Assembly (NCBI GenBank): GCA_030390025.1
Contig: CM059453.1
Span: 6,882,001 to 6,946,000, forward strand
DNA from: Squalus acanthias
Taxonomy: Eukaryota
Direction of reading: 5' to 3'
DNA: 64,000 nt
Of the stretch, positions 1 to 64,000 are shown piece by piece. The position numbers and the translations under genes are program-made. A model generated the notes under the pieces. The model saw only the letters and a program-made list of their open reading frames with translations, was not told the DNA's origin and made no database searches. Every line of letters starts with the position of its first letter. Positions within the stretch are counted from its first letter, which is position 1.

Positions 1-287
1 ATTCAATAGAAATCCACTACAGAGAAAATGCATGATGCATTTATCTGGACATGACCAGCGCATCCTTTTCTGTTAGTCGTGTGAGGTGCTCATTGTATCC
101 CTTATAAACTCCGTCAAACAGGTGTCCAGAACACGTGTTGACCCGTTGAACTGCACGGTTAATGTGTCTCACTCTGGTTACAAACAGTGCCAATATCAGG
201 CAGGGGTAACTCCATCGGATGCTGGGCCGTTGCCATGCCCACACTTACCTCGGTGTTAAACGGGGTCTACGCCACAAATTTACTCAC

Positions 288-336
288 CGAATCGTTGTTG
301 GTAAGGGGGACACCAGTGGTAGCTCTTGTCTTCTTC
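288..336 (-). CDS. Siglec-like gene 1, exon 7: first cytoplasmic exon (RKKTRATTGVPLTNNDS); further exons probably left of the window
   Basis: Acceptor ttttgaatcag, phase 2. Aligns codon for codon with the gene 2/3 cytoplasmic exon. Donor TCG|GTGAGT after 288; read-through meets TAG at 269-267; second donor GAG|GTAAGT after 249. Confidence 0.75.
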
Positions 337-1512
337 CTGATTCAAAAAAAATGCAATTAAGTCACATCACATAATTGATTAAAATTATCTCTAATAAATC
401 CGTTCGGAAATTCAGGTCATTGCATATTTCCAAATGAAGGTTTCTCCCTATCTCAAGGAACTGGTTAATGACGTGGTGCAGTCCGCACTGAGAGGAATGT
501 TCAGCCTGTACAATGGTTCATCACAATTGTAGAGAGTTTGTTCGCACCTATTCAAATAACGCCACAGGAATTCCGCACACTAAGGTAACACTATTTAAAC
601 AGCAAATAGAGGAGTTTTGTAAAGTGCGTGCACACCGAGTAAGTATCTGACAGGGGATTGTTGCTGTTTATTAAGACTGTGTTTGAACGGCAGGCATGAG
701 TTTTACACATTGTCTTAACACCCTATTAAGCAGACAAGTTTTTCATACAATGTGTTCACACTTTGTTAAATAGACACGATTTGCACACATTGGCTTAACA
801 CGCTTTCTGAAGAGCAGACGGAAGAGTTTAATGCAAAATCCGAACGACATTTGATAATTGCAGACGGGACTGCCATGTAGTTGCGGTAACACGTTAATTC
901 CTGATATTACACAGCTCAATTCTGGTCCATTGGTGTTGTGAAATGATGGAGAAAGAAATTTCCTTTTTGATTTAGTTTGAAGGCTTGGATTCTGTGTTCT
1001 TGATTCTGTGACTAAAACGAATGATTGTGTATTTAAACTTAGTTAGTTATTGTTTTTTTTCTAATACTCTCATGTTAAATTGTAGATAACAAGCAGCTTC
1101 ACTCAAACAGGAATATTGGAGCTCATGGATATACACTTGCTGCACAGTCTGTGGCTGTTGTCAGGCATGGGCCTGAGGAAAGAGCCGAGCCTTTCTTTTC
1201 AAACACAGACTTCTTCTGTGATTAATTAAAATATCTTTGTATTAGCTGCTTCTTTTGAATTGTCGATTTATTTAAAGTCACTTGCTTCCAGTTACTTTGA
1301 TGATGGCATTTCACAACCTACCTTTTTTCAATTGAGAAATTCTGGCAGAACCCTTGGAAGATGCATAGTGAAACATAACAGCTTCAGAAGAAAGAGTGAC
1401 AGATAAGAATAACACGTTTCTCCAAATTCCGCTGTTTTTCTATTACACCCTAATAACTAACGTAAAAATATACTCTGAGAACTTGCTACCAGCTTTCGGC
1501 TGTTAGCTTGTC

Positions 1513-2200
1513 AGCCGTGTCTCAGTGTACAGCACCCTCGCCACTGAGTCAGAAGGTTGTCTGTTAAAGTCTCACTCCAGGGACTTGAGCACCAAAATCA
1601 TGGCTGACACTCCACTGCAGTACTGAGGGAGCGCTGCACTGTCAGAAGTGCCGTCTTTCGGAAGAGACGTTAAACCGAGGCCCCGTCTGCTCTCTCAGTT
1701 GGGCGTGAAAGATCCCAAGGCACCATTTCGAAGAAGAGCAGGGGCGTTATCCCCGGTGTCCTGGGCCAATATTTATCCCTCAATCAACATCACTAAAGCA
1801 GATTATCTGGTCATTGTCAGATTGCTGTTTGTGGGAGCTTCCTGTGGTGAACCTGTTGAATTCTCTACCACAGAAGGTAGTTGAGGCCAAGTCATTAAAT
1901 ATATTCAAGAATGAGTTAGATATATTTCTTAACGCTAAAGGGATCAAGGGATATGGGGAGAAGGCAGGTACAGGGTACTGAGTTTGGATGATCAGACATG
2001 ATCTCATCGAATGGCGGAGCAGGCTCGAGGGGCCGAATGGCCTACTCCTGCTCCAATCTTCTATGTTTCAATGTGCGCAATTTGCCTGCCGCGTTTCCTG
2101 CATTGCATCAGTGACTACACTTCAAAAGGATTTCATTGGCTGTAAAGCGCTTTCAGACGTCCTGTGTCAGTAAAAGGCGATTTTTCAATGCAACTCTTTC
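1513..2200 (+). mobile_element. tRNA-derived DeuSINE (SacSINE1-like), interrupted by a CR1 3' fragment at about 1841-2070
   Basis: tRNA-like head; Deu-domain-like GTGCCGTCTTTCGGAAGAGACGTTAAACCGAGG; body resumes after the CR1 tail. Family assignment from recall. Confidence 0.75.
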
Positions 2201-2619
2201 TTTACTTTCTTAATATTGGAGAGATTATTTCTATAAAACCATTCGTGGCCCCCACACTGCCTCTGTAACGGCCTCTGGTCCTACAACAATCGGCACCGGT
2301 TCCAAATCTCCGATGTTCCAATCCCAGCCTCTTGTTCCCCCTTTCGATCACCCTCCATTGGCGGCCGTGCCTTCCGTCACTCAGCCCACACACTCTGGAA
2401 TTATCTCCTTGGAATCAACCGCGGCTCCACTTCCCTCTTCTCCATTCAGACCCTACTTAAACACCACATCATTGACCAAGATTTAAATCACTGATCATTA
2501 CATCAGCTTCTTTGAATTGGTGTCCGAGTTATGTTCCCTTGTGAAGCCCTTGCAACTGTTCTTACAAGATGCTATAGGAATGCAAGTTGTTGGTTAGCTG
2601 TGGAAGGCCAAATCCAGAA

Positions 2620-3050
2620 GAATAAACTTGCAATTATATAGTGCCTTTACCTCAGGATCTTCCCAAAGCATTCCGCAGCCAATGAATTATGATTTGAAAC
2701 TAGTTTTATAGACAAACATGGAAGCCATTTTGAGCACAGCAATATCCCACAAACAACAATAAGACAAATGAAGAGTTAATCTGCTTTCCTGGAGTGATTG
2801 GGGAATATATGTTTGCCGTGACACAGGGAGAACTTCACTGCTCTTCCACTAATATTGTCATGGGATCTTTAATATCCACTTGAGCAGGCAAATGGTGTTT
2901 CTGATTAAATGTCTGGTATGAAAGACGGCATCTCCAACAATGCTGCTCTCCAGCACAATGTCAGACCAGAAGTGGTTCTCATGTTTTGGTTTAATGCTTG
3001 AACCCAAAAGCTTTGGACATGGAAGCGAAAGCTACTGGGGCAAAGGCTAG
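2620..3050 (-). mobile_element. Old DeuSINE-like fragment
   Basis: Degenerate reverse-complement similarity to 1513-2200. Confidence 0.55.
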
Positions 3051-3352
3051 AGAACCACTATTCTGGTGTTATTGGAGCTGGGAGAAGCGATAGGCCGGCG
3101 ATAGACCAGCGATAGACTGGCCATAGAGCGACCAGGGGCAGGTGAGCCTTTAACACTTCCATACTTGCACCACAGAAGCACTTGACCTCTTTAATCCTCC
3201 CCTTTACAAATCTTAGCTGAGGTTCAGGGTCAATGCTCTCATGGGTTAATTATTTGAAACAATAGTTTCTCACAGGCAGATATCCTGATGTCATGGCCCC
3301 TATCAAATCTGTGATTTACACAATAGTTTAGGTAATTATGAATCACACATAC

Positions 3353-3437
3353 CTGTGCACCATCACCACGATCAGGATCAAAAGGATAACTGCCGCGGCT
3401 GCCAGTACTGAGATGAGAATTTCCCAGGGAAATGTTT
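3353..3437 (-). CDS. Siglec-like gene 1, exon 6: uncharged transmembrane segment (ETFPWEILISVLAAAAVILLILIVVMVHR)
   Basis: Acceptor atattttag, donor AG|GTATGT, 85 nt, phase 1-2. Hydrophobic run of about 21 residues; splice context matches the TM exons of genes 2 and 3. Confidence 0.85.
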
Positions 3438-3825
3438 CTAAAATATTCAAAAAGACTTTGCTGTTTATTATTGCTCTAAGATTACATCATGGTTTTAGGA
3501 TAACTTTTGTCAGCTAGTGTAGGAAAGTTTCCTCGAAATTCTCATCTTAAAAGTAAGAGTTCAGTATTTCTATCCATTCCTAAAAAGACAGGACACTGAC
3601 CCGACTATCAGAAGATGGAGGACTTGGAAATGACCCCCAATCTGATCTCCCTACAAATCCTTATTATATTTTATTCATCTATTGGGCAATGTTCACTCAA
3701 CACAGAGAGAGCATCATTTGAACGGATTTTTCTTTCCAAAGACTAACACTGAATTTCAGCAATGGATTTGTCCCCTGTGTAAATTTGAAATAATTGTCTT
3801 AAGATTGCTGTCCTATATTGAGTCA

Positions 3826-5180
3826 TCGTCATAGAGTCATCGAGTTATACAGCACAGAAAGAGGCCCTTCGGCACATCGTGTCCGCACCGGCCATCAAGC
3901 CCTGTCTATTATAATCCCATTTTCCAGCACTTGGTCAGTAGCCTTCTATGCTATGGCGTTTCAAGTGCTCATCTAAATGCTTCTTCAATGTTGTGAGGGT
4001 TCCTGCCGCTACCACCCTTTCAGGCAGTGAGTTCCAGGTTCCAACCACCCTCTACGTGAAAAGGTTTTTCCTCAAATCCCCTCTAAACCTCCTGCCCCTT
4101 ACCTTGAAACTATGCCCCCTGGTTAGTGACCCCTCTACTAAGGGGAACAGTTACTTTCTATCTAGGCTATCTATGCCCCTCATAATTTGGACAAATCAAT
4201 CAGCCTTCTCTGCTCTAAGGAAAACAACCCCAGCATGTCCAGTCTCTCCATAGCTGAAACGCTCCAGCCCAGGTAACATCCTGGTGAATCTCCTCTGCAC
4301 CCTCTCTAATATTATATATCTCGGCAAATGAAGGCAAGTATCCCATATGCCTTCTTAACCACCTTATCCAACTGTCCTGCTGCCTTCAGGGATCTATGTA
4401 CAAGCACATCAAGGTCCCACTGATACTCTGTCCTTCATTGGGTCCTACCATTCATTGTTTATTCCCTTGCCTTGTTAGTCCTCCCAAAACAATCACCTCA
4501 CACTTTTCAGGGTGAAATTCCATTTGCCAATGTTCTGCCCATCTGACCAACCGTCTAAATCATCCTGTAGCCTGAGGCTTCACTCCTCGCTATTTACCAC
4601 ACCACCAATTTTCGTGTCATCTGCGAACTTACTGATCATACCTCATAAATTCATATCTAATTCATTAATGTACACTACAAACAGCAAGGGACCCAGCACC
4701 GATCCCTGCTGTACACCATTGGACACAGGCTTCCAATCACAAAAACAAACTTCGGCCATCACCCTCTGCCTCCTACCACTAAGACAATTTTGGATCCAAT
4801 GTGCCAAATTGCCCTGGATCCCATGGGCTCTTACCTTCTTGACCATTCTCCAATGCTGGACTTTGACAAAAGCCTTACTGAAGTCCATGTAGACTACATC
4901 AACTGCACTACCCTCAACCACACACCTAGTCATCCCCTCTAAAAATTCAATCAAATTGGTTAGACATGATTACCCCCTGACAAAGCCATGCTGATTATCC
5001 TTGATTAATCCTTGCCTCTCCAATTGGAGACTAATTCTGTCCCTCAGAATTGTTTCCAATAATTTCCCTACCACTGATGTTAGGCTCACTGGCCTGAAAA
5101 TTCCCAGGTTTATCCCAACTACACTTCTTGAATCATGGTACTACGTTCGCTGACCTCCAGTCCTCTGGTACCTCCCCTAT
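3826..5180 (-). mobile_element. CR1 ORF2/3' fragment
   Basis: VDVVYMDFSKAF, GVQQGSVLGPLLFVVYIN; CR1 3' end near 3830. Confidence 0.9.
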
Positions 5181-5274
5181 GTTAAATTCATAAGAAAACG
5201 AAATAAGAAAATGTAAATAAAAAATACCCGGTCCACATCTCAGCATTGGTAACGCATGTTGATTCATTTAATGC

Positions 5275-7210
5275 AAATTGTTCGTGTATAAAATTATGTG
5301 GATCATAGAAAGAGTGGATTGGAAGGACGTATTTCCCTTAGGTGAGATGTCAAAAACCAGGGGGCATAGATTTAAAGTAATTGGTGGAAGGATTAGAGGG
5401 GATTTGAGTGGAACCTATTTCACCCAGAGGGTTCTGGGGGAATGGAACTCACTGCCTGAAAGAGTGATAGAGGCAACACCCTAATTGCATTTCAAAAGTA
5501 CTTGGATATGCACTTGAAGCACCGTAACCTGCAAAGCTACGGACCAAGAACTGAAAAGTGGGATTGGGCTGGATAGCTCTTTTTCGGCCGCCACACACAC
5601 GAATAGCCGAATGATCTCCTTCTGTGCCGTAAATTTCTATGATTCTAACTGAGATGTTTTGCAAAATTGTGCCTTAAAGAACTCACGACTCCTCTTCATA
5701 CGATACGATGTTTGAATTGCATGGGACCATCAATCTTGAAAACATGTGATTAATGATCTGACTAAATATATGATTCCAGGTATAACTCCGACAGCCTGCC
5801 TATATCCTCGCTGCACACTCGGATCTGTTCGCCTGCTATCCAATACTTCAAATCAAACTAGTTTCTGCTCTTTCAATTATCCCAAATATGCGCGCTCAAT
5901 TTTCAGGATTATCTCATGTTATCTTCTCATAATATCTCCATGACAACTATCCAGGGGCGATCTGAAATAGCTCTAAAAAGTGTTTTATTGAGCGAGGTGA
6001 AAAAGTTGAACTAAATGTTCAAAACTACCAAGTTCATAAGAACAAAACAACTTAAGAATTAGGAGCAGGAATCGGTGCTACGGACCCTCCAACCTGCTCC
6101 GCCATTTAATAAGATCATGGCTGATCTTGGACCACAACTCCACTTTCTCACCCGATCCCCTTATCCCTTAATTCCTCTGTAGTCCAAAAATCTATCGATC
6201 TCAGCCTCCACAATCCGCTGGGGTAGAGAATTCCAAAACTTCACAATCCTCTGACTGAAGAAATTCCTCCTCATCTCAGTCTTTAATGGCCCACGCCTTA
6301 TCCGGAGAATATGCCCCCTAGTTCTGGGCACTCAAGCCAGGGGAAATAACCGCTGCGCATCTATTTGGAGATCGGGCAGTAAAGTGGAGTTGAGGTCGAT
6401 GATCATTCATGAACTTATTGAATGGCGGAGCAGGCTCGAGGGGCCGTATGGCCGACTCCTGCTCCTACTTCTTATGTTCTTACCCTGTCAATCCCCTCAG
6501 AAGCTTATATATTTCACTGAGATCATCTCTCGTTCTTCTCAACTCCAGAGAGTATAGGCCTCGTCTGCTCAATCTCACATCATAGGTCAACTCTCTCATT
6601 CCAGGTATCAATTTACTGAATCTTCGTCGCACCGCCTCTAAGTATATCCTTCCTCAGAAAACGAGACTAAAACTTTGCAAGTTCAATTAAATGATAGACT
6701 GCTGCCGGCTACCGTTAGACTGAGAGGAAACCTGACTTCATAAAGAGTTTAATTAATTCAGAAGTTTCTGTTTTATTAACGATTGCGGGCTGCTTCTATT
6801 GCTTTATATTAATCCTTTCCATTCGAGACAAAAAGAAGGCGACAAGAAACATATAAGATCCTGAGGAGTCTTGACAGGGTGGATGTGGAGAGGATGTTCC
6901 CTCTTGTGGGAGAATCTAGAACGAGGTGTCACTGTTTAAAAATAAGGGGTCGCCCATTTAAGACAGAGATGAGGAGAATCTTTTTCTCAGAGAGGGTCGT
7001 GAGTCTTTGGAACTCACTTCCTTAGAGGGCGGTGGAAGCAGAGTCTTTGAATATTTTTAAGGCAGTGGTAGATATATTCTTGATTAGCAAGGGGGGTGAA
7101 AGGTTATCGGGGTTAGCAGGGAATGTGGAGTAATCAGATCAGCCATGATCTTATTGAAAGGTGGAACAGACTCGAGGGGCCGAGTGGCCTACTCCTGCTC
7201 CTAATTAGTA
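5275..7210. mobile_element. Cluster of short CR1 3' fragments (5275-5645 +, 6035-6660 mostly - with a nested + piece, 6845-7210 +)
   Basis: KTRGHRFK..FTQRV..WNSLP coding remnants and GAATGGCGGAGCAGGCTCGAGGGGCCG tails. Confidence 0.8.
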
Positions 7211-7465
7211 TATAAACAGACCCGGAAATGAGAGACAGATTTTAAATGCATTCATTATTCCCATCGCAACTTTCAACGAGATGTTGGCCAGACCATAAAC
7301 TAGTCCAAAAATCCATGGATTCAGACTTAAATTACCAATGGATTTGGCATGCAGCTATCGAATGGAACTGTTATTTGCTGACATTAACACCGTTCACTTA
7401 GTCACTGACAGGTGATGGACCAAACCGTCCGCCGTACTTATTTTACAGTAAAATGTAATATATAC

Positions 7466-7753
7466 CTTCAGTTTTGAGCTGGTATTTTCCGACAGTAACG
7501 CCATGCTCGTTTACTCCAAAACATGAGATCAGGTGTCCAGTTCCAGTTGGGTGAGTCAGTGTCAGGGAGCTCAGCACCAGGTGCCTATTCAACTCCGAGG
7601 AGAGGATATTGATATCTGAACTGTTCGCAGTGATGTTTCTCCCCTTGATGCCCCAGGTGATGTTTGCTGGGGGGTTTGCTCTGACACTGCAGGTACAATG
7701 AATCCCACTGTCAGAGCTGGTGCAGGTCGGGCCTGATACTACTGTCGGTTTAT
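7466..7753 (-). CDS. Siglec-like gene 1, exon 5: membrane-proximal Ig domain 4
   Basis: Acceptor tttttaag, donor G|GTATAT, 288 nt. PTCTSSDSGIHCTCSVRANPPANITW...ISCFGVNEHG has the C..CxC pattern of Siglec/MAG membrane-proximal domains. Not in the ORF track. Confidence 0.9.
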
Positions 7754-8009
7754 CTTAAAAAAAGTGAAGTCATGTTGAAATTGTTTCCATGCAGCGGTTT
7801 GCAGTGTCTAAATAGAACCAATTTCGGCGATTAGATTAAGAAGAGAGGTCACTGCACATAAGGAGTTTGATTAGAACCATTCAATGTTACTTTCATTTCA
7901 TGCTTCATCAGACTTTCCTTTCCCCTATTTCTAGCAAGGCAATTAATAAGATATAAAATTGCATCAAGCAGTCAATTGATCCATATATTTCCTGGAATAA
8001 CATGTGGGA

Positions 8010-8356
8010 TCAGTCGGTTGTCCTTTGAGTAGAGATTGAGTAGTTTGGGCCTATACTCGCTGGAGTTTAGAAGAATGAGAGATGATCTCATTGAAACATG
8101 ATATTCTGAGGGGGATTGACAGGGTAGATGCTGAAAGGTTGTTTCCCCTGTCCGGAGAGCTGAAAACTAGGGGGCATAGTTTCAGGATAAGGGGACGGCC
8201 ATTTGAGACTGAGATCAGGAGGAATTTCTTCACTCAGAGGGTAGTGAATCTTTGGAATTCTCTACCCCAAAGGGTTGTGGATGCTGAGTCATTAAGTATA
8301 TTCAAGGCTGAGATGGACAGATTTTTGGACTCTAGGGGAATCAAGGGATATGGTGA
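8010..8356 (+). mobile_element. CR1 3' fragment truncated by a deletion
   Basis: KTRGHSFRIRG..FFTQRVVNLWNSLP; equivalent to the older fragment split by the long CR1 in genes 2 and 3. Confidence 0.85.
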
Positions 8357-8616
8357 TCCCACATATTCATTCAGTTGGTTTTAACCAATCAGAGATACAT
8401 TTTACCTGGTGTTGTGTATCGGGGTGTCCAGTTGTTTTTTAAAAGTGTCTTTTACTCAATGAATTTGGTTCAACTCTCCTTTTACTGACATTTCAGGCAA
8501 TATTACTACGGATTTTGAGACAGTAGTGTGAACACTGGGGTGAAAACACCGAGCCTAATCAGTATAAGACGGATTGATGTCCCAATATACATTTGATAGG
8601 TTGAGAAAGCACTTAC

Positions 8617-8874
8617 ATTGTACAGAAATCTGTGAGGAGCTGTTCGCTTTGCCCAAGTTATTATCAGCCACGCACCAATATTCACCGTCATCTTCAAAAC
8701 TAATGTTGTGGAATATGTGCTTCAGTTCACCAGTGGAAGACTTGCTGATCTCCTCACCATTTCGGATCAAGGTTAAGTTGCCCGGTATGGTCCCCCTGGC
8801 CGTGCAGTATAATAATAAAGAGCTTCCTTCCACTGCCGCTATAGAGGAATTGATGGCTGGTTTTTGTGGGCCAT
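8617..8874 (-). CDS. Siglec-like gene 1, exon 4: Ig domain 3
   Basis: Acceptor cttccag, donor T|GTAAGT, 258 nt. VEGSSLLLYC...EDDGEYWCVADNNLG. Confidence 0.92.
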
Positions 8875-9249
8875 CTGGAAGAGATGATGCCATTGTTTCT
8901 AAATGCGGTTATCAGTGCGGATGAGGAAAATAAAACAATATATGTGATAACTGAAGAAGAATATAAAACTTAGATATGGTGGTTTTCTTGTAAACTATGA
9001 ATTCAAAATGCAGCACATGACTTTTATGCACTAGATGTTAAGCTTATTTCAAAACTAAGCCTCCTTTCCCCTCTTATCTTCAAGGATTTGAAAAGTTGTA
9101 TATTTTCCCGCGTAAGGTTCTATTCCTCCGGTACATCAACCAAGTGGCCATTCCTCCCAGAATAAGTAGGACGGCCTTTCCCATCTCTTACACAGTGGTG
9201 CTGAGGCAAATTGTAGAATCCCGAACACCGCCCCAGTTAAATTGCGCCA

Positions 9250-9915
9250 CAGGTTAGCAAGACCATAAAAAAGCAAACCAAGCACTAGGGTTTATTCCGA
9301 GACGGATAAAATTAAAAAGTAGGAAAGTTATGCTAAATCTGTATCGAACCTCGGTTAGACCACATTTAGAATACTGCATGCAATTCTGCCCGCTATATTA
9401 TAAAAATGATATAGAGGCACTGGAGAGGGGGTAGAGAAGAATTGCAAGGATGATACCAGAAATGCGGGGGGTACATATATCAGGAAAGGATGAACAGGTT
9501 GAGTCTCTTTTGTCTTGAGAAAAGACGGCTGAGGGGTGACCTAATAGAGGTCTTTAAAATTATGAAAGACATTCATAGAGCGGATACAGAGAGAATGTTT
9601 CCACTTGTGGGAAGAAGATAACTAGAGGCCATCAATATAAGATAGTCACCACAAATCTAACAGGGAATTCAGAAGAAACGTATTTACCCAGAGAGTGGTG
9701 AGAATGTGGAACTCGCTACCACAGGGAGTGGTTGAAGCGAATAGTAGAGATGCATTTAAGAGGAGGGTGGACAAGCATATGAGGGAGAAGGGAATAGCGG
9801 TTTAGGCTGATAGATTTAGATGAGGAAAGACGGGAGGAGGCTCGTGTGGAGCATAAACGCCGGCATGGACTGGTTGGGCCCAATGACCTGTTTCTCTGCC
9901 GTATGTCCTATGTAT
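9250..9915 (+). mobile_element. CR1 3' fragment (paralog at about 37146-37810)
   Basis: Decayed RT C-terminal coding sequence and 3' tail. Confidence 0.85.
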
Positions 9916-10203
9916 ATATGTGAGTTAGCTCAGACCATGAATGGACTCTCCTTGGCCTGTATGTTCCAGTTACTCTGTGGCTGAACAAAATCAGGTGTTG
10001 GAAGCCTTTGCAATTATATTTCATATAAACCACATCCCTGGAGTGACCAATGTTACTCCATGGTTCTGGGGCAAATGTGAAATCATGTGTCTTACAAGAA
10101 GCTTCAATTATCCAGGCGAGCTATCACTATATTTAGCATACAGACATCTATTGAACCGGTTCATCAATACGTTGGTTGAAGGAAGCGTAGAGCAGGCACT
10201 TAC

Positions 10204-10515
10204 TTTTAACATCCAGTGTAAGAGTTTCTTCATCAGTAGCTGTGACACCGTCGACTATAAATTTACATCCCAGCTTCTTCCCATGATGGTCCAGTGATGG
10301 GCTGAAGTTGAAAGTGGATGAAACCTTCTGGGAATCGTCGAAACTGTTATCATGTCCTTTTGAAGTTTTAATCTCTGGCAGAAATGGAGGTACAACATTG
10401 TCATGGGTCCACATCAATTCAAGGTTGGCGGACGGGCAACTGTGGGTGACTGAGCAGGTCAGGTGTGCTGGCGTTCCTGCAATCAATTCCCCAGAGACTG
10501 ATATCCATGGTTTAT
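10204..10515 (-). CDS. Siglec-like gene 1, exon 3: C2-set Ig domain 2
   Basis: Acceptor ccttacag, donor A|GTAAGT, 312 nt. LTCSVTHSCPSANLELMW (Siglec domain-2 extra Cys) and DHHGKKLGC. Confidence 0.92.
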
Positions 10516-10759
10516 CTGTAAGGAGAGAAGGACATTCGCGTTACAGTAGATTTTAATTTAAATAATGGCCAAGGGTGTGAAAGTTGATTTAGCCTAAAGA
10601 ATTTGAAACACGACCCTATGATATGGGGGCCTGTAAATGATCAGATTGAAGCAATCCCTCCTAAGTATTGACCATGTGTTCTGACCTGTCCATTAGACGT
10701 ACAAATCTTGATTTAATTAACCATATCCTTGAAGGATTGAATTTTGACAAACCGGTCTT

Positions 10760-11450
10760 TACTATTATTGATTCATGGAATGTGAGCGTCGCTGACAAGG
10801 CCAGCATTTATTCCCCATCCCTAATTGCCCTTGAGAAGGAGCTGCTGAGCCACCTTCTTCAACCGCTGCAGTCCGTGTGCTGAAGGTACTCCCACAGTGC
10901 TGTTAGGGAAGCAGTTCCATGGATTTGACCCTGCGACAATGAAAGTTCGGCGATATATTTCCAAGACAGGATGGTGTGTGACTTGGAGGGGAACTTGGAG
11001 ATGGTGGTGTTCCCATGCGCCTGCTGCCCTTGTCCTTCGAGGTGGAAGAGGTCGCCTGTTTGGGAGGTGCTGCCGAAGAAGCCTTGGTGAGTTGCTGCAG
11101 TGCATCTTGTAGATGGTAGGCACTGTAGCCACGGTGCGCCGGTGGTGGTGGAGGAGTGAATGTCTAAGGTGGTGGATAGTGTGCCAATCAGGCGGGCTGC
11201 TTTGTCCTGGATGGTGTCTAGCATTTTGAGTGTTGTTGGAGCTGCACTCATCCAGGCAAGTGGAGAGTATTCCAGCACACTCCTGACTTCTGCCTTGTTG
11301 ATGGTGGAAAGGCTTTGCGAGTCAGGAGGTGAGACACTCGCTACAGAATACCCAGCCTCTGACCTGCTCTTTTTGCAACAGTATTTACGTGGCTGGTTCA
11401 GTTAAGTTTCTGGTCAATGGTGACACCCAGGATGGTAATGCCATCTAGCA
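10760..11450 (-). mobile_element. Non-LTR LINE 3' fragment of a second family (paralog 38650-39365; further + strand pieces near 19880-20150, 23050-23470, 47165-47430, 48615-49030)
   Basis: KAQVRSVMEYS.LAWMS.APTTLKKLDTIQDKA.RLIG RT C-terminal remnant; exact clade not determined. Confidence 0.8.
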
Positions 11451-11690
11451 TTGCACTTACTGACTGATCAACAGAGGGTGCTTCTGTAAGTTACTATGAA
11501 GGCCAGCGCCCCATTTCAGTTCAAGTCAAAATATAATACACACCTGGGTATTACACAATGGACCAGTCATGCCGGTGTAGCCTGTGACATGGGGCAAGAG
11601 TAACACGGAATCTTTCCATTTTATGCTAAAATTAAATGGCACTGGCGCGATGGAATATAAACTACATAAGGAACAAATCAAAAAACCTAC

Positions 11691-12071
11691 CTAAAATAGA
11701 AAGAGTGACCTTAGATTCGGTAGAATATCCTTCTCTCTTATTCTGGGCATTGATGATCTCCAATTTGAAATAATAAACACCTTCATCGATCTTCCTGATG
11801 TCCTTTAACTGTAAGGAACATTGTTTCTTTTCAAAGTCGCCGGTGAACTGAGCTCGCCCTCTGTAGTTCAAGGGCACGTTGTCTGAATTCCGGGAATCAC
11901 AGATAATCGACACCCCTGAGGTACCAGGTTTAGGACCCCCCTTTAACCACATACCCTGTGGACTGCGGCCATAGGCGGGATAATCAAATGTACACGGGAT
12001 CTCTGCACATGACCCGTTTACCGTCGACACCTTCCACGGCACCTTCACAGACCATCGTGAACTATGGACAA
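11691..12071 (-). CDS. Siglec-like gene 1, exon 2: V-set Ig domain
   Basis: Acceptor ttcaccag, donor G|GTAGGT, 381 nt, phase 1-1. Siglec/MAG-type motifs W-S-V...GSCAEIPCTFDYP, YRGRAQFTGD..KQCSLQLKDI..DEGVYYFKLE. Confidence 0.92.
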
Positions 12072-12467
12072 CTGGTGAAAAAACAGAAATTAAAAACCCA
12101 ATGAAATCCGCAATAATATCGCAATTTAAACATACCCTGACCGTCAAGTTAAATACTGTAAATTTAACCTTTAATAAACATCCACCAACATATTCATTAG
12201 TACATCCATTAAAACTCGTGAAAGTTTCATTAAAACTCTTTAGAATCCATTAAGTATTCCATTGAAAGTCGATAAATCATAGAGTAAATATTAGATCAAA
12301 CTTATAAAATATAAGATAATTTTTCAAATGAAATATACATTGAATGTGCAAATCGGTCATTTGTAAATTTCCAACTAAACATGTACTATCTCCACAAACA
12401 ATGAACGTGTTAATTTGCCACACAATGGAAATCGCTTCTATATTAATTATTAAAATGAATATTTTAC

Positions 12468-12510
12468 CTTCGCTAAATATCAGAAGGGAGATCAATCTAA
12501 TACTCTTCAT
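12468..12510 (-). CDS. Siglec-like gene 1, exon 1: signal peptide (MKSIRLISLLIFSE-G)
   Basis: ATG at 12510, hydrophobic leader, 43 nt, phase-1 donor G|GTAAAA. Identical to the gene 2 leader exon. Confidence 0.85.
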
Positions 12511-12884
12511 GACTGGAAGCGGTTGAGGATGTCAGAATGTCGGAAATTGTTTTTATCACAGATATAATTAATCAGGTTTCTAGATTCCATTCGCCGGTAA
12601 TAGACTGGAGTTCATAGCGAATCGAATCAGAGTATTAGGAGGTCAGCAGTTCGCCACCCACCAATCATTGGGAACCGTGGTAGCTCAGACAGCTTGCGCC
12701 ACTTCTCAAATGTTGGCGATTAAAACTGTTGGGAATATGAGCCACTTCGAGTATGACAGTGTGCATCAGTGATTGGCCCTCAGTTACAGGATATAATGAG
12801 GCCCGGTTACTGCTGATTAACCCTGAGCAGAGATGAACCCAGCCCCCTTATCATCTGTACAGTTACAGGACAGGCAGTGGCACT

Positions 12885-15800
12885 TTAGATTGCAATATCT
12901 AAAATAGCCTCTCCACCAGCTTTAGACGCCCCGACTCCCAACTCCCACACACGGAGCTATTTAACAGCCCTTGAACTGCGAGTCTTTGAAGTGTGAAGCT
13001 GTGGTTAGCTCTGCAGCCGTTGTCTGCAGACGTGTGGGTTGATCACCTTCGGGGGCACAACACGTATCTGAAATGTCAAAAGACGCAAAAGAGTTTATCT
13101 TTCAAGAGTTTCAAGTGGGTAAAGTGCCATTTTTAGAAGTCACTTCAATTGTTTATACTGACACTGCAGCGAGATGAAATCTGCTGAAATTAACTCATTG
13201 AGATCCGAGATTATGAAATGTCTGACTTCAGTGCTGGAACTGAGAGTTGTGTCTTGATCTTTTAGATTGAAGTGCCAATGCTGCTGGAAACAACGTGGAT
13301 ATTTTTTTTATCTGCGGGAACAAATCGCTGCGGATTGATCAATGACATGAAATCCTGAATACAAACTGGGCGCAATTGGAATCGGATTATGAAGCAGAAT
13401 CAGTTCAGATTAGTTGGAAGATAAGAGGACCGTATCACTGCTACAATGAAGGGGTTAGTGATCAATCGCTACCTTACCTTATAGATCTCAGTAAAGCACC
13501 TCGAATGAGCCTCGTGCAGTTTGAACAACTCACTCTTTCCCATTTTCACAATTCTAAATCTGAAATCCGTTATACTTTCCTGAGGAAATTGCTTATTTTT
13601 CTGCCGCTCCCCCATTACAATATGTTGAGCGTTCTATTCATACTAATTGGACTTCTCCACACAGGAAAGATATTTAATTATCTGGGTTTTTCCAACGCAC
13701 ACAATAGGAGGGGCTCGGCAGCCGCGACAGATAAATCAGGGCTCCTGAACATTCCGGGCACGCAAAGCCTTGTAGAACACCAGGAACTGTTGAAAAGGCA
13801 AAACAGGTCAGTTGCTGTCTGTGGGGTGAAGATATCAGTGAATATTTTGGGAGAAGAGTACACCAGAATGGAAAACCAAAGATTATCAAACTGTTTTGTA
13901 AAGCGAGAAAGAAGAAGCCCTGACGAGACAACAGATGCCCATTATACAGTATGAGGATCTCTGGCTTACAAACCAGTTAGTACAAGGCTGTTACAACATA
14001 TAAAATATCATCGGGCAGTGAATGGAAATACAATATAAGAACTGAGGAATGTTCAATCGGTGCAGAGGATGATAATTGTCCAGCAGGAACACAACATGTG
14101 ACTTTCTGAATGTGACTGATTTTAACATTCTTGGATATATACGCACTAAATTGAACATGCAGTCCCGGTGCAATGGCAATTTCTCTGGACTATCTCTGGG
14201 TTTGGGAATTCCGGAAAGCAAACAGTGCCTTCGCGGGAGTGCCTCGTGGTTATTCCACTCCCTCAAGGATATTAAATAAGTGAATGAGAGTCAGTGAGAG
14301 TGAAATGCTACGGGCAAGTTGCAGCGTCCACGCGACCAATAGTCATTCACCCGCTCAACTAATTGTCTTACAATCGGTGCTGACAATAATTGTAGGGTAT
14401 ATGGTACTTAAGATTGCAATATCTAAAATCGTCTCTCCACCAGCTTTAGAAGCCCCGACTCACAACTCCCACACACTGAGCTATTTATCAGCCCTTGCAC
14501 CGTGAGTGTTTGAAGTGTGAAGCTGTGGTTAGTCCTGTAGCCGTTGTCTGCAGACGTGTGGGTTGATCACCTTCAGTAGTTCGTGGACACAACACGTATC
14601 TGAAATGTCAAATGATACAAAGGAGTTTATCAGTAAACAGTTTCAAGTGGGTAAAGTGCCATTTTAAAAGTGACTTCAGCTGTTTATACTGACACTGCAG
14701 CGAGATGAAATCTGCTGAAATTAACTCATTGAGACCCGAGTTGCTACAATGACGGGTTTATGAAGATTCTGACTTTAGTGCTATAACTGTGAGGTGTGAT
14801 TGAGCATTTAGATTGGACTGTCAATGCTGCTGGAAACAATGTGGATATACTTATCTACAGTAAGAATTGCCTGCAAATTGATCAGTGGGCTCAAAACCTG
14901 GATCCAAACGGGAACCTCTTTCGCACACAGTCCAGCTTCAAACTGGGCGCATTTGGAATCAGATTATGAAGCAGAATCAGTTCAGATTAGTTGGAAGATA
15001 AGAGGACCGTATCACTGCTACCATGAAGGGGTAAGTGATCAATCGCTACCTTACCTTATAGATCACAGTAAAGCACCTCGGATGAGCCTCGTGCAGTTTG
15101 AACATCTCACGCTTTTCCATTTTCACAATTCTAAATCTGAAATCCGTAACACTTTCTTGAGGAAATTGCTTATTTTTCTGGCGCTCTCCCATTACAATAT
15201 GTTGAGCGTTCTATTCAGACTAATTGGACTTCTCCACACAGGAAAGATATTTAATACTCCGGCTTTTTCTGAAGCTTACCAGAAGAGGGGCTCGGCAGCC
15301 GCGACAGATAGATCAGGGCTCCTGAACATCCCGGGCAACCAAAGCTTTGTAGAACACCAGGAACCGTTGACAACGCAAAACAGGTCAGTCGCTATCTGTT
15401 GGATGAAGATATCAGTGAACATTTTTTGTAAAGAATTAATCAGAATTGAAAACGGAAGGTAATCAAACTGTTTAGTAAAGCGAGAAAGAAGCAGCCCTGA
15501 CGAGACAACAGAGGCCCACATTACAGGATGAGGATCACTGGCTTACAAACCAGTTAGTACAAGGCTGTTACAACATATAAAATATCATCGGGCAGTGAAT
15601 GGAAACACAATATAAGAACTGCGGAATGTGCAATCGGTACAGAGGATGATAATTGTCCAGCAGGAACACACCATGTGACTTTCTGAATGTGTCTGTTTTT
15701 AACATTCTAGGAGATATACGCACTAAATTGAACATGCTGTCCCGGTGCAATGCCAATTTCTCTGGACTATCTCTGGGTTTGGGAATTCCGGAAAGTGAAC

Positions 15801-16760
15801 AGTGCCTTCTCGGGAGTGCCTCGTGGTTTTTCCACTCCCTCAATGATATTAAATAAGTGAATGAGAGTCAGTAAGAGTGAAATGCACACGGGCAAGTTGC
15901 AGCGTCCACGCGACCAATAATCATTCACCCGCTCAGCTAATTTTCTTACAATCGGTGCTGACACTAATTGTAGGGTATATGTTACTTCAGATGGCAATAT
16001 CTAAACTGGACTCTCCACCAGCTTTAGACGCCCCGACACACAACTCCCAAACACTGAGCTATTTATCAGCCCTTGAACTGCGAGTGTTTGAAGTGTGAAG
16101 CTGTGGTTAGTCCTGTAGCCGTTGTCTGCAGACGTGTGGGTTGATCACATTCAGAAGTTCGGGGACACAACACGTATCTGAAATGTCAAAAGATACAAAA
16201 GAGTTTATCAGTAAACAGTTTCAAGTTTTTAAAGTGCCATTTTCAGAAGTGACTTCAGCTGCTTAAATTAACAGTCCAGCGAGATGAAATCTGCTGAAAT
16301 TAACTCATTGAAATCCGAGTTGCTACAATGACGTGTTTATGAAGATTCTGACTTTAGTGCTAGAACTGTGACGTGTGTCGTGTGCTTTCAGATTAGTGTG
16401 TCAATGCTGCTGGAAACAACGTGGATATTTTTATCTACGGGAAGAAATGCCTGCAAATTGATCAGTGGGATCAAATCCTGGTTACAAACGGGAACCTCAT
16501 TTGAACACAGTCCAGCTTCACACTGGGCGCATTTGGAATCAGATTAAGAAGCAGAATCAGTTCAGATTAGTTGGAAGATAAGAGGACCGTATCACTGGTA
16601 CCATGAAGGGGTTAGCGATCAATCGATACCTTATCTTATACATCTCAGTAAAGCACCTCGGATGAGCCTCGTGCAGTTTGAACAACTCACTCTTTTCCAT
16701 TTTCACAATTCTAAATCTGAAATCGGTTACAATTTCCTGAGCAAATTACTTATTTTTTCT
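12885..16760. repeat. Tandem repeat of ~1.55-kb units (about 2.5 copies) upstream of gene 1
   Basis: Unit start (AGATTGCAATATCTAA..CTCTCCACCAGCTTTAGA) recurs near 12885, 14410 and 15987; repeated ORF text such as MSLVQFEQLTL. Confidence 0.9.
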
Positions 16761-17475
16761 GGTGTCTCGGGAATAATCTCCACGCCCACCTCTCCGCCCA
16801 AATCTACTTCACCACCAATGATATTCCAAATTGCACTGATTTCCTTCACACTGTATTAATAGTCTTCATTTTCTATTTCTTGTCATGTATTTATTATCTC
16901 ATTGTAGGTATTCTATTTGCTTTTTGCTGGTTTTCTTAAGCACGATCCTGTTGTTCATTTAAGCAGTTACCTTAATTTCTTTATGCCACTGACAATATCA
17001 AATTCTACCCCGCTTAATTACTCTCACAGTTCTTGCTGCACCTGGTAAATTCCTATTACTACCTGTTGCTGTAACTATTAAATAGCGTTTTAAACACTCT
17101 ATTTAATAACATAAATATTAGGCCACTATTTACTTTAAAAATCTCAGCTCTTAAGATCAAATGTTCATGGTATCTATTATGTTTTCTACAGAATAAAGTG
17201 TGAGAGAGAGAAAGCCTGTGAGAGATAATATGACAGAGAAAGATGGAGACAGGGAATGCGTGCTAAGATCCATGTCACAGACTGGATTTACAGGTTAGTT
17301 TATGGATGTGTGTTCAGTTCCAGTGCCCAGTTTTTCTTGTTAAACAAATAAAATGATAATATCGTAAGTGGGGACACCCGTTGCTTTATGTGTGTGTGTG
17401 TGTGTTGGTGGGCTTGGGTACAGATCCAGGGCCCAGTTTGTTTGTTTTTCTATTCACTTTGCGGGCCAAGTTTGG

Positions 17476-17835
17476 TTTGACTGACTAGTTTAGGGATGTG
17501 TGTTCAGACACAGGTCTCAGCTTGGCTTTACTGACTAGTTTAGGGATGGGTTCAGACCCAGGTCTGAGCTTGGCTTCACTGACTAGTTTAGGGGTGTGTG
17601 TCCAGACCCAGGTCACAGCTTGGCTTTACTGACTAGTTTAGGGATGGGTTCAGACCCAGGTCTGAGCTTGGCTTCACTGACTAGTTTAGGGGTGTATGGT
17701 CAGACCCAGGTCTCAGCTTGGCTTTACTGACTAGTTTAGGGATGAGTGTTCAGAACCAGGTCTCAGCTTGGCTTTACTGACTAGTTTAGGGATGTGTGTT
17801 CAGACCCAGGTTTCTGCTTGGCTTTAGTGACCAGT
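17476..17835. repeat. ~50-bp minisatellite, 7 copies
   Basis: Unit ACTGACTAGTTTAGGGATGTGTGTTCAGACCCAGGTCTCAGCTTGGCTTT, with degenerate copies on both flanks. Confidence 0.92.
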
Positions 17836-18599
17836 ATAAAAATATATGTTCAGGCCCAGAGACCCTTTCGGTTTTATGGACACATTTAGGGATGTGTGTT
17901 CAGATTGAGGACTGCATTTGTTTTTTTATTGCTTTTTCTTTTGGTTGTTTCTTGACTAGTTTATTGAATGTGTGTTCAATCCAGGCCACAGCTTGGTTTT
18001 GACTGTCTGGATGAGAAATGTCTGTGCAGATCCAGGGCCCAGTTGGGTTTTACGGACTCAATTAGGGATATGTGTTCAGCTCCAGGGGCCAGTTTTGTAT
18101 TAACCACAGATGATGCCGAATGTCTGGTCAATCCCAGAGTGGAGGTTTGTGCAATGCACTCTGCTCAATTATGCCCCAAACAAGACCCAGATTGCTTTGA
18201 GAATGTCAGGTGATGTGATGTGTGGTCAACTTCGGGACAAAGTTCATGGTTAATACAGAATGTTCCTTGTTGTCTGCTCAGTGTCTCATTCAGTGTGGCT
18301 GCACCGAGGTAGATTTATTTACACCGTGTGCCAGTATAGCACCAGCGCAGAGGTGTGAAGTGCTGTGTTCTATTTAGAGCCCCTGTAGCTGTGGTTGCAA
18401 CAGCACACAGCCCGCTGCTATCTATGACGTTCTTGGGTGTGAATCATTCTGGACAATGGAACCAGAATGAGTTTATATGTGATCAGGCACCATCCGCTTA
18501 TACTCTATGCTGCATCTTGAAAGGACTTGTTGTGTTTGCAGCTCTGTGTTTAAACTGTACTGCAAAGTGAGAGCTCAGAGTTGACAGTGAATTACGGGA

Positions 18600-19780
18600 A
18601 ACATAGAAACAGAGAAGATAGGAGCAGGAGTAGGCCATTCGGCCCCTCTAGCCTGCTCTGCCGTTCAATGCGATCATGGCTGATCATCCAAATTCAGAAC
18701 CCTGTCCCTGCTTTCTCCCCATATCCCTTGATCCCTTTTGCCTTAAGAAATATATTCAACTCCTTCTTGAATATATTTAATGAATTGGCCTCTACTGCCT
18801 TCTGTGATAGAGAATTCCACAGGTTCACTACTCTCTGGGTGAAGAAATTCCTCCTCATTTCTGTCCTAAATGGATTACCCCTTATCCTTAGACTGTGACC
18901 TCTGGTTCTGGATTCCCCGATCATCGGGAACATCCTTCCTGCATCTAGTCTGTCTAGTCCTGTTAGAATTTTATAAGTTTCAATGAGATCCCCTCTCATT
19001 CTTCTAAACTCAAGCGAATACAAGCCCAATCGACCCAATCTCTCCTCATACGTCATTCCTGCCATCCCAGGTATCAGCCTGGTGAATCTTCGCTGAACTC
19101 CTTCCATGGCAAGATCCTCCTTCCTCAGATAAGACGACCAAAACTGCACACAATACTCAAGATTTGGTCTCACCAAGGCCCTGTACAACTGCAGCAAGAC
19201 ATCCTTGTTCCTGTACTCAAACCCTCTCGCTACGAAGCCCAACATACCATTTGCCTTCTTAACCGCCTGCTGCACCTGCATGCTTACCTTCAGCGACTGG
19301 TGCACAAGGACAGCCAGGTCTCGTTGCACTTCCCCTTCTCCCAATCTATTGCCATTCAGATAATAATCTGCCTTCCTGTTTTTGACACCAAATTGGATAA
19401 CCTCGCATTTATATTGCATCTACCATGCTTCAGCCCAGTCACCCAACATGTCCAAATCATCCTGGAGTTTCTCGGCATCCTCCTCACAGCACACACGCCC
19501 ACCCAGCTTTGTGCCGGCTGCAAACTTGGAGATATTACATCGAGTTACCTTGTCTACATCATTAATATATATTGTGAATAGCTGGGGTCCAACGACCGAT
19601 CCCTGAGGTACCCCAAAAATCACTGCCTGCCACTCGGAAAAAGACCCGTTTATTCCAACTCTTTGCTTTCTGTCTGACAACCAGTTCTCTATCCAAGTCA
19701 ATACCTTGCCCCAATCCCATGTGCCTTAACTTTACACGCTAATCTCTTCTGCGGAACCTTATCGAAAGTCTTTTGAAAGC
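18600..19780 (-). mobile_element. CR1 ORF2/3' fragment (paralog about 46403-47020 has a ~565-bp internal deletion)
   Basis: 241-aa remnant LYRALVRPNLEYCVQFWS..RRMRGDLIETYK; GVPQGSVVGP. Confidence 0.92.
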
Positions 19781-20723
19781 ACGGGTCGGAGATAGGCCAC
19801 AACACTGCGCGCAATTCGAATGGGATTGTGCATTTATCCCTACAATCAGAAAGTAATATACAAGGAAGATGTCACTGCCTCCATATCAGGACAATAGGTG
19901 CATGGGAACTCCATCAGCTCCAAGTTCCCCTCCAAGTCACAACCCACCCTGACTTGGAAATATACAACCGTCCCTTCTACATCGCTGGGTCAAAATCCTG
20001 GAACTCCCTCACTAACAGCAATGTAGGAGCACCTTCGCCACACGGACTGCAGCGGTTCAAGAAGAAGGCTCACCATCACCTTCTGTAGATCAACTAGGGA
20101 TGGGCAATAAACGAGGACCTGCAAGTGACGCCCACATACAAAGAATGAATTAAAAATATGCCCCTTTATTTTTCCATGCCCCTCCCATGTTGCAATTTTG
20201 CCCCGGTTGTGTAATTGTCGCCCATTATTAAAATACATTCCCGCCAGTAATTCAAATAATTGCCCATTTTTAACTTGCAAGCCTAACAAAGAGTGTATGT
20301 GGGATGTTAGACCGGAGAGGGGGCCCTGACTGATCTTTAAGTGCCTGGCCCAGGTTAGCTGGGATGGCGAAATACAAATTGCTGAATTGTTCCTTGGATT
20401 ACCAGAGTACTGAAAAATCTGCAATTGCATTTTGAATTGCTATTTGTTGCAATTTCTATTCCTTCTGCAGCCTGAAGTCATGTTTGTACCTTATGCTCAG
20501 TGTGATTGAGAAAAGCGTCTAAATCCAACAGCGCCACACAGTGGCCGAACGCCGGTATTACATGGGCTATTTGTCACTGCAACATCAGACAAATCTCATC
20601 CCACCTGAGGCAGACATCCTGTATCATGCCAAGATAAATTCCGAGTCCACCTCACCCTCCCCAACATAGACTATCCAAAGTTGTTACAGCGTGTGCAGAA
20701 CGAAGCAGCTGTGGCCGGATAAT

Positions 20724-21486
20724 GGCCCAGAAATTGGAGTTCGATGTTTGCCGCGGGGGTAAGGATCCCCCGCGAATTCGCACTCCGCGCCAACCTTTAT
20801 GGTTTTGTCACAAAAGAACTTCCAGTCCTGGGCCTCTCCCTGGTGCCGGCGCGCAGTGTGTGCGTGTCCAAGAGACGCAGTTAATTCGATGCGACCTCTG
20901 GGATCACGTGGGCCAGTTAGAGCCAATGGCAGCACACCATCTTTCATTCATAGTTTTGACTGCAAGTGCTTTCAAAACTATGAATACAACAAGCCCCCAA
21001 AAGAACAGCTAAACCTCAATTAAATTTAAAAAAGCCAACACATTAGTAAAATAACTATAGTTAAATAATTTAACCACTTTAAACAAAAATTTAAATATTT
21101 GAAAAAATTTAAATTCTTTTTAAAAGTTCTAAAAATAAACTTACCTTTCTTTAAACTCGCTAAAAAAGATAAACCTGTTGAAAAAAAATTAAAATAATAC
21201 TTAATTAACTACTTACTTTGTTAAAAGGGGGTCTTACGCCTGCTTTCTTTATGTGTAAAATCTTAAACACTTACCTGCGGGTTCAAACCTGAAAAATGAA
21301 CTAAGTGCGCTGTGTGCGCACAACCTGTAGCGCGCACGCGGTTCACTTAGGAACCGCCCCTTTCGCAATACACGAAGTGCCGGTTTCCCTCGCATGCACA
21401 GTGCATGCAGGAAACCGGCACTTCGGGACATAATACGCGAGAGTACACAGTGCGTAATCTCCCGTATTAGGTCTAATTTTCGGGCC
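20724..21486. mobile_element. Non-autonomous Harbinger-type MITE, copy 1 (763 bp)
   Basis: TIRs GGCCCAGAAATT / AATTTTCGGGCC, 3-bp flanks AAT and ACT, GC-rich palindromic subtermini, AT-rich core. Absent at the paralogous site near 47820. Confidence 0.85.
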
Positions 21487-21489
21487 ACT

Positions 21490-22251
21490 GTCCCAGAAAT
21501 TAAACATCAATGGTTCCCGCGGGGGTAAGGTTTCCCCGCGAGATCGCACTCCGAGCCTACCTTTTTGTTTGGGGCCCACACGAACTTTAGTTTCAGAGCC
21601 TCTCCCTGTTGCAACCGTGCAGTGTGTGCGTATCCCAGAGGCGCAATTAATTCGTGCGAGTTCTGGGATCACGTGATTCAGTTAGCGCCAATGGCAGCAC
21701 ACCATCTTTCATTCATAGTTTTGAATGCAAGAGCTGTCAAAGCTATGAATACTACAAACCCCGAAAAGAACAGCTAAACCTCAATTATTTTTTTTAAAAA
21801 GCCAACAGATTAATAAAATAAGTATAGTTAAATAAATTAAACACTTTAAACAAAAAATTAAATTTTTGAAAAAATTTTAAATATTTTTAAATGTTATAAA
21901 AATAAACTTACCTTTCTTTAAATTCTCTAAAAAAGATAAACCTGCTGAAAAAAATTAAAATAACACTTAATTAACTACTTACCTTGTTAAAAGGGTATCC
22001 TACGCCTGCTTTCTTTATGTGTAAAATCTTCACCACTTACCTGCGCGTTCAAACCTGAAAAAAAAACTAAGTGCACAGCGTGCACGCAACCTGTAGTGCG
22101 CACGCGGTTCACTTCGGAAAGGCCCCTTTGCAATTCACGAAGTGTCGGTTTCCCGCGCATGCGCAGTGCATGCAGGAAACCGGCAATTCGGGATCTAATA
22201 CGCGAGAGTACACAGTGCGTACTCTCGCGTATTAGGTTTAATTTTCGGGCC
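21490..22251. mobile_element. Non-autonomous Harbinger-type MITE, copy 2 (762 bp), head-to-tail with copy 1
   Basis: Ends GTCCCAGAAATT / AATTTTCGGGCC, flanks ACT and ATT. 17-bp perfect-stem hairpin CTAATACGCGAGAGTAC..GTACTCTCGCGTATTAG near 22195-22235. Confidence 0.85.
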
Positions 22252-24829
22252 ATTGTCCTCTTCCTGATGCAATGCACTTTCCACCTTTGTCCAACAGATG
22301 TGACACGTATTGTGATCTGGTGGATTTCCACACATCCTCTCAATAGAAGGAAGCGCTCCAACTGCCACTTCAATCACTTTGGAGACCAGGCCCATGAATC
22401 TTCTGTTATCCAAGCTAAACGCATCCGGAACAAGTTTTAAAGCTTGCTACATTATTCTTATTAAGACACTCTGCTCTTACTGGCACACAGAGTCTGGGTT
22501 TATTCAGTTGAATTATAGTCAAGTGTTGCGTTTTACTTAGGTGACTCGTTGCAACATTTCATGCAAATTATTCTGTTTGATGCTTGGAACACAGAGTGAT
22601 TTTATGGAAATCAACGTGGTTTTCAAATTGAATTGGGACATTGCAATCTGTTAGACTGTGATGTCAAATAAGTTATTGTTGATTTTTGCACTGAGTTTCA
22701 GGAAACCCACCTGACCCGCCTCTCCAACATTCCTGTTCTATTGTTTATTCGTAGAATCATAGAATAATACGGTGCAGAAGGTAATTATTCAGCCCATCGT
22801 GCCTGTGCCGGCTCTTTGAAACGGATATCCAGTTAGTCCCACGCGCCTGTTCTTTCTCCACGCATGACCCTGCAAATTATTCCTTTTAAAGTATAACTCC
22901 AGTTCACTTTGGAAAGTTACTATTGAAATTGATGCTATCACAGCTTCAGGCAGTGCATTCCATGTCATAACAATTCTCCGTTTATACTCTGCCATTTTTT
23001 CCAAATTTACATTCCAGCACCTTGCAGTGATATGCATGTTTGAACGTCACCCCATCCACCACCTTAAACATTCACTCCCTCCATCAGCGGCATATCGTGG
23101 CTGCAGTGTGTACCATCTACAAGATGCACTGCAGCAACTCGCCAAGGCTTTTTTGGCAGCATCTCCCAAACCAGAGGCCCCTTCCACCTAGAAGGACAAG
23201 GGCAGCAGGCGCAATGGAGCAACACCACCTCCAGGTTCCCCTCCAAGTCACACAACAAGCTGACTTGGAATTATATCGCCGTTCCTTCATCGTCGCTGAG
23301 TCAAAATCCTGGAACTCTCTCCCTAAAATCACTGAGGGAGTACCTTGACCACACGGACTGCAGCCGTTCAAGAAGGCGGCACACCACCACCTTCTCAAGA
23401 GCAAATAGGGATGGACAATCAATGCTGGCCTTGCCAGAGACGCACGCATCTCATGAATCAATTAAAAATATGTGGCGTCCTGTGCATTTCTCCATTCCAT
23501 GCATCCCACCATTGGTTCCCAGGACTTACTGTTGCCTAGGCCTTGTGGAACACCCCATTATATCCACATCCCCTCTCTATGACTCTATCATCCTTCAACG
23601 TCATCTTTTGTTTCTAGCCTGCAATTTACTATCTCTCTAAATCTCTTAAACTTTCTCCACTGTCTTGGAATGTACTCCTCTTGCTATAAACTCTGTAAGC
23701 GCCTAGGACGTTTTATACTTCAAGTCACTATGTTAAAGTTGATTTTCATAAGAGGTTGTACATCACCCAATATATCTCACATTGGCGGTGGTTAGTGGAT
23801 AGGCAATGGAAACATGTAGATTTCCCATTGAATATTGCAGACGGGGCTATCAAATGAACATCCCTGAGGGCACCTGAACCACACATTGTATCTCAGAGTG
23901 GGTGGTCTGAATGGACTACCTGTGGCGATGTGTAATGTACCTATTGTGTCGTACAGTGGGAGCAGTTATTGATTATCCCTGATGCCCAGTGTCTCATCCA
24001 TTGAATCTCACATTATTTTTGGCTAACTGATAATGGTGGGGAGATGAAGATTGTTTATTGTATCTCGCACTGGGAGCTGTGGATGCTGTTTGGGACCCGC
24101 TCACATATCCATGCTCCGAAATCCAGCGGAATTATTGTGCTAGTTTACAACAGAGTAAATACATAATATAATATATATGCTAAATACCACTGACCTGACA
24201 GACAAAAGTGAAAAGTGAGCAGATATTGCACCACTGATACAGAGGTAGAACTAACCAGAGTCCTGTTATTATAACATATTTTATAATCTTCGTTCTTCGG
24301 TTGGCCTCTCTTGACCTGAAGTAGGGACTCAGATGAAGCAGATTGTCGGAATATTCCTCCGGAGGCTGTGTTTTAGTGACAGTGTGAACTTCTGGTAAGT
24401 TTATTTCTATTGCAATCATAACACCCAGGGAACGTTTGCGATTTCAGTGGAGATACTGAAGAAGGGGAGTGTTCCCGATGTGCATTTTCAATGTCAATAA
24501 CTAAGTCGAATCCCCCAGAAATATTCACACTGTCAGGACCACAAACAGATAAAAGGGGATGTTTTGCAGTTGTTGCACAGACGCCTTAACAGGAGCTTAC
24601 TCCTTCAATTGACTGCACTATCCCTGACCGGGAAAGGTGGATGATTATTTTGAATGAATGTAAAGTGTTCCACTCTCAGCTCCACGGAGCTCAAGTAACA
24701 GATATCAAGGCAAATGATTTATGACTTTTTAATAAAGCATTGGATACACTAAACAATGACATATTATGCGTTACATCGTGATCCTCTTCTAAAACCGGCC
24801 TCACCATTTTTGAGCAAGAATCAATTTTC

Positions 24830-25200
24830 TGAGGGGGCTTGTCAGGGTGGAAGCAGAGAAGGTGTTTCCCCTCGAGTTGGAATCTAGATCTAGGGTTCAT
24901 AGTTTCAGAATAATATGTCGCCCATTTAAAACGGAGATGAGGAGGAATTTCTTCTCTTAGAGGGTCGTGAATCTTTAAATTCTCTTCCCCAGAGAGCTAT
25001 GGAGGCGGAGTCATTGAATATATTTAAGGTGGAGATAGACCGATTATTGGACTATCGGGGAGTCAAGGGTTATGGAGAGCGGACAGGAAAGTGGAGTTGA
25101 GAACAAGATCAGATCAACCAGGATCTTATTGAATGGCGGAGCAGGCTCGAGGGGCCGAATGACCTACCCCTGCTCCTATTTCTTATGTGCTTACGTTCTG
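24830..25200 (+). mobile_element. CR1 3' fragment (paralog about 50400-50770)
   Basis: CR1 3' coding end and tail. Confidence 0.85.
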
Positions 25201-26415
25201 TACAGTTTGATAACGAGCGGAATCTTATACGTACAGCAATACTTGACAAACTACCCAGCTCCATTGTTTATAATGCTTTTGCTTACATTGTACACTGATT
25301 CTGAATGTCTCTTCTGGAATTGACAATAGGTTGATAAAAGTCCGGGAGTCGTAAAGGAAACTGATGGGAACTGACACTGAGCTGTGATGATTGATTATCC
25401 TGGGCTGGCAGAGGCTGTCAAACTAATCCAGCTGACGATAGAGAGGTTCATCGTTGACCGCCAGGGTTGTCTATGAATGCTACAGAGGGAGCTCTGCAAT
25501 GAAAACACTGTTAGCATTACTCATGAAGTCTGCTATTCTATTAAAGCACGTCAAAAACTGTTTCAAAGTTACTCTGACCTTTAAAGCCCACAGCATTTCA
25601 GACATGTGGTTTGAATGTAAACATGTGCGGGATTGTAAATTAGAAAAATTAAAAGCAAAATTGAAAAATGCTAATAATTAACCTGAGAAATATGCTCATT
25701 TTCACAGCAATCCCTGGAATGTGAGGGTCTTTTCTATCCCATGAACCGGCTGTGTTGAGATATTGATGAGCTCCATCAGTCCAAAAGGATTAAATCCCGC
25801 TGGACTTGATTTAAACTTAATCGCGTCGTATTCAATGGACTCCTCATTCAGGAGATATCTTTCATGCTTGTGAAGACTTCAAAAATTCCCTGATTGCGTG
25901 CAGACCCTCTACACTTTGCGCTGATTGTTGGATGTAGATCAACTGATAACAATATTTCTATACTGGTCTTGGCTCTGTAACAGACAGGAGTGGATTAGAT
26001 AGGGAGCAAGAGATACGGTTGTCAGTGTGCCTCCTGTCCCAGAATAACCCTCTTTCTCGCTTCTCTGATCATATTCCATTGATCTCATTCAGTGAGGGGC
26101 ACGTTATGAGCTTTGGGACATACAGACGTCTGAAAAGACGAACAGGAAATAAACGACTGGCCAATGAGCATGTCCAAAACAGTCAAGACGTAACAATGCA
26201 CCATGACCACAGTATTCCCTCTCACCACCATGCAACCGCTCGCGGGAGGCAAAAATATGTAAACAGCACTCGGCCAATTCGGGAATCTGCAAAATTATTA
26301 TCCGACATCGAAGATGAACAAAACGAGTACCAAGTGGTTAACAGTGTCTATGAGGTAGATCACCCAACATCCCACCTAAGATTTGTATACACTGATATTA
26401 GCCAAAGGAAGGAAT

Positions 26416-26877
26416 TCGTCCTTATGACTTTTGAAGAAAGGTTGAGCATTTTGCGCCTGTACTCATTGGAAGTTAGAAGAATGAGAGGTGATCTTACTGA
26501 AACATATAAGATACTGAGGGGGTTCGACAAGGTAGATGCAGAGAGGATGTTCCCCTCGTGGGAACATCTAGAACTCGGGGGCATATTTTCAGAATAAAGG
26601 GTCGCCCTTTTAGAACTGAGATGAGGATGAATTTCTTCTCTCAGTGGGTCGTAAATCTGTGGAATTCACTGCCCCAGAGAGCCGTGGAGGCTGGGTAATT
26701 AAATACATTGAAGGTGGAGATCGATAGATTTTTGCAAGATAAGGGAGTGAAGGGTTATGGGGAACGGGTGGAGAAGTGGCTTTGAGCCCAAGCTCAGCCA
26801 TGATCTTATTGAATGGCGGAGCAGGTTCGAGGGGCCAATTGGCCTACTCCTGCTCCTGCTTCTCATGTTCTTATGTT
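26416..26877 (+). mobile_element. CR1 3' fragment (paralog about 52400-52862)
   Basis: MTFEERLS..LYSLE.RRMRGDL.ETYK. Confidence 0.88.
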
Positions 26878-27861
26878 GGTCCAGTTCCTTTTTGAATTGT
26901 TGCAGCGAATTCGTACTCATCACAAGAGCCGATAACTTATTACAAGTGTCGATGCACCCCTGGGTAAAGAAGAACCATCAGATATATAAAATAGTTTTAG
27001 GTTTTCATCTGGCGAATTATCAGGACAGCTACACCTTGTACCCAATGCATTACAATGGACGTGCTACAGTAAACCTGCTTACAACCAGGGACTGCAAACA
27101 GCAAATGAGATCAATGGCCAAGCAGTCACAATTTGCTGGCTTTGGAGGAGTTCTAACCACCAAGTGTGGAGCAATCCCATTCTTCTTGCAGTAGTGCATG
27201 AGATTGCTAACATCCACCAGAACCACTAGAACAGGCAGCCTGGGCCTGGGATTAAGATGTGCAGAGGAGTCTGTCCTCTCCTTCTCACAGTGCATGACAT
27301 TGAGAACATCAAGCTGAAGCCAAAGCCTCGGTATATCGGAAAGGCAGCAGCTCCAACAATGTGGCACGCCCGGAGTACGACAAAGGCTCAAATCCTGACG
27401 TGAGGTTGCAACCCACAACCTTCAGCATCATGGAGTGCGCGCTACCAAATCAGCCAAACTGACACCAAGACAAATGGAGGAAGATGCAAAAATGCTGGAG
27501 AAATGCGATGCGATTTCGACCTGTTCTTGCATCACACTGTGTTTATAATTTTAACCATAAGAGATAATATAGTCGGGGAGTATTCATTACTCTTGGTAAT
27601 GTATCTAATGAAATTAGGAAGTTGCTATTTTAGTCGGACTCATTTCAAAATAAGTCCAGACCAGAGAAAATGTCCATGAACCCATTTACCGATTAATGCA
27701 CACAATCTCCACTGCAACATTTCCCTGTTCATGGGGTGAGGAGGCCATTCCACCCTTTAAAAAGACGTTCAAACCATTTCCTATGACATCTGTTTAACTC
27801 TTGGATGTGTCTGTAATGTGATCCCAGACAATGTTCACAACATTCCATGTCCTCACTGACC

Positions 27862-27946
27862 TCAGTTCAGTGGGTTCTGCAACTCACAGTAAATCGCTGC
27901 ACCCTTGTCTGTAGGAGAGACCACAACAGGGACATTTACCTTCTTC
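27862..27946 (-). CDS. Siglec-like gene 2, exon 7: short cytoplasmic tail (RKKVNVPVVVSPTDKGAAIYCELQNPLN*)
   Basis: Acceptor ttctgtttcag, phase 2, stop TGA at 27864-27862. The seven exons total 1467 nt = 488 aa plus stop, with no internal stop. Confidence 0.8.
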
Positions 27947-28728
27947 CTGAAACAGAAAATACAACTTATTCACGTCTTCTAATTACAAATAATTCGCTTC
28001 AATACACCACCCAGTGTCCCTGTGTTGAACCACAGGGGGCGCACTATAGTAACTCGTTCTTGTTAAAGTTTCCTGATTGGCAGCGACCAAATTTAATTTA
28101 TTTTCTATCTCTACACTTTCCTAATTCCAAAGCAAGCATTCTCTCTATCTGATGAAGCTGGTTATATATATCTTGATCTGCTTTGACAAATTCAGTGTTC
28201 ACTGAACATTTTAAGCGAGCGGCCTCTACTGGTGCAGAATAACAATTGAACTTTATGCCAAGTCTTAAAAATGCACCGGAATTTGCCTTTTCGTGTCCAG
28301 CAATGGTTCTGTGGAGCATTTTATGACCTCCTGATTCATGAGGTCCTCCGCCAATATGGCCACGGGAGCTTTGAGCTGCCAAACCGTGTTCAGCTTAAAT
28401 TGTCTGTTATGAAATACAGCGCCTCCGCTCAAATGAGAGGCTAGCTTCTGCACCCATGTTCTGGACTGTCCCTTGATGTACAATCTTTGAACTAGGAAGT
28501 GAAAGACATGACATGGGACGCTGAACTACTGACAGTCCCGTACTTACCCCTCACAAGACACCTAAACTCCAGCAAGCCTTCCCTTTACAACTCTTAGATG
28601 AGATTCAGAGTCAATGATATCTGGGGTTAATTACATTAAGCAATATTTGCTCATGGGTTGAATTCTGATGTCACGTCCTTTTGAAATCTGTCTTATTAAA
28701 GCACGAGTATAAGTAATATGAACCATAC

Positions 28729-28828
28729 CTGTGTGAATCAATCTCTATCGTCACCAAGACAATGATGCCAATCAGAATGAGAACTGCGACGGCGGCTCTG
28801 ATTGTCATGACAAATCTCCAAAATGATC
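28729..28828 (-). CDS. Siglec-like gene 2, exon 6: Arg-containing transmembrane segment (GSFWRFVMTIRAAVAVLILIGIIVLVTIEIDSHR)
   Basis: Acceptor atattttag, donor AG|GTATGG, 100 nt, phase 1-2. Arg codon AGA at 28799-28797. Confidence 0.88.
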
Positions 28829-28934
28829 CTAAAATATAAAAAAAAACCGTGCTCGTCATTATTGCACTAAGATTATACCAAGATTCAAGACAGCATTTAA
28901 CAGCATGTAGGGGAAGCTGTTAAGAACAAAATGA

Positions 28935-29175
28935 ACTTATTTTTATATAGCGCTTTTGCCGACGTCTCAAAGCGCTATACAGCCAATGAAGTACTTTTGA
29001 AGTGTAGTCACTGTTGTAATGTAGGGAACTTGGCCGCAAAATTGCGCACAGCAAGCTCCCACAAACAACCATAAGGTAAATCAGCAGATAAATCTGTTTC
29101 TGTGTTATTGGTTGAGGGATAAATATTGGTCAGGGCACCAGAGGGAACTCCCCTGCTCTTCTTCAGAAGATTAAA
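28935..29175 (-). mobile_element. DeuSINE-like 3' fragment (paralog at about 54938-55175)
   Basis: Reverse complement of the 1730-1840 and 2070-2200 SINE body. Confidence 0.7.
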
Positions 29176-29759
29176 TATCGCAGTCTCCCTGAGAGACTGC
29201 ATCAATCCACGCCGCATACTCGGATCTGCTCGCTTGCTATCCGATATGTTAATTCAGTCTATAATCTGCTCTTTCAGTTATCGAAGTTATTCTGGCTCAA
29301 GTGTCAGTGTTATCGCACTGTATAGTTCTTTCAGAATATCTTCAGTACAACAAAACCGGCAGTAGGCTGAAATATCTGTGAAAAAATGTTGAACTGATCG
29401 ACTGTACCCCACTACAGTTACAATGAGAGGAATCATGATTTCATCGAGTGTGTCACTAAGTCAGAAGGTTCTGTTTTATAAAAGATCACACGCTGCTTCT
29501 AGTGTTTTATATTAGCCCTCCTATCTTCACAAAAACTAGGCGACAATAATCAAATTCAGATACCAGACTCTAAACTATACATGAATTATTCCCATCGTAA
29601 CTTTCAGCAAGGTAGCGCTCAGTGATGAACCAGTCCCAAACACTACTGAAATTAAAATTGTATTCTGTCCTACTTTGCAGATAAGAATGGTATTTCAGCT
29701 CAGTGGAATTAGACCGAACCGTTCGCAGTAATTAAATTACAGGAAAATGCAATATATAC

Positions 29760-30047
29760 CCCCAGATTGTAGCTGGTACTTTCCGACAGTAACGCCATGC
29801 TCATTTACTCCAAAACATGAGATCAGGTGCCCAGTTCCAGTTGGGTGAGTCAGTGTCAGGGAGCTCTGCACCAGGTGCCTATTCAACTCCGAGGAGAGGA
29901 TATTGATTTCTGAACTGTTCGCAGTGATGTTTCTCCCATTGATGCCCCAGGTGATGTTTGCTGGTGGGTTGGCTCTGACACTGCAGGTACAATGAATCCC
30001 ACTCTCAGAACTGGTGCAGGTCGGGCCTGATACTATTGTGGGTTCAT
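29760..30047 (-). CDS. Siglec-like gene 2, exon 5: Ig domain 4
   Basis: 288 nt, acceptor ttttttag, donor G|GTATAT, PTCTSSESGIHCTCSVRANPP. Confidence 0.9.
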
Positions 30048-30515
30048 CTAAAAAAAGAGAAGTAAAATTGAGATAGTTTCCATACAGCAGTTTGCAGTGT
30101 CTAAATAGAACCAATTTCGGCGTTTCGATTAAACAGAGAGTTCACTGCGCATAACGAGTTTCGTTAGAATCAGTTAATTTTACATTTATGTAATGCTTCA
30201 TCAGACTTTACTTTCCCCTAATTTCGAGCACGGCAATAAATCAGGTATAACATTGCATCAAGCCAATTTGCAATCAATTGATCCATATATTTCCTGGAGC
30301 AACATGTGTGATGAGGGGGTTGTCCTATGATGAGAGATTGAGTAGATTGGGCCTAAACTCTCTGGAGCTTAGAAGAATGAGAGATGATTTCATTGAAACA
30401 TATAAGGTTCTAAGGGGGATTGACAGGGTAGTTGCTGAGAGGCTGTTTCCCCCGACTGAAGAGTCTAGAACTAGGGGGCATAGACTCAGGATAAGGGGTC
30501 GGCTATTTAGAACAG

Positions 30516-33500
30516 TGGCAGCGGCGAGGATCCGATGCAAAAACAACAAAAAAAGCAGAGTGACGTCACAGGAAAGCAGGTAGGTGATTGGTTGATGAGT
30601 ATTTCAGCTCTTTTAGGCTCTATTAGTTAGGGAAGGGGTTAAATTAAAAGCCGAGAAACGGTAACTTCCAATACATATTAAATTGATAACTTAAATTAGA
30701 TAAAATAATTAAAAATAAAATATCGTTTGAATAAAAGCTTTAACTAATTAATTAATAAATGACACAAGGTTAGAGATGACAGGGCAGGTGGTATGTCGTA
30801 CCTGCAGCATGCGGGAGACTGCGGAGAGCATCGCGATCCCGAGCAACCACATCTGCAGTGTCTGCGACTCGAGGAACTTCGGCTCAGAATTGTTGAGCTG
30901 CAGTACGAGCTGCAGACATTGCGATGCATCAGGGAGGGGGAGAGTTACCTAGACACTTTGTTCCAGGGGGCAGTAACACCCTTTATGTTAAGTAGAACTT
31001 TAGAGTTCGTCAGTGGTCAGGGACAGGAGTGTGTGCCCGCGATTCAGGAAGGTATGGGGAGCCAGGATGTAGTGATGGAGGAGCATTAGCCCTGGATCTT
31101 GTCCAACAGGTACGAGGTACTTGCTACCTGTATGAATGAGGAAAAGGACTGCAAGGAGAATGAGCAAACTGACCACGGCATTGTGGTACAGGGGGCCATT
31201 CAAGTAGGGGGAGAAGGAAGGAATGTGGTTGTAGTAGGGGGCAGTATATTCAGGGGGGTAGTTACTGATCTCTGCAGCTGCGAAAGAGAGTCCCGAACGC
31301 TGTGTTGCCTGCCCGGTACCAGGGTTAAGGATAACTCCTCACGGCTGGAGAAGAATTTGGAGCGGTAGGGGGTGGATCCATTTGTCATGGTCCATGTAGA
31401 AATCAACGACCTAGGTAGAACCAGGAATGATGTTCTGCTGAGGGAGTTAGAGGAGCTATGATATAAATTAATAATCAGAACAACAAGGATAATAATCTGT
31501 GGAATACTAACTGAGCCACGCGCAAATTGGCATAGGGTCAAGCAGATCAGAGAGTTAAATGCGTGTTTCAAAGTGTGTGTGGGAAGAAGTGTTTTCAATT
31601 CATGTGGCAGTGGCGTCTGTAGATAGGTCATTAACCAAAAAAAATGGGGTAGGGTTCAGTTTAGTGGGAATTTAGAAATCTAAAAAGAAAAGTGCAGGGA
31701 ATAGAGCAGTGTAGCGATTTGGGTAAAAATAAGAGGATTGTGACAGGTAGGCGCGGAAAGTTTAATGGTAGCAGTGCAGCAGAGAATAAGGTCAAAACAG
31801 GGATTAATGGTAAAAAAATAAAGCCTCTTTATCTGAAAGCACGAAGCATTCGTAACAAGATAGACGAACAAGTGGCACAGATAGAATTAAATGGGTTTGA
31901 TCTAATAGCCTGTACAGAGACGTGGTTGCAAGGTGAACAAGGTTGGGAACTAAATGTTCCAGACACTTGACATTTCAAAAAGACAGGCGAAATGGAAAAG
32001 GAGGGGGAGTAGCGCTGATAATAAAGAATGACATAAGGAAAGTAGAGTAAAAGAATCTCGGCTCGGAAGATCAGGAAGTAGAATCAGTATGGGTGGAGAT
32101 AAGGAATAACAAGGGGCAGAAAACACTGGTGGGACTAGTATATAGGCATCCTAAAGTAGCTATACCGTTGGACAGAATATTGATCAAGAAATAGTAGGAG
32201 CTTGTAACAAAGGTAATACAATAATCGTGGGGGACTTTAATTTTCATATAAATCTGGAGGACGAGTTCATGGAATGCATTCGGGACAGTTTCCTTGAACA
32301 ATGTGTCATCGAACCAACCGTGAATCAGGCTATTTTCGATCTTGTACTCTGTAATGAGACAGGATTAATTAATAATCTCATAGTAAAGGATTCTCTGGGG
32401 CAGAGTGAGTCAACATAATATGATATAATTTCAAATTAAGTTTGAGAGTGACTTACCTAGGTCTGAAACTAGAATCTTAATCTTAAATAAATCCAATTAC
32501 ATAGGTATGAGGGGCGAGTTCGCTAAGGTAGATTGTAAAAATAGATTAAAATGTATGGTGGTAGATAAGCAGTGGCTAGCATTTAAAGAAATATTTCATA
32601 ATTCTCAACAAAAATACATTCCATTGAGAAACAACAATTCTACGGGAAAACTGATCCAACCCTGGCTACTTAAAAAATTAAGGATAGCATTAGATTGTAA
32701 GAAGAAGGTTATAACGTTGCAAAGAATAGCAGTAAGCGTGAGGATTGGGACAGTTCCAGAAACCCGCAAAGGACGAGCCAAAAATTGATGAGAAGGGATA
32801 AAATAGAATGAGAGAAAAATGGCAAGAAATATAAAAGCAGATTTTAAGTGTTTAGACAAGTATGCAAAAAGGAAGAGAAGAAGCAAAAGTAAATGTTGGT
32901 TCCTGAGAGGCTGAGACAAGATAAATTCTTATGGGGAATAAGGAAATGGCAGAAACGTTAACCAAATATTCTGTATCTGTCTCCACAGTACAAGACACAA
33001 AAAGCATACCACAAATGGTGGGGAACCAAGGGTCTAATGAGGGTGAGGTACTAAACGTAATTAATATAATTAGAGAAAAAGTGCAGGAGAAAGTAATGGG
33101 ACTAAAAACCGACAAATCCTCTGGACCAGACGGCCTACATCCTAGGGTTCTAAAAGAGGTGGCTGAAGAGATAGTTGATGCATTGGTTTTGATCTTTCAA
33201 AATTCCAAAGATTCTAGAAATTTCCCAGCAGATTTGAAGTTCGCAAATATAACACCGCTATTCAATAAAGGAGGGAGAGAGAAAACAGAGAACTACAGGC
33301 CAGTTAGCCTGATATCAGTCGTCGTGAAAATGCTGGAATCCATTGATAATGAAGTGGTAACAGGGCACTTAGAAAATCATAACATGATTCGGCAGAGTCA
33401 ACATGGTTATATGAAAGGGAAACCGTGTTTGAAAAATTTATTACAGTTTTTTGAGGATGTAACTAGCAGGGTAGATCAAAGGGAATCAGTGGATGTAGTA

Positions 33501-34708
33501 TATTTGGATTTCCAAAAAGGCATTCGATAAGGTGCCACATAAGAGGTTGTTACACAAGATTAGGGCTCGTGGAATTGGGGGTAATATAGTAGTGTGGATA
33601 GAGCATTGGTTAACGGGCAAAAAACAGAGAGTAGGGATAAACAGATCTTTTTTCAGGTTGGCAGGCTGCAACTAGTGGGGTGCCGCAAGGATCAGTGTTG
33701 GGGCCTCAGCTATTTACAATCTATATTAATGACCTAGATGAAGGGATCGAGTGTAATGTATCCACGTTTGCTGACGATACAAAGCTTGGTGGGGCAGTAA
33801 GCTGTGAGGAGAACACAAATGATCTGCAAAAGGATATAGATAGACTCAGTGAGTGGGCAGTAAGGTGGCAGATGAGGTATAATATAGGGAAATTGGAGTT
33901 TATTCACTTTGGTCGGAAGAATAGAAACACAGATGATTTTTAAAAGGGTGAGAACCTTTCAAATGTTGGTTTTCAGAGAGATTTGGGTGGCCTCGTGCAA
34001 GAAACACAGAAAGCTAGCATGCAGGTACAGCAAGCAATAAGGAAAGGCAAATGGCATGTTGGCCTTTATTGCAAGGGGGTTGGAGTACAAGAGTAAGGAA
34101 ATCTTGCTACAATTGCACAGGGCCTTGGTGAGATCACACCTGGAGTACTGTGCACAGTTTTGGTCTCCTTATCTAAGGAAGGATATACTTGCCTTGGAGG
34201 CGGTGCAACAAAGGTTCACTAGATTGATCCCATGGATGAAAGGGTTGTCCTATGAGAAGAGATTGACTAGATTGATCCTATATTCCCTCGAGTTTAGAAG
34301 AATGAGAGGTGATCTCATTGAAACATACAAGATTCTGAAGGGTATTGCTATGGTAGATGCTGAGAGGTTTTTTCGGCCTGGCTGGTGTGTCTAGAACCGG
34401 GGTCACTATCTCAGGATAAGGGGTAGGTATGCGATTTAAGACTGAGATGAGGAGAAATTTATTCACTCAGAGGGTTGTGAATTTTTGAAATTCTCTGCCC
34501 CAGAGGGCTATGAATGCTGAGTCTTTGAGTATATTCAAGGCAAAGACAGATAGCTTTTTGGATTCATGTGGAATCAAGGGATATGGAGATCGGATGGGAA
34601 AGTGGAGTTGAGTTCGATGATAAGCCATGACCTTATTGAATGGTGGAGCAGGCTCGAGAGGCCGAATGGCCTAATCCTGCCCCTATTTCTTATGTTCTTA
34701 TGTTCTTC
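30516..34708 (+). mobile_element. Near-full-length, decayed CR1 LINE in the gene 2 domain 3-4 intron
   Basis: ORF1 remnants (CxxC knuckle from ATG 30776, ELRLRIVELQYEL coil, GDSL-esterase-like block). ORF2 remnants (ACTETWL, GDFN endonuclease; PQGSVLGP, FADDTKL RT). TATGTTCT tail. Many stops and frameshifts. Splits an older CR1 fragment (about 30310-30515 and 34709-34980). Confidence 0.92.
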
Positions 34709-35137
34709 TGACAGAAATGAGGAGGAATTTCTTCACTCAGAGGGTTATGAAACTTTGGAATTCTCTACCCCAAAGCGCTGTGGATGCTGAGTCGTTGATT
34801 ATATTTAAGGTCGAGATCGATAGATTTTTGGACTCTAGGGAGCTAAAGGGATATGGGGATCGGGCGGGAAAGTGGAGTTAAGGTCAAAGATCAACCATGA
34901 CCTTATTGAATGGCGGAGCAGGCTCGAGGAGCCGAATGGCCAATTCCTGCTCTTAATTCTTATGTTCTTATGCTGTTATGTTGCGAGGTTTCCCCGAGTT
35001 ACAATCTTGTAAACAAACCTGGTTAATTCCAACCAATGTCATTTCTGCTAAACATTTCAATAACTTCGGATCAGTTTTTGTCTTTATTTAACACTATAAA
35101 TTTCTACCTTTGTGCTGGACTAAAATGTTTCTCCACT

Positions 35138-36175
35138 TCAATGTTTTTGTGACTGGAAGACTGTTTCCAGTGGGATTCCACAGGGCTCAGTACTGGGTCC
35201 TTTGCTTTTTTGGTATATATCAATGATTTGGACTTGAATGTAGGAAGTATAATTAAGAAGTTTGCAGATGATACAAAAATTGGCCATGTGCCTGATAATG
35301 AAGAAGAAAGCTGTGGACTGCAGAAAGATATCAATGGACTGGTCAGGTGGGCAGAACAGTGGCAAATGGAATTCCATTTGGAGAAGTGTGAGGTAATGCA
35401 TTTCGGGAGGGCTAACAAGGCAAGGGAATAAACTATAAATGGTAGGACACTGAGAAGTGCAGAAGATCAGTGGGACCTTCGAGTGCATGTCCACAGACCC
35501 CTGAAGGCAGCAGGGCAGGTATGTTAAGAATACATACGGGATACTTGCCTTTATTAGCCGAGGCTTAGAATATAAGAGCAGGGAGGTTATGCATGAACTG
35601 TACAGAACACTAGTTAGGCCGCAGCTAGAATACTGCATGAAGTTCTGGTCACCACATTACAGGAAGGATGTGTTTGCATTAGAGCTGGTTCAGAGGAGTT
35701 TTACGAGGATGTTGCCTGGGTTGGGGAATTTTAGCTATGAGGAAAGATTGGACAGGCTGAGGTTGTTTTCTTTGGAACAGAGGAGGCTGAGGGGAGACCA
35801 AATTGAGGTGTATCAACGTATGAGGGGCCAAGATAGAGTGGATAGGAAGGACCTATTTCCCTTAGCAGAAGGGTCAATAACCAAGGGAATAGATTTAAAG
35901 TAAATTGCTAGAAGGATTAGAGGGGATTTGAGGAGAATTTTTTTCACCCAGTGGGTGGTGGGGGTCTGGAACTCACTGCCTGAAAGGGTGGTAGAGGCAG
36001 AAACCCTCATCACATTTTAAAATTACTTGGATATGCACTTGAAGTGCTGTAACCGACAGTTCTACGGACCAAGAGCTGGAAAGTGATATTAGGGTGGATA
36101 GCTCTTTGTCGGCCGGCACAGACAAGGTGGGCCGAATGGCCTCCTTCTGTGCTGTAAATTTCTATCCTTCTATGA
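35138..36175 (+). mobile_element. CR1 ORF2/3' fragment
   Basis: YINDLD..KFADDTK, LYRTLVRPQLEYC. Confidence 0.9.
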
Positions 36176-36489
36176 TTCAGGGCCGCTGGGTTCAGTCCGC
36201 CGTACAGAAATTTTGCCTTTGCACATCCCACATATTCATTCAGTTGGTTTTAGCCAATCAGAGATGCATTCTACCTGGAGTTGTGTATCGGGTTCGCCAG
36301 TTGTTTTTTAACAGTGTCTTTTACTCAATGAATTTGGTTCAAGCACCCTTCTTTTACTGACTTTTCTGGCAATATTACTGACGGGTTTTAAGACAGTTGT
36401 ATGAACAATGGGGAAATACAGCGAGGCCTAATCACTGTAAGACGGGTTGATGTCCCAATATACATTTGATAGGTTGACACAGCACTTAC

Positions 36490-36747
36490 ATTGTACAGAA
36501 ATCTGTGTGGAGCTGTTCGCTTTGCCCAAGTTATTGTCAGCCACGCACCAATATTCACCGTTATCTTCAGAACTAATGTTGTGGAATATCTGCTTCAGTT
36601 CACCTGTGGAAGACCTGCTGATCTCTTCACCATTTCGGACCAACGTTAAATTGCCCGGTATGGTCCCCCGGGCCGTGCAGTATAATAATAAAGTGCTCCC
36701 TTCCACTGCCGCTATAGAGCAATTGATGGCTGTTTTTTGTGGGCCAT
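36490..36747 (-). CDS. Siglec-like gene 2, exon 4: Ig domain 3
   Basis: 258 nt, canonical splice sites, EDNGEYWCVADNNLG. Confidence 0.92.
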
Positions 36748-38096
36748 CTGGAAGGGATGATGCCATTGGTTCTAAATGTGGTTATCAGTGCGGATGAGGA
36801 AAATAAAACAACATATGTGACAACTAAAGAAGAATATTAAAGTAAGATATGATGGTTTTCTTGTAAACTATAAATTCAAAATGCAGCCCATGACTTTTAC
36901 GCACTAGATGTTAAGCTTATTCCAAAAATAAACATTCATCTCTTCAAGGATTTGAAGAGTTGCATGTTTTCCCGTGTTAGGTTCTATTCCTCCGGTACAT
37001 CCCGTGTAAGGTTCTATTCCTCCGGTACATCAACCAAGTGGCCATTCCTCCAAGAATAAGTAGGATGGACTTTCCCATCTCTTACACAGTGGTGCTGAGG
37101 CCAATTGTAGAATCCCGACCACCGCCCCAGCTAAATTGCGCCACAGGTTAGCAAGACCATAAAAAAGCAAACCAAGCACCAGGGTTTATTCCGAGAAGGA
37201 TAGAATTAAAAAGTAGGGAATTTATGCTAAATCTATATCGAACCTCGGTTAGACCACACTTAGAGTACTGCGTGCAATTCTGGCCGCCATATTATAAAAA
37301 GGATATAGAGGCACTGGAGAGGGTGCAGAGAAGAATTGCAAGGATGATGCCAGAAATGCGGGGTATATATATCAGGAAAGGATGAACAGGCTGGTCTCTT
37401 TTCTCCTGAAAAAAGAAGGCTGAGGGGCGACCTAATAGAGCTCATTAAAATTATGAAAGGCTTTCATAGAGCGGATACAGAGAGAATGTTTCCACTTGTG
37501 GGGAAGAAGATAACTAGAGACCATCAATATAAGATAGTCACCACAAATCCAACAGGGAATTCAGAAGAAACTTCTTTACCCAGAGAGTGGTGAGAATGTG
37601 GAACTCGCTACCACAGGGAGTGGTTGAAGCGAATAGTGGAGATGCATTTAAGGGGAGGGTGGACAAGCATATGAGGGAGAAGTTAATAGCGGGTTAGGCT
37701 GATAGATTTAGATGAGGAAAGACGGGAGGAGGCTCGAGTGGAGCATAAACGCCGGCATGGACTGGTTGGGCCCAATGACCTGTTTCTCTGCCGTATGTCC
37801 TATGTATATATGTGAGTTAGCTCAGACCATGAATGGAGTCTCCTTGGCCTGTATGTTCCAGTTACTCTGTGGCTGAACAAAAATCAGGTGTTGGAAGCCT
37901 TTGCAATTATATTTCATATAAACCACATCCCTGTAGTGACCAATATTACTCCATGGTTCTGGGGCAAATGTGAAATAATGTGACTTACAAGAAGCTTCAA
38001 TTGTCCAGGCGAGCTATCACTATATTTAGCATACAGACATCTATTGAACCGCTTCATCAATAAGTTGGTTGAATGAAGCGTAGAGCAGGCACTTAC

Positions 38097-38408
38097 TTTT
38101 AACATCCAGTGTAAGAGTTTCTTCATCAGTAGCTGTGACACCGTCGACTATAAGTTTACATCCCAGCTTCTTCCCATGATGGTCCAGTGATGAGCTGAAG
38201 TTGAAAGTGGATGAAACCTTATGGGAATCGTCGAAACTGTTATCATGTCCTTTTGAAGTTTTAATCGCTGGCAGAAATGGAGGTACAACATTGTCATGGG
38301 TCCACATCAATTCAAGTTTGGCGGACGGGCAACTGTGGGTGACTGAGCAGGTCAGGTGTGCTGACTTTCCTGCAATCAATTCCCCAGAGACTGATATCCG
38401 TGGTTTAT
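38097..38408 (-). CDS. Siglec-like gene 2, exon 3: C2-set Ig domain 2
   Basis: 312 nt, canonical splice sites, LTCSVTHSCPSAKLELMW. Confidence 0.92.
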
Positions 38409-39605
38409 CTGTAAGGAGAGAAGGACATTCGCGTTACAGTAGATTTTAATTTAAATAATGTCCAACGGTGTGAAATTTGATTTAGCTCAAATAATTTGAA
38501 ACACGACCCTATGATATGGGGGTCCATAAATGATCAGATTGAAGCAATCCCTCCTAAGTATTGACCATGTCCTCTGACCTGTCCATTAGAAGTACAAATC
38601 TTGATTTAATTAAACACATCCTTGAGGGATTGAATTTTGACAAACCGGTCTTTACTTTTATTCATTCATGGAATGTGAGCGTCGCTGACAAGGCCACCAT
38701 TTATTACCCATCCCTAATTGACCTTGAGAAGGAGGAGGTGAGCCACCTTCTTCAACCGCTGCAGTCCCTGTGCTGAAGGTACTCCCACAGTGCTGTTAGG
38801 GAAGCAGTTCCATGGATTTGACCCAGCGACGATGAAAGTTCGGCGATATATTTCCAAGTCAGGATGGTGTGTAACTTGGAGGGGAACTTGGAGATGGTGG
38901 TGTTCCCATGCGCCTGCTGCCCTTGTCCTTCGAGGTGAAAGAGGTCGCGGGTTTGGGAGGTGCTGCCGAAGAAGCCTTGGCGAGTTGCTGCAGTGCATCT
39001 TGTAGATGGTAAATACTGCAGCCATGGTACGCCGGTTTTGGAGGGAGTGAATGTTTAATGTGGTGGATGGGGCGCCAATCAGGCGGGTTGCTTTGTCCTG
39101 GATGGTGTCGAGCTTCTTGAGTGTTGTTGGAGCTACACTCATCCAGGCAAGTGAAGAGTATTCCATCACACTCCTGACTTGTGCCTTGTTGATGGTGAAA
39201 AGGCTTTGGGGAGTCAGGATGTGAGACACTCGCCGCAGAATACCTCGCCTCTGACCTGCTCTTTTTGCCACAGTATTTATGTGGCTGGTCCAGTTAAGTT
39301 TCTGGTCAATATTGAACGCCAGGATGTTGATGGTGGGGGATTCGGCAATGGCAATGCCATTTAGCATTGCACTTACTGAATGACCAACAGAGGGAGATTC
39401 TGCAAATTACTATGAAGGCCAGCGCCCCATTTCAGTTCAAGTCAAATCATAACACACACCTGGGTATTACACAATGGACCAGTCTGCCGGTGCAGCCTGT
39501 GACATGGGGCAAGAGTAACACGAAATCTTTCCATTTTATGCTAAAATTAAATGGCACTGGCGCGATGGAATATAAACTACATAAGGAACAAATCAAAAAA
39601 CCTAC

Positions 39606-39986
39606 CTAAAATAGAAAGAGTGACCTTAGATTCGGTAGAATATCCTTCTCTCTTATTCTGGGCATTGATGATCTCCAATTTGATATAATAAACACCTTCA
39701 TCGAACGTCCTGATGTCCTTTAACTGTAAGGAACATTGTTTCTTTTCAAAGTCGCCGGTGAACTGAGCTCGCCCTCTGTAGTTCAAGGGCACGATGTCTG
39801 AATTCCGGGAATCACAGATAATCGACACCCCTGAGGTACCAGGTTTAGGACCCCCCTTTAACCACATACCCTGTGGACTGCGGCCATAGGCGGGATAATC
39901 AAATGTACACGGGATCTCTGCACATGACTCGTTTACCGCCGACACCTTCCACGGCACCTTCACAGACCATCGTGAACTATGGACAA
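39606..39986 (-). CDS. Siglec-like gene 2, exon 2: V-set Ig domain
   Basis: 381 nt, canonical AG/GT, 6 nt differences from gene 1; ESCAEIPCTFDYP...DEGVYYIKLE. Confidence 0.92.
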
Positions 39987-40382
39987 CTGGTGAAAAAACA
40001 GAAATTAAAAACACAATGAAATCCGCAATAATATCGCAATTTAAACATACCCTGACCGTCAAGTTAAATACTGTTAATTTAACCTTTAATAAACATCCAC
40101 AAACATATTCATTAGTACATCCATTAATACTCGTGAAAGTTTCATTAAAACTCTTCAGATTCCATTAAGTATTCCATTGAAAGTCGATAAATCATAGAGT
40201 AAATATTAGATCATTCTTATAAAATATAAGATAATTTTTCGAATGAAATATACATTAAATGGGCAAATCGGTCATTTGTAAATTTCCAACTAAACATGTA
40301 CTATCTCCACAAACAATGAACGTGTTAATTTGCCACAAAATGGAAATCGCTTCTATATTAATTATTAAAATGAATATTTTAC

Positions 40383-40425
40383 CTTCGCTAAATATCAGAA
40401 GGGAGATCAATCTAATACTCTTCAT
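40383..40425 (-). CDS. Siglec-like gene 2, exon 1: signal peptide
   Basis: 43 nt, identical to the gene 1 leader, phase-1 GT donor. Confidence 0.85.
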
Positions 40426-40799
40426 GACTGGAGGCGGTTGACGATGTCAGAATGTCGGAGATTGTTTTTATCACAGATATAATTAATCAGGTTTCTAGAT
40501 TCCATTCGCCGGTAATAGACTGGAGTTCATAGCTTAACGAATCAGAGTATTAGGAGGTCAGCAGTTCGCCACCCACCAATCATTGGGAACCGTGGTAGCT
40601 CAGACAGCTTGCGCCACTTCTCAAATGTTGGCGATTAAAACTGCTGGAAATCTGAGTCACTTCGAGTATGACAGTGTGCATCAGTGATTGGCCCTCAGTT
40701 ACAGGATATAATGAGGCCCGGTTACTGCTGATTAACCCTGAGCAGAGATGAACCCAGCCCCCTTATCATCTGTACAGTTACAGGACAGGCAGTGGCACT

Positions 40800-43700
40800 T
40801 TAGATTGCAATATCTAAAATAGCCTCTCCACCAGCTTTAGACGCCCCGACTCCCAACTCCCACACACGGAGCTATTTAACAGCCCTTGAACTGCGAGTCT
40901 TTGAAGTGTGAAGCTGTGGTTAGCTCTGCAGCCGTTGTCTGTAGACGTGTGGGTGGATCACCTTCAGTCGTTCGGGGGCACAACACGTATCTGAAATGTC
41001 AAAAGACACAAAAGAGTTTATCTTTCAAGAGTTTCAAGTGGGTAAAGTGCCATTTTTAGAAGTCACTTCAATTGTTTATACTGACACTGCAGCGAGATGA
41101 AATCTGCTGAAATTAACTCATTGAGATCCGAGATTATAAAATTTCTGACTTTAGTGCTGGAACTGAGAGGTGTGTCTTGATCTTTTAGATTGAAGTGCCA
41201 ATGCTGCTGGAAACAACATGGATATTTTTTTTATCTGCGGGAACAAATCTCTGCGGATTGTTCAATGGAATGAAATCCTGAATACCAACTGGGCGCAATT
41301 GGAATCAGATTAAGAAGCAGAATCAGTCCAGATTAGTTGGAAGATAAGAGGACCGTATCACTGCTACCATGAAGGGGTTAGTGATCAATCGCTACCTTAC
41401 CTTATAGATCTCAGTAAAGCACCTCGGATGAGCCTCGTGCAGTTTGAACAACTCACTCTTTCCCATTTTCACAATTCTAAATCTGAAATCCGTTATACTT
41501 TCCTGAGGAAATTGCTTATTTTTCTGCCGCTCCCCCATTACAATATGTTGAGCGTTCTATTCATACTAATTGGACTTCTCCACACAGGAAAGATATTTAA
41601 CACTCCGGCTTTTTCTGAAGCATACAAGAAGAGGGGCTCAGCAGCCGCGACAGACAGATCAGGGCTCCTGAAGATCCCGGGCAATCAAAGCCTTGTCGAA
41701 CACCAGGAACCGTTGAAAAGGCAAAACAGATCAGTCGCTATCTGTTGGGTGATGATGTCAGTGAACATTTTGTGTAAAGAATTAATCAGAATTGAAAACG
41801 GAAGGTAATCAAACTGTTTTGTAAAGCGAGAAAGAAGAAGCCTTTGCGAGGGAACAGAGGCCCCCTTTACAGGATGGGCATCACTGGCTTACAAACAAGT
41901 TAGTACAAGGCTGTTACAACATATAAAATATCATCGGGCAGTGAATGGAAATACAATATAAGAATGGAGGAAAGTGCAAACGGTACAGCGGATGATAATT
42001 GTCCAGCAGGAACACATCATGTGACTTTCTGAATGTGACTGTTTTTAACATTCTCGGATATATATGCACTGAATGGAACATGCAGTCCCAGTGCAATGCC
42101 AGTATCTATGCACTATCTCTGGTTTCGGCAATTCAGGAAAGGGAACAGTGCCATCTCGGGAGTGCCTCGTGGTTATTCCACTCCCTCAAGAATATTAATT
42201 CAGTGAATGAGAGTGAGACAGAGTGAAATGCACACGGGCAAGTTGCAGCGTCCACCCGACCAATAGTCATTCACCCGCTCAACTAATTGTCTTACAATCG
42301 GTGCTGACACTAATTGTAGGGTATATGGTAGTTTAGATTGCAATATCTAATCTAGACTCTCCACCAGCTTTAGAAGCCCCGACACACAACTCCCACACAC
42401 TGAGTTATTTATCAGCCCTTGAACTGCGAGTGTTTGAAGTGTGAAGCTGTCGTTAGTCCTGTAGCCGTTGTCTGCAGACGTGTGGGCTGATCACCTTCTG
42501 TAGTTCGGGGACACAACACGTATCTGAAATGTCAAAAGATACAAAGGAATTTATCAGTAAACAGTTTCAAGTGGGTAACGTGCCATTTTTAGAAGTGACT
42601 TCAGCTGTTTATACTGACACTGCAGCGAGATGAAATCTGCTGAAATTAACTAATTGAGATCCGAGTTGCTACAATGACGGGTTTATGAAGATTCTGACTT
42701 TAGTGCTAGAACTCTGAGGTGTGATTAAGCATTTAGATTGGACTATCAATGCTGCTGGAAACAACGTTGATATTTTTATCTACAGGAAGAAATGCCTGCG
42801 AATTGATCAGTGGGCTCAAATCCTGGATCCAAACGGGAACCTCATTCGCACACAGTCCAGATTCAAACTGGGCGCATTTGGAATCAGATTATGAAGCAGA
42901 ATCAGTTCAGATTATTTGGAAGATAAGAGGACCGTATCACTGCTACCATGAAGGGGTAAGTGATCAATCGCTACCTTACCTTATAGATCTCAGTAAAGCA
43001 CCTCGGATGAGCCTCGTGCAGTTTGAACATCTCAAGCTTTTCCATTTTCACAATTCTAAATCTGAAATCCGTAACACTTTCTTGAGGAAATTGCTTATTT
43101 TTCTGGCGCTCTCCCATTACAATATGTTGAGCGTTCTATTCATACTAATTGGACTTCTCCACACAGGAAAGATATTTAATACTCCGGCTTTTTCTGAAGC
43201 TTACCAGAAGAGGGGCTCGGCAGCCGCGACAGATAGACCAGGGCTCCTGAACATCCCGGGCAACCAAAGCTTTGTAGAACACCAGGAACCGTTGACAAGG
43301 CAAAACAGGTCAGTCGCTATCTGTTGGATGAAGATATCAGTGAACATTTTTTGTAAAGAATTAATCAGAATTGAAAACGGAAGGTAATCAAACTGTTTAG
43401 TAAAGCGAGAAAGAAGAAGCCCTGACGAGACAACAGAGGCCCACATTACAGGATGAGGATCACTGGCTTACAAACCAGTTAGTACAAGGCTGTTACAACA
43501 TATAAAATATCATCGGGCAGTGAATGGCAATACAATATAAGAACTGAGGAATGTGCAATCGGTACAGAGGATGATAATTGTCCAGCAGGAACACACCATG
43601 TGACTTTCTGAATGTGACGGTTTTTAACATTCTAGGATATATACGCACTAATTTGAACATGCAGTCCCGGTGCAATGCCAATTTCTCTGGACTATCTCTG

Positions 43701-44687
43701 GGTTTGGGAATTCCGGAAAGTGAACAGTGCCTTCTCGGGAGTGCCTCGTGTTTTTTCCACTCCCTCAATGATATTAAATAAGTGAATGAGAGTCAGTGAG
43801 ATTGAAATGCACACGGGCAAGTTGCAGCGTTCACGCGACCAATAATCATTCACCCGCTCAGCTAATTTTCTTACAATCGGTGCTGACACTAATTGTAGGG
43901 TATATGTTACTTCAGATGGCAATATCTAACCTGGACTCTCCACCAGCTTTAGAAGCCCCGACAAACAACTCCCACACACTGAGCTATTTATCAGCTCTTG
44001 AACTGCGAGTGTTTGAAGTGTGAAGCTGTCGTTAGTCCTGTAACCGTTGTCTGCAGACGTGTGGGTTGATCACCTTCAGTAGTTCGGGGACACAACACGT
44101 ATCTGAAATGTCAAAAGATACAAAAGAGTTTATCAGTAAAGAGTTTCAAGTTTTTAAAGTGCCATTTTTAGAAGTGACTTCAGCTGCTTAAATTAACAGT
44201 CCAGCGAGATGAAATCTGCTGAAATTAACTCATTGAGATCCGAGTTGCTACAATGACGTGTTTATGAAGATTCTGACTTTAGTACTAGAACTGCGACGTG
44301 TGACGTGAGCTTTCAGATTAGTGTTTCAATGCTGCTGGAAACAATGTGGATATTTTTATCTACGGGAAAAAAATGCCTGCAAATTGATCAGTGGGATCAA
44401 ATCCTGGATACAAACGGGAACCTCATTCGAACACAGTCCAGCTTCAAACTGGGCGAATTTGGAATCAGATTAAGAAGCAGAATCAGTTCATATTAGTTGG
44501 AAGATAAGAGGACCGTATCACTGCTACCATGAAGGGGTTAGTGATCAATCGATACCTTACCTTATAGATCTCAGTAAAGCACCTCGGATGAGCCTCGTGC
44601 AGTTTGAACAACTCACTCTTTTCCATTTTCACAATTCTAAATCTGAAATCCATTACACTTTCCTGAGCAAATTACTTATTTTTTCTG
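40800..44687. repeat. Paralogous ~1.55-kb tandem repeat upstream of gene 2
   Basis: Unit starts near 40800, 42333 and 43911. Confidence 0.9.
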
Positions 44688-45375
44688 GTGTCTCGGGAAT
44701 AATCTCCACGCCCACCTCTCCGCCCCAACCAACTTCCACCACCTATGATATTCCAATTTGCACTAATTTCCTTCACACTGTATTAATAGTCTTCATTTTG
44801 TATTTCTTGTCATGTAATTATTATCTCATTGTTGATATTCTATTTGCTTTTTGCTGGTTTTCTTAAGCAAGATCCTGTTGTTGATTTAAGCAGTTACCTT
44901 AATTTCTTTATGCCACTGACAATATCAAATTCTACCCCAATTAATTACTCTCACAGTTCCTATTACTACCTGTTGCTGTAACTATTAAATAGCATTTTTC
45001 ACTCTATTTAATAACATAAATATTAGGCCACTATTTACTTTAAGAATCTCAGCTTCTTAAGATCAAATGTTCATAGTATCTATTAGGTTTTCTACAGAAT
45101 AAAGAGTGAGAGAGAGAAAGCCTGTGAGAGAGAATATGACAGAGAAAGATGGAGACAGGGAATGCGTGCTAAGATCCATGTCACAGACTGGATTTACAGG
45201 TTAGTTTATGGATGTGTGTTCAGTTCCAGGGCCCAGTTTTTCTTTTTAAACAGATAAAATGATAATATCATAAGTGTGGACACCCGTTGCTTTATGTGTG
45301 TCTGTGTTGGTGGGCTTGGGTTCAGATCCAGGGCCCAGTTTGTTGTTTTTCTATTCACTTTGCGGGCCAAGTTTG

Positions 45376-45635
45376 GTTTGACTGACTAGTTTAGGGGTGT
45401 GTGTTCAGACCCAAGTCTCAGCTTGGCTTTACTGACTAGTTTAGGGGTGTATGGTCAGACCCAGGTCTCAGCTTGGCTTTACTGACTAGTTTAGGGATGT
45501 GTGTTCAGACCCAGGTCTCAGCTTGTTTTACTGACTAGTTTAGGGATGTGTGTTCAGACCCAGGTCTCAGCTTGGCTTTACTGACTAGTTTGGGGATGTG
45601 TGTTCAGCCCCAAATCTCAGCTTGGCTTTAGTGAC
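45376..45635. repeat. ~50-bp minisatellite, 5 copies (paralog)
   Basis: Same unit as 17476-17835. Confidence 0.92.
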
Positions 45636-48600
45636 CAGTATAAAAATATATGTTCAGGCCCAGAGACCCTTTCGGTTTTATGGACACATTTAAGGATGTG
45701 TGTTCAGATTGAGGACTGAATTTGTTTTTTTATTGCTTTTTCTTTTGGTTCTTTCTTGACTAGTTTATTGAATGTGTGTTCAATCCAGGCCACCGCTTGG
45801 TTTGACTGTCTGGATGAGAAATGTCTGTGCAGATCCAGGGCCCAGTTGGGTTTTACGGACTCAATTAGGGATATGTGTTCAGCTCCAGGGCCCAGTTTTG
45901 TATTAACCACAGATGATGCCGAATGTCTGGGCAATCCCAGAGTGGAGGTTGGTGCAGTGCATTCTGCTCAATTATGCCGCAAACAATACCCAGATTGCTT
46001 TGAGAATGTCAGGTGATGTGATGTGTGGTCAACTTCGGGACACATTTCATGGTTAACACAGAATGTTCCTTGGTGTCTGCTCAGTGTCTCATTCAGTGTG
46101 GCTGCACCGAGGTAGATTTATTTACACCGTGTGCCAGTATAGCACCAGCACAGAGTTGTGAAGTGCTGTGTTCTATTTAGAGCCCCTGTAGCTGTGTTTA
46201 CAACAGCACACAGCCCGCCGCTATCTATGACGTTCTTGGGTGTGAATCATTCTGGACAATGGAACCAGAATGAGTTTATATGTGATCAGGCACCATCCGT
46301 TTATACTCTATGCTGCATCTTGAAATGACTTGTTGTGTTTGCAGCTCTGTGTTTGAACTGTACTGCAAAGTGAGAGCTCAGAGTTGACAGTGAATTACAG
46401 GAAACATAGAAACATAGAAGATAGGAGCAGGAGTAGGCCATTCGGCCCCTCTAGCCTGCTCTGCCATGCAATGCGATCATGGCTGATCATCCAAATTCAG
46501 AACCCTGTCCCTGCTTTCTCCCCATATCCCTTGATCCCTTTTGCCTTTAGAAATATATTCAACTCCTTCTTGAATATATTTAATGAATTGGCCTCTACTG
46601 CCTTCTGTGATAGAGAATTCCACAGGTTCACTAAGTGGATAACCTCGCATTTATATTGCATCTGCCATGCTTCTGCCCAGTCACCAACCTGTCCAAATCA
46701 TCCTGGAGTTTCTCGGCATCCTCCTCACAGCACACACGCCCAGCCAGCTTTGTGTCGTCTGCAAACTTGGAGATATTACATCGAGTTCCCTTGTCTACCT
46801 CATTAATATATATTGTTAATAGCTGGGGTCCAACGACCGATCGCTGGGGTACTCCAAAATCACTGCCTGCCACTCGGAAAAAGACCCGCTTATTCCAACT
46901 CTTTGCTTTCTGTCTGCCAACCAGTTCTCTATCTAAGTCAATACCTTGCCCCCAATCCCATGTGCCTTATCTTTACACGCTAATCTCTTATGCAGGACCT
47001 TATCGAAAGCTTTTTGAAAGGACGGGTCGGAGATATGCCGCAAAACTGAGCGCGATTCTCTGACCAACCATCGCTGCATGTTCGGCCCACTGCTTGGAGA
47101 ATGGGATTGTGCATTTATCCCTATCATCAGAAAGTAAGATACAAGGAAGATGTCACTCCCTCTATATCATGACAATAGGTGCATGGGAGGTCCATCACCT
47201 CCAAGTTCCCATCCAAGTCACAACCAACACTGACTTGGAAATATACAACCGTCCCTTCTACATCGCTGGGTCAAAATCCTGGAACACCCTCCCTAACAGC
47301 ACTGTGGGAACACCTTCGCCACGCGGACTGCAGCGGTTCAAAAAGAAGGCTCACCAAAACCTTCTGAACAGCAACTAGGGATGGACAATAAACGAGGACC
47401 TGCAAGTGACGCCACATATCAAGAATGAATTAAAGATATGCCCCTTTATTTTTCCATGCCCCTCCCATGTTGCAATTCTGCCCCAGTTGTGAAATTGTTG
47501 CCCATTATTAAAATACATTCCCACCAGTACCTCAAACAATTGCCCATTTTTAACTTGCAAGCCTAATAAAGAGTGTATGTGGGATGTCAGACCGGAGAGA
47601 GGGCCCTGACTGAAGCTTCTAAATCCAACAGCGCCACACAGTGGCCGACCGCAGGTATTACATGGGCTATTTGTCACTGTATCATCAGACACATCCGAGC
47701 CCAACTGAGGCAGACATCCTGTATCATGCCAAGATAAACTCCGAGTCCACCTCACCCTCCCAACATAGACTATCGAAAGTTGTTACAGCGTGTGCAGAAC
47801 GAAGCAGCTGTGGCTGGATAATGTCTTCTTCCTGATGCAATGCACTTTCCACCATTGAACAAAAGATGTGATACGTATTGTGATCTGGTCGATTTCCACA
47901 CATCCTCTCAATAGAAGGAAGCGCACCAACTGCCATTTCAATCACTTTGTAGACCAGGCCCATGAATCTTATGTTATCCAAGCTAAACGCATGCGGAACA
48001 AGTTTTGAAGCTTGCTATATTCCTCTTGTTAAGACACTCTGCTCTTACTGGCATACAGAGTCTGGGTGTATTAAGTTGAATTATAGTAAAGTGTGGAGTT
48101 TTGCTTAGGTGTCTCGTTGCGACATTTCATGCAAATTCTTCTGTTTGATGCTTGGAACACAGTGTGATTTTATGGAAATCAAGGTGATTTTCAAATTGAA
48201 TTGGAACATTGCAATCTGTTAAACTGTGATGGCAAATAAGTTACTGTTGATTTTTGCACTGAGTTTCAGGAAACCCGACTAACCCGCCTCTCCAACATTC
48301 CTGTTCTGATGTTTATTGGTAGAATCATAGAATAATACAGTACAGAAGGTAATTATTCACCCCATCGTGCCTGTGCCGTCTCTTTGAAAGAGATATCCAG
48401 TCAGTCCCATGCGTCTGTTCTTTCTCCATGACCCTGCAAATTATTCCTTTTAAAGTATAACTCCAGTTCACTTTAGATAGATACTATTCAATTTGATACT
48501 ATCACAGCTTCAGGCAGTGCATTCCATGTCATAACAATTCTCCGTTTATACTCTGCAATTTTTTCCAAAATTTACATTCCAGCACCTTGTAGTGTTCTGC

Positions 48601-51600
48601 ATGTTTGATCGTCACCCCATCCACCACCTTAAACATTCACTCCCTCCACCACCGGCGTATCGTGCCTGCAGTGTGTACCATCTACAAGATGCACTGCAGC
48701 AACTCGCCAAGGCTTCTTTGACAGCTACTCCCAAACCAGAGGCCCCTTCCACCTAGAAGGAGAAGGGCAGCAGGCACAATGGAGCAAAACCACCTCCAAG
48801 TTCCACTCCAAGTCACACACCACCCTGACTTGGAATTATATCGCCGTTCCTTCATCGTCGCTGGGTCAAAATCCTGGAACTCCATTCCTAACAGCACTGG
48901 GGGAGTAACTTCACCACACAGACTGCAGCGGTTCAAGAAGGAGGCTCACCGCCACCTTCTCAAGGGCAATTAGGTATGGGCAATCAATGCTGGCCTTGTC
49001 AGCGACGCCCACATCACATGAATCAATAAAAAATAATAGTGGCGTCCTGTGCATATCTTCTTTCCATGCATCCCACCATTTGTTCCCAGGACTTACTGTT
49101 GCCTAGGCCTTGTGGAACCCCCCATTATATCCACTACCCCTCTCTATGTCTCTATCATCCCTCAACGTCATATTTTGGTCCTAGCCTGCAATTTACTCTC
49201 TCTCTAAACCTCTTAAACTTTCTCCACTGTCTTGAAATGTACTCCTCTTGCTATAAACTCTGAAAGCGCTTCAGGACGTTTTATACTTCAAGGCACTATG
49301 TTGAAGTTGATTTTCATAAGAGGTTGTACATCACCCAATATATCTCACATTGGCGGTGGTTACTGGATTGGCAATGGACACATGTAGATTACCCATTGAA
49401 TCTTGCAGACGGTGCTTTCAAATGAACTTTCCTGCGGGCACCTGACCCACGCATTGTATCTCAGAGTGGGTGGTCTGAATCGACTACCTGTGGCGATGTG
49501 TAATGTACCTATTGTGTCGTACATTGGAACAGTTATTGATTATCCCTGAAGCCCAGTGTCTCATCCATTGAATCTCAGATTATGGTTGGCTAATTGATAA
49601 CGGTGGGGAGATGAAGATTGTTCATTGTATCTCGCACTGGGAGCTGTGGATGCTGGTTTGGGACCCGCTCATATATCCATGCTCCGAAATCCAGCGGAAT
49701 TATTGTGCTAATTTACAACAGAGGAAATACATAATCTAATATATATGCTAAATACCACTGACCTGACAGACAATAGTGAAAAGTGAGCTTATATTGCAAC
49801 ACTGATAAACAGGTAGAAATAACCAGTGTCCTATTATTATAACATATTTTATAATCTTAGTTGTTCGGTTGGCCTCTCTTGACCTGAAGTAGAGAGTCAT
49901 ATGAAGCAGATTGTCGGAATATTCCTCCGGTGGCTGTGTTTTAGTCACAGTGTGACCCTCATGGTAAGGTTTATTTCTATTGCAATCATAACACCCAGGG
50001 AACGTTTGCGATTTTAATGGAGATACTGAAGAGGGAAGTGTTCACGATGTGCATTTGCAATGTCACTAACTAAATATAATCCCCCAGAAATATTCACACT
50101 GTCAGGACCACAAACAGATAAAAGGGGATGATTTGCAGTTGTTGTACAGAAGCCTTAACAGGAGACTATTCCTTCAGTTGACTGCACTGAGCCTGACCGG
50201 GGAAAGTTGGATGATTATTTTAAATGTATGTCAAGTGTTCCACTCTCAGCTCCACTGAGCTCAAGTAACAGATAACAAGGGAAATGATTTATGACTTTTT
50301 AATAAAGCATTGGATACACTAAACAATGACAAATTATGTGTTACATCGTGACCCTCTTCTAACACTGGCCTCGCCATTTTTGAACAAGAATCCATTTTCT
50401 GAGGGGGCTTGTCAGGGTAGAAGCAGAGAGGGTTTTTCCCCTCGAGGAGGAATCTAGATCTAGGGGTCATAGTTTCAGAATAATATGCGTCCCATTTAAA
50501 ACGGAGATGAGGAGGAATTTCTTCTCTTAGAGGGTCGTGAATCTTGAAATTCTCTTCCCCAGAGAACTATGGAGGCTGAGTAATTGAATATAGTAAAGGT
50601 GTAGATAGACCGATTGTTGAACTATCGGGGAGTCAAGGGTGATGGAGAGCGGACAGGAAAGTGAAGTTGAGACCAAGATCAGATCAACCATGATCTTATT
50701 GAATGGCGGAGCAGGCTCGAGGGGCCGAATGGCCTACTCCTGCTCCTATTTCTTATGTTCTTATGTTCTGTACAGTTTGATAACGAGCAGAATCTAATGC
50801 GTGCAGCAATACTTGACAAAATACCCAGATCCATTATTTATAATGTTTTGCTTACACTGTAAACTGATACTGAAAGTCTCTTATAGAATTCAAATGTTGA
50901 TAAAAGTCCGGCTGTTGTAAAGGAAACTGATGGGAACTGGCAGTGAGATGTGAAGGTTTATTATACTGGGCTGGCAGAGGCTGACAAATTAATCCAGCTG
51001 ACGATAGAGAGGTTCATCGTTGATCGCCAGGGTTCTCTATGAATGTAACAGAGGGAGCTCTGCAATGAAAACACTGTTAACATTACTTAGGAAGACTGCT
51101 ATTCTATTAAAGCACATCAAAAACTGTTTCAAAGTTACTCTGACCTTTAAAGCCCAAAGCATTTCAGACATGTGGTTTGAATGAAAACATGTGCGGGATT
51201 GTAAATTTAAAAAGCAACAAGCAGAATTGAAAAATGCTAACAATTAATCTGCGAAATATGCTCATTTTCACAGCAATCCCAGGAATGTGAGGTTTTTTTC
51301 TATCTCATGAACCGGTTGTGTTGAGATATTGATGAGCTCCAACAGTCCAAAAGGATTAAATCCCACTGGATTTGATTTAAGCTTAATCGCGGTCTATACA
51401 CTGACTCCTCATTCTGGAGATATCCTTCATGTTTGTGAAGACTTCAAATATTCACCGATTGCGTGCAGAACCTCTACAATCTGCGATGATTGCTGGATGT
51501 AGATCATCTGATAGCAATATTTCGATACTGGTCTTGGCTCTGTAACAGAAATGAGTGGCTAAGAGAGGGAGCAAGAGATACGGGTATGAGGGCGCTTCCT

Positions 51601-51770
51601 CGATCAGAATAACCCTCTTTCTCGCTTCTCTGATCATTTTTCATTGTTCTCACTCAGGGAGGGACTCATTCTGAGCTTTGGAACATACAGTCGTCTGGAA
51701 AGACGAACAGGAAATAATCGACTGGTCAATGAGCCTATCCAAAACAGTCAAGACGCAACAATGCACCATG

Positions 51771-52192
51771 ATGAGTGGTTAGCACTGGTGCCTCACAGCG
51801 CCAGAGACCCGGGTTCGAATCTGACCTCGGGTGACTGTCTGTGTGGAGTTTGCACATTCTCCCCGTGTCTGCGTGGGTTTCCTCCGGGTGCTCCGGTTTC
51901 CTCCCACAGTCCAAAAATGTGTGGGTTAGGTTGATTTGGCTATGATAAATTGACCCTTAGTGTTAGGGGGGATTAAATATGTGGGGTTATGGGGATAGGA
52001 TGGGATATGTTAGGGGGAATTAAATACGTGGGGTTACGGGGGTAGGGTGGGATATGTGTACTGTGGGGATTAAAGCAGGGACAGGGTACTGGATTTGGAT
52101 GATCAGCCATGATCGTATTGAATGGCGGAGCAGGCTCGACGGGCCGAATGGCCTACTCCTGCTCCTAGATTCTATGTTTCTATGTTTCTATG
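51771..52192 (+). mobile_element. HE1-like V-SINE, present only in unit B
   Basis: tRNA-like head (GTGGTTAGCACT..GGGTTCGAATC); V-domain-like GTGTGGAGTTTGCACATTCTCCCCGTGTCTGCGTGGGTTTCCTCCGGGTGCTCCGGTTTCCTCCCAC; CR1-type tail (TTCTATGT)n. Empty site near 26205. Confidence 0.85.
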
Positions 52193-53849
52193 ACAGTATT
52201 CCCTCTCACCACATTGCAACCTCTCGCTGGAGGCAAACATATGTAAACAGCACTCGGCCAATTGAGTAATCTGCAAAATTCTTCTCCGACCCCGAAGATG
52301 AACAAAACGAGTTCCAAGGGGATAACAGTGTCCATGAGGTAGATCACCCAACATCCCACCTAAGATTTGTATGCACTGATATTAGCCAAAGGAAGGAATT
52401 TGTCCTTATGACTTATGAAGAAAGGTTGAGCAGGTTGGGCCTATACTCACTGGAGTTTAGAAGAATGAGAGGTGATCTTATTGAAACATATAAGATACTG
52501 AGGGGGCTCGAGAAGGTCGATGCAGAGAGGATGTCTCCCCTCGTGGGGAAATCTAGAACACGGGGTCATATTTTCAGAATAAAGGATAACCCTTTGAGAA
52601 CTGAGATGAGGAGGAATTTCTTCTCACAGAGGGTCGTAAATCTGTGGAATTCTCTGCCCCAGAGAACTGCGGAGGCTGGGTCATTAAATACATTGAAGGT
52701 GGAGACAGACAGAATTTTGCAAGATGAGGGAGTGAGGGGTTATGGGGAGCGGGCAGGGAAGCGGCTTTGAGCCCGAGATAATTCATAATCTTATTGAATG
52801 GCGGAGCAGGCTCGAGGGGCCAATTGCTCTATTGCTGCTCCTGTTTCTTATGTTCTTATGTTGGTCCAGTTTCTTTTTGAATTGTTGCAGGGAATTCGCA
52901 CTCATCACACGAGCCGGTAACATATTAAATATGTCGATGAGGCCCTGTGTAAATAAAAACCATCAGATATCTAAAATAGTTTTAGGTATTCATCTGGCGA
53001 ATTATCAGGACAGCAGCACTTTGAACCCAATGCATTACAATGGACGTGCTACAGTAAACCTGCTTCCAACAAGCGACTGCAGACAGCAAATGAGATCATT
53101 GGCCAAGCAGTCACAATTTGCTGGCTTTGGAGGAGTTCTAACCACCACGTGTGGTGCAATCCCTATTCTTCTTGCAGTAGTGCGTGAGATTTCTAACATC
53201 CACCTGAACCAATAGAACAGGCAGCCTGGGCCTGAGATTAAGATGTGTGGAGGAGACTGTCCTCTCCTTCTCACAGTGCATGACATTGAGAACATTGAGC
53301 TGGAGCCAGATCCTCGGTATATCGGAAAGGCCGCAGCTCCGACAATGCGGCACGCACGGAGTACGACAAAGACTCAAATCCTGACGTGAGGTTGCAACCA
53401 ACAACCTTCAGCCTCAGAGAGTGTGCGCTACCAAATCAGCCAAACTGACACCAAGACACATGGAGGAAGATGCAAAAATGCTGGAGAAATGTGGTGCGAT
53501 TTGGCCCTGCTCTGGCCTCACACTACGTGTTTAGAATTTTGACCTCCGGTGATAATATAGTCGGGGAGTATTTATTACTCTGGTTAATGTGCCTAATGAA
53601 TTGGGAAGGTGTTATTTTAGACCGACTCATTTCAAAATAAGTACAGCCCTGAAAAAATGTCCATGATCCCATTTGCCCGATCAATGCACACAATTGCCAG
53701 TGCAACATTTCCCTGTTCATGGGGTGAGGAGGCCATTCCACCCTTTAAAAACGCTGTCAAACCAGTTCCTATAACATCTGTTTAACCCTTGGATGTGTCT
53801 GTAATGTGATCCCAGACAATTGTCTCAACATTCCATCTCCTCACTTACC

Positions 53850-53934
53850 TCAGTTCAGTGGGTTGTGCAGCACACAGTAAATCGCTGCACCTGTGTCTGT
53901 GGGAGAGACACCAACAGGGACATTTACCTTGTTC
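53850..53934 (-). CDS. Siglec-like gene 3, cytoplasmic exon (RNKVNVPVGVSPTDTGAAIYCVLHNPLN*)
   Basis: 85 nt paralog of 27862-27946. Stop TGA is followed by G|GTAAGT donor. Confidence 0.78.
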
Positions 53935-54731
53935 CTGAAACAGAACATACAAATGATTCACGTCTCCTAATTACAGATAATTCGCTTCAATACAATACCC
54001 AGTGTCCCTGTGTCGAACCACAGGGGGCGCACTATAGTAACTCGTTCTTGTTAAGGTTTCCTGCTTGGCTGCGACCAGATTTAATTCCCGTTTCTTTTCT
54101 ATCTCTACACTTTCCTAATTCCAAAGCAAGCATTCTGTCTATCTGATGAGGCTGGTTATATCTATCTTGATCTGCTTTGACAAATTCAATATTCACTGAA
54201 CATTTTATGGATGGTAAGCGAGCGGCCTCTACTGGTGCAGAATAACCATTGCAATTTCCGCCAAGTCTTAAAAATGCACCGGAATTTGCCCTTTCGTGTC
54301 CAGCAATGGTTCTGTGGAGCATTTTATGACCTCCTGAGTCATGAGGTCTTCCGCCATTATGGCCACGGGAGCTTTGAGCTGCCAAACCGTGTTCAGCTTA
54401 AATTGTCTGGTATGAAATACAGCGCCTCCGCTAAAGTGAGAGACTAGATTCTGCACCCAAGTTCTGGACTGGCCCTTGATGTACAATCTTTGAACTAAGA
54501 AGTGAAAGACCAGACATGGGACGCTGAACTTCTGACATTCCCCTACTTTCCCTTCACAAGACACCTGAACTCCAGCAAGCCTTCCCTTGTCAACTCTTAG
54601 CTGAGATTGAGGGTCAATGATATCTGGGGTTAATTGCAATAAGCAATATTTGCTCATGGGCTGAATTCTGATGACACATACTTTTGAAATCTGTCTTATT
54701 AAAGCACGAGTATAAGTAATATAAACCATAC

Positions 54732-54831
54732 CTGTGTGAATTAATCTCTATCGTCACTAAGACAATGATGGCAATCAGAATGAGAACTGCGACGGCGGCT
54801 CTGATTGGCATGACAAATCTCCAAAATGATC
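54732..54831 (-). CDS. Siglec-like gene 3, Arg-containing TM exon (GSFWRFVMPIRAAVAVLILIAIIVLVTIEINSHR)
   Basis: 100 nt paralog of 28729-28828; Arg and Glu retained. Confidence 0.86.
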
Positions 54832-55809
54832 CTAAAATATAAAAAAAAACAGTGCTCGTCATTATTGCTCAAAGATTATACCAAGATTCAAGACAGCATT
54901 TTACAGCATGTAGGGGAAGCTGTTAAGAACAAAATGAACTTATTTTTATATAGCGCATTTGCCGACGTCTCAAAGCGCTATACAGCCAATGAAGTACTTT
55001 TGAAGTGTCGTCACTGCTGTAATGTAGGGAACGTGGCCGCAAAATTGTGCACAGCAAGCTCCCACAAACAGCCATAAGGTAAATCAGCAGATAAATCTGT
55101 TTCTGTGTTATTGATTGAGGGATAAATATTGGCCAGTACACCAGAGAGAACTCCCCTGCTCTTTTTCAGAAGATTAAATATCGCAGTCTCCCTGAGAGAC
55201 TGCATCAATCCACGCCGCATACTCGGATCTGCTCGCTTGCTATCCAATATGTTAATTCAGTCTATAATCTGCTCTTTCAGTTATCGAAGTTATTCTGGCT
55301 CAAGTGTCAGTGTTATCGCACTGTATAGTTCTTTCAGAATATCTTCAGTACAACAAAACCGACAGTAGGCTGAAATATCTGTGAAAAAATGTTGAACTGA
55401 TCGACTGTACCCCACTACCGTTACAATGAGAGGAAACATGATTTCATCGAGTGTGTCACTAAGTCAGAAGGTTCTGTTTTATTAAAGATCACACGCTGCT
55501 TCTAGTGTTTTATATTAGCCCTCCTATCTTCACAAAAACTAGGCGACAATAATCAAATTCAGATACCAGACTCTAAACTATACATGAATTATTCCCATCG
55601 TAACTTTCAGCAAGGTAGCGTTCAGTCATGAACCAGTCCCAAACACTATTGAAATTAAAATTGTATTCTGTCCTACTTTGCAGATAAGAATGGTATTTCA
55701 GCTCAGTGGAACTGGTACTTGCTGACACTAACACCGTTCAGTTAGTCACTGACAGGTGATGGACCGAATCGTCAGCAGTAATTAAATTACAGGAAAATGC
55801 AATATATAC

Positions 55810-56097
55810 CCCCAGATTGTAGCTGGTACTTTCCGACAGTAACGCCATGCTCGTTTACTCCAAAACATGAGATCAGGTGTCCAGTTCCATTTGGGTCAGT
55901 CAGTGTCAGGGAGCTCTGCACCAGGTGCCTATTCAACTCCGAGGAGAGGATATTGAGAACTGAACTGATCGCAGTGATGTTTCTCCCATTGATGCCCCAG
56001 GTGATGTTTGCTGGGGGTTTGGCTCTGATACTGCAGGTACAATGAATCCCACTCTCAGAACTGGTGCAGGTCGGGCCTGATACTATTGTGGGTTTAT
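55810..56097 (-). CDS. Siglec-like gene 3 (5' exons beyond the window), Ig domain 4 exon
   Basis: 288 nt paralog of 29760-30047, open frame, canonical splice sites. Confidence 0.88.
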
Positions 56098-57027
56098 CTA
56101 AATAAAGAAAAGTAAAATTGAGACAGTTTCCATACAGCAGTTTGCAGTGTCTAAATAGAACCAATTTCGGCGTTTCGATTAAACAGAGAGGTCAGTGCGC
56201 ATAACGAGTTTCATTAGAATCAGTTAATTTTACATTCATGTAATGCTTCATCAGATTTTACTTTCCCCTATATTAGAGCAAGGCAATAACTCAGGTATAA
56301 AATTACATCAAGCCAATTAGCAGTCAATTGATCCATATATTTCCTGGAGCAACATGTGTGATGAGGGGGTTGTCCTATGATGAGAGATTGAGTAGAATGG
56401 GCCTAAACTCTCTGGAGCTTAGAAGAATGAGAGATGATTTCATTGAAACATATAAGGTTCTCAGGGGGATTGACAGGGTAGTTGCTGAGAGGCTGTTTCC
56501 CCCGACTGAAGAGTCTAGAACTAGGGGGCATAGACTCAGGATAAGGGGTCGGCTATTTCGAACAGCGGCAGCGGCGAGGATCCGATGCAAAAACAACAAA
56601 AAACGCAGAGTGACGTCACATGAAAGCAGGTAGGTGATTGCTTGATGAGTATTTCAGCTCTTTTAGGCTCTATGGGGTAAAAATTCACTTGGTTGCGCCT
56701 CGCGTTAGCGCCTTAAGAGGGCGCTAATGGAGCGTTAAGCCGCTAACATTTGCGCCGCTCTTGAACTTAACTTGAGATTGTGCGGCGGCGCTAAATCTTA
56801 ACGCTGCGACCACCTGCGCCCGCAGATTGTGACGTCATTCCATGGTGCAACGCCCTTGGGGCGCCCCGGAGCGGAAATTGAGTGGCGCCCCCTGCCTTAC
56901 CGCCTGGCGCTTCCAACGACCGGAAGACTGGAACGTTATCAATCGGTGTGGGGCTGGGGGGGGCGCTATTTAAAGGGGGCCTCTTCCTGTCTTTTTCTGT
57001 GGTCGACATTTATGCACCACTCGTTCT

Positions 57028-57065
57028 GAGAGAGAGAGAGAGATTCGGAGAGAGAGAGAGAGAGA
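57028..57065 (+). repeat. (GA)n microsatellite in the Harbinger transposase 5' region
   Basis: Two GA runs separated by TTCG. Confidence 0.9.
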
Positions 57066-57169
57066 CTTCTACATTGACTCAACGCTTTGTGAGGTAGTTT
57101 GGCCTAGTTCATCCTAACTTTGTTGCTACTTTCGTTGCTGTACCTCATTACTTTTCTGGCAAAGAGAAT

Positions 57170-58357
57170 ATGGGGGCTGCAATGATTGGGGGCGTCGTCC
57201 TGCTCCAGCTGAATCGGAGGATAGTGAGACGCAGACAGAGAGTGGCAATGATGGCCAGACGGAGGAGGGCCATCAGGCGCATGTACAGGAGAGCTTACCC
57301 TCCCAGGGTATATCGTGAACAGCTCTCCTACATCCATATGTCCGAGGAGCTGTGTTTGCGAAGGCTGCGATTCAGCAAGGAGGTGGTCACTGAGCTCTGC
57401 CACCTGCTGCAGCCAGATCTGCAGCCTCAGCTGAGGTCCAGGACGTCTCTGTCGGTGGCAGTGAAGGTCACAGTGGCTTTGAACTTCTACGCCACTGGCT
57501 CATTCCAAGCTACTGTTGGGGACCTCGCCAATATCTCCCAGTTTGCGGTGCATCGCTGCATCCGGCAGGTCACCAATGCCCTCTTCAGAAGGAGACGAGA
57601 CTTCATCTCTTTCCCTATGACCCCAGACAAGCAGCATGACCGTGCTATGGGCTTTGCGAGGGTAGCGGGCTTCCCCATGGTGCAGGGCGCCATTGACTGC
57701 ACGCATGTGGCTTTGCGTGCTCCGCGAGAGAATGCAGAGGAATTCAGGAACAGAAAGGGGTTCCATTCCTTGAATGTGCAGTTGGTCTGTGACCACAGAC
57801 AGGTGATTCTCGCTGTCAATGCCCACTATCCGGGCAGCTGCCACGAAGCTTTCATCCTGCGCCAGACTACTGTGGCAGAACTTTTCGAGGCACCACATCA
57901 GCCAGTTGGTTGGCTTCTGGGGGACAAGGGGTACGCATTGAGCACCTGGCTGATGACACCGCTCCGTACGCCAAACACCCCTGCTGAGCTGCGGTACCAG
58001 GAAAGCCATCAAGCAACCAGGAACATTATTGAGCGCACAATCGGCGTGCTGAAACAACGGTTCCGCTGTCTGGACCATTCCGGAGGAGCCCTGCAGTACT
58101 CGCCTGAGCAAGTTTCGAAGTTCGTAGTCGTGTGCTGCATGTTGCACAACATGGCAATCCTCAGGACCCAGCCAATGCCACCAGGCCTTGTAGCACCACC
58201 AGAGGAGGAGGAGGAAGAGGAGGAACAGGACGAGGACGATGATCATCAGCAGCACCAAGGCAGGAGGGCGGCCCACAATGGTCAAACTGCAAGGGCCGTC
58301 CGTCAACGACTAATAGCAAGCCGCTTCTCGGGCCCCTGCCATTGCTACAAACACTAA
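57170..58357 (+). CDS. Harbinger (HARBI1-like) DDE transposase, 395 aa
   Basis: LNFYATGSFQ, GAIDCTHV, RNRKGFHSLNVQLVCD, PGSCHE, LLGDKGY..WLMTP, RNIIERTIGVLKQRFRCL, CCMLHN; uninterrupted ORF. Confidence 0.95.
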   Translation: MGAAMIGGVVLLQLNRRIVRRRQRVAMMARRRRAIRRMYRRAYPPRVYREQLSYIHMSEELCLRRLRFSKEVVTELCHLLQPDLQPQLRSRTSLSVAVKVTVALNFYATGSFQATVGDLANISQFAVHRCIRQVTNALFRRRRDFISFPMTPDKQHDRAMGFARVAGFPMVQGAIDCTHVALRAPRENAEEFRNRKGFHSLNVQLVCDHRQVILAVNAHYPGSCHEAFILRQTTVAELFEAPHQPVGWLLGDKGYALSTWLMTPLRTPNTPAELRYQESHQATRNIIERTIGVLKQRFRCLDHSGGALQYSPEQVSKFVVVCCMLHNMAILRTQPMPPGLVAPPEEEEEEEEQDEDDDHQQHQGRRAAHNGQTARAVRQRLIASRFSGPCHCYKH

Positions 58358-58441
58358 TCAACCCAGCACGCAACCCCTAAGCCGGCCAAGGCACCAATAA
58401 TTCCAACCACCAGCCATGTATATTTTGAATACAGAAACTTA

Positions 58442-58497
58442 TTTATTTTACAAACTCTGTGTGTGTCAATTCCTCATGACAAACTCATAGAAATAAA
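58442..58497. terminator. Candidate convergent polyadenylation signals of the two Harbinger genes
   Basis: TTTATT at 58442-58447 (AATAAA on minus) and AATAAA at 58492-58497 (plus), between the two stop codons. Confidence 0.55.
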
Positions 58498-58624
58498 CAC
58501 AAAAAAACAGTCAATAACATAACTGGTTCTCACAACCTGGAGATAATGTCCAAAACACTAAACAAAAGTTGGGCCATGAACCTCGGCCTTTAATAAAAAA
58601 ATGACCAGCATTTTGGCACTCCTC

Positions 58625-60447
58625 CTACTTTTTGCCCTTCGAGGGTGATCTCCTTCCCTTGCGCACTTCCCCCCTTCTAACCCTACTGCTCCTCCGTAAT
58701 GGGACCTCAGTGGCTGCAGCAAGGCTGATGGAAGGCTGCTGCTCGTCAGACCCTGACACTGCAGATGCCCCTGAAGGACGGCCTCGACCACTTCTGGGCC
58801 TGGAGGGCCCGGCTGCAGACTGCACCAACTCTGCATGGGCGGCAGCAGTCTGGCCTACAGGCGGTGGCAAGTGCAATGGAGAAGTGACAGTGTTGGCAGA
58901 AGGAATGCTGTCATCGTGAGAGAGGACAGCAACTCCCTGCTCGCCCGACACACTGGCACTCCCACGGGGCAGCACTTCAGCATCCGGAGCAATTTGCCGG
59001 AGAACAGATTGCTGGCCTACTGCGGCGTGGTGACAGCCCCGGGGACATGTGCACGAACCATCGAGGATGGCAGCAGTCAGTGCTCGCGTGGCCTCAATCT
59101 GAGTCTGCATGAGAGCAGTCTCAGATGGGTTCCTGGCAGCCAGTGACTGAATTGCAGCACTAAGCTTTAGTGTGGCATCCGCCTGTGCTACAGCGAAGTG
59201 CTCCACACTCCTTGCCAGTGCCTCAATGCATTCGGGCACCCTTCCCACTGCACCCATGAGCTCAGTGTGCATGCCCACCGACTGGCTGTTCATTTCTGCA
59301 ATCAGCCGCTCCTCCTCTGCGTCCATTGCAGTAGGAGTGTCTGGCATACTCTCCCTCTGGGGAGAAGGCTCCCGTTCTTCCCTCCCCCCCCCATGGCGTT
59401 GCTGCAGCCCGCTGGGTCCTGGAGCTTCACCATCATCAGCCCCTTCCCCCCTGCTCCCCTCCGGGGAAGGTGTGTTCCCAGTGTGGCCATGTGCTTCCTC
59501 GGGAGAGGGTGGCACTGATGCTCCGGCTTCCTCTTCCTCCTCAGCTGCAGCATCACTCCCAGTGGCAGCTTCAGGGCCCGTCTCCTCAGCTGGTGAATCA
59601 CCATCTGAAAGCAGGGAGGTACAAGAGTGGCTTTAGCGTGAGGACAGGGTGGCAGTAAGGGAGGAATAAGTGCAGCGAGTTAGCAAGTTGGATTGAAAGT
59701 GTCAAAGGCTGGTATTGTGAGGGACAAGTGGAAGGACAGAGGACAAAAAGGTGATGACCTTACCATTGCTGTCCACAACGGGGCCGGCGTCCCCAGTGGC
59801 GACGGGACCGATCACCCGGCTTGCCACAATCCTGTGGACGCGCTCCTCCAGATCGCTGAGGGGTTGCAGCTGAAGCCGCCCTCCACCTGTCCGTTGCTGC
59901 TGTCTCCGATTATGAGCCAGCTTAGCCTGCAAGAAAAAGGACAGCATCTGAGTAAATATACAGCCATGGTCTTGCCTGATGTGCCTCCCATAGGTGAATA
60001 GCCCTTACAATATGCAGCCATGGTCTTGCCTGATGTGCCTCCCATAGGTGAATAGCCCTTACTGTATGCAAAGTGTGGAATGTGTGTGTGTGTTTGATGA
60101 AAGGGCCATAGGTGTTGCATGAGTGTTGTGCATTGGGGTTTTAAGACCCTCTGGCCATAGAGTGAGGTTGAGATGGAGGGATGGAGAGGTATTGAGAAAA
60201 AGCCACTCACCCTGACGACCCGAGTGAGGTCGTTGAACTTTTTGCCGCACTGAACATGGGTCCTGGGCACCATGCTCCTGGAGGAGACGCTCTGAGCCAC
60301 CTCCCTCCACACTCTTCTGAACTCGCGTGGCAAAGGCCTCCTGCCACTCTCCGGGAACAGCATGCATCGTCTGCGCTCCACTGCGTCAACCAGAGCATCC
60401 AAGGCCCGCTCGGTGAAGCGATGAGCGCGTTCTCTCACCCTCTCCAT
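58625..60447 (-). CDS. Harbinger Myb/SANT-like DNA-binding protein; 3 exons (60447-60211, 59926-59764, 59604-58625), about 459 aa
   Basis: Exon 1 RFTERALDALV...VWREVAQSV...RTHVQCGKKFNDL with donor GTGAGT. Exon 2 AKLAHNRRQQQRTGGG with donor G|GTAAGG. Exon 3 acidic, helical, then basic tail. Phases 0 and 1 give a 1380-nt open frame. Confidence 0.9.
59955..60062. repeat. 54-bp direct tandem duplication in intron 1 of the Myb/SANT gene
   Basis: AATAT(A/G)CAGCCATGGTCTTGCCTGATGTGCCTCCCATAGGTGAATAGCCCTTAC occurs twice. Confidence 0.9.
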
Positions 60448-63400
60448 GCTTGGCAGCAAAATGGATTACAGGTCTCTCCAGGCTGAGATTCAAGGCTGCA
60501 ATGAGCAGGGTGTGGCTGGGGAGCAAGTGCCCCCCCCCCCCGCTTTAAGAAGTGGCCGGCGCCAGTGTGTCTGTGTTCCCTCGCTAACTGGCAGCAGCTG
60601 CGCTGCGCTCGTGCGCTGAGGTAGCGCCTCACTCCTAGGCCTTTGCGCCTTAAGAGAGGTGTGCAGTGCCTAATTTAGCGCTCCACTCACCTCCCGGGGC
60701 GGTAAAAGTGAAGTTTCCTGTCAATGCCGATAATTAGCGCCAGGCGCTAATATTTGCGCTCGGACGATATTTGCGCCCCAAATGGGGCGCGAACTAATTT
60801 CTACCCCTATAAGTTAGGGAAGGGGTTAAATTAAAAGCCGAGAAACTGTAACTTCCAATACATATTAAATTGAGAACTTAAATTAGATAAAATAATTAAA
60901 AATAAAATATCCTTTGAATAAAAGCTTTAACTAATTAATTAATAAATGACACAAGGTTAGAGATGACAGCGCAGGTGGTATGTCGTACCTGCAGCATGCG
61001 GGAGACTGCGGAGAGCATCGCGATCCCGAGCAACCACATCTGCAGTGTCTGCGACTCGAGGAACTTCGGCTCAGAATTGTTGAGCTGCAGTACGAGCTGC
61101 AGACATTGCGATGCATCAGGGAGGGGGAGAGTTACCTAGACACTTTGTTCCAGGGGGCAGTAACACCCTTTATGTTAAGTAGAACTTTAGAGTTCGTCAG
61201 TGGTCAGGGACAGGAGTGTGTGCCCGCGATTCAGGAAGGTATGGGGAGCCAGGATGTAGTGATGGAGGAGCATTAGCCCTGGAACTTGTCCAACAGGTAC
61301 GAGGTACTTGCTACCTGTATGAATGAGGAAAAGGATTGCAAGGAGAATGAGCAAACTGACCACGGCATTGTGGTACAGGGGGCCATTCAAGTAGGGGGAA
61401 AAGGAAGGAATGTGGTAGTAGTAGGGGACAGTATATTCAGGGGTGTAGATACTATTCTCTGCAGCTGCGAAAGAGAGTCCCGAACGCTGTGTTGCCTGCC
61501 CGGTACCAGGGTTAAGGATATCTCCTCATGGCTGGAGAAGAATTTGGAGTGGTTGGGGGTGGATCCATTTGTCATGGTCCATGTAGAAATCTACGACCTA
61601 TGTAGAACCAGGAATAATGTTCTGCTGAGGGAGTTTGAGGAGCTAGGATCTAAATTAATAAGCAGAACAACAAGGATAATAATCTGTGGAATACTAACTG
61701 AGCCACGCGCAAATTGGCATAGGGTCAAGCAGATCAGAGAGGTAATTGCGTGTTTCAAAGTGTGTGTGGGAAGAAGTGTTTTCCATTCATGGGGCAGTGG
61801 CGTCTGTAGATAGGTCTTTAACCAAAAAAAATGGGGGAGGGTTCAGTTTAGGGGAAATTTAGAAAACCAAAAAGAAAAGTGCAGGGAATAGAGCAGTGTA
61901 GTGATTTGGGTAAAAATAAGGGGATTGTGACAGGTAGGGGCGGAAAGTTTAATAGTAGCAGTACAGCAAAGAACAAGGTCAAAACAGGGAATAATGGTGA
62001 AAAAAAAGCCTCTTTATCTGAAAGCATGAAACATTCGTAACAAGATAGACGAACAAGTGGCAGAGTTGAATTAAATGGGTTTGATCTAATAGCCTGTACA
62101 GAGACGTGGTTGCAAGGTGAACAAGGTTGGGAACTAAATGTTCCAGACACTTGACATTTCAAAAAGACAGGCGAAATGTAAAAGGAGGGGGAGTAGCTCT
62201 GATAATAAAGAATTACATAAGGAAAGTAGAGAAAAAGAATCTCGGCTCAGAAGATCAGGAAGTAGAATCAGTATGGGTGGAGATAAGGAATAACAAGGGA
62301 CAGAAAACTGGTGGGAGTAGTATATAGGCATCCTAAAGTAGCTATACCGTTGGACAGAATATTGATCAAGAAATAGTAGGAGCTTGTAACAAAGGCAATA
62401 CAATAATCGTGGGGGACTTTAATTTTCATATAAATCTGGAGGACGAGTTCATGGAATGCATGCGGGACAGTTTCCTTGAACAATGTGTCATCGAACCAAG
62501 CTTGAATCAGGCTATTTTCGATCTTGTACTCTGTAATGAGACAGGATTAATTAATAATCTCATAGTAAAGGATTCTCTGGGGCAGAGTGAGTCAACATAA
62601 TATGATATAATTTCAAATTAAGTTTGAGAGTGACTTACCTAGAAACTAGAATCTTAATCTTAAATAAATCCAATTACATAGGTATGAGGGGCGAGTTCGC
62701 TAAGGTAGATTGGAAAAGTAGATTAAAATGTATGGCGGTAGATAAGCAGTGGCTAGCATTTAAAGAAATATTTCATAATTCACGACAAAAATACATTCCA
62801 TTGAGAAACAAAAATTCTACGGGAAAACTGATCCAACCCTGGCTACTTAAAAAATTAAGGATAGCATTAGATTGTAAGAAGAATGTTAGAACGTTGCAAA
62901 GAATAGCAGTAAGCCTGAGGATTGGGACGGTTCCAGAAACCAGCAAAGGACGACCAAAAATTGATGAGAAGGTATAAAATAGAATGAGAGAAAACTAGCA
63001 AGAAATATAAAAGCAGATTTTAAGAGTTTAGACAAGTATGCAAAAAGGAAGAGAAGAAGCAAAAGTGAATGTTGTTTCCTGAGAGGCTGAGACAAGATAA
63101 ATTCTTATGGGGAATAAGGAAATGGCAGAAACGTTAAACAAATATTCTGTATCTGTCTCCACAGTACAAGACACAAAAAGCATACCACAAATGGTGATGA
63201 ACCAAGGTTCTAATGAGGGTGAGGTACTAAACGTAATTAATATAAAAGTAATGGGACTAAAAACCGACAAATCCTCTGGACCAGACGGCCTACATCCTAG
63301 GGTTCTAAAAGAGGTGACTGAAGAGATAGTTGATGCATTGGTTTTGATCTTTCAAAATTCCCAAGATTCTAGAAATTTCCCAGCAGATTGGAAGGTCGCA

Positions 63401-64000
63401 AATATAACAGCGCTATTCAAGAAAGGAGGGAGAGAGAAAACAGAGAACTACAGGCTAGTTAGCCTGATATCAGTCGTCGTGAAACTGCTGGAATCCATTG
63501 ATAATGAAGTGGTAACAGGGCACTTAGAAAATCATAACATGATTCGGCAGAGTCAACATGGTTATATGAAAGGGAAACCGTGTTTGAAAAATTTATTACA
63601 GTTTTTTGAGGATGTAACTAGCAGGGTAGATCAAAGGGAATCAGTGGATGTAGTATATTTGGATTTCCAAAAAGGTATTCGATAAGGTGCCACATAAGAG
63701 GTTGTTACACAAGATTAGGGCTCGTGGAATTGGGGGTAATATAGTAGTGTGGATAGAGCATTGGTTAACGGGCAAAAAACAGAGAGTAGGGATAAACAGA
63801 TCTTTTTTCAGGTTGGCAGGGTGCAACTAGTGGGGTGCTGCAAGGATCAGTGTTGGGGCCTCAGCTATTTACAATCTATATTAATGACCTAGATGAAGGG
63901 ATCGAGTGTAATGTATCCAAGTTTGCTGACGATACAAAGCTTGGTGGGGCAGTAAGCTGTGAGGAGAACACAAATGATCTGCAAAAGGATATAGATAGAT

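Follow-up and report, generated by a model that had tools for sequence, protein, structure and literature searches.

A shark cluster of Siglec-like genes combines near-identical ectodomains with neutral and arginine-bearing transmembrane exons

Results

Three tandem genes on one strand

The window analyzed here, a stretch of 64,000 nucleotides of shark DNA, holds three tandem genes, all on the minus strand, as identified by self-alignment (Table 1). Gene 2 is complete, with a leader, a V-set exon, three more Ig exons, a transmembrane (TM) exon and a tail exon, which join through canonical splice sites into a single open reading frame of 496 amino acids (V-C-C-C-TM-tail). Gene 1 has the same exon set and continues beyond the window's low edge. 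Of gene 3, the last Ig, TM and tail exons are present; exons upstream of its membrane-proximal Ig were not found within the window. Rfam gave no matches across the window.

Table 1 Features of the three Siglec-like genes, with positions counted from the first letter of the window
Gene	Feature	Position	Strand
Gene 2	Leader exon	40383..40425	-
Gene 2	Siglec-type V-set exon; Lys at the essential-Arg position	39606..39986	-
Gene 2	Second Ig exon (C2/C1-like)	38097..38408	-
Gene 2	Third Ig exon; alternative in-frame acceptor 24 nt further in	36490..36771	-
Gene 2	Membrane-proximal Ig exon	29760..30047	-
Gene 2	TM exon, Arg type, 34 codons; Arg codon 28799-28797	28729..28828	-
Gene 2	First tail exon, 27 codons with AIYCEL, then stop	27861..27946	-
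Gene 2	Dead distal tail exon; remnant of ITIM and terminal Tyr motif	25810..25974	-
Gene 3	Membrane-proximal Ig exon	55810..56097	-
Gene 3	TM exon, Arg type; Arg codon starts at 54802	54732..54831	-
Gene 3	First tail exon, AIYCVL, then stop	53849..53934	-
Gene 3	Dead distal tail exon (aligned part)	51402..51539	-
Gene 1	Leader exon	12468..12510	-
Gene 1	V-set exon; Lys at the essential-Arg position	11691..12071	-
Gene 1	Ig exons 2-4 (10515-10204, 8898-8617 and 7753-7466)	7466..10515	-
Gene 1	TM exon, uncharged helix, homologous to the Arg exon	3353..3437	-
Gene 1	First tail exon, ends at a phase-0 donor	288..336	-

Several repeats and insertions surround the genes. An insertion of 3.2 kb, with LINE-like reading frames as judged by eye, occupies the same intron of genes 2 and 3 (30620-33844 and 60807-63999, 96% identical) and is missing from gene 1. 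An ORF for a Myb/SANT-like DNA-binding protein (59815-60465, minus strand; Pfam PF13873, E 3e-7) is inserted in an intron of gene 3, inside a GC-rich segment (56700-60800), and is of a type found in Harbinger-type transposons. Upstream of both leader exons a unit of about 1.5 kb is repeated in tandem (12878-16762 and 40793-44688), and a 50-bp minisatellite is present in both duplicated units (17472-17835 and 45373-45663). Downstream of gene 2, a 770-bp unit stands twice in tandem (20723-22258); the gene 3 unit lacks it.

The ectodomain is Siglec-like

By Pfam the V domain is of Siglec type, and its best PDB sequence match is sialoadhesin (E 2.6e-12), followed by Siglec-10 and MAG. The AlphaFold model (pLDDT 91) likewise gives sialoadhesin as the best fold match (TM score 0.82), with MAG also at the top. 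The architecture is that of Siglecs, with an N-terminal V-set domain followed by C2-set domains, and the Siglec cysteines of the V domain (C21 and C26 close to strand B, C84 on strand E) align with those of the sialoadhesin, MAG and CD33-related rows. An additional Cys (V residue 57, region 39814-39816), possibly unpaired, occurs in both V domains of the window; most shark relatives have Tyr there.

Close relatives are all shark or ray proteins, the nearest being that of Heptranchias perlo (about 60-70% per domain). In the V tree the 23 chondrichthyan domains occupy one side of a 97/95 branch, opposite 18 bony-vertebrate Siglec rows; orthology to MAG, sialoadhesin or CD22 was considered and finds no support in this tree, the deep nodes of which are weak. 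Automatic annotation labels these genes as MAG-like or Siglec-5/13/14, merging the activating and inhibitory classes. In the ESM Atlas the C-terminal part of the Mustelus protein falls into generic Ig clusters, with the unreliable family call 'SIGLEC family-like protein 1' at the top (0.94).

The V domains of genes 1 and 2 have Lys in the column of the F-strand Arg that binds sialic acid. This essential Arg is present in 12 of the 23 chondrichthyan V domains, among them those of both other genes with an Arg-type TM described below. Lys is not known to substitute for the sialic-acid-binding Arg. For primate Siglecs, loss of this Arg is described as abolishing binding (PMC6288428).

An Arg-type TM exon in genes 2 and 3

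The TM exon of gene 2 is 100 nt long, is flanked by an AG acceptor and a GT donor, runs from phase 1 to phase 2 and encodes GSFWRFVMTIRAAVAVLILIGIIVLVTIEIDSHR. The gene 3 copy reads ...MPIRAAVAVLILIAIIVLVTIEINSHR and is 96% identical to it. A pattern composed after the exon had been seen (Arg, 16-18 uncharged hydrophobic residues, an acidic residue and S/H) matches exactly twice in the six frames of the window, at these two exons; 100 shuffles gave 0.05 matches on average and at most 1. In a rough hydrophobicity scan, the scale values of which are approximate, the Arg stands at TM position 5-6 in the best windows; alternative windows place it at position 2 or, in gene 3, outside the helix, and in one of the six best gene 3 windows the helix lies wholly after it. 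An earlier note on this DNA had read an Arg near the outer face of the TM of genes 2 and 3; that transcription is accurate, with the Arg in the outer third in both. Its description of an activating-type TM on a Siglec-like ectodomain is borne out as well; the exon lies inside the intact 496-residue Siglec-like gene.

Searched alone, the TM exon has no match in the PDB at E<=10 or among 1.84 billion representatives at E<=0.001, both of which are weak tests with 32 residues. A profile of the fourth Ig domain (Ig4) plus the Arg-type TM retrieved Ig-domain matches only from the PDB and 11 shark proteins, with no additional Arg-type TM, from the protein collection.

A paired-receptor pattern in three sharks

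Nucleotide identity between genes 1 and 2 is 98.4% in the V exon, 97.4% in Ig2, 93.6% in Ig3 and 93.7% in Ig4, and it falls to 66.7% in the TM exon and 56.0% in the tail. Linked genes with near-identical ectodomains and divergent TM and tail regions are expected of paired receptors, and genes 1 and 2 show this pattern.

TM segments were compared in a set of 27 chondrichthyan sequences, which comprises the three of the window and 24 database models taken as one or two per cluster. This Arg-type TM is present in four of the 27: genes 2 and 3, Mustelus asterias XP_078093181.1 and Cetorhinus maximus XP_078392811.1. The four align without gaps, 13-17 of 32 positions being identical between species, and share invariant F, W, I, R, T, S and H, with seven residues from W to R and 21 from R to SH. 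Of the E..SH element that the earlier note placed at the inner face, the S-H is conserved throughout, but the acidic residue at +18 is not: it is E, E and D in three of the segments and G in Cetorhinus. The Arg-type and inhibitory gene models of Mustelus have consecutive accessions and lie on contigs of equal length. Mustelus and Cetorhinus are galeomorphs from two orders, and Heptranchias is a squalomorph; if the shark of the window is also a squalomorph, which its nearest neighbors suggest without showing it, the Arg exon predates the galeomorph/squalomorph split.

The trees of the ectodomain and of the TM are discordant. All four Arg-type segments lie on one side of an 88/96 branch in the TM tree, which has only 31 columns. 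In the Ig4 tree each Arg gene groups with neutral-TM relatives, that of Mustelus with its own paralogue (100/98) and that of Cetorhinus with Carcharodon (99/97), and a single clade of Arg genes is rejected at p-AU 6e-54 (a 19-row subset, with the group named from the TM sequence). The retrieved Heptranchias, Heterodontus, Chiloscyllium, Carcharodon and ray models showed no Arg-type TM, which speaks against a universal system; this absence is weak evidence because several of those models have no TM at all. In the Mustelus and Cetorhinus models the tails do not resemble those of the window and look mis-predicted.

Arg residues occur in two other TM segments. One belongs to another subfamily and is found in Scyliorhinus torazame XP_072326203.1 at residues about 170-201 (LLRIGAAAAVLVVLLAVV...TSSHH), a gene model that looks fused; its Arg stands two residues earlier than that of the window, it falls outside the window's group in the TM tree, and it possibly had an independent origin. 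The other is in Mobula hypostoma XP_062911968.1, the M. birostris counterpart of which has Ile at this place in a protein that is otherwise 89% identical; this could be a recent charge gain or an error.

The Arg exon is homologous to a neutral exon, and the ITIM exon behind it is dead

Aligned to each other, the Arg exon and the neutral TM exon of gene 1 show 67% nucleotide identity (z 6.1), with one 3-nt and one 18-nt gap and with a Leu codon opposite the Arg codon. Homology continues into both introns, the 5' flank being 74% (z 11) and the 3' flank 76% (z 17) identical between gene 1 and the Arg gene. For each of these three alignments, none of 1000 shuffles matches the score, and the control pair has z -1.5. 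The first tail exons of gene 1 and of the Arg genes are homologous too (z 6.7). In genes 2 and 3 this exon has a 2-nt gap relative to gene 1 and meets a stop 1 nt before the old donor. The AIYCEL and AIYCVL that it encodes retain the proximal Tyr, in register with the ancestral V-x-Y-A-x-V, with Ala at -2.

Farther downstream, at a distance from the tail exon of about 1.9 kb (gene 2) and 2.3 kb (gene 3), both genes have a dead distal exon; its three in-frame stops occupy matching positions in the two copies. The gene 3 copy has an extra 1-nt gap ahead of the terminal motif; the gene 2 copy still has an intact acceptor and is now probably 3' UTR. In other sharks the counterpart exon encodes a VLYAAV ITIM and a terminal EYAAI motif, and the tails of the neutral-TM database relatives mostly have VLYAAV-like and EYAAI-like motifs. 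The homology of exon and flanks to gene 1, taken with the truncated tail and the dead ITIM exon, argues that the activating-type gene is an inhibitory gene remodeled in place.

Two other readings of the tail were discarded. One, that transcripts of genes 2 and 3 bypass the stop by splicing to an ITIM exon that is still intact, was rejected because the distal exon is dead in both, with a degenerate ITIM besides the three stops. The other, origin of the YxxL by intron read-through, was rejected because the alignment matches it to the ancestral exonic Tyr.

In the tail exon of gene 1 (336-249, minus strand), the presumed phase-0 donor at 288 stands directly ahead of the proximal Tyr motif; in the continuation past this donor the Tyr is lost and a stop is gained. 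The gene 1 tail is short too if donor 288 is unused. A distal ITIM exon of gene 1 would be expected next, past the edge of the window.

Discussion

Adaptor choice

Coupling of the Arg-type receptor to some ITAM adaptor is likely, and that adaptor is probably of the gamma/zeta class; by the mammalian rule, an FcR-gamma/CD3-zeta-type chain is the likeliest predicted partner. In mammals, Fc-gamma partners are described with Arg in the TM's N-terminal segment and DAP12 partners with a central Lys (PMC1440944), the positions given being Arg 3 in FcalphaRI, Arg 4 in KIR2DL4 and Lys 9 in the DAP12 type (PMC1440944, PMC8102735). At position 5-6 in our rough scan, the shark Arg lies between the Fc-gamma type (3-4) and the DAP12 type (9), a depth that is compatible with gamma/zeta. 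Flanking sequence is described as mattering little, yet FcalphaRI with a poly-Leu TM is reported to have assembled at only 11% (PMC1440944, PMC8102735), and CD89 is reported to tolerate its Arg one turn lower (PMC13107469). Catfish IpLITR 2.6b is reported to bind FcR-gamma with Lys, Arg or Ala as its TM residue (PMC4810170), and mammalian rules can therefore fail in fish. A 2014 survey reports neither an FcR-gamma chain nor LRC genes in the shark genomes that it covers (PMC4016189), and cd247 is used as a T-cell marker in the account of the bamboo shark (PMC11372145).

The same paired anatomy could instead serve an Arg that recruits DAP12 or DAP10, as in mammalian activating Siglecs, a reading that we regard as unlikely. 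The intermediate depth of 5-6 speaks for it, as does Siglec-14, the TM Arg of which is rather N-terminal and still binds DAP12; in zebrafish Nitr9 the charged TM residue is an Arg. Signaling through DAP12 is described for Siglec-14, -15 and -16 (PMC13358205, PMC6941304, PMC6288428), recruitment of Dap12 through the charged TM residue for Nitr9 (PMC3463160), and pairing of Arg with DAP10 for NKG2D (PMC13107469). However, the type I partners of DAP12 are those described with the central Lys (PMC1440944), a change from Lys to Arg is reported to reduce KIR-DAP12 assembly to 15%, and the shark residue is an invariant Arg in all four segments.

A receptor of dual or dampened function, of the KIR2DL4/CHIR-AB type, or an adaptor-independent decoy is less probable again. 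Here the Arg would snorkel at the outer interface and the YxxL would signal or internalize. Although AIYCEL/AIYCVL aligns exactly with the ancestral proximal Tyr motif, its Ala at -2 falls outside the S/I/V/L-x-Y-x-x-I/V/L consensus (bioRxiv 10.1101/2021.06.11.448072). The one best gene 3 window in six with a helix that starts after the Arg also suits such a receptor, but adaptor use accounts better for the invariant Arg and spacing in three shark lineages and for the lost distal ITIM exon.

Probable convergence on the LRC-type TM

The resemblance of this TM to that of LRC receptors had been ascribed in the earlier note either to convergence or to an ancient TM module shared with those receptors. 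The FcR-gamma-docking TM of LILRA, FcalphaRI, GPVI, NCR1, OSCAR, TARM1 and Xenopus XFL/SLAM is defined by NxxR, by a DYT consensus at the N-terminus and by acidic residues toward the C-terminus (PMC6557307, PMC2413239, PMC4536121). In the shark Arg-type segments the Asn at -3 is absent from all four (M, M, F and L), and the N-terminus of the exon has GSFW/GPFW in place of DYT, matching the neutral GTFPW of the family. Descent from a shared LRC module is unlikely because the exon is homologous in place to the family's own neutral exon, both introns included, and lacks NxxR and DYT; of the two options, the first is thus the one upheld, and convergence is the best reading of the sequences. For an FcR-gamma-docking module held in common descent with LRC receptors (LILRA, FCAR, GP6, NCR1, OSCAR) and Xenopus XFL/SLAM and grafted onto a Siglec ectodomain, one may cite the sharing of NxxR TMs by unrelated Xenopus receptor families, the outer Arg with its polar or acidic C-terminal end and the age of the Arg-type exon within sharks, but besides the missing signature and the homology of exon and both intron flanks, Cetorhinus lacks the acidic residue, shark LRC homologues were not found in the genomes of the 2014 survey (PMC4016189) and both database searches with the TM exon, weak tests as they are, gave no matches, which leaves this origin very improbable.

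Proposed history and function

The explanation that we favor, and hold to be probable, is that the three genes belong to a shark Siglec-like paired-receptor cluster in which genes 2 and 3 activate and gene 1 inhibits, with a proposed gamma/zeta wiring. It takes up the gene anatomy, the exon homology, the truncation, the conservation of the Arg across species and the discordant trees, and it predicts expression, adaptor binding, a ligand and the distal ITIMs of gene 1. An inhibitory gene with a neutral TM, a proximal Tyr motif, a distal ITIM and a terminal Tyr motif would have duplicated. The TM exon of one copy would have gained the Arg, seven residues past the interface Trp, and a C-terminal extension of six codons; a stop would have closed the reading frame where the first tail exon ends, and the ITIM exon would have decayed. 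Later, the ectodomain exons would have been homogenized between the partners, with the TM exons staying separate lineages. Through its Arg the receptor would most likely engage the paired Asp residues of an FcR-gamma/CD3-zeta-family ITAM homodimer, giving surface arrival and signaling, and the activating member could act as a counter-trap for ligands that engage its inhibitory twin.

More speculatively, and with clearly less confidence, we suggest that sharks evolved an activating Siglec counter-trap of their own, possibly before the galeomorph/squalomorph split. It would have converged on the TM geometry of FcalphaRI and LILRA (an outer Arg, a longer polar C-terminal end and S-H at +21), perhaps more than once given the second register in Scyliorhinus torazame, and would signal via a chain of the CD3-zeta/FcR-gamma type, possibly a zeta-like chain alone if there is no true FcR-gamma. 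If true, this would be the deepest-branching paired Siglec system and the first in which a basic TM residue is wired to the gamma/zeta class, and the receptor in this species would no longer bind sialic acid canonically.

Comparison with known systems

The building blocks of the shark system are all known already. Our search, which had most subscription journals outside its reach, found no description of activating or paired Siglec-like receptors, or of shark FcR-gamma, in the cartilaginous-fish literature; the whale-shark genome paper yielded a single, general mention of Siglecs (PMC8455134). Knowledge of paired Siglecs comes mainly from primates, and these receptors are linked to DAP12. In primate Siglec-5/14 and Siglec-11/16, as described, a Siglec V-set ectodomain is likewise near-identical between an ITIM member and a short-tailed member with a charged TM, and concerted evolution proceeds by gene conversion (PMC6288428, PMC13358205). 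In contrast, the shark V domains form a separate lineage, set apart by the 97/95 branch from MAG, sialoadhesin, CD22-like and CD33-related domains; those of the window have Lys at the essential Arg, and the TM Arg in the outer third predicts gamma/zeta, not DAP12.

With the NxxR-TM receptors (LILRA, FcalphaRI, GPVI, NKp46, OSCAR, TARM1 and Xenopus XFL/ILR/SLAM), the shark genes share an N-terminally placed TM Arg, a C-terminal end that is polar or acidic, a short tail and a predicted partner of the FcR-gamma family. They differ in that the shark TM has neither NxxR nor DYT and has hydrophobic residues ahead of the Arg, in that its exon comes from the family's own inhibitory TM exon, and in an ectodomain of Siglec rather than LRC type. 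KIR2DL4 keeps a Tyr motif in its tail, a likeness to shark genes 2 and 3, although the shark motif is non-canonical. Together with macaque activating KIRs, KIR2DL4 is also described as having a TM Arg at the outer end that leads to FcR-gamma, the other activating members of the family using DAP12 (PMC8102735); the ectodomain and the class of ligand are different from those of the shark genes. The teleost NITR, LITR and DICP families are described as tandem clusters with inhibitory and charged-TM activating forms, as in the shark, but their ectodomains are unrelated and the accounts of them concern bony fishes.

The shark pair follows the same recipe as the primate pairs (duplicate, add a basic TM residue, cut the tail, homogenize the ectodomain) in the deepest branch of jawed vertebrates, and the intermediate steps of the remodeling are still legible in the DNA. 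It offers a bait for the ITAM adaptors that serve the innate receptors of cartilaginous fishes, and it bears on whether the depth of the Arg, without NxxR, sets the choice of adaptor.
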